The notes under the pieces: model-generated
Told to the model about the DNA's origin: nothing
The model's input: the letters and a program-made list of their open reading frames with translations, nothing else
Databases searched by the model: none
Shown: positions 1-64,000 of the stretch, in pieces
Position numbering within the stretch: the first letter of the stretch is position 1
Layout of the letters: every line of letters starts with the position of its first letter
Made by a program: the position numbers and the translations under genes
Origin: Thermodesulfobacteriota bacterium
GTDB taxonomy: Bacteria > Desulfobacterota > Binatia > Bin18
Direction of reading: 5' to 3'
NCBI GenBank assembly: GCA_964291405.2
Contig: OZ219926.1
Coordinates: 320,001-384,000 of the forward strand
DNA: 64,000 bases

Positions 1-716
1 TCGCCAACCGCCCGATGTATCAAGAGAGCGACAACGGCTGAATCCACACCTCCGCTCAGGCCACACACGACCCGTTTGTCTCCAACCTGGTCACGAATGC
101 GCCGGATTTCGCGTTCGATAAATCCCTCCATCGTCCAGTCCTCAGCACAGCCACAAATCCGGAAAAGGAAATTATGCAGGATGTCTTTCCCCCGTTCGGT
201 ATGGACAACTTCGGGGTGAAACTGGACGCCAAAATACCGGCCAGAATCATCGCGGCAGGCGGCTATAGGTGAGTTGTCCGAATGGGCTAGGACCGTCCAG
301 CCTGTTGGCAGGGATTCCATTTTGTCGCCGTGGCTCATCCAGACCTGAGTCGCTACCGTAGACGAGAAACCGGCGAAAAGGTCGGTCGCATCGTCAATAA
401 CCAGTTGGGCCGGACCAAACTCACGACGGTCCGCCTGAGCAACCTGCCCCCCAGCCAGTTGGTGCAGAACACCCATGCCGTAGCAGATCCCCAAAAACGG
501 AACCGGAATACCAAGGATTGGAGCGGCGAGCGCTGGAGCGTCTTCATCGTACACGCTGGCAGGCCCTCCCGATAGGATAATCCCTTCGGGATTCATGGCT
601 TGAATACGGTCCACGGAAATATTGTATGGATGGATCTCGCAGTAGACGTGCGCCTCGCGAATGCGTCGGGCAATCAGCTGGGTATACTGACTACCGAAGT
701 CAAGAACTAGAATCAT
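1..716 (-). CDS. guaA: GMP synthase (glutamine-hydrolysing), N-terminal part, runs off the window start
   Basis: Manual translation from ATG 716: MILVLDFGSQYTQLIARRIRE...LSGGPASVY...LGICYGM...GVQFHPEV...LSGGVDS. Lies downstream of guaB. Absent from the ORF track because there is no stop in the window. Confidence 0.97.
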   Translation of the reverse strand, partial: MILVLDFGSQYTQLIARRIREAHVYCEIHPYNISVDRIQAMNPEGIILSGGPASVYDEDAPALAAPILGIPVPFLGICYGMGVLHQLAGGQVAQADRREFGPAQLVIDDATDLFAGFSSTVATQVWMSHGDKMESLPTGWTVLAHSDNSPIAACRDDSGRYFGVQFHPEVVHTERGKDILHNFLFRICGCAEDWTMEGFIEREIRRIRDQVGDKRVVCGLSGGVDSAVVALLIHRAVG

Positions 717-804
717 AACTGCCAATCACAGATGTTCGCCTGGTATGGCCGGCCATCCCCTCACCAGCGACTATGGACCTCTGCGCCCATAGCCAGTACA
801 ACCA

Positions 805-2280
805 CTACTCCAACCGATAATTGGGCGCTTCTTTTGTGATAATCACGTCGTGGACGTGGTTTTCTCGCAACCCGGCCGGAGAGACACGGACAAATCGAAC
901 CTTGGTTCTGAGCTCCTCCAGATTCCGGCAGCCGGTATACCCCATACCGGCCTTCAGACCGCCAACCAACTGATCGACGACGACCGATAGTGGCCCCTTG
1001 TACGGCACACGGCCTTCAATCCCCTCGGGCACCAGCTTGCCCGCGCTTTCCTCCGCGTCTTGAAAATACCGGTTCCGGCTCCCTTCCCGCTCGCGCATAG
1101 CCTCAAGCGAGCCCATGCCTCGGTATTGTTTATACGAACGGCCTTGATACAGAATGGTCTCGCCTGGGCTTTCTTCCGTACCAGCGAAGAGGCTACCGAT
1201 CATCACCGCCTGCGCACCGGCGGCTAAGGCTTTCACGATATCGGCGGAAAAACGAATCCCACCGTCAGAAATCACCGGGACTCCGGCTCGTTCGGCAATC
1301 CGGACCGTGTCGACCACTGCTGTCAGCTGCGGCACCCCAACCCCCGAGACCATACGCGTGGTACAGATGGACGCGGGCCCGATGCCGACTTTAATGCCGT
1401 CCGCACCGGCCTCGATCAGCGCTTGCGCGCCCTCGGCAGTGGCGACATTGCCCGCCACGACCTCCAGACCTCTGAAATTCTGTTTCAGAGATCGAAGTGT
1501 CTCAACAACGCTGGTTGTGTGCCCGTGAGCCGTATCAAGGACAACCACATCTGCACCCGCTTCAACCACGGCTTCCGTCCGCGCCTCCCGATCATCGCCT
1601 GTGCCAATAGCAGCCGCCACCCGCAGCCGCCCGTACTCATCCTTGCACGCATGTGGATGCTGGCTCGTCTTCTCAATATCTTTCACGGTGATGAGCCCCT
1701 TGAGATGCATGGCCTCATCAACAACCAGCAATTTTTCAATCCGATGCGTATGAAGAATGTCTTCCGCTTCTTCGCGGCTGATCCCCGGCCAGGCAGTCAC
1801 GAGGTTGTCTTTGGTCATCACTTCCGAGACCAGACGGTCCAGCCGTTTTTCAAAACGGAGATCACGGTTGGTTAAAATACCAACCAGTTTGTCATCTTTG
1901 ATGACTGGTAGCCCGGATATATGAGAGCGATCCATGATCTCCCGCGCCTGGGCGATGGTCGTGTCAGGAGCAATGGTAATAGGATCGATAATGACGCCAC
2001 TCTCATGCTTTTTGACCGTGGCGACCTCGGCGGCCTGGGCTGGAATACCCAGATTGCGATGGATCACTCCGATACCGCCCGCCTGAGCCATGGCAATGGC
2101 GGTCCGCGCCTCAGTCACCGTATCCATAGCTGCGCTCACCAACGGCGTATTCAGGCGAATCGCTCGCGTGACATAGGTCGAGACATCCGCGTCTTTGGGC
2201 AAAAAATCAGATTTATCAGGCAAGAGGAGGATGTCATCAAAGGTGAGACCTTCGGGGATTTCTGCGGGCAGCATAGGCAT
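805..2280 (-). CDS. guaB: IMP dehydrogenase
   Basis: [21 protein letters not shown] pair, catalytic [29 protein letters not shown]. Confidence 0.99.
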
Positions 2281-2300
2281 ATTCCTCAGCTCATAGTTGC

Positions 2301-2335
2301 AAAAAAGCCCATCTCGTCTACGGATGAGATGGGCT
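2301..2335 (-). terminator. Intrinsic terminator-like hairpin with U-tract in the guaB leader
   Basis: Minus strand AGCCCATCTC-ATCCGTAGAC-GAGATGGGCT-TTTTT, ending 20 nt before the guaB ATG. Confidence 0.8.
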
Positions 2336-2350
2336 CCATTTCGTGTCGTG

Positions 2351-2371
2351 TCAGACAGTCGTTGCTACCAT
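2351..2371 (-). CDS. Putative 6-aa leader peptide MVATTV
   Basis: AAGGAGAGGC-ATG GTA GCA ACG ACT GTC TGA, just upstream of the terminator hairpin. Confidence 0.4.
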
Positions 2372-2418
2372 GCCTCTCCTTATCAAACCCCTACCCCTTT
2401 CGCAAGCCAGAGCCTGAG

Positions 2419-2440
2419 GCACAATATATAGGGGTGTCAA
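2419..2440 (-). promoter_or_regulatory. NrdR-box-like site adjacent to a TTGACA -35 element upstream of guaB
   Basis: GCACAATATATAGGGG (2419-2434) resembles NrdR consensus acaCwAtATaTwGtgt; TTGACA on the minus strand at 2440-2435. Confidence 0.5.
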
Positions 2441-2452
2441 CGTCTTTTCAAA

Positions 2453-2836
2453 CTAGGCAATCTCTTTCATTTTCTGATAGGTTGCGTGGTCCATCCAGCC
2501 CGAGACCTTACGCGGATTCGTTTCCACCTCAACGTCGTCCAGGACTTGGGTCTGACAGGCCAAGCGGTAGGATTTCCCTTCCCAGGCGACGTGCTTCTCT
2601 TCTTTGACACTCAACGGTGAGAGTGCTCTATGGTCGTTCACTTTCACCCGACACGTCCCACAAAACCCTTTGCCCCGACAATTGAGCAATTTTGCAGGAA
2701 ACGGCATTCCAGTAAATGGATCGGGACCAAAGAGTGGATACAGGTCTATCTTATTTTCTAGGGCGACCTCACGCAGGTTCGATCCTTTGGCCACTTCAAT
2801 TGTCAATTCCTGCTTGATAAACGTTACTAACGGCAT
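2453..2836 (-). CDS. 2Fe-2S ferredoxin
   Basis: NCRGKGFCGTCRV...RLACQ motif. Confidence 0.9.
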   Translation of the reverse strand: MPLVTFIKQELTIEVAKGSNLREVALENKIDLYPLFGPDPFTGMPFPAKLLNCRGKGFCGTCRVKVNDHRALSPLSVKEEKHVAWEGKSYRLACQTQVLDDVEVETNPRKVSGWMDHATYQKMKEIA

Positions 2837-2911
2837 GCGCTTGCAGCCTCCTTCACCCTCGTGTTAGGCAGTTGTTTATCTGGTCTGACCACACAAATCC
2901 AGAGGTGGGGC

Positions 2912-3124
2912 ATGTACGTTGATGTGAGTTGCAGAAAATGTGGACAGCAAAAACGGATGGACATTGGCGCTCCCCGCAATGATGCCCTTGAAGATCATCT
3001 GCACTACTTGAAAGAACGCCTCACCCACCAGCCCAGCTTCCAGTGTTTTGGCGGCCATTTTGAGCTGTCCGCTCCGCTGCCTGACTTTTGGGACATTCAC
3101 TGGGAAACGCTCGGAGAAACCTAG
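2912..3124 (+). CDS. Small hypothetical protein, possible Zn-ribbon (CRKC...CFGGH)
   Basis: GAGG SD before ATG 2912; CxxC plus CxxxH. Confidence 0.65.
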   Translation: MYVDVSCRKCGQQKRMDIGAPRNDALEDHLHYLKERLTHQPSFQCFGGHFELSAPLPDFWDIHWETLGET

Positions 3125-3166
3125 AAACAGTCGACCTGACTCAATACAACCGGCATTGGAGCATAT

Positions 3167-3664
3167 ATGGCACAGCAACCGGAACAAAGTGGAGAATTCT
3201 TCACTGAAACCACCACGCCGCAAGCCTCGCAGGAAGTCAAGCGGTGGCATCAAGACCCTGACTATCTCCCCCCGTTTAGCATTATCCGCTGGCGTGTCAT
3301 TGATGAGGTGTGGAACGGACAAAGCGCCATCGATGCGGTTGTCCTGGTTGAAGTGAAAAAACAACACGATTTTGGCGCGGCACAAGGGGTGGGAGGCGTC
3401 CATGCGTTGGACCAAGCCCTCCGCCAGGTCCTGACAAAGCACTTCCCCTTTCTCGAGGGTGTGGACCTCGTTGAATTGTATACCCACCGTGGCGGTGCCG
3501 GGACGGCAGCGGAGGTTGTGTCCATCATGAAGTTCGGCGATGGCAGACGGCAGTGGAGTACCATGCGTCAATCACGGGACTTACTCGAATCAGCCTGGCT
3601 GGCCCTGATTGACGGCTACGAGTGGATTATTGTGAAATCTCGTCAGAAAAAGATGTCGCAATAA
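3167..3664 (+). CDS. Stand-alone LeuA/CimA C-terminal regulatory-domain protein
   Basis: AAQGVGGVHALDQALRQVL...GTAAEV...ESAWLALIDGYEW resembles the citramalate/isopropylmalate synthase allosteric domain. Confidence 0.75.
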   Translation: MAQQPEQSGEFFTETTTPQASQEVKRWHQDPDYLPPFSIIRWRVIDEVWNGQSAIDAVVLVEVKKQHDFGAAQGVGGVHALDQALRQVLTKHFPFLEGVDLVELYTHRGGAGTAAEVVSIMKFGDGRRQWSTMRQSRDLLESAWLALIDGYEWIIVKSRQKKMSQ

Positions 3665-3690
3665 AAGAAGGGAAAGGAGGAGAAAGCGAG

Positions 3691-4044
3691 ATGCCAAAGG
3701 CTCGCCTGGACTGGCAGTATCATCGCCCGAGTTGAGTGACCTGCAAAAAAGCGCAAGAGTTTCTTGTGCAGAAAGAGGTGACCGCCGCCAGCGTTGTGAA
3801 TGCGCGCAAAGAACAATTTGATCGCGTTCGGACACTGGAATTGCTGCAACCACTCAGCGAAGTCGTTGCCGTGAAAGGCAAGAAAATTCTTCGTTTTTCT
3901 CTGAAAAAAGACCAGCCACCACCGGACGCCTTGCTTTCGGCCGTCATTGGCCCTTCAGGTAATCTGCGTGCCCCAGCCATACGCGCAGACAAGCTGCTTG
4001 TGGTCGGCTTTCATCCTGCCGTCTATGGTGAGCTTTTTGCATAG
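3691..4044 (+). CDS. ArsC-family (thioredoxin-fold) selenoprotein; UGA 3733-3735 read as Sec in U-x-x-C
   Basis: Strong SD GGAGGAG, ATG 3691, MPKARLDWQYHRPS-TGA-VTCKKAQEFL...GPSGNLRAP...VGF; hairpin at 3751-3769. Confidence 0.85.
3751..3769 (+). promoter_or_regulatory. Candidate bacterial SECIS hairpin
   Basis: GCGCAAG-AGTTT-CTTGTGC starting 16 nt after the in-frame TGA. Confidence 0.6.
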
Positions 4045-4089
4045 CGGCATACCCACGGATATGGAATGGGTGCCGCTCCTCGACCCGCT

Positions 4090-4764
4090 CTATACCGGTC
4101 GTTTCAACGACGTCCCCCACTGATCCACACAGGTGACCTCCTCAACTCCCATCCGGCGTACGGGACCAAATTTGCCCATGGGATAGCCGACCGGGAGGAG
4201 GGCATAGGTCGAGATGTTATCCGGCAGATTGAGAACAGGCCGCAGTTCTTCCTCGTGCAGCGAACAGACCGTGGTGAGCGTGGTCCCGAGCCCCAAGGCA
4301 CGACAGGCCAGCAGCATATTCTGTACCGCAGGATAAATGCTCGACCCTGACAGACGGGCCAGCTTGGCCGCTAATTGCGCGCCAGCCTCACCCGGCGGCA
4401 TCGGTCGTTCTTTGAGACAGGCGAAAATAAGGACAGGCACTTCAGCCAGATTGTCGGCCAAGTAGCTTGCGGCGTCCAACAATCTTCTGAATTTTCCTTC
4501 TTCCATATGGCTCGGTCCCGGCCGACCATCATAAATGGTCCGCGCTTGTTCCCAGCCTTTTTGATAAATGTGTTGGACCTTTCGTTTGACTTCAGCATCT
4601 TTCACGACGAGAAAGCGCCAGTGCTGGGTATTGCCACCACTGGCAGCCCGGATACCAGCGTCAAGGATTTGATAAATAATGTCGTCTGAGACCGGGTCGG
4701 TTTTCAGCCGACGCATACTCCGGGTCGAAAACATGATGTCGAACAATTCCGCTTCTACTGCCAT
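4090..4764 (-). CDS. Nitroreductase family protein
   Basis: TRSMRRLK, AASGGNTQHWRF, SIYPAVQNMLLACRALGLGT. Confidence 0.92.
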   Translation of the reverse strand: MAVEAELFDIMFSTRSMRRLKTDPVSDDIIYQILDAGIRAASGGNTQHWRFLVVKDAEVKRKVQHIYQKGWEQARTIYDGRPGPSHMEEGKFRRLLDAASYLADNLAEVPVLIFACLKERPMPPGEAGAQLAAKLARLSGSSIYPAVQNMLLACRALGLGTTLTTVCSLHEEELRPVLNLPDNISTYALLPVGYPMGKFGPVRRMGVEEVTCVDQWGTSLKRPV

Positions 4765-4982
4765 GAACCGCCTCCTTACTAACGCCTCGATGCGTGTGCA
4801 TGTTCTCCTGCATCCCCTTGTCGGAATTCCTCAGCACGGCTAGAGTGACCGGCCAGAATTTTATTGTCCACGACAAAATCAAAGAGATGAAGAATGCAGG
4901 TGCATTGTGCGTGTCTGCCCGCCCTGTGTCAAATGGAACACCGCGGTCTTCTCAGGCTGACACGATAAGGAGTAAGCAGGTT

Positions 4983-5930
4983 ATGGATGGGCTTCGAAAC
5001 CGGCAACAATCACATACAGGCAGAGGCGTACTCCTGGTGGTCGCCTTCATCTTGACCGGCTGTGGAGGTTCGGCGCCGAGCCTGACAGGAGAGGAGATTC
5101 AAGCCAGAAATCCAAAGCATACCTATGTGGAAATTGACGGTGTTGCGCTGCATTACCAGCAAACCGGCCTGGGCCGGCCGCTTATTTTCATCCACGGCCT
5201 GCTCGAAGACTACCGTATCTGGCGGCATGTCACCCCAGGGCTGACCTATGGCAACACAGTCTATGAGCTGGACTTGATGGGCTTTGGCCTGTCTGAGAAA
5301 CCGCAAGACAAAACCTACGATCTGGATACCTATCTGTCGCAACTCACGACGTATATTGAGAATTTTCACCTAGAAAACATTATTCTTGCGGGACATGACT
5401 TCGGGGCGGTCATCGCGGCAGCCTATGCCCTCCAGAGCCCGACCAACGTCCATAAACTGATTCTGATGAGTGCCCCAATCTCGGCGCACGAAAGCCTGCC
5501 GCTCAATATACGCCTGCTCGGGGTTCCCCTGATCGGCAGCCTGCTGAGCGGAGACTGGTTTCTCAAGCGCATCCTTCAGGAGGGGGTGTTTGACAAGCAA
5601 GTTATGAGCGACGCCATGGTCAAGCAGTATCTTGAGCCCTTCGAGGATGACCCTGGGGCTCGCGCGGCTCTGCATAAATTTCTCCGCGAGTTTGATCTCG
5701 ACCGCGTCGTTGAAGAGGATATTCTTCCCAATCTGAGTGCTCTCACCATGCCCACCTTGCTCCTCTACGGCGGCCAGGATCAATTTACCTCCATGGATGT
5801 TGCGCGCGAGCTTGATGTGGCCATTCCAGGTGCGGATTTACAAGTCGTCACCCGCAGCGGACACTACATCCTTGAAGACCGTCCGGAAGATGTCCGTCAG
5901 CAAATCAAAGAATGGATTGACAAAGATTAG
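4983..5930 (+). CDS. Alpha/beta hydrolase, probable lipoprotein
   Basis: Lipobox ILTGC; IHG, DLMGFGLS, nucleophile elbow GHDFGA (Asp type), C-terminal GHY. Confidence 0.9.
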   Translation: MDGLRNRQQSHTGRGVLLVVAFILTGCGGSAPSLTGEEIQARNPKHTYVEIDGVALHYQQTGLGRPLIFIHGLLEDYRIWRHVTPGLTYGNTVYELDLMGFGLSEKPQDKTYDLDTYLSQLTTYIENFHLENIILAGHDFGAVIAAAYALQSPTNVHKLILMSAPISAHESLPLNIRLLGVPLIGSLLSGDWFLKRILQEGVFDKQVMSDAMVKQYLEPFEDDPGARAALHKFLREFDLDRVVEEDILPNLSALTMPTLLLYGGQDQFTSMDVARELDVAIPGADLQVVTRSGHYILEDRPEDVRQQIKEWIDKD

Positions 5931-6025
5931 AGAGAGAGTCCAAAGACCAATTGACAATGTGGACCTTACCAGTCTAGCTTGGAAGACAGAAAAGAAGATT
6001 CAGTATCCGCTGAAGGAGTAAGACC

Positions 6026-6578
6026 ATGAGCTACGAAGAAATTGAATTCAGCCGGCACTGTGATGCTATCCAAATCCCCCAAGGCATCAAGGTGACTATT
6101 CCCAAAGGCACGCCCGGCGTCATCACTCAGGCATTGGGCGATACCTATACTCTCCAGCTTGCCAACGCTAGGAGGTCTCTACCGCGTCTCCGACACGGAC
6201 GCGGACGCTATTGGAAAAGAAAGTAAGGGACCTGCCCCAGCCGTCACTGCAGGTGCGGGTGGCAACGTTACTGAGGATCAAGTCTGGACGCAACTCAAGA
6301 ATGTCTACGACCCGGAAATCCCGGTGAATATCGTTGATCTCGGTCTGGTGTACGACCTCAGCGTGAAAGACCGGCCGGAAGGTGGGACCGACGTTGATGT
6401 CAAAATGACCCTGACCGCTCAGGGCTGCGGCATGGGACCGGCTATTGCGATGGACGCCCAGATGCGGATTGAAGGCATCCCTGGGGTTGAAGATGCCAAC
6501 GTCGAGGTGGTGTGGGACCCACCCTGGACACCGGCCATGATTTCACCCGAAGGCAAAGAAAAACTCGGTCTTGATTAG
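6026..6578 (+). pseudogene. sufT: Long-form SufT Fe-S assembly protein (DUF59) with one frameshift near 6157-6160; possibly an assembly error
   Basis: [12 protein letters not shown] in one frame continues as PTLGGLYRV...[17 protein letters not shown]...[11 protein letters not shown]...VWDPPW in the +1 frame. Confidence 0.8.
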
Positions 6579-6713
6579 ACACCAACGGGGTGGTCAGACA
6601 GGCTGCCCTGCCTCCACGTTCAGCCATTTTCCTCACTTCGACTGAAACGCAATCCGTCCACCGTAGTAATATTACTCGATGCCGACGGCGATTCGAATCA
6701 AATGCGCCCCCTA

Positions 6714-7484
6714 TTATTTTATTGGAGATAAAAGCTTAGGGGTTGTAACTATTTTTCTTATGCCGTGAGCATGATCCTCTTTAAATGGATTTTTCTCACA
6801 CCATTCATGTAAAGAGTTAATATTTAATAGCTGACAGCTTTGACTAACATTCCAGGTCACTTGGAGAGGAGAACATGTTTGTTCAGTATACTTTGGCCCT
6901 GTGGTGGAGCCTAAAAACTCTAGAGCGTCACTACGGTCGGGTAGCTGTTTAACTTGATGAAATCCATCTTTAGAAGTAGTCACTGTATAGCGAGAAAAAC
7001 TTGGTGCTTCGTTGTCATTAACTAATAAAAACACCTTGGTCTCAACTCTTAGCTGTGGATTTGCACATGATTCTGAAGAACATGCCTGAAGGCCTTCTCC
7101 TGGTTTAACATCACAGCTTGAGTATACCCAGTGAATTTCTATGGTATCCCCGGGTACAACGTTTTTACAGAATTGATTAGATGCAGGAGCCTCTAGCTGT
7201 GAAGAGGTCAAGGATTGAGTTTCGTTACATTTCCACCCCCCAGCACCATTTCTCTCCGCTGGTAGTGAAAAACCAGATGCTTTGTGTTCAGCATGTTTAT
7301 GAAAGTGGATGTTACACAAATTTAACTGCTTATGGTTGGGAGAAAGGTTAAATTTGACTGGATTTTTGCCTTCTCTTTCAGTTAAATCCCGTGGCGTTTG
7401 TGGACCAAAGTTTTGGCAAATTTCAGCATTTAATACGCCTGAGAATAGCACTGAAAAAATAGTTAATACGGATAGCTTATACAT
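6714..7484 (-). CDS. Secreted delta-class carbonic anhydrase, AT-rich
   Basis: Signal peptide; FGPQTPRD, LCNIHFHKHAEHK, DTIEIHWVYSSC, GSTTGP, HAHGIR; much more AT-rich than the flanks. Confidence 0.82.
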   Translation of the reverse strand: MYKLSVLTIFSVLFSGVLNAEICQNFGPQTPRDLTEREGKNPVKFNLSPNHKQLNLCNIHFHKHAEHKASGFSLPAERNGAGGWKCNETQSLTSSQLEAPASNQFCKNVVPGDTIEIHWVYSSCDVKPGEGLQACSSESCANPQLRVETKVFLLVNDNEAPSFSRYTVTTSKDGFHQVKQLPDRSDALEFLGSTTGPKYTEQTCSPLQVTWNVSQSCQLLNINSLHEWCEKNPFKEDHAHGIRKIVTTPKLLSPIK

Positions 7485-7628
7485 ACAGTAATTCCTTTTA
7501 TTTAATTTCTAGTGAGGCAAATGCATTTGATGCTGGAGTAGAATGGACCGGCGACTTTCGTCTCGTTGCAGGAGAATTGGCAACACGCTGTAAGAACTTG
7601 CTGCGAGTTTTATACACTCATTGTACTC

Positions 7629-8153
7629 TTATGTATCCTGTCCTTTCCATTTGGGCTGAAAGTCTTCCCTGCCCATGAGCTTCCGGTACGCCTCGGGTGG
7701 CGGACAGTCCGTGAGCGCCACCTGAAAGAAACTCCCGCCTCCGTCCGCTCGCAAGACACTGACAACAATCTCTTCACGCGGATTATACGTCCTCAACAGG
7801 CGTATCGCGTCTTTTTTCTGTGCGGTTTGTGACAGCGCGGCAATCCGCCCCTCTGGCAGGTAGCCGAGTTGAACTTCTCTCCGCGCGGTCTCCTTCTCTG
7901 TAGACGCACCCTCGTTCACAGCTTCGTTGATGTCCTGGTCGGCCTCATCTGGCCACTGCCGGGCGTCCATGAGCACAAGGCCACGGCCATAACGCAATAG
8001 CCCGCTCCAACTCAACGCGCCGAACTTCTGCCGGTTCTCCCAGATAAAGCGTTCATAGGGGTCCTTGAGGTCTGGAACGTTCCGCTCTGTCGCGTCGGAG
8101 GGATCGACTGTCGGTTTGCTGACGTCAGCTTGAGATTCGTCTTGTTCGCTCAT
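7629..8153 (-). CDS. Hypothetical protein
   Basis: 174-aa ORF with host-like codon usage; no recognised motif. Confidence 0.7.
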   Translation of the reverse strand: MSEQDESQADVSKPTVDPSDATERNVPDLKDPYERFIWENRQKFGALSWSGLLRYGRGLVLMDARQWPDEADQDINEAVNEGASTEKETARREVQLGYLPEGRIAALSQTAQKKDAIRLLRTYNPREEIVVSVLRADGGGSFFQVALTDCPPPEAYRKLMGREDFQPKWKGQDT

Positions 8154-8183
8154 ACAACGCCGAAGCCTGTAGCCGGGAACCGC

Positions 8184-8414
8184 TCAGTCTTCAATAATAG
8201 CGCTCAACGACGTCCGCCAGCCGGACATGGCAAAGCGTTGCTCCAGGCCGTACCGCTTGATTTCGTCGAGTCCGGGCATACGCGTGACCTTCCAGCCCTC
8301 GCATTTCGCCGAGCTACACGGACAGGGGTCCGTCATTGCGTCGAGCAGCGCCGTCGGCATATCCAACCCTTTTGCCAAACGGGCGACAAATTCTTCTTTT
8401 GAAATATGAGCCAT
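8184..8414 (-). CDS. Small hypothetical protein (CPCxxxxC)
   Basis: ORF upstream of 7629-8153 on the same strand. Confidence 0.6.
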   Translation of the reverse strand: MAHISKEEFVARLAKGLDMPTALLDAMTDPCPCSSAKCEGWKVTRMPGLDEIKRYGLEQRFAMSGWRTSLSAIIED

Positions 8415-8546
8415 ATCCAACGCTAGGCGTTTCTCTTTCCTTCTGAAACCGCAATCACAATAACGGCGATGATCACGCCGAGGGCCGCGCCAACAAGAAT
8501 CGGACTGTCTGAAAAGAACTCATACAGCGCGCCCATGGTACTCCAC

Positions 8547-9584
8547 CTAGCCAGAATGCCCCTGCTGCAATTCTGCCCGGACCAGCCAAGCCCCATCGGC
8601 AAGGGCCTGCATCTTTCCTCGCGCTGCGGTGCGCGAGCGCGGAATCATACCACAGTCCGTACAGGGATAGAGATGCTCAGGCGCCACATACTGCAACGCT
8701 GTCCGAATACGCGCCGCAACCGTTTCACGCGTTTCCACCTCTTCGGTGCCAACGTCAATAACCCCGACCATCAAATCTTTGCCCTTGGCCTCGGCTAACA
8801 CTGCCGGATTGACGCCAGAGGCGGCACACTCGACTGAGATCATATCAATCGCGCTGGTCCGCAGCAGCGGCAGCGTACGCGCATAATGGCCCCAGTCCGT
8901 GTTCTGGCTCTTCCACTCAACGACCGCAGGGATACCGTATCCATAACAGATATGGACTGCAGTTTTAGCCTGCACCCCTTGAGCGCACTGTTCGAGCGTC
9001 TGGATGCCCCACTCTTCCACCGCATCGAGATAGATATTGAAACACGGCTCGTCGAACTGCACGATATCACACCCGTTCTCTGCCAGCTCACACGCCTCTT
9101 CATTTACCAGCCGCGCCAGTTCGGTCGCCAGCTTCCGGCGCTCCCCGTAGTACTCATCCGCAACCGTATCCGCGATGGTCATCGGACCGGGCAAGGTGAC
9201 TTTGACCGGCTTTGTCGTGTGCTGCTTCATAAAACGAAGCGCCTCAACCAACACCGACCGTGGACGACGCAACTGCTCGACCACCCGGGCGGCCCGGACT
9301 TTGATGCCGTAGCGGTTCCCTCGCGTTTCGATCTCAACCAAACGGCTGAAGTCCAACCCGGTCAGCCCTTCAACGAACCCCCAGATATAATGCCGACGCC
9401 GCTGTTCGCCGTCGGTCACGATATTGAGACCCGCCGCGTCCTGGTCAGCAAGCGCGAGCAGCACAGCATCGTCCTGGCCCTCACTCAGCATATCATCTTG
9501 CAGCTTCCACGAGACATACATGGCGTTCGGGGGAACGAGCCAGGTTGGACGGGGTAAGCTCCCGACAATCATGGTTTGCAGCAT
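8547..9584 (-). CDS. Cobalamin-independent core methionine synthase, MesD-like
   Basis: GSLPRPTWL, DGEQRR, LPGPMT, QFDEP, Zn ligands HICYGYG/E/PCTDCG; single MetE C-terminal-type barrel. Confidence 0.85.
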   Translation of the reverse strand: MLQTMIVGSLPRPTWLVPPNAMYVSWKLQDDMLSEGQDDAVLLALADQDAAGLNIVTDGEQRRRHYIWGFVEGLTGLDFSRLVEIETRGNRYGIKVRAARVVEQLRRPRSVLVEALRFMKQHTTKPVKVTLPGPMTIADTVADEYYGERRKLATELARLVNEEACELAENGCDIVQFDEPCFNIYLDAVEEWGIQTLEQCAQGVQAKTAVHICYGYGIPAVVEWKSQNTDWGHYARTLPLLRTSAIDMISVECAASGVNPAVLAEAKGKDLMVGVIDVGTEEVETRETVAARIRTALQYVAPEHLYPCTDCGMIPRSRTAARGKMQALADGAWLVRAELQQGHSG

Positions 9585-10628
9585 CTATAGTTCCTGTTCT
9601 CTGTACCAGCCGAGGGCCTTCATCACCGGCGCGTCAGAAAAAGAGAAAAGAACTGCGTCTACGGACGCCGAGGTATTCTCATGCGCATGACTCGCCCAAG
9701 TTGGGACAGCAAACACATCGCCCGGCCCCCATTCAAGGGTCCTGCCGTTGACAACTGTCTGCCCAGTCCCCTCAACCGTAAGATAGACCTTACTTATACT
9801 TTGCCTACGCGCCTGCGTTTTCTGGCCGGGTCGGAGGCGCTGCAGGAAGCTGGCCATGGTCGCGAGCGACGGGCCGCCTGTTACCGGATTCACATATTCC
9901 AGCGTGGTGCCGTCAAATGGACTGTCAGCGTCTCTGCCGAGGTCTAGCAGCGCGGGGCGTGCCTCGCTCCACGCATATTTGAGTAAAGACGACTGCCCAT
10001 CAGATGGGCGTTGCCAGGTTGGCAGGAGTCCGCCGCGTTTATAGCCGCGCGTTGAGCTATCCTCCGGCTTGGTCAAGTCTTGCGACTCGGTCCGACCGGG
10101 TTCAAAAAATGTTCCGGCCAGCATGCCGGCCAAGGGCAGGTCCAGTCCGTCGAGCCAGACAACGGGTTCCGTGCCTTCACTGCCGTGCTCATGCCACGTC
10201 CAGTTCGGGGTTAAGACAAAATCCCCCGGCTCCATAGGCAGCTTTTCACCATCGACGACCGTATAGGCCCCCTGTCCTTCCATGATGAAACGGAGTGCGT
10301 TGGGTGTGTGCCGGTGGGTTCGCGCGACCTCACCGGGCAGGATGAGCTGAATCCCGGCATACAACGTGTGGGTTGTGGCAACCCGACCTTCGAGCCCTGG
10401 GTTGAGCAGCATGAGCACCCGCCGTTCGGCTTCGGCTGCGGAGACGAGTTCGCCTGAGCGCAGGAGTTGGGGACGCAGGTCTTTCCAGCGCCACAGATAC
10501 GGCTTGACCGGTGTTTCCGGTGTAGGTGTGAGCTGTTTACCAAGCACCTTCCATAGCGGCCCGACATCGTACTGAGACAGACCGGTCAGAAAGGTCTCTA
10601 CTTCGTGCGATTGGGTTGGTTGCGCCAT
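9585..10628 (-). CDS. Gentisate 1,2-dioxygenase-like bicupin
   Basis: AERRVLMLLNPGL, HRHTPNALRF, TPNWTWHEH, WLDGLDLP, YVNPVTGG. Confidence 0.9.
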   Translation of the reverse strand: MAQPTQSHEVETFLTGLSQYDVGPLWKVLGKQLTPTPETPVKPYLWRWKDLRPQLLRSGELVSAAEAERRVLMLLNPGLEGRVATTHTLYAGIQLILPGEVARTHRHTPNALRFIMEGQGAYTVVDGEKLPMEPGDFVLTPNWTWHEHGSEGTEPVVWLDGLDLPLAGMLAGTFFEPGRTESQDLTKPEDSSTRGYKRGGLLPTWQRPSDGQSSLLKYAWSEARPALLDLGRDADSPFDGTTLEYVNPVTGGPSLATMASFLQRLRPGQKTQARRQSISKVYLTVEGTGQTVVNGRTLEWGPGDVFAVPTWASHAHENTSASVDAVLFSFSDAPVMKALGWYREQEL

Positions 10629-10658
10629 AGTGTTGTGCTCAGTTCTCAGCGGTGTCTT

Positions 10659-11018
10659 TTAGTCGGGCGCGGCGATCTCCTCGCACAGCATGACCTGGAA
10701 ATTCAGACCGGCGTATTTTTCATCAGGACCGTGTACGGACCAGCGCTGCGTCCAGCCCTGGGCAAATTTCTGGAGTTCCTCATTCCCCCAGACTTTCTCC
10801 CAGGCTTCCAGATCGTTGATCTCAAGCAGGTCATAGTGCGTAAACTGCACCGTCCCCAGTTTTTCATCCAGCACTTTCCAATTCGCATAGCGCTTGACAC
10901 CTGGAACGCTGTTGAAAAACGGATTATCCACGTCACGGAGCCACTGCTCGTACTCCGCATGATTAACGTGTTCCCCAAGGGTATAGGTCAATAGCAGCAT
11001 TGCTCTGCGTGTGGTCAT
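10659..11018 (-). CDS. Hypothetical protein, EthD-like dimeric alpha/beta barrel
   Basis: EYEQWLRDVDNPFFNSVPGVKRY pattern. Confidence 0.65.
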   Translation of the reverse strand: MTTRRAMLLLTYTLGEHVNHAEYEQWLRDVDNPFFNSVPGVKRYANWKVLDEKLGTVQFTHYDLLEINDLEAWEKVWGNEELQKFAQGWTQRWSVHGPDEKYAGLNFQVMLCEEIAAPD

Positions 11019-11119
11019 TTCAAAAGCCTCGTATCAGGCCAGACCATACCGCACCCAGAAGCGTAACGTCAACGAGGAAGGTATAAGTTGTCGGGGCATA
11101 GCATGCCATATTGGGCGAG

Positions 11120-12025
11120 CTATGCCGCTGGTGGCAGGAGGGCACTCACACTGCTCTGGCGGAGTCGCTCAAAAATAAGCTGGGTCGCTCGGGAGCGATT
11201 CAGGGTGTAGAAGTGAATGCCGGGCGCGCCACCGGCGAGCAGGGCTTCACACTGCTGCCACGCCCAGTCAACCCCGATTTCAAACACCGCGTCACTCTCC
11301 TCAGCGACCGGCTCCAAGCGTTCTTGCAGCGCGAGCGGAATGGATGCCCCGCACATCCGGGTGAAGCGGACGATCTGACGGTAGTTCAGAATGGGCATGA
11401 TGCCAGGAATAATGCGCTGCCGAACCCCAAGCTGTCTCGCCAGCGCCACAAAGTCGAAATAGTCCTGTGCGTCGAAAAACAACTGGGTGGTCACAAAATC
11501 GGCCCCACAGTCCACCTTTGCCTTGAGATGCTGCAAGTCCTGAAGCGCATCCATACTTTCCGGGTGCGCCTCGGGATAGCCCGCAACCCCAATACAAAAG
11601 TCTCCGCTGCGGCGGGCCAGGGCAACCAACTCGGCGGCGTGCGCAAAACCGTTCGGGGCCGGGGTAAACGCGGTTTCGCCGCGGGGCGGGTCACCACGCA
11701 GACACATGAGGTTCTCGACACCACGGTCTTTCAGCTCAAACAGAATATCTCTGAGTTCTGTTTGGCTGTGACCCACACAGGTCAGGTGGGCCATACCGAT
11801 GAGCCCCAGTTCGGCTTGGAAACGACACACCAGATCGATGGTATTCTTTCGTGTCGAACCCCCGGCCCCGTAGGTCACAGAGCAAAAACTGGCCCCCAAC
11901 TTCTGGAGTTCGCGGGCTCGATCAAAGAGCGCCTCTCCATCTTCTGCTGTCTTTGGGGGAAAAAATTCAAACGAAAACGTCTGCGGGTGAGAATCAAAGA
12001 GTCTTCGGATTTTCATGTTCTCCAA
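11120..12025 (-). CDS. metF: Methylenetetrahydrofolate reductase
   Basis: SFEFFPPKT, SVTYGAGGS, AHLTC, LRGDPP, TQLFFD, HFYTLN. Confidence 0.98.
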   Translation of the reverse strand: MENMKIRRLFDSHPQTFSFEFFPPKTAEDGEALFDRARELQKLGASFCSVTYGAGGSTRKNTIDLVCRFQAELGLIGMAHLTCVGHSQTELRDILFELKDRGVENLMCLRGDPPRGETAFTPAPNGFAHAAELVALARRSGDFCIGVAGYPEAHPESMDALQDLQHLKAKVDCGADFVTTQLFFDAQDYFDFVALARQLGVRQRIIPGIMPILNYRQIVRFTRMCGASIPLALQERLEPVAEESDAVFEIGVDWAWQQCEALLAGGAPGIHFYTLNRSRATQLIFERLRQSSVSALLPPAA

Positions 12026-12197
12026 GCTGTATTTTCCACCTTTGAGATAAAACTTTTAGTGAGTCATTCGCTATGCTACCAAGCAGCCTGAAACGAGTCA
12101 AAGCCGGTCTGCGTCAGGCGTTCTGCCGTTTCACCTTTACAACCCGATCTTTCCCAGTATACGATTCAGCGCGCGTACGGAAAGCAAAGGAGGACTT

Positions 12198-13385
12198 ATG
12201 TACCCGCTGAAAGACCAAGCCTGTATCGTCGGCGTGGGCGAGACCGCTTATACCCGGGGATCGGGGAAAACCGATCTCGTGCTGATGCTCGAAGCCTCAA
12301 TGCACGCCCTGAGCGATGCGGGTCTGAGTCCGCATGACATCGACGGCATTATCCCCCCCCCGCTGCCGTCAACCTCTGAACATTTTGCCGCCAACCTTGG
12401 AGTCGAGGACCTGCGCTATGCGGTCACGGTACACATGGGCGGGGCCAGTCCGGTCACTTCGCTCCAAAGCGCGGCCATGGCAGTTGCCTGCGGGGTAGCG
12501 AAAAATGTCCTCGTGCCGCTGGGCTGGAACGGCTACTCCACGATGCGTGTCCGCGACATGGGCAATAAGAGTAAAGGCAACGGCGGTGGGGGCAGCGGGG
12601 CACCCGGCGCCCTGGCCAACACGATTGGCGAATACTATCTGCCCTATGGGGCCAACGTTCCGGTACAGTGGTACGCTTGGCTCGCCACCCGCCATAAAGA
12701 ACTGTACGGCACCCCGGACGAGGCCATGGGCACCGTGGCGGTCACCTCACGCAAGCATGCCCAACTGAACGATAAAGCCTATATGCAGGGCCGCCCGCTC
12801 AGCATGGAGGACTATCTGAACGCCCGCTGGGTGTCCAAACCCTTTCGGCTGTTTGACTGTTGTCTGGAAACGGATGGGGCTGCCGCAGTGGTCGTGACCT
12901 CGCCGGAACGGGCTCGCGATCTCAAACACGACCCGGTGTATATTTCGGGTATTGCCGAAGGCCACCCCTACCCTGCGGATGACATTCCTGCCCGGCCTGA
13001 TCCGTTTACGATCGGGCTCAGCTTTGCCACGCCAAATGCGCTGCAAATGGCTGAGGTCGATCTCAAAGACCTCGACTTTGCCGAAATCTACGACTGTTTT
13101 ACCTACGTCGTGCTGCTCCAGATGGAAGCGCTCGGGTTGTGCAAACGGGGAGAGGTTGGTGAGTACGCGCGGGGGGACAGATTTACGCTGGACGGCGAAC
13201 TGCCCTTGAATACCCATGGCGGCCTGCATTCCGAAGCGCATGTGTGGGGCATGAATCATATTGTAGAAGCCACCCATCAACTCCGTCATGAAGCCGGTGA
13301 GCGTCAAGTCAAAGACGCCCAACTCGGTCTGGTTACGGGCTGGGGAGATTTTGGTGACGGAAGTCTGGCAATTATGCGCCGATAA
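12198..13385 (+). CDS. Thiolase-like (SCP2/lipid-transfer type, Ltp2-like) protein
   Basis: [35 protein letters not shown]. Confidence 0.9.
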
Positions 13386-13401
13386 CAGGAGAGCGGCTAT
13401 C

Positions 13402-13821
13402 ATGGCAGAAACCCAGGAATATCGGCGTCCGGTCCCGAAAATGCGGGGCTTCGCGGCCGAGTTTTACGCGTATTGCAAACAGCACGAACTGCGCTTTCAA
13501 CGCTGCACGAATTGCGGCACTTGGCGCCATGTGCCGCGCGATATGTGCGCCAGGTGCGGCTCGTTTGAATGGGAGTGGGCCAAGTCTTCGGGCAAAGGCA
13601 AACTCTTTTCATGGACGACGGCCATGCAGCCCATGTTGCCGCAGTTTGCCGACTTGGTGCCCTACAGTCCGGTGGTGGTGGAACTGGAAGAAGGAGTCCG
13701 GATGCTCAGCTGGCTGACCGATGTGGAGGACGCTGATTTGCGGCTGGATCTGCCGCTTGAGGTCGTGTTTGACGATGTCACCTCAGAGGTGACTTTACCC
13801 AAATTCAGACGGGCGGGTTGA
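13402..13821 (+). CDS. Zn-ribbon/OB-fold (DUF35) protein
   Basis: QRCTNCG...CARCGS...SSGKGKLFSW...VELEEG; SD AGGAG. Confidence 0.92.
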   Translation: MAETQEYRRPVPKMRGFAAEFYAYCKQHELRFQRCTNCGTWRHVPRDMCARCGSFEWEWAKSSGKGKLFSWTTAMQPMLPQFADLVPYSPVVVELEEGVRMLSWLTDVEDADLRLDLPLEVVFDDVTSEVTLPKFRRAG

Positions 13822-13848
13822 CCCTCCCTCCAACCGCGAGCATGTCTC

Positions 13849-15012
13849 ATGAACGATTTCCAAGGCTATACCCTGCCCGAAGAACTCACCCTGCTGCAAG
13901 ATCAAATTCGTCGTTTTGTGCGCGAGGAAATTATCCCAGCTGAACAAGCCATTGATCCCGATGCAGCGGACCTGCCCGACGACGTCTATACGCGTCTGTC
14001 AGCCAAAACCAAGGCCGCCGGTCTCTGGTGTCCGGGCGCCCCCAAGGAGTACGGGGGCGGGGGGCTAAACACCTTTAGCATGTCCATCGCCTTGGAAGAG
14101 ATGGCCCAGCATCGCATGGGTTTATACAATCCTGGCTGCGGAACATTTGGACGTTATCCACCGAACCCTATTTATGCCGGTACCCCGGAGCAGATTCAAA
14201 AATATGCCGTGCCCACGCTGAAAAACGGCCTCTACACCTTTTTTGCGATTACTGAACCGAGCGGCGGTTCAGACCCGGCTGGGGCCATTCAAACCCGAGC
14301 CGTACGCGACGGGGACTCGTGGGTGATTAACGGCTCCAAGATTTTCATTTCGCACGCACACGAAGCCGAATGGGGTGTGGTCTTTGTCCGGACCGACCCG
14401 GAAAAAGGCCGCAAAGGCATTAGCTGCTTTATTATTGACAAAGGAACCCCTGGCTTTACTGCCCGCCCGTTTAGGACTATTCGGACTGTCTCACTGCCTA
14501 ACGAGGTCTCATTTGAAGATTGCCGGGTGCCGGCCGAAAATATGATCGGTGGAGAAGGCCAGGGACTCTACCTCTGCTTTGATCTGCTGACCAAAGCGCG
14601 CTTTCCCTACTCGGCCGCAAACCTCGGGGTTGCCGTGGCTGCCCATCGGATGGCGATCGAACACGCCAAGCAGCGGGAAACGTTTGGCGAGCTCTTGAGC
14701 CGGCGCCAGGCGATTCAGTGGATGCTGGCCGATGCGGAAGTTGAGTTGCGCGCAACGCGCCTGCTCATCTGGGACGGTGCCTGGAAAGCCGACCGCGGAG
14801 AAGATGCGCGCGTTGAAGCCTCAATAGCCAAACTGTATTCGAGCGAGGTCTTGGGCCGTGTAATCGATAACGCCGTCCAGATTCATGGCGGCTATGGCGT
14901 ATCAAAAGAGTTTCCGCTGGAACGCTGGTATCGTGAGGCCCGAGTCCGACGCATTGGAGAAGGGCCATCCGAGGTCCACCGTATGGTGATTGCGCGGGCC
15001 TTATTGCGTTAG
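13849..15012 (+). CDS. Acyl-CoA dehydrogenase
   Basis: FAITEPSGGSD, INGSKIFIS, QIHGGYG, RIGEGPSEV. Confidence 0.96.
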   Translation: MNDFQGYTLPEELTLLQDQIRRFVREEIIPAEQAIDPDAADLPDDVYTRLSAKTKAAGLWCPGAPKEYGGGGLNTFSMSIALEEMAQHRMGLYNPGCGTFGRYPPNPIYAGTPEQIQKYAVPTLKNGLYTFFAITEPSGGSDPAGAIQTRAVRDGDSWVINGSKIFISHAHEAEWGVVFVRTDPEKGRKGISCFIIDKGTPGFTARPFRTIRTVSLPNEVSFEDCRVPAENMIGGEGQGLYLCFDLLTKARFPYSAANLGVAVAAHRMAIEHAKQRETFGELLSRRQAIQWMLADAEVELRATRLLIWDGAWKADRGEDARVEASIAKLYSSEVLGRVIDNAVQIHGGYGVSKEFPLERWYREARVRRIGEGPSEVHRMVIARALLR

Positions 15013-15048
15013 CACAGAACCTTGTTCGCACAGAGAAACCCCAGAGAG

Positions 15049-16617
15049 ATGCGCGCTACTCGGACGCGTCCCACCGCGGTCCCCGCAGATTCGCCCTTAT
15101 ACCGATGCCGCTCTTTATTCAGACTCGCCTTTATCCTGGCGGCCGGCGCCCTGGGGATCGTTATCTTTGCATTCCCACAGAATGTCCGAGCGCAGCCTGC
15201 TCCGGAGACGCTCAAGCACTTGCTTCAACAACATCAGCTAGACCCCCAGGACGTTGGCTACCACCTGTTTCGTCTGACAGACGGCCAGGTTGTTGATACC
15301 TATGACGCTGACACGCCCCGCATCCCGGCTTCAACCACGAAACTCATCACCGCCCTCGCAGCTCTAGAAATTTTAGGGGGGGCCTATCGATTTAAGACTC
15401 GCTTGCTCGTAAGCGGAGAAGTACACGAGTCCACCCTGCACGGAGACCTCTATCTGGTCGGGGGTGGAGATCCGACGTTATCGACGAATGATCTCCAAGG
15501 CTTTGTTGACACCCTAAAAGCCGCCGGCATTACCCAAGTGAGGGGACGGTTTGCTTTTGATGAAAGCTTTCTCACAACGACGCAGGAGATTAATCCCAAG
15601 CAACCGGCCGCAGCCGCGTATAACCCCAGTGTGAGCGCCCTCTCGCTTAACTACAACCGTGTTCAGTTACGCTGGAAGGGCAGGCCCGGAGCCAAGAATT
15701 TTCAGACTTGGCTGCGGTCGCCGGCGGACGGTATTTTTCTTCCAGTTGCCGACGTCAGTACTGGGCTGATTCCCATAGGCGCGCAATCCGATACCCCCAT
15801 TCTCCTTGATGGAGGGAACACGGACCACTGGCTGCTCTCGCGTCAGCTTCCGGCACGAGGTTTCAAAGAACTTCCGATCAGGCGCGCCCCAGGAAAGGTC
15901 GCGGCCTCTCTGTTTCGTACCTACTGTCTGCAACGGGGTATTACCCTGCCCCTGCCCCAAGCCGCTCCGGCCCCAACCAACACACGCCTCCTCTATACTC
16001 ATTACAGTAAACCCCTGCCGGAAATTCTGAGTGGGATGCTATTCCACAGCAATAATCTGTCCGCCGAACTCGTCGGCCTCGTCACCTCACGCACGCTAAG
16101 AGACCTCCCGTTATCCATTACAGACTCAGCAGCACTGTTGACAGACTGGTATCAGCGTCGTCTTCCGCGGACAGACTGGAGCGGATTTGTGAGCATGAAC
16201 CATTCAGGACTGAGCAGCATGTCTCGCCATTCACCGCGCCATCTCACCACAATACTCTATAATGGAGCGACCCTCACATCCGGACAAACCGGGTACGACG
16301 GGCCGGAGACGCCCCCTCCTTTACTCGACCTCCTGCCGCATCCGGAGTGGAAGAACGAGTGGGCGGAACTCGGGGAAAAAGTGCGGGCCAAGTCAGGCAC
16401 GATGAGCTATGTAGATAGTCTGACCGGTATCCTGACAACACGCAAAGGCCGCCAGTTAGGCTTCGCCCTCCTCCTGACAGACTTTGCCAGACGAGCGGCA
16501 TTTGATGCGGCCCGTCATGCCGAGAAAGTCCAAACGCCCCCAGAAGCAGAGGCGTGGACTGAGCGGGCCAAAGCGTTTGAGCAGGCCTTGCTCTCATATT
16601 GGAGACGCACTTATTGA
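15049..16617 (+). CDS. dacB: D-alanyl-D-alanine carboxypeptidase/endopeptidase (PBP4, S13)
   Basis: PASTTK (SxxK), GGGDPTL, SNN, AKSGT. Confidence 0.9.
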   Translation: MRATRTRPTAVPADSPLYRCRSLFRLAFILAAGALGIVIFAFPQNVRAQPAPETLKHLLQQHQLDPQDVGYHLFRLTDGQVVDTYDADTPRIPASTTKLITALAALEILGGAYRFKTRLLVSGEVHESTLHGDLYLVGGGDPTLSTNDLQGFVDTLKAAGITQVRGRFAFDESFLTTTQEINPKQPAAAAYNPSVSALSLNYNRVQLRWKGRPGAKNFQTWLRSPADGIFLPVADVSTGLIPIGAQSDTPILLDGGNTDHWLLSRQLPARGFKELPIRRAPGKVAASLFRTYCLQRGITLPLPQAAPAPTNTRLLYTHYSKPLPEILSGMLFHSNNLSAELVGLVTSRTLRDLPLSITDSAALLTDWYQRRLPRTDWSGFVSMNHSGLSSMSRHSPRHLTTILYNGATLTSGQTGYDGPETPPPLLDLLPHPEWKNEWAELGEKVRAKSGTMSYVDSLTGILTTRKGRQLGFALLLTDFARRAAFDAARHAEKVQTPPEAEAWTERAKAFEQALLSYWRRTY

Positions 16618-16667
16618 CGATTCAGTCGGTTGACTGGTCGACAATCTTGAACAGTCTTTGGGAGCAG

Positions 16668-18038
16668 TCAGAGCTGCAACGGGATCAGGAACATCGCTAC
16701 CAGATTGAACACGACCAGAAATCCGGCCAGAAGCAGACAGTAGCCCATAATGTCGCCAAAGCGCAGCCCGGCAACGGTGAGAATGGGAATCGCCCAGAAC
16801 GGTTGCAACAGATTGGTCGTCATATCTCCATACGCATAGCTCAGGGTGACGGTTGGGATGGAGAGTCCCAAGGTCTGTCCGGCCGGGATGAGATAGGAGG
16901 CTTCAACGATCCATTTCGATCCGCCCGACGGCACGAAATAGTTCAGCACCCCGGAATACAGATACACAATGGAGGGAAAGGTGCGCGGTGAACTGGCGTC
17001 AATGAAAAAGGCCGTCAGCACCTCACCCAGAGCCGTATATGACATCAGTCCGAAAATTCCTGCGTACAACGGATATTGGATGACGATCCCCCAGGTGTTG
17101 CGAATCCCTTGTTCACAGGCGTGTAAAAAGGACTTGGGGTACCAGTGCAGGAGAAGACCCAAAGCCAGGAAAATGAGATTGTAGTTGTCAATCGTCCAGG
17201 TCTGGCCAAAACCTTTTTCGAGAATCTGAAGCCCGAAGTAGAGCAGCATGGCGCTGCTGGCAATCAGAGACCAGCCGGGCCACCATTCCATTTTCTCTGC
17301 CGGGCGTGTCGCATCCGGTTTCTGTATGGGTTGGTTCAACGCTTCCAAACGATCGGCCTGTTCGGCTGAGGCAGTCACCGCGTCCGCTGCTGGCGGGACG
17401 AGAATGGCCGCAACGAAAATGCCCACCAGCCCGGCCACAAGCGCGTACCATAAATTAAATGTAGCGAACATGGTCTGCGTGGTCGGAATGGTTTCCGATA
17501 AGATTCCAGCCTGGATGAGGAAATTATCCGGCGTGGCAATAATGAGCGGAGCCGAGCCAGACAGGCCGGTATGCCACACGGTTCCGACACCGAGATAGGC
17601 ACAGGTTACGAGCAGGCGGAAGTCCACGCGCGGGTTAGCGCGCACAATAAAAGGGAGAAACGCCGCCGAAATGACCAGACACAAGGCCCAGTTGAGCCAG
17701 GCGGTGATGGTCGAAAATACAGCCATGAGGATGATTGCCTGGCGCGGCTTGTCAGGGTCAGGACGCGAGGCTAGCCACACGAACACCCGCTTGAGCGGCG
17801 GGGAGACGGCGCAGGCGTACGCCACGACCATCATGACGGTAAACTGCATGGTGAGACTGAGCAGGGCCCACAAGCCATCTCCCCACGCGGTCAAAACTGT
17901 TGCAGGTGAAGCGCCCCCGACCGTGAGGGCGAGGAGGGCCACCACGAGCGTCAACATGACGGCAATGACCCACGAGTCGGGTATCCAGCGCTCCGTCCAG
18001 CGCGTCAGGCTCATACCCCAGCGGGCCAACCATCCCAT
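16668..18038 (-). CDS. atoE: Short-chain fatty acid transporter (AtoE family)
   Basis: ERWIPD, WHTGLSGSAPL, QYPLYAGI, FVPSGGSKW, NLLQPFWAIP. Confidence 0.88.
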   Translation of the reverse strand: MGWLARWGMSLTRWTERWIPDSWVIAVMLTLVVALLALTVGGASPATVLTAWGDGLWALLSLTMQFTVMMVVAYACAVSPPLKRVFVWLASRPDPDKPRQAIILMAVFSTITAWLNWALCLVISAAFLPFIVRANPRVDFRLLVTCAYLGVGTVWHTGLSGSAPLIIATPDNFLIQAGILSETIPTTQTMFATFNLWYALVAGLVGIFVAAILVPPAADAVTASAEQADRLEALNQPIQKPDATRPAEKMEWWPGWSLIASSAMLLYFGLQILEKGFGQTWTIDNYNLIFLALGLLLHWYPKSFLHACEQGIRNTWGIVIQYPLYAGIFGLMSYTALGEVLTAFFIDASSPRTFPSIVYLYSGVLNYFVPSGGSKWIVEASYLIPAGQTLGLSIPTVTLSYAYGDMTTNLLQPFWAIPILTVAGLRFGDIMGYCLLLAGFLVVFNLVAMFLIPLQL

Positions 18039-18101
18039 TATGATACTCCGTTATGCCCTCTCGTTCGTCGGGCGGTGAGCGCTCGTCAGCGGCTCTGCCA
18101 C

Positions 18102-19013
18102 TTACTTCAGTAATTCCAGTTCGCGCAACAACCCCATGCTATTCGTCCATCCTTTTGAAACTTTGACAAAAAGTTCCAGATACACCCGGCAGCCAAAAAA
18201 GGCCTCCATACGCTGACGCGCGGCCTGACCGATTTTTTTGAGCCGTACTCCCTTTTGACCAATCACAATAGCCTTCTGGGATGGCCGTTCAACGTGGATG
18301 GTCGCGTAAATACGTAACAGCGATTTCTCGGCAGGCTCTTCAAACTGCTCAACAATAACAGCCGTACGGTACGGGATTTCCTGCTGAGTGTGGAAAAAGA
18401 GCTGTTCCCGGACCATCTCCTGGGCGAGGACTCGTTCACTCTGGTCCGTGATATTATCATCCGGGTAGAGTGCCGGACCGGGCGGGAGAACAGCCATCAG
18501 TGTGGACATGAGTTCGGCCGTATTCTCCCCTTTGAGGGCGCTGATAGGAATGACGTCACGCTCAGGTATCAGACGCCCCACCTGTTCAAGGAGCGGGATG
18601 AGTGCTCTTTTTGGGACAAGGTCAATCTTGTTCAATCCGACCAAGACCCGGGTCCTGAGCTGAGGGAAGCGCTGGGCGATCCGGGCATCGGCTGAGGTCA
18701 GCCCCTGCGCCGCATCGAGCAGGAAGAGCGTGACATCGGTCTCCTGTAGAGCACGCAAGGCAGTATCAACCATGTGTCGGTTGAGGAGAGACCGCTGACC
18801 GCCATGAATTCCTGGGGTATCAACAAAAATGAGCTGGGCGTTGGACTGGGTTTTGATCCCGGTTATGCGCGTTCGTGTGGTTTGGGGTTTGGGCGAGACG
18901 ATGGCGATCTGCGCCCCTATCAGCGTATTGAGCAGCGTTGATTTCCCGACGTTGGGACGGCCGACAAGCGCAATAAAACCACACCGATGGGTCAGGTCAG
19001 GCGAGGATGGCAT
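18102..19013 (-). CDS. era: GTPase Era
   Basis: GRPNVGKST, PQTTR, DTPG, NKID, KH domain. Confidence 0.98.
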   Translation of the reverse strand: MPSSPDLTHRCGFIALVGRPNVGKSTLLNTLIGAQIAIVSPKPQTTRTRITGIKTQSNAQLIFVDTPGIHGGQRSLLNRHMVDTALRALQETDVTLFLLDAAQGLTSADARIAQRFPQLRTRVLVGLNKIDLVPKRALIPLLEQVGRLIPERDVIPISALKGENTAELMSTLMAVLPPGPALYPDDNITDQSERVLAQEMVREQLFFHTQQEIPYRTAVIVEQFEEPAEKSLLRIYATIHVERPSQKAIVIGQKGVRLKKIGQAARQRMEAFFGCRVYLELFVKVSKGWTNSMGLLRELELLK

Positions 19014-19019
19014 GGCACG

Positions 19020-20234
19020 TCAAGAGGGGGGCGTTACCTCTGGTCCAAAGACAACCTTCAGAATGCGCCGTTTCCCAACCTGGAGGACCACCTCTCCTTG
19101 CGCGGGAACCTGCAACTCCACGTCACTGACCCGCTCCCCATCGATCCTCACCCCACCCTGTCGGATGAGCCGACGAGCCTCACTCGTGGATTTCACCAAG
19201 TCTGGGGTCTTCAGCAAATGGCACACCCACACGTGGGACTCTGTCCCAGACCAGGCGTACGACGGTATCTCCTCCGGACGTTGCCCGTGCTGAAAACGTC
19301 GAGAAAATTCTCCGGCCGCTCGTGCGGCCGCCGGACCATCATGAAAACGAGTCACCAGCTCGGCCGCTAGTTGTTTCTTGGCCTCCATCGGATGGACGCG
19401 TCCATCCGCAACCGCTTGAACGTGAGCGGCATCAACGGTACTGAGCAGTTCGTAGTAGCTCAGCATCAGCTCGTCAGAGATCGACATGATCTTGCCGTAC
19501 ATGTCGTCCGGCGGGTCGGTGATGCCGACCGCATTACCGAGCGATTTGCTCATCTTTTGCGTTCCATTAATGCCTTCGAGAATAGGCGTCGTCAGAATCA
19601 CCTGAGGTTCCTGACCAAAGCCGCGCTGTATCTCACGTCCAACCAGGAGATTGAAGCGTTGATCCGTTCCACCCAGTTCAACATCAGCCTGAAGAGCAAC
19701 GGAATCATAGCCCTGGAGCAACGGGTACAGGAACTCATGCACATGAATCGGCACCCCGGTTTGGAGGCGCTTCGAAAAATCATCCCGTTCAAGTAACCGG
19801 GCCACGGTGTAGTGGCCGCATAGTTTGACCATATCGGAGGGCGAAAGTGGATCGATCCATTCTGAATTAAAGCGGAGTTCGGTGAGGTCCGGATCAAGAA
19901 CCTTGAAGACCTGCTGGGTGTAGGTCTCCGCATTCGCCTTGACCTGCTCGCGTGTCAGGGCCTTCCGCGTTTCGGAACGACCGGTAGGGTCACCGATCAT
20001 GGCAGTAAAGTCACCGATTAAAAAAATGACCGTGTGCCCTAACTCCTGAAACTGGCGGAGTTTATTCAGCACGACGGTATGACCGAGATGCAGGTCCGGG
20101 GCGGACGGGTCCGCCCCCCATTTCACCCGTAAAGGTTCTCCGCGTTCGAGCTTTTGCACGAGTTCTTGCCACGGAATAATATCCACGGCTCCACGTCCAA
20201 TTTCCTTGAGTTGTTCCTCAACTGACAGGGTCAT
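19020..20234 (-). CDS. tyrS: Tyrosine--tRNA ligase
   Basis: [17 protein letters not shown]-terminal S4 domain. Confidence 0.99.
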
Positions 20235-20249
20235 AGCCTCGCTGACCTT

Positions 20250-21800
20250 TTACCGTGCGTATTCGGTGGATCGTGATTCACGAATGACGGTGACTTTAAT
20301 CTGACCAGGATACGTCATCTCAGTCTCAATTTGCTTGGCAACCTCTCTGGCGATACTGGAGGCATCACCGTCCGACACTGAGCCTGGATTCACCATAATG
20401 CGCACTTCGCGGCCGGCCTGCACCGCAAACGACTTCTCTACGCCATTGAATGAACTGCTGATACGCTCCAGGTCTTCGAGTCGTTTGACATAGCTCTCCA
20501 GAACCTCGCGCCGAGCGCCCGGCCGAGCACCGGACAACGCATCCGCGGCATCAACAATAGGGGCCAGAACGGTTTCTGCCCGGACCTCCTCGTGGTGGGC
20601 AGCAATGGCGTTGACTATTTTTGCCGACTCACCGTATTTTCGAGCTACTTCTCCGCCGATGATCGCGTGCGAGCCTTCAATCTCGTGTGAGACCGCTTTC
20701 CCAATATCGTGGAGCAGTCCAGAACGTTTGGCCTGTTTCTCATTAAGCCCGAGTTCGGCTGCGATAATACCGCAGATATACGCCGTTTCTATTGAGTGCA
20801 TGAGGACATTCTGGCCATAGCTATATCGATACTTCAACATTCCGACCAGCTTGACGATCTCGGGATGAACCCCATTGATCCCAAGTTCAAGCACGGCTCG
20901 TTGACCAGCCTCGCGGACCGATTCTTCAACCTCGCCTTCCGCTTTTTTTACGACCTCCTCGATACGGCCCGGATTAATACGCCCATCCGATATCAGGCGT
21001 TCAAGCGCTACGCGCGTAATTTCTCGTCGAATGGGACTATGACTCGAAACCAGCACCGTTTCGGGCGTATCATCAATAACCAGATCGACCCCGGTCGCAG
21101 CCTCAAACGCCCGGATATTGCGTCCCTCACGGCCAATAATACGACCCTTCATATCGTCGCTGGGAAGATGAATAACTGACGCGGTCCGCTCGGAAACAAA
21201 CTCACCGGACAGGCGTTCAATCGCAATACTAATAATTTTTCGAGCTCGCCGGGTCGCTTCTTCTCGGGCTTCTTCTTCGACGGTCATAATCCGGCGTGAG
21301 GCGTCCTGGCGGGCCTCCTCGGTCATCTGGTCAACCAGGACTTGTTTCGCCTCATCCCGACTCAGGCCAGCTATTTGTTCAAGTTTCTGGCGCGTTTGGT
21401 CTATTAAGCGATTGTACTCTTGCTCTTTTTTCTGCTGACTGTCTGCTTTGCTCTTGAGGCTTTGTTCACGCCGATTCAAGCCCTCTTCCCGATCAGCCAG
21501 TGCCTCGGAGCGCTTCTCCAGCGCTTCATCTCGTCCTTGGAGACGGCGCTCAACCTGTTGAATTTCTTTCCGTCTTTCGTTTATCTCCTTCTCTACTTCG
21601 CTTTTCGCCTGCAAAATCGTATCTTTAGCCTGAACTTGGGCTTCTCGTTTAATGACCGATCCTTCTTTTTTTGCCTCATCGAGAATCTGCTGTGCAGCCT
21701 CCTCTGCACTGTGTATGGTTTCTTGGTTCCATTTTTGTCGCAGGAAGACGAGTCCTCCGGCACCAGCTGCTCCTATCAGCAGTCCTAAGACAAGTTCCAT
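20250..21800 (-). CDS. rny: Ribonuclease Y
   Basis: N-terminal TM and coiled coil, KH (KGRIIGREGRNI), HD (LLHDIGK); SD AAGGAGG before ATG 21800. Confidence 0.98.
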   Translation of the reverse strand: MELVLGLLIGAAGAGGLVFLRQKWNQETIHSAEEAAQQILDEAKKEGSVIKREAQVQAKDTILQAKSEVEKEINERRKEIQQVERRLQGRDEALEKRSEALADREEGLNRREQSLKSKADSQQKKEQEYNRLIDQTRQKLEQIAGLSRDEAKQVLVDQMTEEARQDASRRIMTVEEEAREEATRRARKIISIAIERLSGEFVSERTASVIHLPSDDMKGRIIGREGRNIRAFEAATGVDLVIDDTPETVLVSSHSPIRREITRVALERLISDGRINPGRIEEVVKKAEGEVEESVREAGQRAVLELGINGVHPEIVKLVGMLKYRYSYGQNVLMHSIETAYICGIIAAELGLNEKQAKRSGLLHDIGKAVSHEIEGSHAIIGGEVARKYGESAKIVNAIAAHHEEVRAETVLAPIVDAADALSGARPGARREVLESYVKRLEDLERISSSFNGVEKSFAVQAGREVRIMVNPGSVSDGDASSIAREVAKQIETEMTYPGQIKVTVIRESRSTEYAR

Positions 21801-21934
21801 TATTACCCTCCTTACCACACTCAGGTCGAATAACCTCGCTGTGGTAGCTACTACCCCCTATACGCATCCTCTTCGTAGATATCCTTTCTGATCAATACGT
21901 ATGGTCTCGGAGGCCACGCTCAATAAGCGCGGCT

Positions 21935-22095
21935 CCTGCAATAACAACCAGCACAGACCATTATCAGTTGTCACAGTCTCCTTCCTTCTTCACCCAAGGG
22001 CGGAAGGAGCGCAAGAGGGGGGCGTGCAATCGAAGTCACTCGCCTTCAGAATGCGAGTGGTGTTACGTGCTCTCTTCTCAGTCGAGAGTTGCAGA
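21935..22095 (-). ncRNA. ssrS: Probable 6S RNA
   Basis: Canonical position downstream of zapA; long-range pairing TCTGCAA/TTGCAGG and AGCAC..ACCA/TGGT..GTGCT gives an ~160-nt rod; followed by a hairpin at 21909-21936. Confidence 0.55.
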
Positions 22096-22098
22096 CAA

Positions 22099-22446
22099 CT
22101 AGCCGGTAGAGTGTGAGTTCAACGGATTATCAGCCGTTGTCTCATCTGCGCGGCTTTCGGCTTCCTCCAAACGCTGAAGAAGTCGGCTTGAAATCAACTC
22201 AGCTTCCTGGATGAGCTGGGTTTCTTGCTGGTTCGATTCCTGCTGACCGGACTTGGCCAATTCGTCGGCAATACTCAACGCCGCCATAATCGCGACTCGA
22301 AAAGGGACCGTCACTTTTGCACTTTCCGCAATCTGGCGCATGCGCTGGTCAACAAAAGAAGCAATTTCTCGAACATATTGCTCATCATCTTCACTCGTCA
22401 CCGTGAAGGTTTGTCCAAAAATATGCACTTCCATTAATCGCTTCAT
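22099..22446 (-). CDS. zapA: Cell division protein ZapA
   Basis: VHIFGQTFTV...IASFVDQRM...VAIMAALSIADEL. Confidence 0.93.
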   Translation of the reverse strand: MKRLMEVHIFGQTFTVTSEDDEQYVREIASFVDQRMRQIAESAKVTVPFRVAIMAALSIADELAKSGQQESNQQETQLIQEAELISSRLLQRLEEAESRADETTADNPLNSHSTG

Positions 22447-22449
22447 CGC

Positions 22450-22692
22450 CTAGCCTTCGTCCTCCCAGGCAATCCCCAAATGGCTGAATTGAGTCAGGAT
22501 TTTCTCCAAGCGGCTCCGAATCTCGTTTCGCTCCGCTTCGTATTGCTGGATTCGCTTAAGCAAGAGCGCATATTCGTGCTCTTGTTCATCAATTCGAATC
22601 AGCAGTGCACTATTTGCACTCTGGACCTGCTCGTGGCGTTCCAAGAATCCATCCAGTTTCGCCTCAAGAAGTTTTAGGCTTTCCAGCGCCAT
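22450..22692 (-). CDS. zapB: ZapB-like coiled-coil protein
   Basis: Short pure coiled coil directly upstream of zapA. Confidence 0.7.
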   Translation of the reverse strand: MALESLKLLEAKLDGFLERHEQVQSANSALLIRIDEQEHEYALLLKRIQQYEAERNEIRSRLEKILTQFSHLGIAWEDEG

Positions 22693-22757
22693 TACCACCC
22701 TAGAATAAAGTAAAAGTTTACCCTATTGCCTCTTAGACGTGGCGTCAAGAGAAATAT

Positions 22758-23786
22758 TTATTCCGTAGGATGGTCGAAGAGTGCCGTAATAAAATCATCC
22801 GGGGAAAAGACTTCTAAATCTTCAAGCTGTTCTCCAAGTCCAATATACTGAATCGGCACACCAAGCTGGCTCCCGACAGCTAGGGCAACTCCGCCTTTTG
22901 CTGATCCATCCATTTTCGATAAGATCACACCGGTAAGCGGGAAGGCCGCCTGAAAGGTCCGTGCTTGGCTGAGAGCATTCTGTCCAGTTCCGGCATCCAA
23001 AACCAGCAAAACCTCATGCGGTGCCCCAGAAATCTCCCGCCCAATGACTCGGTGTGTTTTTTTGAGCTCCTCCATAAGCGGCGTTTTGGTATGGAGCCGC
23101 CCAGCCGTATCAATCAGGACGACATCGACCCCACGTGCCACCGCAGCACGGACACCGTCAAAGACCACGGCTGAGGGCGAGGCGCCGTCCTGATGCTTAA
23201 TGATATCAAGGCCTAAGCGCTCGGCCCAGACTGAGAGTTGCTCAATGGCAGCGGCTCGAAAAGTATCTCCGGCGACCAGCAGGACCGTTTTTCCTTCTTC
23301 TTTCAGCCGCGCCGCTAACTTCGCAATAGAGGTTGTCTTCCCCGCACCATTAACACCGACAACCAGAATGACTCTTGGACATGCGCCATCACTCCATTCA
23401 ACGGGCTGAGCCTCACTCTCAAGAAGGGACTGGAGTTCAGCCTTGAGATCAGAACGGAGCGATTCGGCCTCGTCCTGAGACGGTTTACCTATCTGGACTG
23501 TATGTGTACGGGCACGTAGACGCTCTACAATCTGCAAGGAGGTTTCAACTCCAACATCGGCTTGGATAAGGACCTCCTCCAGGTCGGAGAAGAAGATTTC
23601 TCTCGACTGTCGGCGCTGCTCTGACGAGACATCAAAGGGACGACGCAAAAGGTCCCGCAATCGAGTGAGTCCACGTCGCCAGCGCGCATCTTTCGGAATC
23701 GGGGCAGGAGTATGTGTATCTACGACCGGGGGAGAAGCAGAGTCCGTCTGCACCTTCTCTTTTCGCTGCCAAAATCGGAGAGCCAT
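22758..23786 (-). CDS. ftsY: SRP receptor FtsY
   Basis: GVNGAGKTT, DTFRAAA, DTAGR, KMDGSAKGG. Confidence 0.98.
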   Translation of the reverse strand: MALRFWQRKEKVQTDSASPPVVDTHTPAPIPKDARWRRGLTRLRDLLRRPFDVSSEQRRQSREIFFSDLEEVLIQADVGVETSLQIVERLRARTHTVQIGKPSQDEAESLRSDLKAELQSLLESEAQPVEWSDGACPRVILVVGVNGAGKTTSIAKLAARLKEEGKTVLLVAGDTFRAAAIEQLSVWAERLGLDIIKHQDGASPSAVVFDGVRAAVARGVDVVLIDTAGRLHTKTPLMEELKKTHRVIGREISGAPHEVLLVLDAGTGQNALSQARTFQAAFPLTGVILSKMDGSAKGGVALAVGSQLGVPIQYIGLGEQLEDLEVFSPDDFITALFDHPTE

Positions 23787-26700
23787 CAGGACACACGCAC
23801 GGACACCATGGTCGACACACCCGGATCCTGCATAGTGACGCCGTAGAGCGTATCCGCCACCTCCATAGTGCGCTTATTATGCGTAATCAGAACAATCTGC
23901 GTCGTCTCGCTCATTTCTCGCAATAACTGGTTAAACCGCCCAACGTTGGCATCGTCCAGCGGCGCATCGACCTCATCGAGAATACAGAACGGACTCGGCC
24001 GTATCAAAAACAGGGCAAATGTGAAACTCAGCGCGGCCAGGGCCTTCTCTCCTCCAGAAAGAAGCTGCATAGAGCGGAGGCGTTTACCTGGAGGTTGAAC
24101 CTCTAGTTCGACACCACTCTCAGACAAATCCGCTTCATTGGTCAGAGTAATATGGGCCTGACCACCCTCAACTAAACGCGCGTACACCTCATCAAACTTC
24201 GCGTTCACCTGGTGGAAGGTTTCCCGAAAACGATCCCGCGACTCACGGTTTAACTTATTGATTGTACTTTGCAAATCTTCAATTGAATGCAACAGGTCAG
24301 CCTTCTGGGATTCAATAGAAGTAAAGCGCTCCTGGACCTCATCAAGCTCAACCGCAGCGTTGGGATTGACCTCACCAAGCCGAGCAAGCTTCTCGCGTAA
24401 TTCCTGACGGCGCGATTCTCCCTCAGCTTGGTCAAGTTCCTGGTGACTATAGACTGAGAGGACTTCTGTCAGCTTCACCTGATAGCGTTCCTGAACCGTC
24501 TCCTCAAGATGTTCACGACTCACCCGCTTTTCAGCCAGACTCACCTCAACCTGTCTTTTTTCCTCTTGCAGCTGAGTTGCCGCCTGTCGATTCTCTTCGA
24601 TAAGCGTTTCACACTGCTGGGCAGTTGCCCGGAGCTGGGCACACTCAGCATCGTGACGGGTGCGTTTTGCTTCCGCCGAATCAAGGCTGGAGAGCGTCTG
24701 GGTCACCTGATCTTCTAACGCAGCCTTTTCCAACAGGAGACGCTCTGCCTCTTGCTTGCCAGCCTGGATATCAGCTTGGCCGGCCTGTATCCGTTCTTCC
24801 AAGTCCTGCATCTGGCGTCTGAGTTGGTCCACCTGAGTCTGGAGGCCACCGTAGCGTTCTCGGTGTTCGGCAAGGCGGACACGCAGGTCATCCATCTGCG
24901 TACGGTGCCGGTCACACACGACTTTTGCTTCTTCCATCTCTACTTGTCGAACGGCTAGCAGGTCTTCACGCTCCTGACGTTGCGTCGCAATAGCGAGTGC
25001 CTGCGTGTGGGCCTTCTGTATGTCAGCCTGTAAAGACTGACTTTCTTGTTCCAAGGCGTTCTGCTCGTAGCTTACCCCTTCTCCACGGTCAAGCAAGCGG
25101 CGTACTTCACCTTCAAGCTGCCCCGCCTCGCGCTGAAGTGCTTCATTCTCTTGGCCCAGCTTCTGGGCTTGCACGTCAAGACTCCGCAACTCACCTTCGA
25201 GTACCTGTTGGCGTTGCTTCAGGGTTTGCCGTTGTTCGACAAGGTTGGACACGCGCTCAGCCTGTTGGGATAGTTCCTGCCGCAACCCTCGAATTTCACG
25301 TCGCCGCTCAAGGAGGACTGCTCCCGCAACGCCACCACTCCCTCCACTGACTCCACCAAGAGCGGAAATGACTTCTCCCTGTGGCGTAACATAGGTCTGG
25401 GCGTCCTTGCTCTGGTTCCAGAGTTCCAGCCCAACCCGGAGGTTGGGAACGAGCACCACATCACCCAGGAGGGCTTCGACCATCTGTCTATAGTCGGGCG
25501 GAATATCAACGTGGCGGATGAGGGGAGACACTCCCTCTCCAACAGTCGCCCACATCGGCCCGTCAGCCCTAGTCAGACTCGGCGTCTGTTTGTCACACTG
25601 GAGTTGGAGCGGAATAAAATGCCCGTGCCCAGACTGCATCTGGTTCAAATAGTCAACCGCAGCGACACCGGCCTCGGTGTCTGTCACCACCATATACTCC
25701 AGCTTCTCCCGTAACACAGCGGCAACCGCGCGCTCATAGGCTTGCGGCACTTCTATCATTTGCGCCACGACTCCAAGAATGGCGGCAGGAAAGTCGCAGT
25801 CAGTCATGACCGACTGGACGCCTTGGTCATAGCGGTCGTACCCTTGTTCGAGCTCTTCCAAGGTCGTCAAGCGCGCTTGCATTTCTGCTTGCTTGGCCCT
25901 CGCCTCAGAGAGAGTTGTATCCAGTTGTTCTCCAGCACGAATAGCTACCCGCAGTTCTCTATCCTTTTCTTCGCGCTGCTGCTGTCCGTGTTGGACGCGC
26001 TGGTGAAGAGCCGATGATTTTTCCTGGAGCACGGCAAGTGCCTGCTCACGATCTGCCTGGAGTTGGCCAACCTGCTTGGCGTCGTCAGCCAGCACTTCTA
26101 ACCGCAGGGTAACCTTCTCAGTCTGCTCACGGGAGTTGGCCAGTGTGTTTTGGACTTGCGATTCCTGAGTGAGAAGATCAACCATTTCGGTCTTGAGTTC
26201 TTCAACCTGGGATTCATGCTGCAGGGCAGTGTCTTGCAGGTCGATGAGGGTGTGCTCTTGTGCCTGCAGGGCGTCTTCATCGTGTCGTATCTGCTGAGCC
26301 ACCTCTGCCGCACTCGCCATTCGCTGAGAGAACTCTTGTTCCACCTGCTCTTTTTTCTCTGACACCAGACGATAGTCATGCTCCGCGTTGGTAAGACGTG
26401 ATTGGACCTGCTCCTCCTGCTGTGCTCGGAACGACTGTTTCTGCTCGGACTGCTGAAGCGTACTTTCCAGCGCGTGGAGGCGCTCCTCAAGTTCTCGGAG
26501 CGCGTCCTCCTCACGTGCAACCCGCTCTGCTGTGGACATCCGCTCTGCTTGAAGGGTGTGGATCTTTTGGCTGAGTTGCTCTTCTTCTCGTCCGACCGCG
26601 GCCTGTCGGCTAACCAAGCTGTGGACCTCTGCTGTCAATGCCTGGTAGGCGCGACTCTGGAGCGTGATATCAATGGTTTTCAACTCGTCCTGGAGCACCT

Positions 26701-27397
26701 TATATTGTTCGGCCTTTTTTGCCTGACGACGGAGGGTACCCAACTGACGGTCCATCTCATGCAGCAGATCAGAGACCCGAGACAAATTCTCTCGGGTTCG
26801 TTCGAGTTTGCGCTCGGCAGCCAAACGGCGACTACGATACAAACTCACTCCGGCGGCTTCTTCCACGAGTACCCGGATATCTTGTGCTTTGGCGTTAATC
26901 AGCGCCTCGACACGACCTTGCTCAATAATGGCGTAGGCTTTCGTGCCCGCTCCGGTCCCAAGAAAGAATTCAACAATATCGCGCAAACGGCAGGGGACCT
27001 TGTTGAAAAGATATTCAGAGTCTCCAGACCGAAAATAGCGCCGCGATACCATGACTTCGGTCCAGTCCGGCCCGGTGCCATTCTTATGGGCACCGTTGTG
27101 GCCATTCGTCCCGTTAACGGACAGGCCGGGGGGGGCCACATTTTCCAAGAGGAGGGAGACATCGGCCATGCCGAGCGGCGCACTGCTGTCATTCCCGGCA
27201 AAGACCACATCACTCATCTCCTGACCACGGAGATGTTTGGCGCTCTGCTCGCCCAGAACCCAGCGTAAGGCGTCGACAATATTCGACTTCCCGCAGCCGT
27301 TTGGACCAACGACGGCAGTAATTCCTTTCGGAAAGGTGAGCGTCGTCTTCTGCTTAAAAGATTTAAATCCGAGGAGTTCGAGCTGTTTGATCCGCAT
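23786..27397 (-). CDS. smc: Chromosome segregation protein SMC
   Basis: GFKSF, GPNGCGKSN, long coiled coils with hinge, LSGGEK, LDEVDAPLD. Confidence 0.98.
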   Translation of the reverse strand: MRIKQLELLGFKSFKQKTTLTFPKGITAVVGPNGCGKSNIVDALRWVLGEQSAKHLRGQEMSDVVFAGNDSSAPLGMADVSLLLENVAPPGLSVNGTNGHNGAHKNGTGPDWTEVMVSRRYFRSGDSEYLFNKVPCRLRDIVEFFLGTGAGTKAYAIIEQGRVEALINAKAQDIRVLVEEAAGVSLYRSRRLAAERKLERTRENLSRVSDLLHEMDRQLGTLRRQAKKAEQYKVLQDELKTIDITLQSRAYQALTAEVHSLVSRQAAVGREEEQLSQKIHTLQAERMSTAERVAREEDALRELEERLHALESTLQQSEQKQSFRAQQEEQVQSRLTNAEHDYRLVSEKKEQVEQEFSQRMASAAEVAQQIRHDEDALQAQEHTLIDLQDTALQHESQVEELKTEMVDLLTQESQVQNTLANSREQTEKVTLRLEVLADDAKQVGQLQADREQALAVLQEKSSALHQRVQHGQQQREEKDRELRVAIRAGEQLDTTLSEARAKQAEMQARLTTLEELEQGYDRYDQGVQSVMTDCDFPAAILGVVAQMIEVPQAYERAVAAVLREKLEYMVVTDTEAGVAAVDYLNQMQSGHGHFIPLQLQCDKQTPSLTRADGPMWATVGEGVSPLIRHVDIPPDYRQMVEALLGDVVLVPNLRVGLELWNQSKDAQTYVTPQGEVISALGGVSGGSGGVAGAVLLERRREIRGLRQELSQQAERVSNLVEQRQTLKQRQQVLEGELRSLDVQAQKLGQENEALQREAGQLEGEVRRLLDRGEGVSYEQNALEQESQSLQADIQKAHTQALAIATQRQEREDLLAVRQVEMEEAKVVCDRHRTQMDDLRVRLAEHRERYGGLQTQVDQLRRQMQDLEERIQAGQADIQAGKQEAERLLLEKAALEDQVTQTLSSLDSAEAKRTRHDAECAQLRATAQQCETLIEENRQAATQLQEEKRQVEVSLAEKRVSREHLEETVQERYQVKLTEVLSVYSHQELDQAEGESRRQELREKLARLGEVNPNAAVELDEVQERFTSIESQKADLLHSIEDLQSTINKLNRESRDRFRETFHQVNAKFDEVYARLVEGGQAHITLTNEADLSESGVELEVQPPGKRLRSMQLLSGGEKALAALSFTFALFLIRPSPFCILDEVDAPLDDANVGRFNQLLREMSETTQIVLITHNKRTMEVADTLYGVTMQDPGVSTMVSVRVS

Positions 27398-27502
27398 TTG
27401 CCCCACAACGCCTCCAAATCCTCCCCGCCTCTTTCCTCGTACCAAGGGTAGCACCGACTCACTGGCTACTCACGCAAGAGAAAGGGCTCTGAGATCATAC
27501 TG

Positions 27503-27518
27503 CTACTATATCTTGTGG
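27503..27518. promoter_or_regulatory. NrdR-box-like site upstream of smc
   Basis: CTACTATATCTTGTGG versus consensus acaCwAtATaTwGtgt. Confidence 0.4.
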
Positions 27519-27563
27519 ATACAAGAAAATCCAGCAGGAATCAGAGAGAAGGAGGTCTGAAGA

Positions 27564-28169
27564 CTACCGTTCCAGGAGCTCGGTATTCCAGTAGGCCGCA
27601 TCGACCTCGTTGAGAAAAGGCAACCATTCCTGGTAGCGCTTGAAGGTGAACGTCTCAAGCATAAAGGGGGTCCACTCGGGTTGAACCGGCTTCTTGATCA
27701 ACCTCATTCTTGCTTCTTCAGGCCGGCGGCCACCTTTCACGCGGTTGCAGCGTAAACAGGAGCAGACAATATTTGCCCAGGTCGAGAGACCACCCTGGGA
27801 GCGGGGGATGACGTGGTCGAGATTCAGCTCGCTACGCGAAAGACGCCGGCCACAGTATTGACACGTATTCTTATCGCGCGCAAAAACGTTGAAGCGGCTG
27901 AACCGCACCTGGCGTCGCGGAATCCGATCATACGAAACGAGCAGAATGACGCGTGGCACCCGAATGGCACGCCCGATAAGACCAATGGTATCATCGTGGA
28001 CGGTTGCTGACAGTGCGCTCCAGCTCTCATAGTCAAACGTGCGATACTGCTCATCGACCGCTTTCGCAATGCCCTGATAGAGCAGGGAGAATGCCCGCCG
28101 GACCGATGTGACATGCACCGGAAAGTAAGACCGATTAAGAACGAGCACTTTGGTATTGAGAACGCTCAT
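27564..28169 (-). CDS. HNH endonuclease
   Basis: VLVLNRSY, RDKNTCQYCG, LDHVIPRSQGG, CLRCNRVKG. Confidence 0.95.
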   Translation of the reverse strand: MSVLNTKVLVLNRSYFPVHVTSVRRAFSLLYQGIAKAVDEQYRTFDYESWSALSATVHDDTIGLIGRAIRVPRVILLVSYDRIPRRQVRFSRFNVFARDKNTCQYCGRRLSRSELNLDHVIPRSQGGLSTWANIVCSCLRCNRVKGGRRPEEARMRLIKKPVQPEWTPFMLETFTFKRYQEWLPFLNEVDAAYWNTELLER

Positions 28170-28379
28170 GTGCTCCTAACCCATCAAGAAAAACAGGGTT
28201 TTCCGTTGATCGAGAATATCGGACCCGTATACCCAGCCCTGTTCTACGTGTCAAGGTTTTCACCAGAATTTAACGTGATGATTTGACACACCATCCAAAG
28301 GGGGATGTCTTCTCCTTGCGGGGCTGTCGGGGTTTCCGATATAAAGAAGTATGAAGAGAGGTATCTATTGAGTGCGGGG

Positions 28380-31250
28380 ATGAGGAAGGAGACCGACCTC
28401 CGACAGGCGTACGCCACCATTCTTCCGTTGGTTGAACAGCCTTCTCGTTATACAGGCGGCGAACTCGGGACCATCATCAAAGACCCTACGGATATACGCC
28501 TACGCTTCGCACTGGCCTTCCCCGAGGTCTACGAAATCGCGCAGTCCCACTTCGGCTTACAAGTTCTGTATAATTTACTCAACAATCGTCCCGATATTCA
28601 GGCGGAACGCGTCTATGCCCCGTGGCTGGACATGGAAGAGCAGCTCCGCCAGCACCATTTGCCGCTCGTCTCCCTTGAAACCTACCGGCCATTATCCGCC
28701 TTTGAGATCATTGGCTTCAGTCTCCAGTACGAACTGACCTATACCAACGTCCTGGCCATGCTGGACCTTGGCGGGATTCCCTTGCTCTCGCACGACCGCG
28801 GTGCGTCTCATCCACTGGTGATTGCCGGCGGACCCTGCGCATTTCATCCAGAGCCCATCGCCGACTTTATCGATGCCTTCCTCCTCGGAGATGGTGAGGA
28901 GGCGATTTTTGATATCTGTGACGCCTATTTAGCCTGGGATGGAAAAGACCGGGAATCCCTCCTCCAAGCGCTGCGCCACATTCCAGGTGTATACATTCCA
29001 GCCTTTTTTGAGCCGGAATATACCCCGAGCGGCACGCTGAGCGGCACCCGCCCTCGCTATGCGGACTCCACGGTTGTCAAAAAACGAATTGTTGAAGACC
29101 TCAATACCATCCCCCAGCTCACCACCCAGGTCGTGCCGAATGTGAATATCGTACACGACCGCGTTGCTGCGGAAGTCATGCGCGGCTGCGTGCGCGGGTG
29201 TCGCTTTTGCCAGGCGGGATATATCTATCGCCCCCTGCGGGAGCGCGACCCCCGCGCCCTCCAGGAACAGATAGACCAATTAGTCAAAAAGAGCGGCTAT
29301 GAAGAGGTTTCCCTGCTCAGTTTGAGTACCGGCGACTATAGCTGTGTGAACCCGCTCCTGCGGTCTATCATGAATCGTTTTTCAGACCTCAAAGTCTCTG
29401 TCTCTCTGCCCTCGACACGTGTAGACGCCCTCTCCCCCCATATCCTGGAAGAAATCCGCCGGGTACGAAAAACGGGATTCACGCTTGCACCCGAGGCTGG
29501 CTCACAGCGTCTCCGAGATGTGATCCAAAAGGAATATCAGGAAGAAGAACTGATCGAGGCGGCGCGTCTGCTATTTGGTCTGGGATGGAAAAGCGTGAAA
29601 TTATACTTCATGCTCGGACAGCCGACCGAGACAGAAGAAGACCTGCTGGGCATCGTTGACCTGAGCCGGAAGGTCTCTGCGGCCGGTAAGCATCAGCGCC
29701 AAGTCACGGCCAGTGTCTCGACTTTTATCCCCAAACCGCATACGCCGTTTCAATGGGCCGCCCAAGTCGACCTGGAGGAAACCGAAGCGCGGCAGCAGCT
29801 CCTACGGCGGGAACTGCGGCGTTACGGGATTCAATTCAAATGGCACGATGCGCGGCTGTCTTTTCTTGAGGGTGTTTTCGCTCGGGGCGACCGGCGCTTA
29901 GGCGCTCCGCTGTTGACCGCCTATCGGCTCGGCTGTCGGTTTGACGGCTGGACAGAGCAATTCCGGCTCGATCTGTGGCAGCAGGCCTTTCGTGCGCACC
30001 ACATCGAGTCCAATTTGTATCTCCGGCGGCGCCTGCTTGGTGAGCCGCTTCCATGGGACCATTTGGATAGTGGCGTCACCAAGCAATGGCTCCAGCGTGA
30101 TCTGGCAAAAGCACTCGAAGGCACTCTCACCCCCGACTGTAGCGTGGAACGCTGCTCGTATTGTGGAGCATGTGACTTTAAGAGCGTCCGCAATGTTACC
30201 TATCATCTAAGCGGCGCTAAAGGCGCCGACCATAGAGGACCGGAGGTCGATCCTTGGGCGCGAGCAACCCTGCCCGCCCAGGATAGATGGGGCACCCGGC
30301 AATGGCAGATGATGCAAAAGAAGAAGGCAGAGCAACAGCGGGCAAGAATCAAACGCTATAGCGGCATATTGGATGAAGACAAGCTGAAAGCGACCCCCCT
30401 TGGAGCACTGAGTACCGCTCCATCCGAGGCGCCCCAGCCTGCCGCTCAGCCTCCAATTTCGGGCAACGCCGATGAATGGCTTGCCGGTGATCCCAATACC
30501 ATTGCGGCGAGCCAAGGTAAGCCGCAACGGGCCATCATGCGTTTTCGACTGCGGTATAGCAAGCTCGACATGGCTCGCTTTCTGGGCGCGAAAGAAGTTG
30601 CGACACTCTTTGCCCGCTCCTGTCGTCGGGCGTGCCTCCCCCTTGCCTACAGTCAAGGCTTTCATCCCTTACCTCGTATGAGTTTTGGCCCGGCTCTCCC
30701 GGTCGGCATGGAGAGCGAGGAGGAATTCCTTGATATTCTCCTGTATGAAGAAATGTCGGCAAAAGCGATACAGCAGCGCCTGAACGCCGAGCTGCCGAGC
30801 GGCTTTCAGATCCAGCAGGTGCAGCAGATCGACCTGGACAGGCCAAGCATCGATGTGAGTATTGCTACCCAGCGCTATCAGGTTGCCCTCGATACGCTTG
30901 CCTCGAAAAAACGTGACCCGCGCTTCGTACAGGAGCGGTTAGGTCAGTTTCATCAAGCCCAGACCTTCCCCATCCGCAAACGGACCCGTCATCGGGAGCG
31001 CACCCTTGACGCCAAGCAGTTGGTCTCAGCTATCACCCTGGAAACACCGCTCACACTCTCAGTCGACATCGCCATGACAGATGTGGGCACCCTTAAACCC
31101 CATGAATTCATTGGTTCCCTCCTCACCTTGTCCCCGCAAGAGGTGAAAATCTTACGGGTGACAAAAACCGTCACACAATTTCGCTCGGATGCCTTTCCTC
31201 AGAGAAGGCCTCAACCCCCCGAGCAAGAACTGCTTCCGACAACAGGCTAA
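28380..31250 (+). CDS. B12-binding radical SAM protein fused to the radical-SAM-linked DUF2344 domain
   Basis: PSRYTGGE, RGCVRGCRFCQAG, APEAGSQRLR, C-terminal YSQGFHPLPRMSFGPALPVG; conserved position before rne/rng. Confidence 0.92.
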   Translation: MRKETDLRQAYATILPLVEQPSRYTGGELGTIIKDPTDIRLRFALAFPEVYEIAQSHFGLQVLYNLLNNRPDIQAERVYAPWLDMEEQLRQHHLPLVSLETYRPLSAFEIIGFSLQYELTYTNVLAMLDLGGIPLLSHDRGASHPLVIAGGPCAFHPEPIADFIDAFLLGDGEEAIFDICDAYLAWDGKDRESLLQALRHIPGVYIPAFFEPEYTPSGTLSGTRPRYADSTVVKKRIVEDLNTIPQLTTQVVPNVNIVHDRVAAEVMRGCVRGCRFCQAGYIYRPLRERDPRALQEQIDQLVKKSGYEEVSLLSLSTGDYSCVNPLLRSIMNRFSDLKVSVSLPSTRVDALSPHILEEIRRVRKTGFTLAPEAGSQRLRDVIQKEYQEEELIEAARLLFGLGWKSVKLYFMLGQPTETEEDLLGIVDLSRKVSAAGKHQRQVTASVSTFIPKPHTPFQWAAQVDLEETEARQQLLRRELRRYGIQFKWHDARLSFLEGVFARGDRRLGAPLLTAYRLGCRFDGWTEQFRLDLWQQAFRAHHIESNLYLRRRLLGEPLPWDHLDSGVTKQWLQRDLAKALEGTLTPDCSVERCSYCGACDFKSVRNVTYHLSGAKGADHRGPEVDPWARATLPAQDRWGTRQWQMMQKKKAEQQRARIKRYSGILDEDKLKATPLGALSTAPSEAPQPAAQPPISGNADEWLAGDPNTIAASQGKPQRAIMRFRLRYSKLDMARFLGAKEVATLFARSCRRACLPLAYSQGFHPLPRMSFGPALPVGMESEEEFLDILLYEEMSAKAIQQRLNAELPSGFQIQQVQQIDLDRPSIDVSIATQRYQVALDTLASKKRDPRFVQERLGQFHQAQTFPIRKRTRHRERTLDAKQLVSAITLETPLTLSVDIAMTDVGTLKPHEFIGSLLTLSPQEVKILRVTKTVTQFRSDAFPQRRPQPPEQELLPTTG

Positions 31251-31255
31251 TACTC

Positions 31256-32998
31256 GTGCGTCACAGAATCGTTATTAATTCGACCCACCAAGAGGCCCGT
31301 GTGGCCCTCCTCGAAAACGAAACGCTCGTAGAGATTCACATTGAGCGCGCTCAGCAGCGCAATGTTGCGGGCAACATCTATCTTGGACGCGTCAATCGTG
31401 TCCTCCCAGGGATACAGGCGGCGTTCGTTGATATCGGACTCGAAAAAGCCGGCTTCATCCATGCTTCGGATGTGTTTGGCGGCCCGTTGCCCCCCGGTAT
31501 GATCGATGACGTCGACGACCAGGACCCAGACACAGACGATCTGCTGAGCGCATTTGACTTGGCCGACCCTGAGAGCGAGCCTGACGAGGAAGAGGAACCG
31601 CCCTCGAATGTCGAGCCCAAACCCACACGTGGGCGTCGCCGTTCCCGTTCCGAGCCGCGGATTCCACTCGAACAAAAGCTGAAAGAAAATCAGGAAATTC
31701 TTGTCCAGGTCGCCAAAGAGCCGATCGGGACGAAAGGTCCCCGACTCACCGCGCATCTCTCTCTGCCCGGACGACAGCTGGTGTACACACCGACCATCGA
31801 ACATATTGGTGTGTCCCGGCGCATTGCGGATGGCAAAGAGCGGAGCCGGCTCAGAGAAGCGGTCACCAGCCTGCGGCCGGCTGAGGGCGGTTTTATTGTC
31901 CGCACCGCCTGCGAGGGTCTGACCAAAAAAGAAATTCACGACGACATGAAATTCTTGCTCAAGCTCTGGGGCAGGATCACCAAAAAACGTGAGCAGCACG
32001 CAGCCCCAACCCTCGTGCACGACGATATGGACGTCATCCTGCGTATCATTCGCGATGTCTTCACGCCGGATATTAATGAGATCATTATCGATAATGCGAA
32101 TGATTACGAACGCATTAATGAATTCATCGCGACCTTCATGCCGCGTTTAACCGGTCGCGTGAAGCTCCACGACAAACAGGCTCCTATCTTTGAGCACTAC
32201 AAAATTGAGCAGCAGATTACCAAAGCGCTCGACAGACGCGTCCCCCTCAAATCCGGCGGCCATATCGTGATTGACCACACAGAAGCGCTTACCGCGATTG
32301 ATGTGAACACGGGCCGCTTTGTTGGGAAACGGAACCAAGAAGAGACCATGCTGCAGACTAACCTTGAAGCCGCCCAGGTCGTGGTCGAACAGCTACGCCT
32401 GCGCAATATTGGGGGTCTCATCATCGTCGACTTTATCGATATGGAGCGAGCGGCCAACCGCACCAAAGTCACAGAAGCCCTTCGCGCGGCCCTGAAGAAA
32501 GACAAGACCCGCAGCAATATGCGGAAGATTAGTGAACTCGGACTGGTTCAGATGACGCGCAAACGGACGCGGGAGAGCCTCCAACAGCAACTCTGCGCCC
32601 CCTGCGCCGCTTGTGACGGCCGGGGCCATAGACAGTCGGTTCCCACTATCACCTACAATCTCATCCGCCAGTTACACAAAGAAGTGGCGCTTCAGCCGCA
32701 CGCCCAAGCCGTCACCGTCTATGCCCATCCAGACGTTCTCGCTTTTTTATACGAGGAGGAAGAAGAATGGCTGGATGCCCTTGAGGCTCAACTCAACACC
32801 CGCTTCTTTTTTCGGACCGACTCTGACTTTCATATTGAACAGTATGAAATCGAGATCACCGAAAAACGACCCGCACCCAAGGCAAAACCGAAAAAAGCTC
32901 GGCCGAAGAAGAGTGCGACACCCAGAAAGCGGCGCGCCGGAAAACGGGCGACCCAGACTGCTAAACAGGAGCGCAGCGCAGACGCGGTATTGCTCTGA
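31256..32998 (+). CDS. rng: Ribonuclease E/G family
   Basis: GNIYLGRV, AAFVDIG, IDVNTG, LRNIGGLIIVDFIDM, CAACDG. Confidence 0.95.
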   Translation: MRHRIVINSTHQEARVALLENETLVEIHIERAQQRNVAGNIYLGRVNRVLPGIQAAFVDIGLEKAGFIHASDVFGGPLPPGMIDDVDDQDPDTDDLLSAFDLADPESEPDEEEEPPSNVEPKPTRGRRRSRSEPRIPLEQKLKENQEILVQVAKEPIGTKGPRLTAHLSLPGRQLVYTPTIEHIGVSRRIADGKERSRLREAVTSLRPAEGGFIVRTACEGLTKKEIHDDMKFLLKLWGRITKKREQHAAPTLVHDDMDVILRIIRDVFTPDINEIIIDNANDYERINEFIATFMPRLTGRVKLHDKQAPIFEHYKIEQQITKALDRRVPLKSGGHIVIDHTEALTAIDVNTGRFVGKRNQEETMLQTNLEAAQVVVEQLRLRNIGGLIIVDFIDMERAANRTKVTEALRAALKKDKTRSNMRKISELGLVQMTRKRTRESLQQQLCAPCAACDGRGHRQSVPTITYNLIRQLHKEVALQPHAQAVTVYAHPDVLAFLYEEEEEWLDALEAQLNTRFFFRTDSDFHIEQYEIEITEKRPAPKAKPKKARPKKSATPRKRRAGKRATQTAKQERSADAVLL

Positions 32999-33041
32999 TC
33001 ACTGTGTTGGATGTGCTTGGTATGACAAGCAGGGTAGCCCC

Positions 33042-33806
33042 TTACGTCAAGGTGACCCCACCATCAACAATAATATTCTGACCGGTCACAAAATCCGAGG
33101 CTGGAGACGCCAGAAATAGGGCAGCACCGATCAGATCGCGCGGTTCACCCAAACGACGCAACGGAGTCTGACGCAGCATTTCTTTTTCGACCTCAGGCCG
33201 GGTGAGATGCGGCGCCGTCATGCCGGTGCGAATATAGCCGGGGCTAAAACAATTCACATACACGCCGTGTCTCGCCCACCGCATGGCCAGCACCCGGGTG
33301 AGCTGGATAACACCGGCCTTAGCGGTCGAATAGGTCAGCCCCGAGTTGACTACTAGGCCCGAGATAGAGGCTGTGTTTACAATTTTCCCGCCGCCATGGT
33401 CCATCATATAGCGACCTGCGGCCTGGCAACACAGGAACACGCCAGTCAAGTCAACGTTGAGTTCCTCCTGCCAATCGGCTTGGCTGATATCTTCCGGCTT
33501 CCCAAGTTTCAGGATGCCGGCATTGTTAAAGGCAAAGTCCAGTCCACCCAACTCTTCGGTTGTCGTCTGGATCAGCCTTTCAACCTGATCTTTTTGCGAC
33601 ACGTCTATCGCCAGAGAACGGGCTTCCCCATGCTGAGCACAAATCTCTTCCGCCACTTTCCGGGCCGCCTCTTGATTGATATCGCTCACCACAACCGCCG
33701 CGCCGGCCTCGGCCATACCCAGGGCAATAGCGCGCCCCAGTCCCGAGCCGCCGCCGGTGACATACCCTCTCTTGCCGCTGACATCGAATAGACTATGTCC
33801 GCTCAT
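33042..33806 (-). CDS. Short-chain dehydrogenase/reductase
   Basis: TGGGSGLG, NNAG, YSTAK; real start MSGHSLFDV at 33806. Confidence 0.95.
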   Translation of the reverse strand: MSGHSLFDVSGKRGYVTGGGSGLGRAIALGMAEAGAAVVVSDINQEAARKVAEEICAQHGEARSLAIDVSQKDQVERLIQTTTEELGGLDFAFNNAGILKLGKPEDISQADWQEELNVDLTGVFLCCQAAGRYMMDHGGGKIVNTASISGLVVNSGLTYSTAKAGVIQLTRVLAMRWARHGVYVNCFSPGYIRTGMTAPHLTRPEVEKEMLRQTPLRRLGEPRDLIGAALFLASPASDFVTGQNIIVDGGVTLT

Positions 33807-33998
33807 AGCCCGTCCTTTCCTTGTCGTTTTTTCGGAGTCTGTTTGTATCGATCTTCTCCAGCCGGAACAAGGCAAGTCGTCCGGCCCAGTCACCCTTCGC
33901 CGTTGAAGAAGTCGCTGGGGTGTGGCATAAGCGCGAAACAGGTCACTAGGAAGCGCTACGAACCGGATTCCATCTAGACACAAGGTAGGACCACCAGC

Positions 33999-35462
33999 AT
34001 GATGACCCAGACCCAAATGTCGAGAGGCCAGGACCGCCGTGTTTGGTTGTCTCTGCTTCTTGTCTTCCCGCTCGTCTTTACCCTTCCATGCCCGGCGGAG
34101 ACCCAGACCATCCCGGACATAGACTGGGCGGCGGTTGAGAAAGAGGCCGGCGAGCTGCTCAGTCAGGTCGTACAAATTGACACGTCCAACCCGCCGGGGA
34201 ACGAGACGGCCGCAGCCCAGTTCTGGCAGAACATCCTCATCCAAGAAGGCATTGAAGCCCAGGTCTACGAGTCGGAGCCGGGCCGGGGCATTATCTACGG
34301 CCGGCTCAAAGGTAACGGCAAGAAAAAGGCGCTCATCCTCCTGCATCATCTCGATGTGGTCCCCGCTGATCCAGTGGAATGGGAGTTCGACCCATTTGGC
34401 GGGGTTATCAAAGATGGCTACGTCCACGGGCGGGGTGCGATCGATTGTAAAGGCGTGAGTGTCGTCCAGTTTCTTGCGCTGGCCTTACTCAAGCGTAGTG
34501 GCCTGAGTTTTGAACGCGACATTATTTTTCTCGGCACAGGGGACGAAGAAGTCGGTGGCAGAAAAGGCGCCGGCTGGTTTGTTGACACGCATTTCGACCT
34601 GATTGCCGACGCAGAGTTTCTCCTGACCGAAGGGGGCGGTATCCGGCAGCGCGAGGGCAAGCGCTCGTATCGCGTTTCAGTGGCGGAAAAGGCACCGTGC
34701 TGGATCGAGCTCAAGGCAACAGGACCGGCAGGACATGGATCGAGCCCAAAGCCGGAGACAGCGGTGAACCGCCTCGTGCGGGCCTTGGATAAAATTCGTC
34801 GCCATGAGACGGCTTTCAAGGTCGTGCCTGCGGTTCAGGCGTATTTCAGTGCCCTGGCCGACTCCGAGGATGGGGAAACGGCGCAACACTACCGAGCGCT
34901 TGAACAGTCCCTCCAAGACGAGACGTTTCGCAAGAAATTCACGGCAAATCCGGGCCATAATGCCCTGGTGCGGAATACCATCTCCCTGACCGTTCTTAAC
35001 GGCAGTCCGAAAACCAATGTTGTGCCGGCCTCGGCGTCCGCCCACCTTGACTGCCGCCTCCTGCCGGGAGAAGACCCGCAACAATTCATCGCAGAACTCA
35101 AACAGGTGGTGGATGATCCGCATGTCCAGTTCTCAACCCTGTTAAACTTCCCTTCCGTTGCCTCGGCCCCGGATACATCCCTCTTCGAGGCGATCCGTTC
35201 CGTTGCCGCACGCAGAGACCCGCACGCCCCGGTTCTCCCCAGCGTCCTGGGTGGCTTCACCGACACGCATTATTTCAGAGAAAAAGGCATTACCAGCTAC
35301 GGCTTTTCAGGCCTCGCACTCGCAGCAGAAGACACCCGTGGAGTACACGGTCTGAACGAGCGGATGCCCCTGGCGGCCTTACGGGATGCCGTGCAGGTGC
35401 TGCTTGAGGTCGTGCTGTCCATCGACGCTCAGCCTGAAGGAGGGAACGCGCATGGCGGTTAG
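33999..35462 (+). CDS. Secreted M20/M25/M40 metallopeptidase
   Basis: Signal peptide, HHLDVVP, GRGAIDCKG, DEE, GHGS, HGLNE. Confidence 0.93.
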   Translation: MMTQTQMSRGQDRRVWLSLLLVFPLVFTLPCPAETQTIPDIDWAAVEKEAGELLSQVVQIDTSNPPGNETAAAQFWQNILIQEGIEAQVYESEPGRGIIYGRLKGNGKKKALILLHHLDVVPADPVEWEFDPFGGVIKDGYVHGRGAIDCKGVSVVQFLALALLKRSGLSFERDIIFLGTGDEEVGGRKGAGWFVDTHFDLIADAEFLLTEGGGIRQREGKRSYRVSVAEKAPCWIELKATGPAGHGSSPKPETAVNRLVRALDKIRRHETAFKVVPAVQAYFSALADSEDGETAQHYRALEQSLQDETFRKKFTANPGHNALVRNTISLTVLNGSPKTNVVPASASAHLDCRLLPGEDPQQFIAELKQVVDDPHVQFSTLLNFPSVASAPDTSLFEAIRSVAARRDPHAPVLPSVLGGFTDTHYFREKGITSYGFSGLALAAEDTRGVHGLNERMPLAALRDAVQVLLEVVLSIDAQPEGGNAHGG

Positions 35463-35712
35463 TCAGGAGCTACTGGCTATCCTGGTGTGTCCGGAGACCA
35501 AACAGTCCGTGGCACTGGCCCCGACCGAGCTGGTAGACACACTCAACACCCGTATTCAAAACGGCAGCCTCAAAAACCGGGCGGGCGAGGTCGTCTCCGC
35601 AGCCATGGAGGCGGCCCTGATCCGTGAAGACCAGCACTATTGCTACCCCATTCGAGACGATATCCCGGTCATGTTGATCGACGAAGCCATTCCCCTGCCT
35701 CCGCCCGGATAA
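35452..35712 (+). CDS. Trm112 family protein
   Basis: LLAILVCPETK...YPIRDDIPVMLIDEA. Confidence 0.92.
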   Translation: MAVSQELLAILVCPETKQSVALAPTELVDTLNTRIQNGSLKNRAGEVVSAAMEAALIREDQHYCYPIRDDIPVMLIDEAIPLPPPG

Positions 35713-35759
35713 TCGGACTAGGATGTGGGGCGTCGACCCTCCCCTGTCGTGGTATCGCA

Positions 35760-38102
35760 TTAGAACGTTGTCCGCAGGCCGATTGTCACCACCCGTCCGG
35801 GCTCGAACACTTCCCGGCCGGTAAACGGATTCTCTCGGGTGATATGCTCGTTATAGTTCTTGTCGAACAGGTTCTCGACCTGCACCATGAGTTCGTGACG
35901 CCCGAACAAGCGCCAACCAGCCCCGATATCAACCGTCACATGTCCCTGCGTCGCGTCTTCGCCGAATGCGGTATCAATGCGATGCTGGCTCTGAACGAGG
36001 CGCAGCATCGGGCTGAGCCAGAATCCCCGGTGCGGATGCTCGTATCTCAGCCCAAACCGGCCTTCCAAAGGCGGAATCTCGGGCAGCGCCCGGTCGTCTT
36101 CCTCGTTTTCTCCACGCACATAGGCAAAGGAGCCGTGCAGCGACAGGTTTTCGCGCAGTTCATAGCTCAGGCTCAGGTCCGCGCCCAGCAATGTGGCATG
36201 ATCGATATTGCGAAACCCACGCAGGTTGCACGGTCCGTGCGGACACTGGAATGCCCGGTCCAGAATGTATTGCAGAATGTAGTCCTCAATCCGATTGTAG
36301 AAGAGGGCCCCGTCCACGGCCAATCGGCCCCACCTCGTGTGGATACCCGTATCGACCTCAAAGCTCTCTTCCGGGTCTAAACCGGGATTGCCGATATAAA
36401 AACCGCCCGGTCCGGGTCCCAACGCCAAATACCGCTCGGTCGCATCCGCGGTGCGCGCAGCGCGGCCCACCCCGACAAACAGGTCGAGCGCGGATACCGG
36501 CGAGTAGACCAGCCTTGTGTTGGCGCTGACATTCGTCTCGAAGGCGTCCACGGCGTCGGCACCGGCACTGTAATAGGCACGGTACTGCATGCGCTCGGTC
36601 GGGCCCGGATTCGCGCCGGCAGCGACAAAATCGACCCGCGCACCAACGATGAGACGCCACTTCGGAGTCGGCAGATAGACGTACTCGCCAAAGATGCCGC
36701 CGTCCATAATGTGCGTCCCCGGCCAAGCATGGAAATAGCGGGTGGTGCCGACCCTGTCTCCACTGAGAAACGAGAGATGATTGGTACCCTCGCGTTCGAG
36801 TCTGTACACGTCTCCACCAAGAGACAGGCGGCCCCCAAAGCCCGGCAGGATGTCTGCCTGCACCCGTCCGCCGAATGTTCGGGCGTCCAGCGGAAAGACA
36901 ATGCGCCTGACCGGGTGCGCATGTCCGGCATGCTCTCCATGCCCGGTATGTATCATGTCGCCGTGGCCAGTACCTGTCATATGGTGGCCCTCGTTCATCA
37001 TGTCGCCGTGACCATGTCCAGCCATGCTGTCGTGCTGACTATGTTCTTCATTCCTCCGCCCGGCAGGGTGTCCAGAGCCGTCCTGCATACCGGGGCCGGA
37101 GCCGTCCTGCCCTCCTCCGCCGGTGCCACTCCCGGCCCGATGGGGCTTATGGTCATTGTTCATGCGATGATGCACGTAGTTGTAGTAGCCGCTGAATTGC
37201 AGGCTCTCCACAAATGAGAACGGATTGCTGAGGGTGTAGGACACGGAGCCGAGATAGGCGTCATCTTCTTCCAGGTGCAGCGGCAACGCGTCGAAACGGG
37301 TATCCCGGTCGGACTCCCGGCTTATGGACAGCAGAAAACGATGATCGGCGTGCGGTTGCCACAGGAGCGTGCCGGAGACCGATTGGCTCTGAAATCCGGA
37401 CTGTATCCGTTCGCCGTCACCCGAGTCATAGTCCTGATAATCGCGGTAGCTGCCAGCCAGCCGAAACGCCAAGGCGGGCCCACCGGCACTGACCGATGCC
37501 TTGGTGGTAAACCCGTTGTAATTGCTGATGTAGGCTGCTCCAAGCGAACCATGCGCATCCCAGTGTGGTGAAAGTTCCGGTTTCTTGGTGACCAGGTTGA
37601 TCGTTCCACCGATACTGCTCGGACCCCGTGTCACCGAGTACGGTCCCTTGATCACTTCGATGGCTTCCAGCTCATCCACATCCAGCAGCGAGGTCGGCGG
37701 GTCCATGCGAAACGGCCCGCCCCCCCATATCTTCGTGCCATTGGTCATGACACTCAAACGGTCTTCACGCAGCCCGCGGATAACCGGGTCAAGATTGATG
37801 CCGCCACTCCGTTTGCCGGTCACGCCGGGGACCCTGCTTTTCAGGGCTTCGGCGACATCCTTGGCCTGAGATGCCCGGATCTGCTCGGCCGTTACCAGAG
37901 CGGTCGATGCCCCGCTGACAGGGGTAATACGCTCAACCGAGACGAGTATGTCTTCAAGTTCAATCGCTTCCGCTTCTCCGGAGCCCGAAGTCTCTTTTTG
38001 GGCTTGCGCCAAGCTCGTCCGTTCTCCGATAGTTACGGACAGGCTCAGAACAATCAGGCTCCAGACGCATCTTCTCCAGATGCCCGAGTACAGTGCTAAC
38101 AT
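35760..38102 (-). CDS. TonB-dependent receptor, OprC/NosA (copper)-like, with a His/Met-rich loop
   Basis: Plug DPVIRG...RMDPP, IEVIKGP, HRMNN, VENLFDKNY, C-terminal Phe. Confidence 0.9.
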   Translation of the reverse strand: MLALYSGIWRRCVWSLIVLSLSVTIGERTSLAQAQKETSGSGEAEAIELEDILVSVERITPVSGASTALVTAEQIRASQAKDVAEALKSRVPGVTGKRSGGINLDPVIRGLREDRLSVMTNGTKIWGGGPFRMDPPTSLLDVDELEAIEVIKGPYSVTRGPSSIGGTINLVTKKPELSPHWDAHGSLGAAYISNYNGFTTKASVSAGGPALAFRLAGSYRDYQDYDSGDGERIQSGFQSQSVSGTLLWQPHADHRFLLSISRESDRDTRFDALPLHLEEDDAYLGSVSYTLSNPFSFVESLQFSGYYNYVHHRMNNDHKPHRAGSGTGGGGQDGSGPGMQDGSGHPAGRRNEEHSQHDSMAGHGHGDMMNEGHHMTGTGHGDMIHTGHGEHAGHAHPVRRIVFPLDARTFGGRVQADILPGFGGRLSLGGDVYRLEREGTNHLSFLSGDRVGTTRYFHAWPGTHIMDGGIFGEYVYLPTPKWRLIVGARVDFVAAGANPGPTERMQYRAYYSAGADAVDAFETNVSANTRLVYSPVSALDLFVGVGRAARTADATERYLALGPGPGGFYIGNPGLDPEESFEVDTGIHTRWGRLAVDGALFYNRIEDYILQYILDRAFQCPHGPCNLRGFRNIDHATLLGADLSLSYELRENLSLHGSFAYVRGENEEDDRALPEIPPLEGRFGLRYEHPHRGFWLSPMLRLVQSQHRIDTAFGEDATQGHVTVDIGAGWRLFGRHELMVQVENLFDKNYNEHITRENPFTGREVFEPGRVVTIGLRTTF

Positions 38103-38237
38103 CGTGTTGTTCTCCACTTTCAGTCGGCCGGACGCGAGTCGTCCGGCACTTCGCCCCGCCCGTGTGACAGTATTCTCGCCACGAAGAGCGGGTGGTCCTT
38201 TAACGCGCACTGTCTGATAAGACCGCGCGAATGATGC

Positions 38238-38663
38238 TTACACGAACCGTGGAGAACGTGGCGGGGGCGTGGGGGGTACAATAGCCAACTCGGCATAGCG
38301 GAGCGGCTGTGAAAAATAGAAACGTCGCTCAGGCTGAAGGCCGGGCAGTCCGACGCTCTGCGTCAGCACGAATCGCAGGGCCTGCGCTGACACCACTCCA
38401 TCCGGCCCGGACGGATGGCATGTTTGCAAAGCACACTGAAAGCTGGTCCGTGGCTTCTGGTGTGCATGCGGGCAATTCGGGCTATGAGAGGAATGCGTAC
38501 GAGTCTTCTTTCCGTATGAGATGGGACAGTGCTGTTTCGTTTCACAGCAGGCATGCTGGTTTGCAAAGAGGAGCAACTGGAGTCCCTGCCCGATTCGGCC
38601 CTGGCCCAGAAAGGCGAGAGCGAGTAGCAGAACGAGACAACGAATGATAGAGGGCCGCTTCAA
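38238..38663 (-). CDS. Cys/His-rich leader protein with C-terminal PPTPPPR (DUF2946/CruR/CutF-like)
   Basis: N-terminal hydrophobic segment, HACC..HC..CPH..CALQTCH, proline-rich end; directly upstream of the TonB receptor. Confidence 0.65.
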   Translation of the reverse strand: MKRPSIIRCLVLLLALAFLGQGRIGQGLQLLLFANQHACCETKQHCPISYGKKTRTHSSHSPNCPHAHQKPRTSFQCALQTCHPSGPDGVVSAQALRFVLTQSVGLPGLQPERRFYFSQPLRYAELAIVPPTPPPRSPRFV

Positions 38664-38815
38664 TACAAATCTCCCAGCCCCCCTGTACTATAAGACGCCA
38701 CCCCCAGGAGCAAGACACACCCTTACCTGTACGAGTCCTCGACTGCAAAAGTATGGTACACTTTCACAGGAGTCGGAAACGGAATCGCACAATAGACCAG
38801 AGTAAGGAGTCATTC

Positions 38816-39307
38816 ATGGACGCATATAAGAAGCTCGATACTACCCCCGCCGAGCAGCCCTCAATCAAACGCCGCGATGTCCTGCTGGGTGTGTCGGGCG
38901 CTACCCTGGCCGGGCTAGTGGCCTCTCCAGCTCTGGCCGCCCATCACGAGCAGGCTGAGCATGCACATGACGACGCCCCCAAATACCGTCCGCTCGTCCT
39001 AGCGGCCCAAGCCTGCGTAGGGATCGGAGCGATGTGCCTGAAGCATTGTCTGAATCTGTTTGCGGCAGGTGACACATCACTGTCTGCCTGCGCTGCGCGC
39101 ATTCAAGAGATGAACGCGGTGAGTGAAGCACTGGGGGTGCTCGCCGCAGCGGATTCCGCTCAGCTCAAAGCCTTTATCCCTGTCTGCATAGCTGTTCACG
39201 ACGCATGTGAAGAGGAATGTCGCAAGCATACCCACCATCCGCTCTGCATAGAGACCGCCGAGGCATGCGCTAAAGTCACGGCGGAATGCAAAAAAGTGGT
39301 GGCCTGA
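38816..39307 (+). CDS. Tat-exported four-helix-bundle copper storage protein (Csp1-like)
   Basis: KRRDVL Tat motif; repeated Cys (CVGIGAMCLKHC...ACEEECRKH...CIETAEACAKVTAEC). Confidence 0.85.
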   Translation: MDAYKKLDTTPAEQPSIKRRDVLLGVSGATLAGLVASPALAAHHEQAEHAHDDAPKYRPLVLAAQACVGIGAMCLKHCLNLFAAGDTSLSACAARIQEMNAVSEALGVLAAADSAQLKAFIPVCIAVHDACEEECRKHTHHPLCIETAEACAKVTAECKKVVA

Positions 39308-39336
39308 GAAGGACCGTACTTCTTACCTCTCTCCAT

Positions 39337-40206
39337 CTAATCAACCCGACGCTGCCGGGACGGCCGCTTCCCGACAGCTTTCCGTGAACGCGCACTTCTT
39401 GAACCTGCTGTGCGTTTGCGTGGCTTTGGACGGTCAAACGCATAGTCGTAATCGATACGCAACGGCGCATGATCGGAAAAGCGTTCTTCCTTGTAGATCG
39501 CGGTCTGCGTTGCCAGTTTGGCTAAACCCGGTGTGACCACCTGGTAATCGATCCGCCAGCCAACGTTTTTCGCCCAGGCCCGGCCACGAAACGACCACCA
39601 GGTATATTCTTCCGCTTCCGGGTTGACCCGTCGAAACGCATCCACCAGACCGACTTCATCAAATATCTGCGTCATCCAGGCGCGCTCTTCGGGGAGAAAG
39701 CCGGAGTTCTTCTGATTACCTCGCCAGTTTCTTATGTCCTTCTTGGTATGGGCGATATTCCAGTCCCCACACAGGACAACATGACGACGGCTGGCTCGCA
39801 GCGCCTTCAGCTCCGGCAAGAGTTGGTCCATGAAGCGATATTTCACCCGCTGCCGTCCCTCGGAGCTCGAACCGGACGGCAGGTACATCGAAATCACCGC
39901 AAGCCGGCCAAAGTCCGCCCGCAGATAGCGTCCTTCGCGGTTCGCGTCAGGCCAGCCCCAGCCAACCCGAACCCTATCCGGTTGCCGTCGGGCATAGATG
40001 CCCACGCCGGAATAGCCCGGCTTTTCCGCGTAATGAAAAGTCCCGGTCAGGGCTCCGACTTCCTGGTAGGTGGGGATGACATCTTTTTCCTGGGCTTTGA
40101 GCTCTTGGACACACACCACGTCGGCGTTTTGTTTTTCCAGCCAGGCAAAAAACCCTTTGCTCGCCACCGACCGAATGCCGTTCAGGTTACAGGTAATAAT
40201 CCGCAT
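39337..40206 (-). CDS. xth: Exodeoxyribonuclease III
   Basis: NLNGIRS, VQELKA, GYSGV, GDWNIAH, WRIDY, SDHAP. Confidence 0.97.
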   Translation of the reverse strand: MRIITCNLNGIRSVASKGFFAWLEKQNADVVCVQELKAQEKDVIPTYQEVGALTGTFHYAEKPGYSGVGIYARRQPDRVRVGWGWPDANREGRYLRADFGRLAVISMYLPSGSSSEGRQRVKYRFMDQLLPELKALRASRRHVVLCGDWNIAHTKKDIRNWRGNQKNSGFLPEERAWMTQIFDEVGLVDAFRRVNPEAEEYTWWSFRGRAWAKNVGWRIDYQVVTPGLAKLATQTAIYKEERFSDHAPLRIDYDYAFDRPKPRKRTAGSRSARSRKAVGKRPSRQRRVD

Positions 40207-40349
40207 CGCCGTGTTCCTCCCCACGCAGCTTGAGCGCCACCTTGCCCCACCGACGGTAGGCGGTCAACAACCCGCTCTCCCCTACAAGACAGCCGCCTTT
40301 GGCCACGATATAATATGGTTCCTATCTCTTGTGAGTCGGAGGAGAAGAT

Positions 40350-40829
40350 ATGACACGATTACACGTCGAAGGTGAAGTCCGGTCACCCCAGGCCTTTAGT
40401 TTTGCCGAGCTACGTACACTCGCGGATCAGATTGAGGACGTGAGCCAGCTTGTTCCTGGCCGAGAGGGCAGCGCCGTCCGCCTGCAAACGGTATTGGAGC
40501 AGGTCGGGCCAAAAGAAGCCGTCCGCTATATCACCCTGGAGTCCACAGACGGAAAATTCTCCGCTAGCGTACCGCTGGAAGCCGTACAAGAGGGGATTAT
40601 TGCCTATCGTTTCAACGATACGGCCCTACCGGAGAACAAAGGCGGGCCGTATCGCTTTTTTATTCCAAACGTTTCAGAGTGCCATGTGGGTGAGGTTGAC
40701 GCCTGCGCCAATGTCAAATTTCTGGGCCGCATCTGCCTGAGCCACGAGAAAGGCCGGGATGTCCGACCGACCAGTCCACAGGCGCATGAGGAGCATCATC
40801 AAAAGCCCGGCCACGAGCATCTGACCTGA
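40350..40829 (+). CDS. Small molybdopterin-binding oxidoreductase-domain protein
   Basis: LHVEGEV...LESTDGKFSASVPL...IAYRFNDTALPENKGGPYRF...ANVKFL. Confidence 0.75.
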   Translation: MTRLHVEGEVRSPQAFSFAELRTLADQIEDVSQLVPGREGSAVRLQTVLEQVGPKEAVRYITLESTDGKFSASVPLEAVQEGIIAYRFNDTALPENKGGPYRFFIPNVSECHVGEVDACANVKFLGRICLSHEKGRDVRPTSPQAHEEHHQKPGHEHLT

Positions 40830-40861
40830 AGGAAGGGGGCAGACGACTGCCCCCTTCCTTC
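40828..40861. terminator. 15-bp perfect hairpin between convergent genes
   Basis: GAAGGAAGGGGGCAG-ACGA-CTGCCCCCTTCCTTC; no U-tract. Confidence 0.65.
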
Positions 40862-40884
40862 ACAAACTCGGTGAAAAGCCACGC

Positions 40885-41826
40885 CTAGCGCGTGAAATTC
40901 AGCTTCAGGCCCGGACGCGGCCAGTCCATGGCCACCAGCTTGCCCGTTCCCGACAGCGTGATATAGGCGGTTTTCAGATCCGGTCCACCAAAACAGATAT
41001 TGGTCACTACCGGGTCACCGGGCACGGGAACATGCTCGACCGATGAGCCGTCCGGCGCAAACACGGTAATACCACCATTTAAGATAGTCGCCACACACAC
41101 GTTGCCGTTGGCCTCAACCGCTAATGAATCCAGCAGTTGATAGCCCGGCAAACCGGCCACCAGGACGCCACCACCCGGACCGGCCAAGAGCGGACCACCC
41201 GCCCCTTCCACGCGTTCCAACTCACCCGGACCGGTCACGTTCCAGCCCCACACCCGCGCTTCAAACGTCTGGGCCGCATACAAGGTGGCATCGCCAGGGG
41301 CCAAGCCGATGCCGTTCGGTCCCTGGATCGGATAGACGACTTCCTTAATGAGCGAACCGTCCGGCTTGGCATAGTAGAGACCGCACACGTCGCGGTCACG
41401 GTCGCGGATCTTGCCGAAGTCGCTGAACCACATGCCGCCTTGGGCATCAAACACTATATCGTTCGGTCCGCACAGCTTATTGCCGTCGCACTCGGTATAG
41501 ATCGTTTCCACCACCCCAGTGTCGATATCGGCCCGTTGGATATAGCCGTTGGTATAGCTTTCAGGGATACCGTGCGGCACGGTCAACCCCCCTGCCTCTA
41601 TCCACTCAAAGCCGCCGTTATTACACACGTAGCATTTGCCGTCCGGCCCGATGGCCGCGCCGTTCGGCCCACCGCCGGTCTCGACCACGACCTCCTTGGT
41701 CCCATCAGGCTTGACCCGCGTCAGCGTACCGCGCTTGATCTCCGTCAGGATGACGCTGCCGTCATCCATGGCAATCGGGCCTTCGGGGAATTCCAGGCCG
41801 GAGGTTATTTCACGTATTTCTGCCAT
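40885..41826 (-). CDS. SMP-30/gluconolactonase/LRE family protein
   Basis: FPEGP, GPNG, GPNDIVFD, DSLAVE, TNICFGG. Confidence 0.93.
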   Translation of the reverse strand: MAEIREITSGLEFPEGPIAMDDGSVILTEIKRGTLTRVKPDGTKEVVVETGGGPNGAAIGPDGKCYVCNNGGFEWIEAGGLTVPHGIPESYTNGYIQRADIDTGVVETIYTECDGNKLCGPNDIVFDAQGGMWFSDFGKIRDRDRDVCGLYYAKPDGSLIKEVVYPIQGPNGIGLAPGDATLYAAQTFEARVWGWNVTGPGELERVEGAGGPLLAGPGGGVLVAGLPGYQLLDSLAVEANGNVCVATILNGGITVFAPDGSSVEHVPVPGDPVVTNICFGGPDLKTAYITLSGTGKLVAMDWPRPGLKLNFTR

Positions 41827-41901
41827 ATATGCTCTCCTTTCATTTTTCCTCCGGCTGTATGTAGCATGCTCCGGCGGGGGGTGTCAGGTAGCCTCGTCTT
41901 C

Positions 41902-41985
41902 GGGTCTTTTGGGTTTCTTGGGTCTCAAAGACTCAATGGACTCAATAGACCCTGACTCAATAGACTCAATGGACTCAACAGACTC
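41902..41985. repeat. 9-bp-period tandem repeat (GACTCAATR, preceded by GGGTYTYTT units)
   Basis: gactcaatg gactcaata gaccct gactcaata gactcaatg gactcaaca gactc. Confidence 0.85.
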
Positions 41986-43109
41986 TATTCTCCTTTATGC
42001 GAAACGGACAGCCCAGCTCCTGTCCATCCGAGCATGCCGCCGGACAGAACCATGAGAGAAGAGAAGCCGTTTTGCTCTAACAAGTCCGCCGCTCTGACTG
42101 AGCGACGTTCTGTCTTTCATACAAGGACGACCGTTTGGGAACGACTAGGGGCCAGCTCGTTCATTCGTTTGTCTAAATCGGAGACCGGTATCAAGTGAGC
42201 CCCTTCAATATGACCAAGCTCGCCGGTAAATTCATCCAGGTCTCGCACGTCGAGTAGATAGGGTGGATTTTCTTCTCCCAGCATTTCGCTGAGCTGAAGG
42301 GGGGAGATGTCTTTCCACGTTTTCTCCAGGGGAATACGAGTCTGAAAGGGGAGGAGCAACAACTGCCCGAGGTGAAACGCATCTCGATAATATGACAGTC
42401 CGATCTCAAGGCCCAGTTGCCCTAAAGCCGGCTCGGCCCGGTAGGTTCCGCACAGCCGATCCCACCATGGGATAGAAAAGCCGAAGTTTGCATTGGTTTC
42501 CACCGTTCGTGTGGAATGATGAATCCGATGCATGTCTGGCGTAACCAGGAACCAACGTAGACGCCGGTCAAGCCTTTCAGGAAGATTGACATTACTGTGG
42601 TTAAAAACAGACGTGGCGTTCAGGATGATTTCAAAGGCGATAGCGGCCCAAGCAGGTGCCCCCAGCGCAATAATGACAACCGCTTTGTAGGCGAGAGAGA
42701 GAAAGACCTCGATGGGATGAAAACGGAGGCCGGTCGTGGCATCGACTCCAAGATCAGCATGATGGACCTGATGCACACGCCACACAAGGGGGACGGCATG
42801 GAAGAGGCGGTGCTGGATGTAGAGGGCGAAGTCGAGGACCAGGAGGGTGACCGGGACGGCGAACCAGAAAGGCGCTGACAGCCAATGCAGCAGTCCAATC
42901 TGGTGTTCCGCCGCAAAGGTGGCCGCCATATATGCCACGGCACCGACCAGAGCCCATACCAAAACCGCATTGAGCAGAGTAAGCCCCAAGTTCGTAGGCC
43001 AGCGTTCCTCTCTTCTTTGAGCAAGAATACGGCGCGGGGAGAGAAATTCCCAGGTTACCATTATGGAAAAGACCGCGAGAAAGGGCCAAAAGCGCATCCA
43101 CATTTCCAT
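41985..43109 (-). CDS. Sterol desaturase/fatty-acid hydroxylase fused to a rhodanese domain; selenoprotein (UGA 42119-42117)
   Basis: His boxes HRLFH, HQVHH, HRIHH; rhodanese LLDVR..EF..GHIEGA..VVLV-TGA-KTERRS..LSGGMLGW, TAG at 41985; SECIS-like hairpin. Confidence 0.85.
42087..42107 (-). promoter_or_regulatory. Candidate bacterial SECIS hairpin
   Basis: CGTCGCTC-AGTCA-GAGCGGCG beginning 10 nt after the in-frame TGA. Confidence 0.7.
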
Positions 43110-43217
43110 AACGAATACTCCTCGAAAAACGGTCGGATTCGCCCCTACCTTTTCCACCCTACGTTGGCTTTGTCTCCGGTTATGCAGTTGAGAGTTTTCT
43201 TGTGAAAGCCATAAATT

Positions 43218-43238
43218 CATGGCATAGCATATGTCATG
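43218..43238. promoter_or_regulatory. Putative antitoxin operator palindrome
   Basis: CATGGCATA-GCA-TATGTCATG overlapping the antitoxin start codon. Confidence 0.55.
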
Positions 43239-43505
43239 TCAACATCGTTCCACAATATGCACGTTCCCCTTTCGACCGATATCCATACTCGTCTCAAAGC
43301 AGAAGCAAAACGCTCCGGGCGGCCCGCAACTGTCCTGGTCCGGGAAGCTATTGAAACATGGCTTGAGGAACGGGAAAGAGCGGCGCTGCATCACGCTATT
43401 GCCCACTACGCCCAGGCGGTTGCCGGTACTTCCGACGACCTGGATGCGGATGTGGAAAAAGCTGCCGCCGAACATCTTCTTGCTAGTGAACGAGGCGAGG
43501 TGTGA
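43236..43505 (+). CDS. Ribbon-helix-helix antitoxin
   Basis: HVPLSTDIHTRLKAEAKRSGRPATVLVREAI; GTGA overlap with the toxin. Confidence 0.85.
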   Translation: MSTSFHNMHVPLSTDIHTRLKAEAKRSGRPATVLVREAIETWLEERERAALHHAIAHYAQAVAGTSDDLDADVEKAAAEHLLASERGEV

Positions 43506-43849
43506 GACGTGGTGAGGTCTACTGGGCACATTTAACGCCTCGCTCCGGCTCGGAGCAGAGGGGTCGCTGGCCCGTTGTCATCGTGTCCCATGATGGATTC
43601 AATCAGGTACACGGCTGGCGTTCCGTCATTATCGTACCGCTCTCAACATCTCCTTCGCAACGGCAGCGCGGTCCGACAGCCGTTGCCCTGCCCAAAGGCG
43701 CAGCGGGGTTGAGTAAGGACGGCATCGCGTTATGCCATCAAGTCACGACGCTTGACCGGACGAAGTTGTCGCGCCGTATCGGTACGCTGCCAACGAACAT
43801 TATGGACACGATAGACGCCAGCCTCAAAGCTGCGTTGTCGCTGTGGTAA
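43502..43849 (+). CDS. PemK/MazF family toxin
   Basis: MRRGEVYW...GSEQRG...PVVIVS...ALCHQVTTLD. Confidence 0.93.
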   Translation: MRRGEVYWAHLTPRSGSEQRGRWPVVIVSHDGFNQVHGWRSVIIVPLSTSPSQRQRGPTAVALPKGAAGLSKDGIALCHQVTTLDRTKLSRRIGTLPTNIMDTIDASLKAALSLW

Positions 43850-43885
43850 GCCCACCGACAGGGGAAGAGGTATGATGACAGTTTC

Positions 43886-44092
43886 CTAGCCCTGCTCGTC
43901 TCCGTCCACGCTTGACTTGACCGCGCGATAGAATGCGAGGCTGCCATGCGCGGTCGCCAGGGAACCCTGAATGGTCACCTTGGCAAACCCGCCCTGTCGG
44001 AAGAGCTGCGGCAGGAGGCCGGCCACATTGTCCCGGGTGCGTGAAAAACCATCGAGAAGTTGTATCGGCCAGAACAACCAACGCATCAGGCA
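43886..44092 (-). pseudogene. C-terminal remnant of a class I SAM-dependent methyltransferase
   Basis: LMRWLFWPIQLLDGFSRTRDNVAGLLPQLFRQGGF...GSLAFYRA; no SAM-binding N-terminus upstream. Confidence 0.55.
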
Positions 44093-44371
44093 TTCATGTA
44101 TCTCCAGAAACAACGGACTTATCCTGTGTTTGTGGGAGGTTCACGATCCAGTTCGGGTATTCTCTTGATTTACTCCGGCTAAAGTGTTTGATGAGATGAA
44201 AGGCCATCATGTAGGCGGGAATCTTCCATCTAACGCCAGCCCCGTAGATTCTTTTCCAGATGACGTTCGGCTTTTCTATAACGTTAGACCGCCTTCCTTC
44301 TTCCATGTGGCAGCAGCCAGACTATTGGCTCCGGCAGGCATTCTTTATTGGGCGACCCAAGGTGCCAGCCC

Positions 44372-44402
44372 CGTAAGTCGGCTTAGCGGAGCATAAGCCG
44401 AC
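44372..44402 (+). repeat. REP-like palindrome (GTAR-prefixed)
   Basis: CGTAA-GTCGGCTTA-GCGGAGCA-TAAGCCGAC-A. Confidence 0.65.
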
Positions 44403-44414
44403 AACCCTCTCGGA

Positions 44415-44741
44415 TCATATTTCCGGCTCACCCATCCAGGTCGGGAGGTCGCGCTGGCTATGGAGCACACGCCACACATCAATGTGGTCGTCCCGCTCGA
44501 CATAGAACACCAAGTAGGGGTAGCGCTTCAACGGCCAGGCGCGTAGGCCCGGCAAATCCAACTCCTGAGCGTAACGGGGTGCCCCCGACGCGGGATGCCG
44601 AGCGATATGCCGGTACGCCTTTTCCAGCGCGTCAATAAAGCCCAATCCGACCCGCTCTCCGCCCTCGTCCAGATAGTGATCGAGGGCTTGGTCAATATCG
44701 CGGTTGGCCAACGCCCGAGGAATGACCGGCTTGACGCTCAC
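44415..44741 (-). CDS. parE: ParE family toxin
   Basis: RALANRDIDQ...HPASGAPRY...YPYLVFY...VWRVLH. Confidence 0.92.
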   Translation of the reverse strand: MSVKPVIPRALANRDIDQALDHYLDEGGERVGLGFIDALEKAYRHIARHPASGAPRYAQELDLPGLRAWPLKRYPYLVFYVERDDHIDVWRVLHSQRDLPTWMGEPEI

Positions 44742-44989
44742 CCTTGCCGCCGTTGCTCCGCTCTTTTATGGAGCGTCTTGCGTAGCGTGTCGAAATAGGC
44801 CGCATCGGCAACGGACGATGGCTCAGACGCGGCTCCTGCGAGCAACAGAGCGCGTAAGTGCTGCCGGTCCTGGTCTTTGCGGATCAACTCACGGACATAC
44901 TCGCTACTGCTCCCGTAGCCGCGCTGCGCGACCTGCTCGTCTACAAAGGACTTGAGAGAGACTGGCAGGGAAATGTTCATAGTGCTCAT
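44738..44989 (-). CDS. parD: ParD family antitoxin
   Basis: MNISLP...FVDEQV...YGSSSEYVRELIRKDQ; TTGGCAAA repeat upstream at 45008-45026. Confidence 0.92.
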   Translation of the reverse strand: MSTMNISLPVSLKSFVDEQVAQRGYGSSSEYVRELIRKDQDRQHLRALLLAGAASEPSSVADAAYFDTLRKTLHKRAEQRRQG

Positions 44990-45073
44990 CTGCCCAAGAT
45001 AGATTGTTTGGCAAAAATTGGCAAACTCGTAGGTCAGGTTAGTGAAGCGTAACCTGACCTCCCCAGCCACGGC

Positions 45074-45370
45074 TTAGCGTTTCCGTGATGCTCTTGCCAG
45101 GCGGCGGGCCGTATCCTGATAGATGCTTGCACGTGAGCCTATGGCACTCACTTCGAGAACCGTTCGGGTTGTCCGGTAAATAATCCGAACGCGCCCAACC
45201 CGGAAACTCCACCACCCGGAGAGTTCACGCCGTAACGGCTTTCCTGCCGATGGATGTTCCCGAAGGATGTCTAAAGCTGCCCGAATGCGTTGCTTGAGTG
45301 CCGGGTGCATGGCTCGGATGGCCGCCTGGACTTCGCGCGGGAGTCGGACCCGGCGCACGCTATGCCTCAT
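45074..45370 (-). CDS. RelE/ParE family toxin
   Basis: GKPLRRELSGWWSFRVGRVRIIY...IGSRASIY. Confidence 0.9.
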   Translation of the reverse strand: MRHSVRRVRLPREVQAAIRAMHPALKQRIRAALDILREHPSAGKPLRRELSGWWSFRVGRVRIIYRTTRTVLEVSAIGSRASIYQDTARRLARASRKR

Positions 45371-45638
45371 CAGAAAAGAGCTGGTCGAGGTCGGTATCCG
45401 TCAACGGCTTATCGCGGCCCTGTTTAAGCTGCTGCATTCCGGTGTGGATCTCTTTGACCAACTCCTGGTCCGACAGAACAGCGAGGGTCTCCTGCCAGCT
45501 CTCAAACTCCTCGTAGCTCACGAGGACGGCGGTCGCCTGACCGTTTTTGGTAATCGTAACCTCTTCGTCGGTAGTCGCAATGTCGGCCACGAGTTGACTC
45601 AGCTTGGCCTTTACCTCAGCTAACGGCAGGATACGCAT
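45360..45638 (-). CDS. Phd/YefM antitoxin
   Basis: LAEVKAKLSQLV...ITKNGQATAVLVSYEEFESWQETL. Confidence 0.93.
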   Translation of the reverse strand: MRILPLAEVKAKLSQLVADIATTDEEVTITKNGQATAVLVSYEEFESWQETLAVLSDQELVKEIHTGMQQLKQGRDKPLTDTDLDQLFSDEA

Positions 45639-45648
45639 ACAGCCCTCC

Positions 45649-45670
45649 AGTAGTCTGAATTCGGACTACT
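45649..45670. promoter_or_regulatory. Putative Phd operator palindrome
   Basis: AGTAGTCTGAATTCGGACTACT just upstream of the antitoxin SD. Confidence 0.65.
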
Positions 45671-45731
45671 TTAGCTCAGGGCTAGCTGGTTCGCAATCAA
45701 TATGGAAGGGGCACATTGGGAACCGGAGTCA

Positions 45732-46541
45732 TCAAACCGGCTGAGCCGCCAGCCACGCCTGAGCTGCCGCTGCAATCAAGCGCAAGGCGGCGCGACTGCC
45801 TGCCCCTTCACCCTTTTCAAAATCGCCCTCGACTTGGCCCATCTGGTTGGTGACATGGGCGAAGCACACGACCGCCTTGTCCCGTGCCTGGGCGAAGGCG
45901 TACAGGGCGGCGGCCTCCATTTCGACGGCAAGAATCCCGCGCTGTTCCGCGTGCCGAATCGCTTCTTGTGTTTCTCGGAACGGGGCGTCGGTTGTCCAGG
46001 TTGCTCCACGATAGACCGGAGGGTCTCCGTCTGAGAGAGCACTGGCAAACAGGTCCAGCAGGTCCGGCTTCAAGAACGAGAAATCGGACGGCGGCAGATA
46101 ATGATAGCTCGTGCCTTCGTCGCGCAGAGCTTTTTCGACCAGGATAAAAAACGGCGGCTCTTCTTTGTGGGCAATTTGCCCGGAGGACGTGACGTGGATG
46201 AGCAACTGACAGCCGGAGGCAAATAATTCCTCGGCTACCAAAACGGCGAACGGTGCACCCACCACATGCCGGATAATACCGATCTCAATCCCGCTGAGCG
46301 TGAACCGATGTAATGTCGTGTGGTAACAGGCCCAGGTGTCGTGTTCGTGCGCCTCGCCACGGCCCAGCAGACTGGCGACAATATCCCCGTCCGGGTCAAG
46401 TACGCAGATACTCGGCACTTGGCCTTCTGGCAGGCCCATTTGACGCCGCGCTTCGCGCAACAGATTTTCCGGGACGAATTGCGATGGCCGGTCGTAGGCT
46501 TTGTGTTGGAGAACGGGGGGAGATGAGCGGGTGTCGGCCAT
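45732..46541 (-). CDS. Nucleoside phosphorylase family protein
   Basis: VGAPFAVLVAEE, ALRDEGTSYHY, WTTDAPFRET, VEMEAAA. Confidence 0.9.
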   Translation of the reverse strand: MADTRSSPPVLQHKAYDRPSQFVPENLLREARRQMGLPEGQVPSICVLDPDGDIVASLLGRGEAHEHDTWACYHTTLHRFTLSGIEIGIIRHVVGAPFAVLVAEELFASGCQLLIHVTSSGQIAHKEEPPFFILVEKALRDEGTSYHYLPPSDFSFLKPDLLDLFASALSDGDPPVYRGATWTTDAPFRETQEAIRHAEQRGILAVEMEAAALYAFAQARDKAVVCFAHVTNQMGQVEGDFEKGEGAGSRAALRLIAAAAQAWLAAQPV

Positions 46542-46568
46542 GTTCGCAGGAGAACGTCACACCGCGCC

Positions 46569-47222
46569 TTACAAGCGCTGCAACGCGAAGACGGCGGTGG
46601 TGGCGCGTAGGTTTTTATAGCGCAGACTCTGCAAACGCCGGCTGCGGGATAGATAGATCTCTTCCAGTATGCCGAAGCCCAAATGGTGACAGAAGTCGCA
46701 AAAGTCAGCCACGGTAAACGCCTGCCAGCGCGGCGCTTCGTACCAGCGTTCGGCCAGATCAAAGACTTGTGGAATGCGACCGGCAACGAGCATTTCGAGC
46801 CGACAGCGCCAAAAGCCCCAGTTCGGAAAACTGACGATCGCACGGCTGCCAACCCGGAGCATCTCGCTCAGGATCATGGCCGGATCGTTCAAAAAGGGCA
46901 ACGTCTGGCTCAAAATCACCGAGTCAAAACTCGCATCCGGGTAATCGGCCAAGCCCTCTTCCAGATTTCCCTGGCGTACACTCAGCCCGCGCCGGACACA
47001 GGCCAGCATGCCCTCTTCGCTGCGTTCTACGCCCCGTCCCGTCACCTGCTTGCTATGCACCAGATATTCGAGCAGAGCCCCGTCACCACAGCCCAGGTCC
47101 AACACTCGCGATCCGGCTGGGACCATATCGGCAATGGCAAGCAGGTCTGACCGCAGCAGGACCGGACTCCCGCTCGATAGAGCCGGACGCGGAGGCGCAG
47201 ACGGTTCAACCTCACCACTCAT
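46569..47222 (-). CDS. metW: Methionine biosynthesis protein MetW
   Basis: RVLDLGCGDG, VILSQTL, IVSFPNWG; follows metX. Confidence 0.93.
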   Translation of the reverse strand: MSGEVEPSAPPRPALSSGSPVLLRSDLLAIADMVPAGSRVLDLGCGDGALLEYLVHSKQVTGRGVERSEEGMLACVRRGLSVRQGNLEEGLADYPDASFDSVILSQTLPFLNDPAMILSEMLRVGSRAIVSFPNWGFWRCRLEMLVAGRIPQVFDLAERWYEAPRWQAFTVADFCDFCHHLGFGILEEIYLSRSRRLQSLRYKNLRATTAVFALQRL

Positions 47223-48433
47223 GCCGCGGCCTCGGTCTTTGTCTGCTCCTTTGGTGGGACGGGTGGCGGGAAACCGGGCGGGATGGCCACCCGCTCCGAT
47301 TGGACCAAGCGCTCCAGAAAGCCGCTGAGCAGCTTGGTCATGGTTTCGACCTCAAGCAGAAACGCATCATGTCCCCATGAGCTTTGGACGTCCAAATAGG
47401 TCACATCGGCACCGGCCGCAGTAAGCGCACTGACCAACTCCTTGCTGTGATAGCTGGGGTAAAGCCAATCGCTAGTAAAACTCAGCACCAGGTAGCGCAG
47501 GTCGGCCGAGTTGGCAAAGGCGGCCGCCACTGAGCCGGTCTCTGCGCTCAGATCAAAATAGTCCATCGCCTTGGTCACATACAGATAGCTGTTAGCGTCA
47601 AACCGGCGCGTAAAATTATGACCTTTGTATTTGAGGTAGCTCTCGACCTGAAACTCGGAACGAAACTCATAGCCGTACCGAACCTGGTCCTGGAGCCGCC
47701 GCCCGAACTTCTGCTGCATGGATTCTTCGCTCAGATAGGTAATATGGCCGACCATGCGGGCGACCGCCAGGCCGGCATCGGGTTTGAGGCCCGCGTCGTA
47801 ATAGTCCCCATTATTCCAGGCCGGATCAGCATAAATCGCCTGCCGTCCCACTTCGCTCAGGGCAATCAGCATGGGGCTGTGATGGGCGGTGGTCGCAATG
47901 GGAATGGCGGCTTTCAGCCGCTTCGGATAATGTGCTGCCCACTCAAGCGCCTGCATCCCACCCATTGAGCCGCCAGCCACGCACAGCAGGCTGTCGATGC
48001 CCAGATGATCGATCAGCCGAACCTGGGCGCGCACCATGTCCCCAATGGTCACGACCGGAAAGTGCATGCCGTACGGTTTACCGGTCGCCGGGTCGGGGTC
48101 CGACGGTCCGGTCGAGCCGTAGCAGCCGCCCAGGACATTACTGCAAATAATAAAGAATTTATTGGTATCAAAGGCTTTGCCCGGTCCGATACAGTCGTCC
48201 CACCAGCCGGCTTTGGCTTCGTCCGGCTGGTGGTAGCCAGCCGCATGCGCGCTGCCGCTCAGGGCGTGCGTAATAAGAATGGCATTGGTCCGGTCGGCGT
48301 TGAGTTGACCATAGGTTTCATACGCCACGGTCACCGGCCCCAGGGTGGCCCCGCTGTCCAACTGAAAGGACTCGTCCTCAGCAAAGGTCAGCCGCTGCGG
48401 CTGAACGAGCCCGACTGAGCCATTCGTGCTCAT
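47219..48433 (-). CDS. metX: Homoserine O-acetyltransferase
   Basis: HALSG, GGSMGGMQ, RRFDANSY, GHDAFL. Confidence 0.97.
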   Translation of the reverse strand: MSTNGSVGLVQPQRLTFAEDESFQLDSGATLGPVTVAYETYGQLNADRTNAILITHALSGSAHAAGYHQPDEAKAGWWDDCIGPGKAFDTNKFFIICSNVLGGCYGSTGPSDPDPATGKPYGMHFPVVTIGDMVRAQVRLIDHLGIDSLLCVAGGSMGGMQALEWAAHYPKRLKAAIPIATTAHHSPMLIALSEVGRQAIYADPAWNNGDYYDAGLKPDAGLAVARMVGHITYLSEESMQQKFGRRLQDQVRYGYEFRSEFQVESYLKYKGHNFTRRFDANSYLYVTKAMDYFDLSAETGSVAAAFANSADLRYLVLSFTSDWLYPSYHSKELVSALTAAGADVTYLDVQSSWGHDAFLLEVETMTKLLSGFLERLVQSERVAIPPGFPPPVPPKEQTKTEAAA

Positions 48434-48454
48434 GCTCTATCCCGTCACTCCTCA

Positions 48455-48547
48455 GAACCCACCCCGCTGCTTCGCAGCACCCCTCCCAAGAGGGGATTAT
48501 TTTCTTTTCCCCTCCTCGGAGGGGTGGCCGAAGGCCGGGGTGGGTTC
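48455..48547. repeat. REP-like paired palindromic element
   Basis: GAACCCACCCCG..CCCCTCCCAAGAGGGG / CCCCTCCTCGGAGGGG..CGGGGTGGGTTC; same family as 49961-50064. Confidence 0.8.
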
Positions 48548-48577
48548 CATATTAAAACGCATTCCGACTCGACTAGC

Positions 48578-49876
48578 CTACCCGGTCGCTGCGTGCAGGG
48601 CTTGTTCCAGATCCCAGATGATGTCGTCAATATCTTCCAAGCCAACACTCAGCCGGACAAAATCCACTGTTGCACCAGCACTGATCAACTCGTCTTCATT
48701 GAGCTGGCTGTGGGTCGTACTGGCTGGGTGAATCGCCAGACTCTTGGCATCTCCGACATTGGCGACATGGCTGTGCAGCTTGAGACTGTTAATGAATTTC
48801 TCACCCGCGGCCCGGCCACCCTTGATCTGAAAGCCCATGATCGAGCCGGGTCCGAGCGGCAAATACTTCTTGGCCTTTTCATGGTCCGGGCTGTTGGGCA
48901 GCCCAGGGAAAGCGACGGCGTTCACGCCGGCATGGCTCTCCAGAAACTCGGCGACCTGCTGGGCGTTGGCCACGTGGCGTTCCATGCGCAGGCTTAGCGT
49001 CTCGATCCCGAGCAGGGTCGTAAAGCTGTCAAACGGTGCCTGGCAGCCGCCCACATCACGCAGGATTTGCACGCGCGATTTGAGTATCATGGCCGGGGCG
49101 CCGAGGTTGGCGTATACCAGGCCGTGATACGATGGGTCCGGTTCGGTAAAGTTTGGAAAGCGTCCGCTGGTCCAATCGAAATTGCCGCCATCCACAATCA
49201 TGCCACCAATGGCCGTTCCGTGGCCACTCAGGAACTTGGTCGTGCTATGCGTCACAATATGTGCGCCCCACTCAAACGGCCGACACAGATACGGCGTAGC
49301 AAACGTATTGTCTATCATTACCGGGATATGATGCGCCTCGGAAATGGCCGACACTTCCTCGAAAGGGAAAACCGTAATATCCGGGTTGCCCAAGGTCTCG
49401 CCGTAGATAATTTTGGTATTGGGCTGGATGGCCTTTTCAAATTCTTCCGGCTTGGTCGGGTCTACAAAGGTCGAGCTAATGCCCATGCGCGGGAAGGTAT
49501 GCGCGAACTGATTAAACGTGCCGCCATACAGCCGACTGCTGGTCACAATATGGTCGCCCTGGCCACACAGCGCCATGATGGCCATCATCTGCGCCGCGTG
49601 CCCGCTGCTGGCCGCTAACGATCCGACCCCACCCTCAAGGGCGGCAACCCGTTGCTCCAACACATCATTGGTCGGGTTCATGATGCGCGTATAGATATTG
49701 CCGGGTTCGCTCAGCGCGAACAGATTGGCCGCGTGCTCGGTATTCTTAAACTGATAACTCGTGGTGTGGTAAATCGGGACGGCTCGGCTGCCCGTCGTCG
49801 GGTCGGGGTTTTGTCCTGCGTGCAACTGACGCGTATTAAAGCCGTATTTGCGTTCGTTAGTGTCGTCTGCGCCCAT
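48578..49876 (-). CDS. metY: O-acetylhomoserine aminocarboxypropyltransferase (sulfhydrylase)
   Basis: YTRIMNPT, LYGGT, DNTFATP, HSTTKF (PLP Lys), HPASTTHSQL; start MGADD at 49876. Confidence 0.96.
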   Translation of the reverse strand: MGADDTNERKYGFNTRQLHAGQNPDPTTGSRAVPIYHTTSYQFKNTEHAANLFALSEPGNIYTRIMNPTNDVLEQRVAALEGGVGSLAASSGHAAQMMAIMALCGQGDHIVTSSRLYGGTFNQFAHTFPRMGISSTFVDPTKPEEFEKAIQPNTKIIYGETLGNPDITVFPFEEVSAISEAHHIPVMIDNTFATPYLCRPFEWGAHIVTHSTTKFLSGHGTAIGGMIVDGGNFDWTSGRFPNFTEPDPSYHGLVYANLGAPAMILKSRVQILRDVGGCQAPFDSFTTLLGIETLSLRMERHVANAQQVAEFLESHAGVNAVAFPGLPNSPDHEKAKKYLPLGPGSIMGFQIKGGRAAGEKFINSLKLHSHVANVGDAKSLAIHPASTTHSQLNEDELISAGATVDFVRLSVGLEDIDDIIWDLEQALHAATG

Positions 49877-49960
49877 GCGATTCTCCTCTTCCTTTCGTGG
49901 CTCCCACAGTCTTAGCCGATTCCGGCGCATAGGGCTATAACACAGCTTCCGCTTGTCCCT

Positions 49961-50064
49961 ATCCCCTCTCGGGAGGGGTGCCGAAGGCGGGGTGGGTTCC
50001 CTCCTGCCGGGCGCGAGGCAGCACCCACCCCGGCCCTTCAGGCCATCCCTCCGAGGAGGGGGTT
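49961..50064. repeat. REP-like paired palindromic element
   Basis: CCCCTCTCGGGAGGGGTGCCGAAGGCGGGGTGGGTT...ACCCACCCCGG...CCCTCCGAGGAGGGG. Confidence 0.8.
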
Positions 50065-50158
50065 TCACTCTGCTCGGTCGAGCGTTGTTGTCTCAGTCAG
50101 CGTCTCTGGCTATGATGTTCGCGCTCGACAAAGCAAGGACGGCAAAGGAGTACACGTT

Positions 50159-50521
50159 ATGGCAGGACAATTCTGTGTCTCACTAACTCACTCAAAGGAT
50201 AATACCGACAAGGCAACCGTCGCCTTTGTGATTGCCAATGCCGCGGTGGGTTCGGACCAGGACACCCTGGTCTTCCTCAGCACCGAGGGCGTACGTCTGG
50301 CCGTCAACGGCTACGCCGACGATATTCATGAGGACGGCTTTGCTCCGCTCAAAGAACTGATGACCAATTTTGCCGAAGCCGGCGGCACGATATACGTGTG
50401 CTCGCCCTGCTTTAAGAAACGCGGCCTGGATGAGAACAACCTCGTGCCGGGGGCCAATATTGTCGGTGGTGCCAAGCTGGTCGAGTTCCTGGCCGGAGGG
50501 ACGCCGAGCGTGTCGTATTAG
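50159..50521 (+). CDS. DsrE family protein
   Basis: DKATVAFVIANAA, VFLSTEGV, YVCSPCFKKRG, IVGGA. Confidence 0.9.
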   Translation: MAGQFCVSLTHSKDNTDKATVAFVIANAAVGSDQDTLVFLSTEGVRLAVNGYADDIHEDGFAPLKELMTNFAEAGGTIYVCSPCFKKRGLDENNLVPGANIVGGAKLVEFLAGGTPSVSY

Positions 50522-50527
50522 GGCCTA

Positions 50528-50562
50528 CTCTCACCCTAGCCCTCTCCCAGTAAGGAAAGGGA
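50528..50562 (+). repeat. Degenerate REP-like unit (CTCACCCTAGCCCTCTCCC..AGGG); a related unit lies at 56390-56424
   Basis: Intergenic palindromic motif seen twice. Confidence 0.5.
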
Positions 50563-50586
50563 AGCGGAGCACGGGAATAGGAAAGC

Positions 50587-52173
50587 ATGGATTCCGATAC
50601 TCAGACGCACCCGTACCAGCCGACGGACAGTTTTGACGGCGGAGACCTCGACTGTGGCAATGGTTTGTTGTTGCTGATCCGCAAGCATATTGATCCCCTT
50701 ACCCCAGGCCAACTGCTCGAAATCCTGTCCACCGAAACCTCGGTGGTCGAAGACCTGCCGGCCTGGTGCCGTCTGACCGGAAACGACTTGGTCTCCCACA
50801 TCAGCCGGGGCAAGCAGAACAGCTTCCTGGTTTCAAAAGGTCCGGCTCCGGACCTCCGCTCCGCTGAGCCTGAGCTAGCGACTCCCTCAAAAAAGAACAA
50901 GAAGAAGACGAAACACCGTTCAGCACGCGAAAAGGAATACGCGCCGATTACCCAGCCCATCGCCGAGGTCGTGATTCCCGACCACCTGCCGCAGCCTGCC
51001 CCGGCTCCGAGCGTTGCCCCGCTGTCTGTCATGGGCGTCGGCAGTTGGCCGCGACCACCCTGGCTGCTGCGTGCCCTCAACGATCATCTCGAAGGCCGCA
51101 TGTCGGCCGAAGAATTTGACCAGACCGCCGATGATGCCGTGCGACTGACGGTGGCCGCCCAGCAGCGTGCCGGTGTCGATGTTCTCACCGACGGCGAGCA
51201 GCGTCGGGATAACTACGCCAGCTTCGTCGGCGGGCTGCTCGATAACTGCCAGCTGATTCCCATTACCGACCTCCTGCCGTATGTCGACGATCCCGAAGAG
51301 TTCGAGCGCGAGTTGCGTGCCTTGGACGTCCCGGCCGGCAAGGTACGCCATCCGGCCGTTTTCGGACCGTTGGGCAGAAGCCGTTCGCTAACCGTTCACG
51401 AGGCAAATTTTCTTACCAGCCTGACCGACCGGCCACTCAAGGTTGCCCTGCCCGGTCCCTATCTGTTGACCCGCACAATGTGGATGGAGTGCATCTCCGA
51501 CCGAGCCTATGACACGCGGGAAGAACTCGCCATAGATGTCGTCCGGGTCTTACGCGAGGAACTCCACTACTTGCTCGCTGCTGGCGTCTCGCTGGTTCAA
51601 CTGGACGAACCCGTTCTGACCGAGGTCGTCTTCAGCGGCACCTCAAACAATCGCACCTTTATGTGTGGTGCGCTGGGAGAGAAGCGCGAGGCCGCTGCGG
51701 AGTTGGCCTTTGCCGAATCGCTCATTAATCAGACGGTCGCCAATCTGCCCCAAGAACGACTGGCGCTGCATATCTGTCGCGGCAACTGGACGCCGGATGA
51801 AAGCGTGGCCCTGGCCGGCGACTATGAGCCCCTTCTACCCCTATTGAAGAAAGTCGCAGTAGGCACGCTCATGCTGGAGCTCTGCACGCCTCGGGCTGGA
51901 GATGAGGCCGTTTTGCGCGGCCTGCCGGACGACCGGCGCGTCGGCGTTGGGGTTGTGAATCAGAAGACGCAAAGCCTTGAGACAGTAGACCAGATTGTCA
52001 CAAAGGCGGAGAAGGCCATTCGTCTTTTTGGGGCCGAGCGTCTCCTCCTGACCCCCGACTGCGGCTTTGCCACGTTTGCGGATAATCCTATCGCGTCAGC
52101 CACGCTTGCCGAACAAAAACTGACGGCCATCACTCAGGCTGCGACCATCCTTCGCGACCGGCACGGCCTATAG
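50587..52173 (+). CDS. TusA-like sulfur-carrier domain fused to a cobalamin-independent methionine-synthase-like (MetE core) domain
   Basis: FDGGDLDCGNGLLL..LEILS..DLPAWCRLTG; Lys/Pro linker; GSWPRP, TDGEQRRD, LPGPY, QLDEP, HICRGN, PDCGF. Confidence 0.88.
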   Translation: MDSDTQTHPYQPTDSFDGGDLDCGNGLLLLIRKHIDPLTPGQLLEILSTETSVVEDLPAWCRLTGNDLVSHISRGKQNSFLVSKGPAPDLRSAEPELATPSKKNKKKTKHRSAREKEYAPITQPIAEVVIPDHLPQPAPAPSVAPLSVMGVGSWPRPPWLLRALNDHLEGRMSAEEFDQTADDAVRLTVAAQQRAGVDVLTDGEQRRDNYASFVGGLLDNCQLIPITDLLPYVDDPEEFERELRALDVPAGKVRHPAVFGPLGRSRSLTVHEANFLTSLTDRPLKVALPGPYLLTRTMWMECISDRAYDTREELAIDVVRVLREELHYLLAAGVSLVQLDEPVLTEVVFSGTSNNRTFMCGALGEKREAAAELAFAESLINQTVANLPQERLALHICRGNWTPDESVALAGDYEPLLPLLKKVAVGTLMLELCTPRAGDEAVLRGLPDDRRVGVGVVNQKTQSLETVDQIVTKAEKAIRLFGAERLLLTPDCGFATFADNPIASATLAEQKLTAITQAATILRDRHGL

Positions 52174-52292
52174 GTCTGTGGTTGCCGGCCCACCCCGCCC
52201 GGAAGAACGCCGGACAGCCCCTACACACGTCGGTTTGAGCCATCCCTGAATCCTGGCTCCTCGCCTATCCAGTCTGGTGTGGAGCAATACTC

Positions 52293-52309
52293 TTACAACC
52301 CAATTGCAA
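52293..52309. promoter_or_regulatory. Zur-like box
   Basis: TTACAAC-CCA-ATTGCAA; similar to the deltaproteobacterial Zur motif ATGCAAC-N3-GTTGCAT. Confidence 0.7.
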
Positions 52310-52386
52310 ATACATTAAACCCTTGATATTAGACTCCCGTCCATCAAGAGAGAAAAGCTCCCTTGTGAGAAAAGGAAGTAAGAATC

Positions 52387-55300
52387 ATGCGCGATAAGAG
52401 TATTATATCCCTCCAGAGCTTCATCATCCGCTGGAGTGTCGCTTTCCTCCTGCTGTTCGTCTGGGCACTGCCGGCCCTGGCCCAAGACGATGGGCAGCTC
52501 ATCGTCGCCGACCCGGCAGCAGAGAAGCTCTACGTCTATGAACTCCCGTCACTCACCCTAAAGGCGGAGTTCGATAACATACGCATGGCTCCACAGGCGG
52601 GTTTTCTTCCCCTCAAAGGAGAACGGCTCATTTTTATCAATGAAGAGGCCGCTCCGCAGGACGAGCACGGCCATCAGGACGAGCACGGCCATCAGGATGA
52701 GCACGGCCATCAGGATGAGCACGGCCACGCTGACACCCACAGCGAGACCATTCCGAGCGGCGAGATGATCATGCTCAAGATGAATCTCAGAGGGGAGCCG
52801 GCCATCATTGGCCGTGTAGTCGTGAGCTGGACGGGTGGAGTCGGCCAGATTGCCGTGCATCCAAAGATGGAATTTGCCGCAGTTGCTTCGGGCGCAGTCT
52901 CCACTGAGGAAGGTGACCACGAAGACGAACACGGTCACGAAGACGAACACGGCCACGAAGACGAACACGGCCATGAAGACGAACATGGTCACGAAGACGA
53001 ACACGGCCATGAAGACGAACACGGTCACGAAGACGAACACGGCCATGAAGACGAACACGGCCATGAGCACGGCACGGGCGGCGGGTCAGTCTCCGTGATC
53101 GATTTACGTTGGTGGACTTCCTCGTCCTACAGCACCATTGCAACGAACCCGATTGAGAGTGAAGCGCCCGGTATAGCCATCGCCAGAAGCCCCGACATGC
53201 TTTTGCAGAGCCTCGGAAGCGAGCTGCCTTTTGCGTATAGCGCTCAGGCTCATGATGAGGCGGGTGAAGACGAACATGAGCATGATCACGAGGGCGAAGA
53301 CGATCACGAGGGCGAAGACGACCACGAGGGCGAAGACGACCACGAGGACGACCACGAAGGCGACCACGAGGGCGAAGACGACCACGAGGGCGAAGACGAC
53401 CACGCGCATGAGGACGAGCAGCCAATCGGCCGTCTGCTCGTCGGCGACGGAGATACGGGCGCCCTTTCGGTCATTGACTTGGAGCACGGCGATGTCGAGC
53501 AGGACGCCTTCGACATGGGATCGCGCGCCGGACGCATATACGCCACCAAGAGCGGGCGTTTCGCCATCGCCGTGGCCACCGATGCCAACAACGTCCATGT
53601 CTTCGACGGCGGCATATACGAGGAGGAGCACGGCGACCATTTCGACTTGATCAATAATCCGGTGCAGAGGCTGGACCTCGATTTATCCGGCGACCGCCCG
53701 GCGCATCTGTCCGTGGGCGGCGAGTGGGCCGCTATCTTTTATGACGGCTCCGGCAATGTCGTGCTGCTCAACGAACGTGAGCTGGAAGAGGAAGGCGCAG
53801 ATTACTCGCCGCCAGTCTTCAATATCGGCCCTCAGCATGGGGGGGCGGTTCCGCTGTATGACGGACTGATAGCCACCACGACCCAGCACCCGGATTACGA
53901 TTCCTCCCCCGCTGATTACCGCCTCCCTGTCGGCGCCGACATCCGCGACCTCGCCGGTAACGTGCTGTACAGCGCCACTGGTTGCGACGGCCTGCACGGC
54001 GACGCCGGCAACGGCCATGTCGCCGTCTTCGGCTGCATCGGCGGGGTATTGGCAATCGAGGCACACGACGGTCAGTATGGACACGTATTCATACCTCCCC
54101 CAGCGGGCGAACCTGACGATTTCCGTCTGACTTCAGTATGGGGATACGCCGGCTTGGACCACTTCTTTGCCCTCGGCTCTGCAGTGGGGCTGTATGTGGT
54201 GGAGCCGGAAGAAGGAAGCATGACGCAACTCATCCCGGCCAGCGAAGAGCTCCGGCCGATAAACGTCGCCATCAGCCACGACGGCCATGCCCTGCTGGTG
54301 ATGATGGGCGACGGTGAACTGCGGATGTACGACGCCAAAGACCTCGATCTGCTGGCATCGGCGACCGGCTTCCTGACCACTCCAGTGGAGAGCGGCTTCT
54401 GGGGCCGTCCGCATATCGCCACCGCTCCCGGTGCGGTCTTCGTCACCGACTCGGTGGGCGACAAGGTACTGCAACTCGATTCCCACGACCTCGACGTAGT
54501 GCGGCATTGGGATGTCACCGGCAACCCCACCAAGGTCGCCTTCGTCGGCATCAAGGGAGAACCCGACACTCACGGCCATGACCACGAGGGCGAGGACGAC
54601 CATGAGGGTGAGGACGACCACGACCACGAAGGCGAGGACGACCACGAAGGCGAGGACGACCACGAGGGCGAGGACGACCACGAAGGCGAGGACGACCATG
54701 AGGGTGAGGACGACCACGACCACGAAGGCGAGGACGACCACGAAGGCGAGGACGACCACGGACATCACGAAGAAGGTATTCATGAAGCCTTTCGTCTCAG
54801 TCGCCTCATCAGCAACGAAGAGGCATTCCTCAGCGATGTTGAATTAGGTTCCCGGCCTCAGGGCGATGTGATCAGCCATAAGCTGAAAGTCTATTGCTCA
54901 GCGACTGACATGGGCATTGAGTGCTCAGACATCGATGGCGGTAATCTGACGCCTGGTATCACCTTGCCCTATGACACTGCTGAGCGCAGTGGAGGGCGCG
55001 CGGTGTATGTGCGCCTTGCCGATGACCAGCGGACGGTTTTCTCCTTTATTCGGGATGATGCTGCGGACCCAGACGACTGGACCACATGGTCAAACGACGC
55101 CTATATCGGCAACCTCGAAACTGGAGATGTCACCCGAGTCGCTCTTGGTCCGGGACTACTGCATCGCTTTGCCCTGTCCGAAACCGTGGCGCTCTACATC
55201 CTGCAAGGCCCGCAGGGCGACCGCGCATTCCTGCTTGATGCCGATCCCCAGTCTCCCACATTCACGCAGATTAGGGCCACGATTGCGCTTCCGGCCTTAC

Positions 55301-55542
55301 AGGAGCCACTTGATCCGGACTTATCGCCATTTGCAGCGGGACAGCAGTTGCGACTGCCAGCACTGACTCCAGACGGGCAATGGGGGTTTGTCACACACGG
55401 CGGAGATGGCCTGATCTCGGTCATCAATACGGCTCAGGCAGAAATCATCCAACAGCTTGAGGTTCCCACACCGCTGGGCGGTGGAGGCTATGTCACTGCC
55501 GTCCAGAAAAAAATGAAGCTGTCAGATACGATTGGACGCTAG
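52387..55542 (+). CDS. Secreted His/Asp/Glu-rich beta-propeller protein containing an AztD-like zinc-chaperone domain
   Basis: Signal peptide ..PALAQ; central domain SGRFA..DGG..EEHGDHF..PAH..AIFYDG..HGGAVP..CDGLHG..FGCIGGVL; four His-rich repeat tracts. Confidence 0.82.
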   Translation: MRDKSIISLQSFIIRWSVAFLLLFVWALPALAQDDGQLIVADPAAEKLYVYELPSLTLKAEFDNIRMAPQAGFLPLKGERLIFINEEAAPQDEHGHQDEHGHQDEHGHQDEHGHADTHSETIPSGEMIMLKMNLRGEPAIIGRVVVSWTGGVGQIAVHPKMEFAAVASGAVSTEEGDHEDEHGHEDEHGHEDEHGHEDEHGHEDEHGHEDEHGHEDEHGHEDEHGHEHGTGGGSVSVIDLRWWTSSSYSTIATNPIESEAPGIAIARSPDMLLQSLGSELPFAYSAQAHDEAGEDEHEHDHEGEDDHEGEDDHEGEDDHEDDHEGDHEGEDDHEGEDDHAHEDEQPIGRLLVGDGDTGALSVIDLEHGDVEQDAFDMGSRAGRIYATKSGRFAIAVATDANNVHVFDGGIYEEEHGDHFDLINNPVQRLDLDLSGDRPAHLSVGGEWAAIFYDGSGNVVLLNERELEEEGADYSPPVFNIGPQHGGAVPLYDGLIATTTQHPDYDSSPADYRLPVGADIRDLAGNVLYSATGCDGLHGDAGNGHVAVFGCIGGVLAIEAHDGQYGHVFIPPPAGEPDDFRLTSVWGYAGLDHFFALGSAVGLYVVEPEEGSMTQLIPASEELRPINVAISHDGHALLVMMGDGELRMYDAKDLDLLASATGFLTTPVESGFWGRPHIATAPGAVFVTDSVGDKVLQLDSHDLDVVRHWDVTGNPTKVAFVGIKGEPDTHGHDHEGEDDHEGEDDHDHEGEDDHEGEDDHEGEDDHEGEDDHEGEDDHDHEGEDDHEGEDDHGHHEEGIHEAFRLSRLISNEEAFLSDVELGSRPQGDVISHKLKVYCSATDMGIECSDIDGGNLTPGITLPYDTAERSGGRAVYVRLADDQRTVFSFIRDDAADPDDWTTWSNDAYIGNLETGDVTRVALGPGLLHRFALSETVALYILQGPQGDRAFLLDADPQSPTFTQIRATIALPALQEPLDPDLSPFAAGQQLRLPALTPDGQWGFVTHGGDGLISVINTAQAEIIQQLEVPTPLGGGGYVTAVQKKMKLSDTIGR
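52657..52728 (+). repeat. Coding 18-bp tandem repeat x4 (QDEHGH)
   Basis: CAGGAYGAGCACGGCCAY x4. Confidence 0.95.
52921..53064 (+). repeat. Coding 18-bp tandem repeat x8 (EDEHGH)
   Basis: GAAGACGAACAYGGYCAY x8. Confidence 0.95.
53266..53418 (+). repeat. Coding tandem repeat (HEGEDD)
   Basis: CACGAGGGCGAAGACGAY units. Confidence 0.92.
54571..54772 (+). repeat. Coding tandem repeat (HEGEDD)
   Basis: CAYGARGGYGAGGACGAC units. Confidence 0.92.
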
Positions 55543-55558
55543 AGCAAATCACGATGTT

Positions 55559-55610
55559 GTGGAGTGCGGGCTTCCAGCCCGCATGGCGGCCAGGATGGCC
55601 GCCCTCCCAG
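55559..55610. repeat. REP doublet between convergent genes
   Basis: GGAGT-GCGGGCT-TCC-AGCCCGC...GCGGCCA-GGA-TGGCCGC-CCTCCC. Confidence 0.7.
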
Positions 55611-55715
55611 GAGGGGGCCTTCTCGGCGAGCGCGGACTGTGACTACAACGTATCGTGAAACGCCCTAGGGTTGCGGGCCCTCGCCTCTGAGCGCGGGCCG
55701 GGCTACCGTCCGCGT

Positions 55716-56162
55716 CTAGGCCGCACAACGATCGCACCGGCCGGTGAGTTGCACTTCAAAATGGTGATTTCTGATCGCACGAGGCGTACGGTCTGGTGCA
55801 GATACCTCGATGTTCGTATCGGGCAGACACTCGACCTCGCCACAGTCAATACAGGTAAAATGAGGATGTTGTTCGGTCTGGCCGTGCGCCTTGTCACGTA
55901 ATTCAAAACGCCAGACGTGATCGCCATGATCCGTTCGCGACAAGAGGCCGGCGTCAGTCAGGTCAATGAGATTCCGGTAGAGCGTCGCCCGGTCCAATCC
56001 CGCCGGCTCCAGGGCTTCAGCGATCTCCGCATGACTCATAGGAGTAATTGCCTGCTGAAGCCGCTGCAACACAGCAACACGGGGACCTGTGCTCCGTAGC
56101 CCAGTGGATCGAACCAGGGCACGGAGTTCTGCGATTGATCGAACGATCCTTTCTTTTTTCAT
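55716..56162 (-). CDS. Fur family transcriptional regulator (probable Zur)
   Basis: GLRSTGPRVAVL, DRATLYRNL, HPHFTCIDCG, GRCDRC; sits inside the Zn uptake cluster. Confidence 0.9.
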   Translation of the reverse strand: MKKERIVRSIAELRALVRSTGLRSTGPRVAVLQRLQQAITPMSHAEIAEALEPAGLDRATLYRNLIDLTDAGLLSRTDHGDHVWRFELRDKAHGQTEQHPHFTCIDCGEVECLPDTNIEVSAPDRTPRAIRNHHFEVQLTGRCDRCAA

Positions 56163-56307
56163 AGCGTCACCTATCCTACCGATTTCTGTAGCCTCCGGCA
56201 AGAAAAAATTGCCGCAGGTCTGCCGCTTACAACCGACAGCGGAAGGCCACGTGCCTCCCCACTCCACACTTCTCCCTCTATATGAAACCTTCGTCATAAT
56301 AATCTTT

Positions 56308-56324
56308 TTACAATATAGTTGCAA
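56308..56324. promoter_or_regulatory. Zur-like box between the divergent fur-family and cobW genes
   Basis: TTACAAT-ATA-GTTGCAA. Confidence 0.72.
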
Positions 56325-56526
56325 ATACATCAAATACTTGATATTAGAGACCCCGTGATGGACCGCATTTCGTTTTCCCAGGGTTCACCGTCTCTCAATC
56401 CCTCTCCGGGCAGAGGAGAGAGGGTGCTATGAGCGCCTGCCTTCCTTGCCCGGCCCCCCGACAGAGTTTCCCTCCTGTTACTCTGTTGGGGGTGCCTTTT
56501 TGTCTCACTCGGCTGTCTTTTGCGTT

Positions 56527-57465
56527 ATGCTGTCTGTAAAAACGCTATTCGAGCACGCTCCCAGCATCCCCATCTACGTCATTTCCGGTTTCCTGGGGAG
56601 CGGCAAGACAACCTTCCTGCGGGGCCTCCTGGCTTATACCGCGTCACAGGGTCTCAAGCCGGCGGTTCTGATTAACGATTATGGAGACGTGAGCACCGAT
56701 GGTGAACGCCTCCGGGGGCAAGGCTATCCGACCAAAACGTTTGCCGATGGTTGTATTTGCTGTACGCTGCGGCCGGATCTGAACTCCGCCCTCACGGCTC
56801 TCATCACCCAGCAGCCCGATGTCATCTTTATCGAAGCAACCGGGCTGGCCGATCCTGTCCGCCTGTTGGATCAACTCACACAGATAGAGATGCTGTCACG
56901 CGCGTTTGTTGCCGCGATGATTGCCGTTATCGACGTGCGGGGCTCATCCCAACAGATGGCAGGCTATGGCATGCATTCATTTACTGAGACGGCAGACTTC
57001 GTCTTGATTAACAAATGTGACCTCGCCCATTGGATGCAGCTCGCAAGAACGGCTCAAGAAGTCCAACGCAAAAACTCCCGAGCCAAAATTCTCCTGACCA
57101 CCTACGCCGAGGTGGACTTTTCTGAGGTGCTGAGTCAGCAGGGGACTCGGACGGCCCCCACCACTGCTCGCGCACCTCAGCATGACCATTTCCATACACT
57201 GACCTATCGCGCTCCGTGTTCCTTTATACCGGAGCCCTTCGCCGAAGTGATGCAAGCACTACCCGACGAAGTCTGGCGGGCGAAGGGCTTCGTTCGCTTT
57301 CACGACTCCTCAAAACAGTGGGAATTACAGTTTACTGGAAAAGAGTTTTTTATCGGACAGGTAGCCCTGACCCCACAACCTCAGGATCATCTGGTGTTTA
57401 TTGGCGCGGCGTTTGACCGCTCGGCGCTTCTTGCCGCGCTCGATTCATGTCTCGTACCGCACTAG
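56527..57465 (+). CDS. COG0523/CobW family metallochaperone GTPase
   Basis: GFLGSGKTT, GCICC, IEATGLADP, NKCD, WRAKG. Confidence 0.95.
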   Translation: MLSVKTLFEHAPSIPIYVISGFLGSGKTTFLRGLLAYTASQGLKPAVLINDYGDVSTDGERLRGQGYPTKTFADGCICCTLRPDLNSALTALITQQPDVIFIEATGLADPVRLLDQLTQIEMLSRAFVAAMIAVIDVRGSSQQMAGYGMHSFTETADFVLINKCDLAHWMQLARTAQEVQRKNSRAKILLTTYAEVDFSEVLSQQGTRTAPTTARAPQHDHFHTLTYRAPCSFIPEPFAEVMQALPDEVWRAKGFVRFHDSSKQWELQFTGKEFFIGQVALTPQPQDHLVFIGAAFDRSALLAALDSCLVPH

Positions 57466-57487
57466 GACCATGGCAATCCCGGTCGGC

Positions 57488-57540
57488 TTGACAATCTCTG
57501 GTCGTTCTTTAATGATGTTTCTATTACAACTATTATGCAA
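57488..57540 (+). promoter_or_regulatory. Promoter (TTGACA 57488) with a downstream Zur-like box (57524-57540)
   Basis: TTGACA-N17-AATGAT; TTACAAC-TAT-TATGCAA. Confidence 0.68.
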
Positions 57541-57552
57541 CAAGGAATCCCC

Positions 57553-59180
57553 ATGCGCACAACACTCGTGATCGCTCTCATATCGGCCACCTCCATCCTT
57601 TTGTCCCCGCCGGGCGCCAGCGCCCAGGCCGGCGACCCGGCCGAGGTCCAAGCCCTGCGCAGTCAGGTTGACCGTCTTGAGCAAACTGTCGAGCAACTCC
57701 AGCAAACCATTTTGCAAATGCAGAAGGACTCGACCTCACGAGATCAAGTACTCAAGCAACAAGTCGAGGCACAAGAAGCGCAAGTCCAGGCAATACAGCG
57801 GCAGCAAGTTGATCGTATGGCCGCCCAAGTTGACTCTCCGTTAGACCAGGCGCTGGATGAACTCGGCGTCCCGGATTTTGAGCCAGCAGCACCGGACCGG
57901 CGGGCGCTCTGGTCACAGCCGCTGGGCGGGGGCGCGCAATTGCGCTTGATTGACATTGCGGCCGATGTGCTGTTCTTCGCCGGCGGCTCCAGCGAGCGAG
58001 ACGCCGCGATTTCAACGCTCCAGGGTGGTAGCCACGACCCGAAACAGCGCGGCTTCACCCTGGGTCAGGCCGAGTTTTCCCTGTCCGGCGCGGTTGACCC
58101 CTACTTTACCGGCGATGCGCATATTCTCACCTCGGTCAACCCAAGCACCGGCGAGACCACGCTTGAGCTTGAAGAGGCATTTCTCACCTCGTCGGCCCTG
58201 CCCTATGACCTTCAGCTTGAGGTCGGCCATTTTCTGACCGAGTTCGGTCAGATCAACCCGCAACACCCCCACTTCTGGGATTGGATCGATCAACCGGTGG
58301 TCAACTCTCGTATGTTCGGCGGAGACGGCATGCGGCAGGCCGGTTTTCGGGCTTCGTGGCTTCCTCCCACACCGTGGTTCTCCGAGTTTCACTTCGGCAT
58401 GCAGAACGCCAATGGCGTGACCATGGCCAGCTTCCTGGGCGGAGAACTGGCCCATGCCCATGGGGGCGGCGGCCACGGCGGTGAAGACGAACACGGCCAC
58501 GGCGGTGAAGACGAACACGGCCACGCTCAGGAGCCGACCGGCGGCATTCATGGTGACGGCATCGCCGGCCGGCCGATTGTTGCCCAGGACGTGCGCGGCT
58601 TTGGAGATTTCCTCTATCTGACTCGTTTGGAAAACTCGTTCAACTTTACCGACGACGTGACCGCGGTGTTCGGCCTGTCCGGTCTGTACGGGCCAAACTC
58701 GACCGGGCGGGATGCCGACACCTGGCTATATGGGCTGGACATGAAGTGGCGCTGGCAGCCGCCCAGCAATTTCGGCTATCCGTTCCTGACCTGGCAGACC
58801 GAGATCATGAAGCGCGACTATCACGTGGCCCGCTATACTCAGGAAACCGAGACCGGCGATCTCGCCACCCTGCCGGGCCGCACCCTCAAGGACTGGGGTC
58901 TGTACACCCAGCTTTTGTACGGGTTTCAGACCAATTGGGCCGCCGGCCTGCGCTATGAGTACGCCGGCGGGAGTGGGCAGAGCATCGGCGGACGTAAGAA
59001 CGACCCGTTCCGTGATGACCGCCACCGCCTCTCTCCGTTGCTGGTCTGGCGGCCGACCGAGTTCTCGCGCATCCGGCTCCAGTACAACTACGATATCGCC
59101 AGCCACCTCAATGACGACGCGCATACCATCTGGCTCGGCTTCGAGTGGCTGTACGGGCCCACGCCGCGCACAACTTCTAA
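57553..59180 (+). CDS. Zinc-regulated outer-membrane beta-barrel protein with an N-terminal coiled coil and His-rich loop; probable 1-nt deletion near 59157
   Basis: HDPKQRGFTL, GAVDPYF, LEEAF, FGQINPQHPHFW, PTEFSRIRLQY; restoring one G gives the ending YGAHAAHNF* (TAA 59178). Confidence 0.8.
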
Positions 59181-59203
59181 GCCAACAGCAGGAGAATAAG
59201 CCC

Positions 59204-60253
59204 ATGTTGAGCATCCGTTTTCTTATCTCTGTCATAACACTCGCAAGTCTGGTGACCGGCTTGTGGCTGACCCCGTTCGCTCAGGCACAGCCGCTCAAAG
59301 TCTGTGCCACGGTGCCCGACCTCGGCAGCCTGGTCCAGGAGATTGGTGGCGAGCAGACGACGCTGACGGTCTTTGCCAAAGGGACGGAAAACGCCCACTT
59401 CGTGGTACCCAAGCCGAGCTTCATCAAGGCCCTGAGTACTTGCGATATGTACGTCCAGATCGGTCTGGACCTGGAAATTGGCTGGGCGCCGCCCCTGCTG
59501 CAAAATGCCCGGAACGGCGCTATTCTCCCTGGCGGCCAGGGCTATATCGATGCGTCCACGGTCATCGCTCCGCTTGAGGTTCCCAGCACTCCGGTCGACC
59601 GCTCCATGGGAGATGTGCATCCATCCGGCAACCCACACTATCTGCTCGACCCCATGAACGGCCTGCGTGTCGCACGGCTGCTGCGGGACCGGCTGAGCGC
59701 TCTCCGACCGGCCAATGCCCCGTATTTCGCCGAGCGCTATGCCGACTTCCGGCGGCGTTTGGGCGTGGCTCTGGTCGGCGAAGCTCTGGCCGACGCCTAT
59801 GACTTCGAGAAGCTGATAGTGTTGGCCCGACACGGACGGTTGGACAGTTTTCTCAAGAGTCAGGGCCAGGAGGCTCTGCTAGGCGGCTGGCTCGGCAGCC
59901 TGCGGCCCCATGCGGGCAACAAGCTCGTCGGCGACCATAACGCCTGGGTGTATTTTGCCCAACTCTTCGGGTTCGACATGGTTGCCTATCTCGAACCCCT
60001 GCCGGGTATGCTCCCAACCACGAAACATATGGGCGCGGTGATCGAGTTGATGAAGACGAACAGGGTGAAAGCCGTTCTGAACGCGGCCTATTACGATCCC
60101 CGCTATGCCCAATTCGTCTCCGAGAACTCTGGCGCGACCGTCGTCCCCATGGCCGAACAAGCCGACTCTCGCCCTGGTACGGCACACTACCTCGATATGT
60201 TGGATTACAACGTGAAGCAGCTCTCAGCGGTGTTAGGAGGAACACCAGAGTAG
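59204..60253 (+). CDS. znuA: Zn/Mn ABC transporter substrate-binding protein
   Basis: NAHFVVPKPS, GLDLEIGW, GDVHPSGNPHYLLDP; SD AGGAG. Confidence 0.92.
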   Translation: MLSIRFLISVITLASLVTGLWLTPFAQAQPLKVCATVPDLGSLVQEIGGEQTTLTVFAKGTENAHFVVPKPSFIKALSTCDMYVQIGLDLEIGWAPPLLQNARNGAILPGGQGYIDASTVIAPLEVPSTPVDRSMGDVHPSGNPHYLLDPMNGLRVARLLRDRLSALRPANAPYFAERYADFRRRLGVALVGEALADAYDFEKLIVLARHGRLDSFLKSQGQEALLGGWLGSLRPHAGNKLVGDHNAWVYFAQLFGFDMVAYLEPLPGMLPTTKHMGAVIELMKTNRVKAVLNAAYYDPRYAQFVSENSGATVVPMAEQADSRPGTAHYLDMLDYNVKQLSAVLGGTPE

Positions 60254-60271
60254 AGTCGTCGGGGGAAACGC

Positions 60272-61462
60272 ATGCTTTCACATCCAACTCTCGCCCTTTT
60301 TCCTAAGCCAGGTCCAGCCCCTCTGTGGATTGACCAGGTCGGGGCGGGACTGTCGCTGGCCTGCGCTGCTCATTGCATGGCGGCTCCCCTGCTCCTCTCT
60401 CTGCTCCCGTTCGTAGGGCTCGGCTTTTTTGCTGACGAATCGGTGGAAACCCTGCTTCTGGGTACCTCACTCGTACTGGCCGTGGGGAGCCTGTGCTGGG
60501 GATTGCGCATTCACCACCAACGCCGTACTCTGCTGCTGCTCGGGGCGGCGCTCCTGCTCATCGTCGGTGGACGCCTTTCTTCCGAAGAGACGACCGAGGT
60601 CGTGGGTGTCGTGCTCGGAGCCGTGCTGCTGGCGTGCGGGCATCTGCTGAACCGGCATCTCTGTAAGACCTGTTTGCAGTGCCAGGCCGATGAAGTACAG
60701 TCCGGTCCCATGGACAGCGAGATTGTTTTGCAAACGACCAATCTGTCGGTCGGGTATGGCAACTTTGTTGTGCTCGGACGCGTGAATCTGGCGATTCGGG
60801 CCGGCGAATTGTGGTTCGTGCTGGGCCGGAACGGGAGCGGCAAGACCACCCTGCTTCAGGCCTTGCTCGGACTGCTCAAGCCGCAGACTGGTCTCCTTCG
60901 CCGGCAGGTAGCCAACGGGGTCGGATTCGTGCCGCAGCGCTGTGACATCAATCCCACGCTGCCGATTACGATTCGCGAGTTTGTCGGCCTGGGTCTGGTC
61001 GGTACCGGCCTGAACCGGGCGGCACAACGGGAGTATCTGGACCGGGCCCTGGGCACATTTGATCTGGCCCAACTGAAGCACAAGAACTACTGGACGCTGT
61101 CGGGCGGCCAGCGCCAGCGCGCGCTGGTTGCCCGAGCAATGGTGAGACGCCCCGCCCTGTTGATTCTGGACGAGCCGACGAACAACCTGGACCTGGCCGC
61201 GGAAGGCGACTTCCTGCAAACCTTGACCGATATTCACAAGCGGGAGCACAACACCTGTCTGTTTGTCACCCATAATCTTGGCATTGCCGAACGCTACGCC
61301 ACCCATATCGGCCTGGTTGCGCAGGGGACTGTTATTGCCGGTCCCAAAGCCCAGGTGCTGAATGAGTCCAACCTGGACCGCGTCTATGGTCGCGGCCAGC
61401 GTATTCATCTGCACGTCTCACCAGAGGATTCGTCCGACCTGCACTCCCAGGCTCCGGAATGA
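60272..61462 (+). CDS. znuC: MerC-domain::metal ABC transporter ATPase fusion
   Basis: DQVGAGLSLACAAHC...HLLNRHLCKTC, then GRNGSGKTT, FVPQ, LSGGQRQR, ILDEP, VTH. Confidence 0.88.
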   Translation: MLSHPTLALFPKPGPAPLWIDQVGAGLSLACAAHCMAAPLLLSLLPFVGLGFFADESVETLLLGTSLVLAVGSLCWGLRIHHQRRTLLLLGAALLLIVGGRLSSEETTEVVGVVLGAVLLACGHLLNRHLCKTCLQCQADEVQSGPMDSEIVLQTTNLSVGYGNFVVLGRVNLAIRAGELWFVLGRNGSGKTTLLQALLGLLKPQTGLLRRQVANGVGFVPQRCDINPTLPITIREFVGLGLVGTGLNRAAQREYLDRALGTFDLAQLKHKNYWTLSGGQRQRALVARAMVRRPALLILDEPTNNLDLAAEGDFLQTLTDIHKREHNTCLFVTHNLGIAERYATHIGLVAQGTVIAGPKAQVLNESNLDRVYGRGQRIHLHVSPEDSSDLHSQAPE

Positions 61463-62310
61463 TCGACAGCTTCGTGAGTTCGTGGCCGCTCTTCCAGAAC
61501 GCCTATCTGTCCGGCTGGTTGATTGGCATTCTGCTGTCACTTATCGGGGTGGTGGTGGTCGCCCGCGATCAGATCTTCATCGGCGCGGCGGTTTCGCAAG
61601 CGTCGTTGTTGGGCATCGCCCTAGGCATCTGGTCCGGCAGCCTGCTCGGTCCGGATTCCTGGTGGAATTCCGATCTGGTCCACTCCTTTATGGGCGGGCT
61701 GTTTGCCGTGCTGGCCGCCTTTCTCACCACGGGCGGCGGACGGCGGGCCAGCCAGGAAACGCACGAAGCCATCACCGGCTGGGTCTTTCTGTTCTCTGTG
61801 AGCGCCTCCATTCTGCTGCTCTCCCACAGTCCACACGGCATGGAGGAAGTCAACCGCCTGTTGTCCAGCACGATCATTGGGGCGCGGACCGAAGATGTCT
61901 GGATTTTTGCTGGTATGACGCTGCTGACCGGCTCGGCCCTGGTTGTGTATTACCGCTCCATCCTGCTGATCACCCTTGACCCGGTCATGGCCCGTGCGGC
62001 CGGTCTGAGAACCGGGCTCTGGAACGGCTTGCTCTCGACCTGGCTCGGTCTGACCGTCGGGTTTTCCATCCGTATTTCCGGCGTCGTATTTGCTTTTGCG
62101 AGCCTGGTGCTGCCGGCCCTGGTTGCCAAGAGCCTGGGCCGGACGGCCGGCAGCCTGTTCATCCTGGCTCCGCTGGTCTCTCTCGGCATGAGTGTCTTCG
62201 CCTTTATTGTGGCGAATGCGTACGATTACCCCCCCGGTCAGATGGCCGCCGCCTGCCTCGCCCTGCTGTTGGCTGCGGCCTGGCTCTTTCGCGCAATGCG
62301 ACCGCGTTAG
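61459..62310 (+). CDS. znuB: Metal ABC transporter permease
   Basis: IFIGAAVSQASLLGIA, LDPVMARAAG, FASLVLPA; ATGA overlap with the ATPase. Confidence 0.9.
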   Translation: MIDSFVSSWPLFQNAYLSGWLIGILLSLIGVVVVARDQIFIGAAVSQASLLGIALGIWSGSLLGPDSWWNSDLVHSFMGGLFAVLAAFLTTGGGRRASQETHEAITGWVFLFSVSASILLLSHSPHGMEEVNRLLSSTIIGARTEDVWIFAGMTLLTGSALVVYYRSILLITLDPVMARAAGLRTGLWNGLLSTWLGLTVGFSIRISGVVFAFASLVLPALVAKSLGRTAGSLFILAPLVSLGMSVFAFIVANAYDYPPGQMAAACLALLLAAAWLFRAMRPR

Positions 62311-62391
62311 ATGCCCTTCCCTTTCGTCGAGTTTTTCTTTCTTCTCCGTCCATGAAAAGATATGGGGACGGAGGCAGAGGGAGGGCGACGG

Positions 62392-63054
62392 ATGGAGAAA
62401 GCACGGGGCTCCCCGTACTGGCTGCGGGTAGGAATCATCCTGGTTGTCACCACCATGCTCTATAACGTGGTGGAGGCAGTTATTGCGCTATGGGCCGGCG
62501 TTGAGGCGGCGAGTATCGCCCTGATTGAATTTGGCTCCAACAGTGTCATCGAACTCGTGGCCGCCAGTGTCCTCATCTGGCGGCTGCGCCTTGAGGCGCG
62601 CGGGGCGGATTCTGACCGGGTCGCCCGCGCGGACCTGGTAGTCCATCGCTTTGTGGGTCTGTCTTTTATTGCTCTCGCCCTGTATGTCCTGATCCAGTCC
62701 GTTTGGATGCTGTGGCATCGAGAGGTGCCAAGCGCGAGTACTATCGGCATGCTGCTGGCCACAGCCTCCCTCATTATTATGCCGCTGGTCTCGTTCGGGA
62801 AGTTGCGGGCAGCAACGGAGGTCGGCAGCCGGGCGCTACGGGCCGAGGCCAAAGAGACGCTGGCCTGCTCCTATCTGTCGTTTACCCTCTTGCTTGGACT
62901 CGGAGCAAACGCGGCGCTGAGCTGGTGGTGGGCCGACCCGGTCGCCGCACTGCTGATGATTCCCTGGCTGGTGAAAGAGGGGCTGGAGGGCCTGTCGGGC
63001 AATGAGCATGAAGCCGAGTCACGAGTCGCCCAGGCGTCCGTCAATTCTTCATGA
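62392..63054 (+). CDS. Cation transporter (short CDF/TMEM163-like)
   Basis: YNVVEAVIAL..SIALIEFG.NSVIE..ALRAEAKETLAC..WWWADPVAAL. Confidence 0.85.
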   Translation: MEKARGSPYWLRVGIILVVTTMLYNVVEAVIALWAGVEAASIALIEFGSNSVIELVAASVLIWRLRLEARGADSDRVARADLVVHRFVGLSFIALALYVLIQSVWMLWHREVPSASTIGMLLATASLIIMPLVSFGKLRAATEVGSRALRAEAKETLACSYLSFTLLLGLGANAALSWWWADPVAALLMIPWLVKEGLEGLSGNEHEAESRVAQASVNSS

Positions 63055-63102
63055 AGTGTCGCTACGCGGGTAAACCGCCTCAGCTTTACAACAGTACAGC
63101 CA

Positions 63103-63119
63103 CTGCATCTAACTTGTAT
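63103..63119. promoter_or_regulatory. Weaker Zur-like box upstream of the ZIP gene
   Basis: CTGCATC-TAA-CTTGTAT. Confidence 0.5.
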
Positions 63120-63218
63120 TGGCAACTCTGAAGGGATAGTGCCGCGTGCTCCAAATTGGTAGGCTGACCTAGCCCGGTCAGAGGATGCTTCGAGCACGGC
63201 TTTCGGCGGAACGCGATT

Positions 63219-63959
63219 ATGATAGCATTTTGGGTAGCTGGAGCGACTTTTGTCCTGACCCTTTGTGGCGGGCTGCTCGTTTTACGCCTCCAGGTCTATC
63301 AGGGCGTGGTTTTTGCCTTTTGCGCGGGCGTATTGATTGCCGGGGCGTTGATGGAGGTGATCCCAGAGTCGCTGGAATTGCTCTCAACCACCGGCTCGAC
63401 CTTCCATCATCATCATATCTTATTGTCCTGTGCTTTGGGGTTTCTGTGTTTTTATCTCGTCGAACATCTCACCCATCAGCGAGAGACACCCGCCGAGCAA
63501 GCCGCACACCATGCCCACGCCCCGCACGCTGGCATCTGGGGCGCAACCGGCATTCTGGTGCATAGTCTTTTTGATGGGTTTGCCATAGGTCAGGGCTTTC
63601 ATGCTGGCGAGCATGTGGGCTGGGCGATTGCCCTGGGTATTACGCTTCACAAAATAGCGGACGGTGCGAGTATTGCCGGCGTCATGCTCGGTACGCAGCA
63701 GACCGTTCGGGCCACCAGAATCATGCTCGTTCTTACCGCGCTGGCACCACTTGTCGGCGTCTATGCCCAGTCGTTTGTAACCTTTCAAACAGCATTACTC
63801 GCCCTGCTGCTGGCGTGGTTTGGTGGGGTCTTTCTCTATCTGGGAGCCGGGAGTCTCCTCCCCGCAGCGCATGACGCCAGTCACTCACGCCAGCTCCCGG
63901 TAGCAACCCTTGCGGGCGTACTGTTTGTCTACGGAGCGCAGATCCTGGCACATCATTGA
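63219..63959 (+). CDS. ZIP family metal transporter
   Basis: AFCAGVL, HSLFDG, HKIADG, GVFLYLG, LLPAAH. Confidence 0.92.
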   Translation: MIAFWVAGATFVLTLCGGLLVLRLQVYQGVVFAFCAGVLIAGALMEVIPESLELLSTTGSTFHHHHILLSCALGFLCFYLVEHLTHQRETPAEQAAHHAHAPHAGIWGATGILVHSLFDGFAIGQGFHAGEHVGWAIALGITLHKIADGASIAGVMLGTQQTVRATRIMLVLTALAPLVGVYAQSFVTFQTALLALLLAWFGGVFLYLGAGSLLPAAHDASHSRQLPVATLAGVLFVYGAQILAHH

Positions 63960-64000
63960 GGAGAGTCAGATCGCGTCGCTATGACTCCGGCTTTTTCCAA

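What the first reader, a model, noticed from the sequence alone, without database searches (positions are those of the whole stretch)
41985..43109. Membrane di-iron desaturase/hydroxylase fused to a selenocysteine rhodanese
Seen: the ORF 'ends' at VVLV-TGA in mid-rhodanese, at the catalytic Cys position. The frame continues for 43 codons with the remaining rhodanese motifs (KTERRS..AADLL..GF..LSGGMLGW), and a clean 8-bp hairpin starts 10 nt after the UGA. The N-terminal domain keeps its His boxes. Known: Sec-rhodaneses exist, and sterol-desaturase-family enzymes need an electron donor. I know no characterised Sec fusion of the two. Inference: a new selenoenzyme coupling S/Se transfer or redox chemistry to membrane di-iron catalysis, possibly in metal(loid) handling. 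UGA decoding could also switch between long and truncated forms depending on Se supply.
Basis: partly seen in the sequence, partly recalled or inferred. Interest (0 to 1): 0.85.

Follow-up and report, generated by a model that had tools for sequence, protein, structure and literature searches.

The report
Selenocysteine rhodanese fused to membrane oxygenase
This is a real, conserved gene for a membrane iron-oxygenase joined to a sulfur-transfer domain whose catalytic cysteine is replaced by selenocysteine, a combination not found described in the papers searched and cut short in public protein databases.

Summary
On the minus strand, 41985-43109 encodes 374 aa. An FA_hydroxylase (di-iron, eight His) domain is followed by a complete rhodanese domain. 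An in-frame TGA (42117-42119) sits exactly where homologues and solved rhodaneses have the catalytic Cys.

The genome has SelA, SelB, SelD and tRNA-Sec, and uses TGA as a normal stop elsewhere. The TGA and the 43 codons after it are kept in 15 of 28 congeneric genomes. dN/dS after the TGA is 0.15, the same as in the oxygenase domain.

Other lineages encode the same pair as adjacent genes: the oxygenase, then a TM- or DedA-anchored rhodanese, again with TGA. At least 36 of the 120 best database clusters are fusions annotated as ending right at this position; none continues with Cys.

A hairpin 9-12 nt after the UGA recurs in 14 of 16 distinct sequences. It is partly forced by the RRSxRAA coding sequence, but its codons are unusually fixed.

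Function is not shown. My reading is a cytoplasmic-face selenol that shuttles a chalcogen or metalloid, coupled to oxidation of a lipophilic substrate. A link to arsenosugar genes exists only in a sister clade. It is a new variant of known kinds.

The parts
41985..43109 (-). Complete coding sequence of the 374-aa selenoprotein (ATG 43107-43109, Sec codon inside, TAG stop 41985-41987)
   Evidence: Homologues start at the same MEMW/MEIL/MELL methionine, so ATG 43109 is preferred over the upstream ATG at 43220.
43118..43123 (-). Shine-Dalgarno-like GAGGAG, 8 nt upstream of the ATG
   Evidence: Read directly from the sequence. Not tested further.
42444..42851 (-). FA_hydroxylase (membrane di-iron oxygenase) domain, residues 87-222. 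The whole membrane part is residues 1-258 (42336-43109).
   Evidence: PF04116 103.2 bits against a cut-off of 31. Eight His-box histidines are conserved in at least 90% of 50 sequences. The AF2 model shows long helices over 2-23, 33-68, 81-105, 132-149 and 153-170.
42018..42302 (-). Rhodanese domain, residues 270-364, spanning the TGA
   Evidence: PF00581 55.2 bits against a cut-off of 22.2, covering profile positions 2-101 of 102. pLDDT is 88-94 in the model, and the part after the UGA forms H334-346, E352-355 and H358-364. Foldseek gives TM 0.87-0.93 to single-domain rhodaneses.
42117..42119 (-). In-frame UGA read as selenocysteine (residue 331), at the catalytic Cys position of the active-site loop U-K-T-E-R-R-S
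   Evidence: It aligns with the catalytic Cys of PDB rhodaneses (5ve3 ...VTVCRAGGRS). It also aligns with the Cys of the 8 MerC-like-, DedA- or MBL-fused relatives read. It is conserved as TGA in 15 of 15 congeneric copies and in 27 distinct sequences overall. No other letter is listed at these three positions in contigs of 4 runs from 4 studies.
42087..42107 (-). SECIS-like hairpin: 8-bp stem (one G-U) and AGUCA loop, 9 nt after the UGA
   Evidence: A hairpin in the same place occurs in 14 of 16 distinct sequences, with G-containing loops. Codons in the arms are fixed. No compensatory pair appears in the ungapped alignment. One C-G to G-C exchange is seen between lineages once the loop length is allowed to differ.
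40885..41826 (-). Downstream same-strand gene for an SMP-30/gluconolactonase/LRE-like (SGL) protein. It is a probable operon partner within this genus only.
   Evidence: PF08450 152.2 bits. It is a same-strand downstream neighbour in 6 of 6 congeneric loci L031-L036. In L036 it starts about 25 nt after the fusion gene's match ends. It was not seen next to the Sec forms of other lineages.

Best explanation
SHOWN. The gene encodes a 374-aa inner-membrane selenoprotein. The N-terminal two thirds are a di-iron oxygenase of the FA_hydroxylase superfamily (sterol desaturase / lipid hydroxylase kind). The C-terminal third is a complete single-domain rhodanese whose catalytic cysteine is selenocysteine, encoded by UGA 42117-42119. 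The genome has the full SelA/SelB/SelC/SelD machinery. The oxygenase and the Sec-rhodanese are a conserved two-module unit. They are fused here and in many metagenomic relatives. In other lineages they are adjacent genes, the rhodanese carrying its own TM anchor or a DedA/TVP38 membrane domain. One protein (P0021) has all three domains in a single chain.

INFERRED. SelB recognises the hairpin that begins 9 nt after the UGA. The rhodanese sits on the cytoplasmic face, the same side as the His boxes. This rests on the known topology of the superfamily, which I recall rather than tested.

MECHANISM I COMMIT TO (inferred, about 45% in this form). The selenolate of U331 acts as in other rhodaneses. 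It forms a covalent Se-X intermediate, most likely a Se-S persulfide-type adduct and possibly a Se-As(III) or Se-Se adduct. It hands that group to, or takes it from, a lipophilic substrate held in the membrane domain, while the di-iron centre carries out the O2-dependent oxidation of that substrate. Sec rather than Cys appears to be fixed: no Cys form of the pair was found. A selenol next to an O2-activating iron site stays nucleophilic and recovers from over-oxidation, which is a general property of Sec that I recall and did not test here.
For: Domains and read-through. Sec machinery: SelA 524.7 bits; SelB wing domain 79.9 bits; tRNA-Sec 69 bits beside selA with anticodon TCA; SelD 308.1 bits. 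TGA is an ordinary stop in this genome, ending 575 of 1582 ORFs of 400 aa or more.

Conservation: 15 of 28 genomes of the genus, including this one, have the full-length gene with exactly one TGA at 85-100% identity. All 15 read VVLV-TGA-KTERRS. By NG86 over 105 pairs, dN/dS is 0.148 for the 38 codons after the TGA, 0.259 for the 98 rhodanese codons before it, and 0.147 for 230 oxygenase codons.

Wider family: 27 distinct Sec-rhodanese sequences were collected. In 25 of them the oxygenase's third His box lies 417-1102 nt upstream on the same strand. For L136, one search shows an adjacent oxygenase fragment. At least 36 of the 120 best database clusters are fusions annotated as ending at the residue before the active site, and 0 continue with Cys. 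Among the best 150 of 25,896 hits in 1.84 billion representatives, none joins the oxygenase to a complete rhodanese.

The U aligns with the catalytic Cys in PDB rhodaneses and in the 8 Cys relatives read, which are fused to MerC-like, DedA or MBL domains.

Hairpin: it is present 9-12 nt after the UGA in 14 of 16 distinct sequences. Arm codons are fixed across 10 divergent sequences: Arg+5 CGY 10/10, Ser+6 UCN 10/10, Ala+9 GCG 10/10, Arg+8 NGA 7/9. The genome's own usage is GCG 0.30 and NGA-Arg 0.14. Other conserved Ala/Gly/Val/Leu columns use 3-4 codons.

Structure and reads: mean pLDDT 78.8, with the rhodanese at 88-94 including the part after the UGA. In contigs from 4 studies no other letter is listed at the three TGA positions, while the neighbouring synonymous site 42120 varies in all four runs, as a minority contig in X2.
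Against: No experiment and no expression data: no RNA run holds the stretch. The hairpin shows no compensatory change in the ungapped 13-sequence alignment (0 of 6 pairs). It is largely dictated by the conserved RRSxRAA peptide: 8.6% of synonymous recodings fold as well and 13.7% have a stem of 8 bp or more. Two of the 16 distinct sequences (L040, L136) have their best hairpin elsewhere. Rfam gave no hit in the window. Nothing identifies the substrate; the best curated family for the oxygenase is OlsE at 81.6 bits against a cut-off of 475. Eleven of the 28 congeners carry neither the fused nor the split form, so the protein is dispensable. I did not measure whether the two domains touch, or how far the Sec lies from the iron site.
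Confidence: 0.72

Rival explanations
1. Substrate variant A. The unit belongs to reactive-sulfur (persulfide/sulfane sulfur) metabolism. It would resemble the soluble persulfide-dioxygenase-rhodanese fusions and the operons controlled by ArsR-family persulfide sensors. The Sec-rhodanese would carry sulfane sulfur, and the membrane oxygenase would act on a sulfur-modified or sulfur-accepting lipid.
For: The closest solved relatives of the rhodanese domain include persulfide dioxygenase-rhodanese fusions (5ve3/5ve4, E 1.5e-10 by sequence; top Foldseek hit), CoA-persulfide reductase-rhodanese proteins, and YgaP. The active-site loop is of the six-residue sulfurtransferase type and aligns without gaps to VCRAGGRS. 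Seven of 80 loci have an ArsR/SmtB HTH plus rhodanese regulator next to the oxygenase, two of them (L037, L038) with the Sec-rhodanese. The scanned regulator also has a weak BigR-like hit (32 bits, cut-off 155).
Against: No sulfide:quinone reductase, persulfide dioxygenase or sulfite exporter was seen next to any Sec form. As far as I recall, no FA_hydroxylase member is known to act on sulfur compounds. The regulator's match to BigR is far below the cut-off.
Confidence: 0.3
2. Substrate variant B. The unit is an accessory of organoarsenical (arsenosugar/arsenolipid) metabolism. The selenol would bind or thiolate a trivalent or dimethylated arsenical, and the oxygenase would modify the lipid or sugar part.
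For: Among 80 loci with the closest oxygenase homologues in species genomes, 30 have an upstream TIGR04283 gene (scanned representative 279.2 bits, cut-off 182). Twenty-one also have a downstream TIGR04282 gene (201.8 bits, cut-off 134). NCBI names both families 'arsenosugar biosynthesis glycosyltransferase'. In a quick tree that clade (36 rows, SH-aLRT 86) is sister to the Sec-associated clade (12 rows, 86), with a joint node at 83. ArsM-like genes lie upstream in 5 of 80 loci. The window's genome encodes ArsS (445.8 bits), an adjacent ArsM-like gene, TIGR04283, TIGR04282 and an ArsM (360.5 bits). Several arsenic enzymes have curated Sec forms, judging by the NCBIfam names seen.
Against: None of the 10 Sec-rhodanese loci among those 80 has an arsenosugar gene beside it, so the overlap is 0. 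In this genome the arsenic genes are megabases away. ArsS is found in 54 of 61 relatives and TIGR04283 in 57 of 61, regardless of the fusion. The profile therefore does not discriminate, and congeners without the fusion keep ArsS. The methyltransferase upstream of the gene in congeners is a generic class I enzyme, not ArsM (best hit CpaM, 92 bits, below cut-off). Tree support is modest, the tree is rooted at its midpoint, and only the quick search finished. The 'arsenosugar' names of TIGR04282/04283 come from gene association. I found no paper testing them; only searched for these accession numbers, and searched arsenosugar gene clusters.
Confidence: 0.22
3. The rhodanese domain transfers no group. 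It is the reductant, redox relay or redox sensor of the di-iron centre, taking the place of the cytochrome b5 or ferredoxin partner of other family members.
For: Other members of the superfamily need an electron donor, and some carry it as a fused domain; this is established knowledge that I recall. No ferredoxin or b5 gene is adjacent. The fusion puts the selenol near the catalytic face.
Against: A single selenol is a two-electron, covalent-chemistry residue and a poor one-electron donor to a di-iron site. No resolving Cys is conserved next to U331: the loop is U-K/R/N-x-E-x-R-S. Stand-alone orthologues (272 aa) work without any rhodanese in 70 of the 80 loci.
Confidence: 0.12
4. The UGA mainly acts as a stop or a selenium-dependent switch. 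The main product would be the 330-aa oxygenase with a rhodanese stump, and the full-length form would be made only when selenium is plentiful.
For: Sec insertion is never fully efficient, which is general knowledge. Stand-alone oxygenases exist, so a truncated product could still be active. Gene callers report the 330-aa form.
Against: The 43 codons after the UGA are as constrained as the oxygenase domain (dN/dS 0.148 against 0.147), so the long form is what selection sees. A rhodanese cut at the active-site loop lacks one strand and two helices of the fold. In split systems the rhodanese gene alone carries the UGA, where a 'switch' would simply yield a useless fragment.
Confidence: 0.1
5. Artefact or pseudogene: a sequencing error or a recent nonsense mutation in a Cys-rhodanese fusion.
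For: It is a single in-frame stop in a metagenome-assembled genome.
Against: The same TGA occurs in 15 assemblies of different species of the genus and in 27 distinct sequences from several phyla. In contigs of 4 independent studies no other letter is listed at its three positions. The sequence after the TGA is under purifying selection. No Cys form of the fusion was found.
Confidence: 0.02

Closest known systems
Selenocysteine-containing rhodanese-related sulfurtransferases. They have been predicted since 2005-2008 (PMC1088965 seen as a search listing only; passages read in PMC1976440 and PMC2398784). Five 'forms' are tabulated in the 2026 review PMC13188914 (table passages read), including NCBIfam NF041203 and TsoB NF045694.
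   Same: A rhodanese domain with Sec in the active-site region, found by in-frame TGA. In all of them function is predicted, not tested.
   Different: The tabulated motifs are UxxS, UxxG, CxU, UxxG and UxxxxU; here the loop is U-x-x-E-x-R-S in all 10 divergent sequences compared. The protein scores 34.5 bits on NF041203 (cut-off 115) and does not hit TsoB. None of the listed forms is described as fused or paired with an FA_hydroxylase: the words 'desaturase' and 'fatty acid hydroxylase' occur 0 times in PMC13188914, and 'desaturase' 0 times in PMC9312934. Supplements could not be read.
FA_hydroxylase / sterol desaturase superfamily (Pfam PF04116). The nearest curated family is ornithine-lipid hydroxylase OlsE (NF052566).
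   Same: A membrane domain with the three His boxes (eight His) and a Pfam score well above the cut-off.
   Different: The OlsE score is 81.6 against a cut-off of 475, so it is not OlsE. No solved structure matches the domain by sequence at E <= 0.01. No member known to me carries a rhodanese or a selenocysteine.
Persulfide dioxygenase-rhodanese fusion proteins (PRF of Burkholderia phytofirmans, PDB 5ve3/5ve4/5ve5; CstB-type proteins)
   Same: An O2-activating iron enzyme fused to a C-terminal rhodanese with the same loop type. It is the best sequence and fold match for the rhodanese part.
   Different: The iron domain there is a soluble mononuclear MBL-fold enzyme and the residue is Cys. The MBL-rhodanese paralogues in these genomes (motif VCRAGVRS) are Cys proteins of another subfamily.
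Membrane-anchored rhodaneses: E. coli YgaP (PDB 2moi, 5hbl), and the Cys proteins found here with MerC-like (PF03203) or DedA/TVP38 (PF09335) membrane domains
   Same: A rhodanese tethered to the cytoplasmic membrane. The MerC- and DedA-fused proteins share 46-51% identity with this rhodanese domain, including the ...VLV[C/U]KT..RS..AA... loop.
   Different: Those read have Cys, not Sec, and other membrane partners. YgaP is a distant match (E 1.1e-05).

Membership tests
Bacterial selenoprotein (SelB-dependent UGA decoding) | In-frame UGA conserved among orthologues and aligned with Cys in homologues | tested here: met
   15 of 15 congeneric copies and 27 distinct sequences carry TGA at this column. 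The column holds Cys in the 8 MerC-like-, DedA- or MBL-fused relatives read and in PDB rhodaneses.
Bacterial selenoprotein (SelB-dependent UGA decoding) | Sequence downstream of the UGA evolves as coding sequence | tested here: met
   dN/dS is 0.148 over the 38 codons after the UGA, against 0.147 in the oxygenase domain (105 pairs). Pfam and the AF2 model need this part to complete the domain.
Bacterial selenoprotein (SelB-dependent UGA decoding) | selA, selB, selC (tRNA-Sec) and selD present in the genome | tested here: met
   all are above the curated cut-offs, and the tRNA anticodon is TCA.
Bacterial selenoprotein (SelB-dependent UGA decoding) | SECIS stem-loop shortly downstream of the UGA, with a G in the apical loop | tested here: inconclusive
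   A hairpin of 5-9 bp lies 9-12 nt after the UGA in 14 of 16 distinct sequences, with G-containing loops. Arm codons are fixed. But 0 of 6 pairs are compensatory in the ungapped alignment, and 8.6% of synonymous recodings fold as well. No dedicated bacterial SECIS model was available, and Rfam gave no hit. The SECIS criteria I applied are recalled.
Bacterial selenoprotein (SelB-dependent UGA decoding) | Selenium shown in the protein | not testable with these tools
   Needs 75Se labelling or mass spectrometry.
Rhodanese (PF00581), sulfurtransferase type | Domain score above the gathering threshold, and a nucleophile at the start of a six-residue active-site loop | tested here: met
   55.2 bits against a cut-off of 22.2. 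U-KTERR-S aligns without gaps to C-RAGGR-S of 5ve3. Fold TM is 0.87-0.93 to single-domain rhodaneses.
Rhodanese (PF00581), sulfurtransferase type | Thiosulfate:cyanide sulfurtransferase or persulfide-carrier activity | not testable with these tools
   Needs an enzyme assay.
FA_hydroxylase superfamily (PF04116) | Domain score above threshold and three His boxes (HX3-4H, HX2-3HH, HX2-3HH) | tested here: met
   103.2 bits against a cut-off of 31. H100/H104, H113/H116/H117 and H194/H197/H198 are conserved in at least 90% of 50 sequences.
Ornithine lipid hydroxylase OlsE (NF052566) | Score at or above the curated cut-off of 475 bits | tested here: not met
   81.6 bits.
Rhodanese-related (seleno)protein NF041203 | Score at or above the curated cut-off of 115 bits | tested here: not met
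   34.5 bits for the fusion and 42.2 bits for a DedA-rhodanese(Sec) partner.
Arsenosugar biosynthesis gene set (ArsS TIGR04167, ArsM, TIGR04282, TIGR04283) | Gene neighbourhood or co-occurrence with the set | tested here: inconclusive
   Thirty of 80 homologous loci (a sister clade) lie between or next to TIGR04283/TIGR04282. But 0 of the 10 Sec-rhodanese loci do. The set is dispersed elsewhere in this genome. It is present in 54-57 of 61 relatives whether or not the fusion is.

The most novel reading that the evidence does not exclude
The oxygenase/Sec-rhodanese pair (with DedA in some lineages) is a dedicated membrane machine that builds or remodels a lipid-linked organo-chalcogen or organo-arsenic compound, for instance a thiolated or selenated arsenolipid or another S/Se-bearing lipid. 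The selenol would deliver the heteroatom to a carbon or arsenic centre activated by the di-iron site. That would be a reaction type not known for either family. It would also explain why Sec, not Cys, is fixed in every copy found.
Probability: 0.15. Interest if true: 0.85.

Novelty: new variant of a known kind. Interest (0 to 1): 0.62.

Why it matters
First, it adds a selenoprotein family or architecture that I could not find in the current tabulations or in NCBIfam. It occurs in several lineages: record titles name Binatia, Methylomirabilota and a 'delta proteobacterium'. In every copy seen, Sec was never replaced by Cys. That is unusual, because by the tabulations I read in PMC1976440 most selenoprotein families have many Cys homologues.

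Second, public protein sets hold it only as a truncated 'sterol desaturase family protein' of about 330 aa; at least 36 of the 120 best clusters are of this kind. Both the domain and the selenium dependence are therefore invisible to annotation-based surveys.

Third, it ties a rhodanese to a lipid-type di-iron oxygenase by fusion, by gene order and through a DedA domain. This gives a concrete handle on two large groups of uncharacterised bacterial proteins: the 272-aa stand-alone oxygenases of methanotrophs and nitrite oxidisers, and the membrane-tethered rhodaneses.

Fourth, the runs that hold the gene are mostly labelled sponge metagenomes, so it may bear on selenium, sulfur or arsenic chemistry in sponge symbionts.

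Tried and rejected
1. Expression: no RNA holder was listed for the stretch, so nothing can be said about expression.
2. Rfam gathering-threshold scan of the whole window: 0 matches. ARAGORN on the window: 0 tRNAs.
3. Phylogenetic profile of ArsS and TIGR04283 against the fusion: both are near-universal (54/61 and 57/61), so the profile tells nothing.
4. The upstream methyltransferase of congeners as ArsM: rejected. It is a generic class I enzyme, with CpaM at 92 bits below cut-off as its best hit. My BLAST cluster had lumped it with true ArsM-like genes. In the window only a 75-aa remnant is left.
5. Other rhodanese hits flagged '1 TGA' (G028:C636, G044:C70): these are MBL-rhodanese Cys proteins whose TGA is simply their stop.
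6. NCBIfam scans of the neighbours (PNP_UDP_1, SGL, the small Oxidored_molyb ORF) gave nothing above cut-off.
L167 (51%, residues 2-369) was not resolved by my pattern.
8. The careful tree did not finish, so only the quick tree is reported.
9. Earlier findings of this scan: nothing by place or sequence, and one unrelated note by words.
10. Complex prediction was not used. Its text admits proteins read by code 11 only, and the rhodanese partner needs the UGA read through. Whether the two modules dock is therefore left open.
11. DNA of the Cys forms (MerC-like- or DedA-fused) was not available, so I could not check whether they lack the hairpin.
12. Literature searches for the fusion found no paper describing it. 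Supplementary tables of the selenoproteome papers are closed and may list it.
Full report
WHAT IS THERE. On the minus strand an ORF starts at ATG 43109, with GAGGAG 8 nt upstream, and under table 11 ends at TGA 42117-42119 after ...SQTVVLV. Read through, the frame runs 43 more codons to TAG 41985-41987 and gives 374 aa. Pfam finds FA_hydroxylase (residues 87-222, 103.2 bits, cut-off 31). It also finds a rhodanese domain covering 2-101 of 102 profile positions (residues 270-364, 55.2 bits, cut-off 22.2). The TGA is residue 331, the first residue of the active-site loop U-K-T-E-R-R-S. It aligns without gaps to the catalytic Cys of solved rhodaneses, for example ...VTVCRAGGRS of the persulfide dioxygenase-rhodanese fusion 5ve3. 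The eight histidines of the three His boxes are conserved in at least 90% of a 50-sequence alignment.

IS THE TGA READ AS SELENOCYSTEINE? The genome has SelA (524.7 bits) and SelB (79.9 bits on the wing domain). It has tRNA-Sec next to selA (69 bits, anticodon TCA) and SelD (308.1 bits). TGA is not reassigned: it ends 575 of 1582 ORFs of 400 aa or more.

In a six-frame search of 61 genomes, 15 of the 28 genomes of the genus (this one included) have the full-length gene with exactly one TGA at 85-100% identity. All 15 read VVLV-TGA-KTERRS. Two further congeners carry a split form, and 11 have neither form. Over 105 pairs, dN/dS is 0.148 for the 38 codons after the TGA. It is 0.259 for the 98 rhodanese codons before it and 0.147 for 230 oxygenase codons. 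Selection therefore sees the part after the TGA as protein.

Contigs of four runs from four studies cover the site. None has another letter listed at 42117-42119, while the adjacent synonymous position 42120 differs in all four runs, as a minority contig in X2 (58 further differences were not shown). A sequencing error, a recent nonsense mutation and a recoded genome are all excluded.

THE HAIRPIN. The stem CGUCGCUC/GAGCGGCG with loop AGUCA lies at 42107-42087, with 9 nt between it and the UGA. The 57 nt from the UGA fold better than 200 of 200 dinucleotide shuffles (z = -3.35). Four relatives give z from -1.2 to -2.1. The arms encode the conserved peptide RRS-x-RAA, so I ran controls.

With the genome's own codon usage, 8.6% of 3000 synonymous recodings reach the same energy and 13.7% have a stem of 8 bp or more. 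The hairpin in one sequence is thus not significant. RNAalifold on 13 sequences gives a 6-bp consensus with wobble changes only, and 0 compensatory pairs.

In favour of a selected structure, across 10 divergent sequences the arm codons are fixed: Arg+5 CGY 10/10, Ser+6 UCN 10/10, Ala+9 GCG 10/10, Arg+8 NGA 7/9. The genome's own usage is GCG 0.30 and NGA-Arg 0.14. Other conserved Ala, Gly, Val and Leu columns use three or four codons. In 14 of 16 distinct sequences the best local hairpin (5-9 bp) starts 9-12 nt after the UGA and has a G-containing loop. One lineage with a different peptide (KRS-A/S-S-AA) keeps it as GCGCUC/GAGCGC, which exchanges C-G for G-C at the sixth pair. L040 and L136 deviate. 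I call the SECIS criterion plausible but not proven.

HOW WIDE, AND IN WHAT FORMS. The word-indexed search of 5.8 billion proteins returned 7094 hits. Of the best 120, at least 36 are oxygenase-rhodanese fusions of 326-383 aa at 52-91% identity. One, P0021, is 559 aa and has a DedA domain between the two modules. Their annotated ORFs end at the residue before the active site (...VTV...VPV...VLV). Two end differently, and none continues with Cys. In the exhaustive HMMER search of 1.84 billion representatives (25,896 hits), none of the best 150 joins the oxygenase to a complete rhodanese; four stop at query residue 328-330.

Where DNA was available I collected 27 distinct Sec-rhodanese sequences. 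In 25 the oxygenase's third His box lies 417-1102 nt upstream on the same strand. For L136, one search shows an adjacent oxygenase fragment. Only L133 has no oxygenase in the 1.7 kb available.

The architectures are these:
- Fused: this genus, plus L040, which has an assembly frameshift.
- Oxygenase followed by a short-TM rhodanese: L030, L037, L038, L041, L149.
- Oxygenase followed by a DedA/TVP38-rhodanese: L026, L029 and L216 by motif; L178 and L224 by gene spacing and similarity to L216.

The same rhodanese subtype occurs with Cys on other membrane domains. Of 19 hits to residues 262-374, 5 are the truncated fusions, 10 are proteins of about 234-246 aa (5 of them with a MerC-like Pfam hit), 3 are DedA fusions and 1 is an MBL fusion. 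All 8 that I read have Cys at the aligned column.

CONTEXT AND FUNCTION. In the window the gene is followed, 158 nt downstream, by an SMP-30/gluconolactonase-like gene. That gene is a same-strand neighbour in 6 of 6 congeneric loci. Upstream, toxin-antitoxin cassettes have displaced a class I methyltransferase, leaving a 75-aa remnant. That methyltransferase is generic, not ArsM. The genome has a single copy of this oxygenase subfamily. No curated NCBIfam model reaches its cut-off; the best are OlsE at 81.6 of 475 bits and NF041203 at 34.5 of 115 bits.

Among the 80 best loci from one genome per species:
- 10 carry the Sec-rhodanese.
- 30, mainly Methylococcales, have the stand-alone oxygenase preceded by a TIGR04283 gene. 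In 21 of these a TIGR04282 gene follows. One representative of each was scanned, and both scored above cut-off.
- 5 have ArsM-like genes upstream, all below cut-off.
- 7 have an ArsR/SmtB regulator with a C-terminal rhodanese.
No locus has both a Sec-rhodanese and the transferases.

In a quick tree the Sec-associated clade (12 rows, SH-aLRT 86) is sister to the transferase-flanked clade (36 rows, 86), with a joint node at 83. The tree is midpoint-rooted and the careful search did not finish. The window's genome encodes ArsS, an ArsM-like neighbour, TIGR04283, TIGR04282 and an ArsM, all far from the window. ArsS (54 of 61) and TIGR04283 (57 of 61) are near-universal among relatives, so they do not track the fusion. 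The arsenic link is a lead, not a finding.

STRUCTURE. AlphaFold2 on the 50-row alignment gives mean pLDDT 78.8 and pTM 0.67. The rhodanese domain is at 88-94, and the part after the UGA forms one helix, one strand and one helix of the fold. Foldseek against the PDB matches only the rhodanese part: TM 0.87-0.93 to single-domain rhodaneses, with a persulfide dioxygenase-rhodanese fusion as the top hit, and also EanB and YgaP. The tools did not give me inter-domain distances.

HABITAT. Twenty runs from 11 studies hold part of the stretch. Most are labelled sponge metagenome. Record titles of the closest genomes read Candidatus Binatia.

MECHANISM. Shown: a Sec-decoded two-module membrane protein, whose modules stay together through fusion and fission across lineages. 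Inferred: the rhodanese faces the cytoplasm beside the His boxes, which rests on superfamily topology that I recall. U331 acts as the rhodanese nucleophile and carries a covalently bound chalcogen or metalloid, while the di-iron centre oxidises a lipophilic substrate.

Which substrate remains open: sulfane sulfur (about 0.3), an organoarsenical (about 0.2), or something else. A pure electron-donor role (about 0.12) and a selenium-dependent truncation switch (about 0.1) are less likely, for the reasons given under the rivals. That only Sec forms of the pair were found suggests the selenol is needed, plausibly because it works beside an O2-activating iron site. This is an inference.

NOVELTY. 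Sec-rhodaneses have been predicted since 2005-2008 and are listed in five forms in a 2026 review. I read passages of PMC1976440, PMC2398784, PMC9312934 and PMC13188914. The loop motif here (UxxE) and the pairing with an FA_hydroxylase appear in none of those passages. The words 'desaturase' and 'fatty acid hydroxylase' are absent from PMC13188914, and 'desaturase' from PMC9312934. Seven full-text searches found no paper on the fusion. Supplementary tables were closed and may list it. I rate it a new variant of known kinds: real, widespread, mis-annotated, and of unknown function.

Noticed in passing
window 41897-41985: Two 9-nt tandem arrays lie directly after the gene's stop codon: TCTTGGGTC x3.2 and CTCAATAGA x7.3. 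Contigs from other runs show a 15-nt deletion and a 3-nt insertion here. In the congener L036 the SGL gene instead follows about 25 nt after the fusion gene's match ends. It looks like a strain-variable repeat; function unknown.
   Followed up: partly
window 43236-45638: A block of toxin-antitoxin-like cassettes sits between the selenoprotein gene and the PNP_UDP_1/MetW genes. It includes an 89-aa ORF plus a PemK/MazF-like toxin (43236-43849, +), and several small minus-strand ORFs at 44415-45638 that look like ParE/RelE-type pairs by their translations. In the congener L032 an intact 232-aa class I methyltransferase lies between PNP_UDP_1 and the fusion gene, with no toxin-antitoxin ORF listed there. 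In the window only its last 75 aa survive (43886-44113, -).
   Followed up: partly
G000:C3 about 1346073-1347230 (outside the window): A second probable selenoprotein: a class I methyltransferase-like ORF with an in-frame TGA in the motif ...SISCMH-U-MSVSL... (a CxxU arrangement). The frame continues after the TGA.
   Followed up: no
L042-L109 (30 loci, mainly Methylococcales), e.g. L107:2324-3729 and L045:3001-4421: A conserved gene trio: a TIGR04283-family transferase, a 272-aa FA_hydroxylase, and a TIGR04282-family transferase. The oxygenase is not covered by any curated NCBIfam model, and I found no paper on it. It may be an unrecognised member of the pathway these transferases belong to.
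   Followed up: partly
L037:2308-2988, L038:2304-2987, L039, L058, L073, L095, L108: An ArsR/SmtB-family HTH regulator with a C-terminal rhodanese domain (motif AYCRGPYC) lies next to the oxygenase gene. By record titles the loci come from Binatia, Methylomirabilota, Alpha- and Betaproteobacteria and a cyanobacterium. Its effector is unknown.
   Followed up: partly
P0121-P0133 (database proteins): The same rhodanese subtype occurs with Cys fused to a four-helix MerC-like domain or to a DedA/TVP38 domain. This is a family of membrane-tethered rhodaneses without described function.
   Followed up: no
G000:C3:39564-40481 (outside the window): SelD lies in a 759-aa open frame, so it is probably fused to another domain.
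   Followed up: no
G006:C1:393892-394005: A congener without the gene keeps a 38-residue fragment that is 79% identical to the part after the UGA (residues 336-373). This looks like a relic of gene loss.
   Followed up: no
window 40350-40829 (+): A small 159-aa ORF has only the C-terminal half of an Oxidored_molyb domain (56.7 bits) and a weak SoxC-like hit. It converges on the SGL gene and is conserved in the congener L036.
   Followed up: no

Follow-up and report, generated by a model that had tools for sequence, protein, structure and literature searches.

A widespread, highly conserved and unstudied two-gene unit, found here in a bacterium of the Binatia, is probably no ordinary methionine synthase: the sulfur that it processes at its homocysteine-binding site is probably bound to a carrier. 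The unit lies in the 64,000-nucleotide stretch of DNA that we analyzed (the window, whose coordinates are used below), where a gene for a 120-residue DsrE-like protein (50159-50521, plus strand) adjoins one for a 528-residue fusion of a TusA-like domain with a core MetE-type zinc barrel (50587-52173, plus strand); the pair is divergent from metY-metX-metW on the minus strand. The best explanation is that the two genes are the core of a self-contained cysteine-relay system, whose third component, a free TusA-like protein, is encoded elsewhere. What this relay would make can be put forward only tentatively: a persulfide relay may bring sulfur to the zinc site and yield homocysteine, the unit acting as a homocysteine synthase that depends on carrier persulfide, not on PLP, and supplies MetH.

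A two-gene locus divergent from metYXW

The features of the locus are as follows.

46569-47222, minus strand: metW (TIGR02081, 217.6 bits, above cut-off)
47219-48433, minus strand: metX, homoserine O-acyltransferase (NF001209, 530.8 bits, above cut-off)
48578-49876, minus strand: metY, O-acetylhomoserine sulfhydrylase (TIGR01326, 650.7 bits, above cut-off)
49950-50080, no strand: GC-rich palindromic REP-like repeat between metY and dsrE (70 matches across the genome)
50088-50116, plus strand: promoter-like site TTGTCT-17-TATGAT, from a consensus scan alone, 43 nt upstream of the DsrE-like start
50159-50521, plus strand: DsrE-like protein (Pfam DsrE, E 7.9e-16; motif V-C81-S-P-C84)
50587-50862, plus strand: TusA-like carrier domain of the fusion, residues 1-92 (Pfam TusA, 31.3 bits)
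50863-50970, plus strand: Lys/Pro-rich flexible linker of the fusion, residues 93-128 (low pLDDT, variable alignment columns)
50971-52173, plus strand: core MetE-type zinc barrel of the fusion, residues 129-528 (Pfam Meth_synt_2, E 5e-27)

The two open reading frames of the original prediction, a DsrE protein with a CSPC motif and a 528-residue protein with a TusA-like domain, a linker and a zinc barrel, are present as it described them, and Pfam and AlphaFold2 agree. The start of metY is probably at MGADD (about 49876), the longest open reading frame extending to 50068. The promoter-like site, one found in the scan against 0.3 expected, is a candidate by sequence only. The REP-like repeat was rejected as a specific regulatory RNA, given its 70 genome matches and only a weak match to CcsR1 (E 0.012). 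No Rfam family reached its gathering score anywhere in the window, and a scan of 16 other loci for leader RNA returned just tRNA, tRNA-Sec and a tmRNA fragment, with no cobalamin or SAM riboswitch upstream.

Contigs from RNA libraries of close relatives, obtained in two studies from four runs that bear the labels marine and sponge metagenome, span the DsrE-like gene and the fusion and cross their junction (50143-51010, 50224-50983, 50143-50910 and 50224-50775); a single transcript is not implied by these contigs, and such libraries can contain DNA. No cover reaches beyond 52238, an absence that carries no weight.

Conserved cysteines in the DsrE-like protein and the TusA-like domain

The 120-residue protein belongs to Pfam DsrE (PF02635; 58.7 bits against a cut-off of 22.7, E 7.9e-16) and falls below the cut-off of the TusD/DsrE equivalog TIGR03012 (15.8 bits against 89.25). 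Its C-[SA]-P-C motif is invariant in 69/69 homologues, and Cys81, which answers to the conserved cysteine that follows strand four in this family, aligns with a cysteine of its best solved relative, 3MC3. The pairing with the fusion is conserved as well: a DsrE-like gene stands beside it in 70 of the 80 loci compared, and nine of the ten misses have less than 1.8 kb of upstream DNA.

Residues 28-84 of the fusion match Pfam TusA (PF01206; 31.3 bits against a cut-off of 28.6, E 1.8e-7), and NCBIfam and PDB TusA entries align over residues 12-85, with 1DCJ and 3LVJ at E 8e-4. At the position of the TusA CPxP motif the fusion instead reads GGDLDCGNG, and Cys23 (50653-50655) lies within D-L-D-C-G-x-G; from the offsets of the PDB matches (12-85 on 8-80), we take Cys23 to stand at about the position of E. 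coli TusA Cys19. Conservation of this cysteine, on which the original prediction depended, is complete, Cys23 and Gly24 being kept in all 76 loci that cover them, and Cys61 is kept in 75/78. For the TusA family itself, the text available of PMC5322559 gives CPXP as the motif.

In the AlphaFold2 model of the fusion, a folded N-terminal domain (pLDDT 80-90 in the TusA-like domain) is followed by a disordered linker at residues 92-128 (pLDDT <50) and the barrel. The linker columns of the family alignment are gapped and variable in sequence and length. A free TusA-like gene lies upstream of the module in 52/80 loci (46 + 6); the genome studied here encodes a long form of this protein, whose N-terminal extension is rich in cysteine, at about 233359-233979 of G000:C3, 136 kb off.

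A MetE-type zinc barrel with an extra cysteine

Judged by its sequence, the barrel is a MetE-type zinc enzyme that has no folate-binding barrel and retains the residues by which homocysteine or methionine is held at its amino-acid end. It matches Meth_synt_2 (E 5e-27) and contains the motifs HICRGN, LELCTPRAG and PDCGFA. The zinc ligands of the MetE superfamily (His-x-Cys, Glu, Cys) are present as H395, C397, E431 and C492 (51769-51771, 51775-51777, 51877-51879 and 52060-52062) in 80/80 loci, and in solved MetE and MesD they fall on the HxC and DCG motifs. The homocysteine-binding residues expected of a core methionine synthase are likewise found, S153 in 78/78 loci, E204 in 78/78 and D340 in 79/79, and align with SEQRES positions 25, 76 and 191 (Ser22, Glu73 and Asp188) of 3RPD, the MesD structure that is the best solved relative of the barrel (E 1.7e-28). 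According to the accessible part of PMC7857596, these three residues of 3RPD contact bound selenomethionine. The family adds a further cysteine, Cys360 (51664-51666), within a family-specific loop and present in 80/80 loci.

The N-terminal folate-binding barrel is absent (Meth_synt_1, 19.4 bits against a cut-off of 27), and the fusion falls below the cut-off of full-length MetE (TIGR01371; 70.5 bits against 929.95), being 528 residues long against about 750. The original prediction had allowed that the enzyme might be a plain methionine synthase; it does not have the folate-binding barrel of plain MetE, although methionine-synthase activity is a live alternative that is weighed below.

Distribution and neighbourhood of the family

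The fusion is no artefact: it returned 6815 database matches and at least 578 confirmed species-level genome loci, from which 80 were kept for the conservation and neighbourhood counts. The fusion architecture recurs in 80/80 kept loci, so the arrangement of the locus is not due to chance. Members of the family come from at least nine phyla and still share 61-96% identity, and cultured Duganella strains carry the module. Source databases label the family '5-methyltetrahydropteroyltriglutamate--homocysteine methyltransferase', which is very probably wrong because the folate-binding barrel is absent. A search of the ESM Atlas returned nothing beyond the family's own clusters, and neither the GapMind 2026 update nor the survey that covered folate-independent methionine synthases in 2021 mentions TusA or DsrE in its main text. 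One longer fusion, a 993-residue protein, is joined to an ABC ATPase, and odd-length representatives carry HMGL-like or MobA-like domains; the longer forms may be gene-calling joins and were rejected as informative.

The upstream region shared with metYXW, to which the original prediction had given weight, is present at this locus; however, metYXW adjoins the module in only 9/80 loci, every one in Binatia, and sharing of this region is therefore no conserved link. In Burkholderiales, a PhnCDE-type oxyanion ABC importer lies inside the operon, with a PhnE-like gene in 14 loci and a PhnD-like gene in 11. No further conserved neighbours were found among the 80 loci; the substrates of the module should therefore be common metabolites.

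Exchange of partner proteins around the same barrel

Among 151 Binatia genomes, the fused form is found in 20 and an unfused form of 388 residues, 44% identical to it, in eight others; none has both. The fused loci include a DsrE-like gene in 19/20, whereas DsrE and TusA are both absent from the eight unfused loci, where an OsmC-like gene comes next in 8/8 and a tandem rhodanese with CRSG[PS]RAA is found in 6/8, a context observed in one bacterial family only. The zinc ligands, S153, E204, D340 and Cys360 are also kept in this sister form. Thus, TusA-like and DsrE-like partners are exchanged for rhodanese and OsmC-like partners around the same barrel, an observation that is new here. The barrel is always accompanied by a protein of the persulfide-carrier type (TusA domain or rhodanese) and a small two-cysteine protein (the DsrE-like protein with C-x-P-C, or the OsmC-like protein). 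The earlier idea that a tethered carrier cysteine serves the zinc site gains from the pairing of the unfused sister with rhodanese and OsmC-like proteins, but nothing favours its second part, that the carrier bears S-methyl or methylthio groups.

A persulfide relay to homocysteine as the tentative explanation

In the proposed mechanism, the carriers would be loaded with sulfane sulfur from the cellular persulfide pool or thiosulfate, and the tethered Cys23 would swing this sulfur by way of the flexible linker to the barrel, probably through Cys360. The zinc ion would activate the sulfur as a nucleophile for attack on the gamma carbon of an activated homoserine (O-phospho- or O-acyl-homoserine) held in the homocysteine pocket, and the two-cysteine partner would resolve the resulting mixed disulfide, freeing homocysteine. 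We favour this reading because the zinc-site and homocysteine-site residues, Cys23, Cys360 and the C-x-P-C of the DsrE-like protein are conserved, and because the DsrE-like and free TusA-like neighbours recur and the partner sets swap with Cys360 kept. The metYXW genes in Binatia and the PhnCDE-type importer in Burkholderiales fit with an entry of sulfur into the methionine branch. One chromosome-level, module-bearing genome (G003) has no MetE, MetH, PLP Cys/Met enzyme, HcyBio, MetX or HTS, which we count in favour of the relay; yet it is a single case and may be a methionine auxotroph.

Several points weigh against the relay. We know of no precedent for a zinc-assisted attack of a persulfide on activated homoserine, the conserved barrel residues are those expected of a methionine synthase too, and a homocysteine synthase would be redundant in the genome studied here, since it already has MetY, encoded next door, and MetH. 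It is possible, if somewhat unlikely, that relay sulfur, perhaps derived from thiosulfate, is alkylated by an activated homoserine at a MetE-fold zinc site, in a hitherto unknown route that needs no PLP and yields homocysteine or the corresponding selenium compound.

Methionine synthesis, selenium and other alternatives

In the main alternative, it is possible, if somewhat unlikely, that the barrel methylates homocysteine and represents a fifth family of folate-domain-less 'core' methionine synthase. The barrel carries the residues that the available portion of PMC7857596 gives for MesA-D (an HCEC zinc site and S/E/D), its closest solved relative is MesD (3RPD, E 1.7e-28), and metYXW adjoins the module in Binatia. 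Its partners would then act like MesX or the corrinoid proteins, supplying or activating a methyl donor or keeping the zinc-site thiols reduced, a role that we also consider doubtful. To our knowledge, no cysteine-based methyl carrier can donate to a thiolate, and both partner sets consist of sulfane-sulfur and thiol-redox proteins, for which methyl transfer has no need. The absence of a cobalamin or SAM riboswitch upstream, in the window and at the 16 other loci, also argues against this reading. A search for MesX (PF08908) gave no match in the genome studied here and none in the control genomes either, a result that carries no weight on its own; in the 80 loci, the conserved neighbours include no corrinoid protein.

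The genome counts speak for both sides. MetE was found in seven of 50 module-bearing genomes, MetH in 43 and neither in seven; however, MetE is rare in Planctomycetota anyway (8/151), so that most of the apparent depletion is background, and Duganella genomes hold MetE, MetH and the module together. Against backgrounds of 8/151 in Planctomycetota and 80/151 in a Burkholderiales-type family, depletion of MetE (7/50) was rejected as a sign of redundancy. Within one family sample, MetE is rarer in genomes that bear the module (2/9) than in the others (78/142), a weak residual difference that leans toward a methionine synthase.

A selenium version of either reaction appears improbable. The carriers would hold perselenide and the zinc site would make or process selenohomocysteine or selenomethionine, with scavenging of selenium for SelD, or its exclusion from the methionine pool, as an equally improbable purpose. 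SelD is above its cut-off in 49/50 module-bearing genomes and in the genome studied here, but this figure, striking at first, shrank against matched backgrounds that are already high (128/151, 110/151 and 113/151), many of the SelD-negative genomes listed being small; the co-occurrence was thus rejected as a link and selenium retained as a minor alternative. At locus L051, tRNA-Sec, selB and selA are found some 3 kb away from the module, and the PhnD-like binding protein weakly matches a 'putative selenate ABC' model (72.9 bits against a cut-off of 250). SelD, however, is no conserved neighbour, and no selenocysteine occurs at any conserved cysteine in the 80 loci. A metagenome scan for a selenocysteine form of the DsrE-like motif, restricted to U-x-x-C within the exact flanking motif, returned 36 stretches, none of them DsrE-like or fusion-like. 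The SelD-linked YedF, which joins SirA/TusA-like and DsrE-like (CGXC) domains according to the text available of PMC5322559, lends the idea some support, but its model TIGR03527 is not among the NCBIfam matches (E <=0.01) of the DsrE-like, fusion or free TusA-like proteins.

Capture of methanethiol, in which a CH3-S mixed disulfide would form on the carriers and the zinc site would join methanethiolate to activated homoserine to give methionine, is more improbable still. Methylated sulfur compounds are common in marine and sponge habitats, which the labels of the runs that gave the RNA-library contigs of close relatives name, and a two-cysteine partner could release the thiolate. The related 3RPD pocket binds methionine-type products (PMC7857596, in the part available); against this, in the accessible text of PMC4175335 and PMC11094781, what rhodanese and TusA are known to carry is sulfane sulfur or thiosulfonate rather than methylthio groups, and no gene that produces methanethiol is a conserved neighbour.

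The genes downstream of the fusion include one that is AztD-like, one of the Fur family, one for CobW and more of transport type, and this cluster has a 30-nt operator-like motif, present at 52304-52333 and 56319-56348. That the unit is a zinc-economy device within this zinc-starvation cluster, its cysteine proteins serving as zinc chaperones for the barrel, is very improbable: the cluster accompanies the module in Binatia only (6-7/80 loci), zinc regulation of the module was rejected with the 30-mer missing upstream of the DsrE-like gene, and replacement by rhodanese and OsmC-like proteins does not suit a chaperone role.

Comparison with known systems

Among the closest known systems is MesD/MesX (Acinetobacter ACIAD3523/3524; Shewanella 3RPD), in which a lone MetE-type barrel likewise lacks the folate-binding domain and has the same zinc ligands and Ser/Glu/Asp substrate contacts; MesD depends on a separate partner protein, as the fusion may. 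The partner of MesD, however, is MesX (DUF1852) together with oxygen, with no cysteine carriers, whereas the fusion adds the TusA-like domain and an insertion with the invariant Cys360; a conserved segment of about 50 residues (208-266) also gives no convincing HMMER alignment to 3RPD. The fusion resembles MetE (TIGR01371) in the fold of the catalytic barrel, in its zinc site and in the residues that bind homocysteine, but it has no N-terminal Meth_synt_1 barrel and reads NQK in place of the DIHS-type motif. Another MetE homologue, epoxyalkane:coenzyme M transferase, shows that a zinc thiolate can act on carbon electrophiles other than methyl, although it uses the small-molecule thiol coenzyme M and is not known to involve carrier proteins.

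In Streptomyces, MetM is a PLP-dependent enzyme. MetM and MetO make homocysteine from O-phospho-L-homoserine and a protein thiocarboxylate, as described in the available text of GapMind 2026 (PMC13759103), and are a functional analogue of the proposed relay; they are set apart from the module, by this description, through unrelated proteins and chemistry.

In TusA-TusBCD, in DsrE3A-TusA of Metallosphaera and in the sHdr-associated sets, the same two families pass sulfur between conserved cysteines, and rhodaneses also join such sets (PMC4175335 and PMC11094781, in the parts available). Sulfur in these relays is destined for tRNA thiolation or for sulfur oxidation complexes rather than for a MetE-type enzyme, and the module differs from them in its D-C-G-x-G for CPxP and in the C-x-P-C of its DsrE-like protein. 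Similarly, YedF (TIGR03527) combines a SirA/TusA-like and a DsrE-like part with a CxxC-type motif (PMC5322559, in the text available), but it has no enzyme domain and its TusA part retains CPXP.

Synthesis of methionine and homocysteine belongs to core metabolism, and its remaining gaps are under active curation. If homocysteine is made from carrier-bound sulfur, the module would open a new way for sulfur to enter the methionine branch and add a chemistry that is new to the MetE fold; a fold known for methylating homocysteine would also form the carbon-sulfur bond of homocysteine itself. If the barrel is a methionine synthase, it would be a fifth B12-independent family, with its need for sulfur carriers unexplained. 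The module is open to experiment, as cultured Duganella carry it, and either reading would change the calls of B12 dependence and methionine prototrophy made from the genomes of soil, freshwater and sponge-associated bacteria.

A TusA-like domain joined to a core MetE-type barrel

The module comprises two genes separated by 65 nt:

50159-50521, plus strand: DsrE-like ORF, 120 aa (Pfam DsrE)
50587-52173, plus strand: fusion ORF, 528 aa (Pfam TusA and Meth_synt_2)

The 120-aa protein belongs to the DsrE family (Pfam E 7.9e-16; 58.7 bits, cut-off 22.7) and contains the motif V-C81-S-P-C84. The N-terminal domain of the fusion is TusA-like (31.3 bits against a Pfam cut-off of 28.6), with TusA of NCBIfam and PDB aligning to residues 12-85; it is followed by a Lys/Pro-rich, disordered linker (residues 92-128; pLDDT <50 in the predicted structure) and a Meth_synt_2 barrel (Pfam E 5e-27). 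The N-terminal folate-binding barrel of MetE is missing (Meth_synt_1, 19.4 bits versus 27 in Pfam), TIGR01371 scored 70.5 bits against a cut-off of 929.95, and no NCBIfam model covered the fusion above its cut-off. On the opposite strand lie metY, metX, metW and a PNP_UDP_1 phosphorylase-family gene. The ORFs and the Pfam and NCBIfam matches bore out in all particulars the original prediction's description of the locus, which had been made from the sequence alone.

The PNP_UDP_1 gene (45732-46541, minus strand) immediately follows metW on that strand, is conserved at this place in seven Binatia loci, and could encode a nucleoside phosphorylase or a nucleosidase tied to methionine salvage. At 44415-45638 (minus strand), four short, overlapping ORFs (92-110 aa) were judged by eye to be two candidate toxin-antitoxin pairs.

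That the fusion is real, and not an artefact, is evident from its spread. A word-indexed search yielded 6815 proteins at E <=0.001 among 8000 candidates scored; the best 120 of these measure 498-575 aa, with identities of 65-94%, and most have both Pfam domains. On contigs from one genome per species, at least 578 of 599 pattern matches encode a relative. The full-length fused family collapses to about three representatives at 50% clustering, indicating tight conservation. The best 80 of the at least 578 confirmed loci served as our locus sample, with record titles naming Binatia, Burkholderiales, Gallionellaceae, Planctomycetota, Actinomycetota/Acidimicrobiales, Rokuibacteriota, Methylomirabilota, Dehalococcoidia, Terriglobia/Acidoferrum, Thermoanaerobaculia and Deltaproteobacteria. 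Cultured carriers among them are Duganella alba, D. levis and D. aceris, and the public loci closest to the window are records titled Candidatus Binatia.

Conserved cysteines and a predicted zinc/homocysteine site

Conserved residues of the fusion over the 80 loci (denominators are loci covering the position)
Cys23, in D-L-D-C-G-x-G: TusA-like carrier cysteine, 76/76
Cys61: second cysteine of the TusA-like domain, 75/78 (3 Ala)
H395, C397, E431, C492: predicted zinc ligands, 80/80 each
S153, E204: predicted homocysteine binding, 78/78 each
D340: predicted homocysteine binding, 79/79
Cys360, in F-M-C-G-A-L-G: extra cysteine in a family-specific insertion, 80/80
Cys221, Cys302: extra cysteines, 78/78 each
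Cys433: extra cysteine, 71/80

The cysteine at the TusA position, on whose conservation the proposed carrier role had been staked, is thus kept at every covering locus. In Price et al. 2021 (PMC7857596), the zinc ligands of Escherichia coli MetE are H641, C643, E665 and C726 and its substrate contacts S433, E484 and D599, the corresponding contacts being Ser22, Glu73 and Asp188 in the selenomethionine-bound structure of MesD (3RPD), one of the core methionine synthases MesA-D that lack the folate domain. HMMER alignments paired S153, E204 and D340 of the fusion with 3RPD SEQRES positions 25, 76 and 191, which are these three residues given a three-residue tag offset. Because its zinc-ligand and contact residues match those used for MesA-D in PMC7857596, the fusion barrel is predicted to bind zinc along with an amino acid of the homocysteine or methionine type.

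The Cys360 loop and a segment around residues 208-266 are near-invariant in the family alignment, lie in low-confidence regions of the predicted structure, and found no convincing counterpart in solved relatives by HMMER alignment.

Partner genes of the fusion

The pairing with a DsrE-like protein is supported by the neighbourhood analysis: the gene occurs at 70 of the 80 loci (68-99% identity), mostly directly upstream of the fusion, with a group of Burkholderiales loci having it 2.2-3 kb upstream instead. At nine of the 10 loci without it, less than 1.8 kb of sequence precedes the fusion; the other, L087, has its full flank and still gave no DsrE-like match. The C-[SA]-P-C motif is invariant in all 69 homologues.

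Many loci also encode a free TusA-like protein with a D-x-G-C-G motif, its gene preceding that of the DsrE-like protein. At 46 of the 80 loci this protein is a short form (about 85 aa); at 6 it is a long form (200-260 aa) whose N-terminal extension is rich in Cys and His. No such gene accompanies the module at Binatia loci close to the window; the source genome encodes a long form of 206 aa (D-M-A-C-G) 136 kb away, at about 233359-233979 of OZ219926.1 (L127:1081-1701). The extension of this protein, which has the conserved pattern C-x2-C-x4-C-x-H ... C-x2-C ... C ... C-x-W-P and no Pfam match, probably binds a metal or a cluster. The long-form gene of other phyla immediately precedes the DsrE-like gene.

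An ABC importer of the PhnC/PhnE/PhnD type separates the DsrE-like gene from the fusion in Oxalobacteraceae and other Burkholderiales (PhnE-like in 14 and PhnD-like in 11 of the 80 loci); PhnC and PhnE scored above NCBIfam cut-offs, and PhnD above a subfamily model only. A second DsrE-like gene, not fixed in position, occurs in 13 loci, and no further recurring neighbours were found across the 80. The proposed link to metYXW did not prove general, these genes being beside the module at 9 loci, all from Binatia, as are the 6-7 with a zinc cluster beside it. One Burkholderiales-like metagenome genome (L051:4819-7953) encodes tRNA-Sec, selB and selA on the opposite strand, some 3 kb away from the module.

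Replacement of the partner set in Binatia

We searched 151 Binatia-class genomes with a 388-aa stand-alone barrel relative lacking the TusA-like domain, from genome G224, and obtained matches at E <=1e-90 in 28. The fused form, 41-45% identical to the query, is found in 20: the source genome, 16 of 18 others of its family, 2 of 7 in family f2 and 1 of 17 in family f4. The unfused form, 82-100% identical, is found in eight, all in family f5 (8 of 17). Since each of the 28 genomes has one match only, the two forms replace each other.

The TusA domain is present at all 20 fused loci (L138-L157) and the DsrE-like gene at 19. All eight unfused loci (L130-L137) have an OsmC-like gene directly downstream, with its first cysteine kept in 8/8 and its second in 7/8; within the 1.5 kb of flank that each locus has, a tandem rhodanese with CRSG[PS]RAA is encoded at 6/8 and no DsrE-like or TusA-like gene was found. 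Across fused and unfused loci alike, Cys360, the zinc ligands and S153/E204/D340 do not vary, in contrast to Cys221, Cys302 and Cys433.

So, one enzyme appears to be served by two partner sets, either TusA plus a DsrE-like C-x-P-C protein or a rhodanese plus a two-cysteine OsmC-like protein, each set pairing, as judged from sequence, a protein of the persulfide-carrier type with a small one of the thiol-redox type. We infer that the enzyme depends on sulfane sulfur and on a partner acting as thiol reductant or resolving agent, for which this replacement is the strongest evidence here.

Regulation and the adjacent zinc cluster

No riboswitch was found in the window or at 16 other module loci. 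A GC-rich palindromic repeat, matched 70 times in the genome, takes up the 282-nt metY/DsrE-like intergenic region; REP-like palindromic elements with units of about 40 nt occupy 49950-50080 (metY/dsrE) and 48455-48548 (metX/metY). A weak match to the CcsR1 sRNA in the metY/dsrE region was a false lead from these repeats. Contigs 90-99% alike from four RNA libraries of two studies span both genes and their junction, compatible with co-transcription in relatives without proving it. The features on either side of the module are as follows:

50088-50116: promoter-like site upstream of the DsrE-like gene
52387-59199: zinc-starvation-type cluster, with a 1051-aa AztD-like protein containing long His/Asp/Glu-rich repeats (NF038015, 105 bits, below cut-off)
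55716-56333, minus strand: Fur-family gene
56446-57465: CobW-type GTPase
57535-59199: 554-aa protein with His-rich inserts

In related Binatia loci, putative transport-type membrane and binding-protein ORFs lie further downstream. A 30-nt motif with a perfect core occurs upstream of the AztD-like gene (52304-52333) and in the fur/cobW divergent region (56319-56348), and looks like an operator common to both. It was not found upstream of the module; hence, the zinc cluster is a separate unit.

Methionine and selenium genes of module-bearing genomes

The source genome (4.95 Mb, 97.5% complete) encodes MetH (1251 bits), and no full-length MetE was found in it. It has 11 Meth_synt_2-type core-MetE paralogues including the fusion, the others being only 24-31% identical to the fusion barrel over most of its length; one lies at 8571-9584 (minus strand) of the window, and the rest at nine more places in the genome. 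MesX, the MesD partner, had no match in this genome, a weak negative given that the control genomes gave none either.

Fifty module-bearing genomes were picked from the 80 loci for taxonomic spread. MetE scored above cut-off in 7 and MetH matched in 43 (42 above cut-off); seven have neither (G003, G004, G011, G032, G042, G049 and G050), with G004 containing a partial MetE-like frame with a TAG. Given the low background of MetE (8/151 in a Planctomycetota sample), its apparent avoidance is mostly background; in the Duganella family, MetE occurs in 80/151, i.e., 2/9 module-bearing genomes versus 78/142 others. G003, a 2.9-Mb assembly titled chromosome 1 of a Dehalococcoidia bacterium and the genome of L077, gave no match to MetE, MetH or HTS, and had no PF01053 (PLP Cys/Met) enzyme at E <=1e-30, no HcyBio and no MetX at E <=1e-20. 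It has a dozen core-MetE-like frames besides the module. Its methionine must come from outside, unless the module and these paralogues, or another methionine pathway, supply it. PF01053 and HcyBio were not found in G049.

SelD was above cut-off in 49 of the 50 genomes, and the source genome has it too. SelD is already in 351/453 matched genomes pooled over three samples (128/151 in the family of the Duganella genome, 110/151 and 113/151 in the phyla of G005 and G040), and many of the SelD-negative genomes listed measure 1.3-3 Mb, so that the enrichment is modest and inflated by kinship. These counts include genomes flagged as unpublished: G012 (SelD, MetH), G331 (MetE and SelD, Duganella family) and seven in the phylum of G005 (SelD). 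SelD of the source genome (39564-40481 of OZ219926.1) lies inside a 759-aa open frame, and so is joined to a further domain; several Planctomycetota and Binatia genomes likewise have long SelD frames (730-844 aa).

A possible carrier-fed zinc enzyme

The barrel has a predicted zinc and homocysteine-type site and, close by in the sequence, an additional cysteine that does not vary; a carrier cysteine is tethered to the barrel on a flexible arm. Companions of the persulfide-carrier and two-cysteine kinds are obligate, and the operons are self-contained as their contexts change. Tentatively, we propose that carrier-borne sulfane sulfur may be activated by zinc and alkylated by activated homoserine. 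The sulfur would be handed from carrier to carrier, ending at the barrel, where the zinc ion would activate it; activated homoserine sitting in the homocysteine pocket would alkylate it, and the two-cysteine protein would resolve the mixed disulfide, giving homocysteine. Zinc-thiolates are alkylated by electrophiles other than methyl donors in epoxyalkane:CoM transferase, a MetE homologue, and in protein prenyltransferases; to our knowledge, the zinc-assisted reaction of a persulfide with activated homoserine is without precedent.

The main rival, only slightly less likely in our judgment, is a fifth core methionine synthase family whose donor system involves the cysteine proteins; with plain methyl transfer, the exchange of TusA/DsrE for rhodanese/OsmC in Binatia is hard to reconcile. 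A selenium version of either reaction is improbable and capture of a methylthio group considerably more so. A zinc-chaperone role is scarcely credible, the same partner replacement being hard to reconcile with a metal chaperone. The original interpretation is supported in part, for a carrier-fed zinc enzyme distinct from plain MetE; neither its link to metYXW nor its proposal of methyl or methylthio transfer finds support as a general feature.

For the carrier-fed reaction, thiosulfate is a plausible sulfur source, given the rhodanese loop of TST type, the oxyanion-type ABC importer of Burkholderiales, and the thiosulfonate chemistry reported for DsrE3A/TusA (PMC4175335). We found no literature description of a TusA::methionine-synthase fusion or its DsrE/TusA pairing, and the words TusA and DsrE are absent from the main text of Price et al. 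2021 (PMC7857596) and GapMind 2026 (PMC13759103). The family is widespread, central to metabolism and very probably mis-annotated, and its function is testable in cultured strains.
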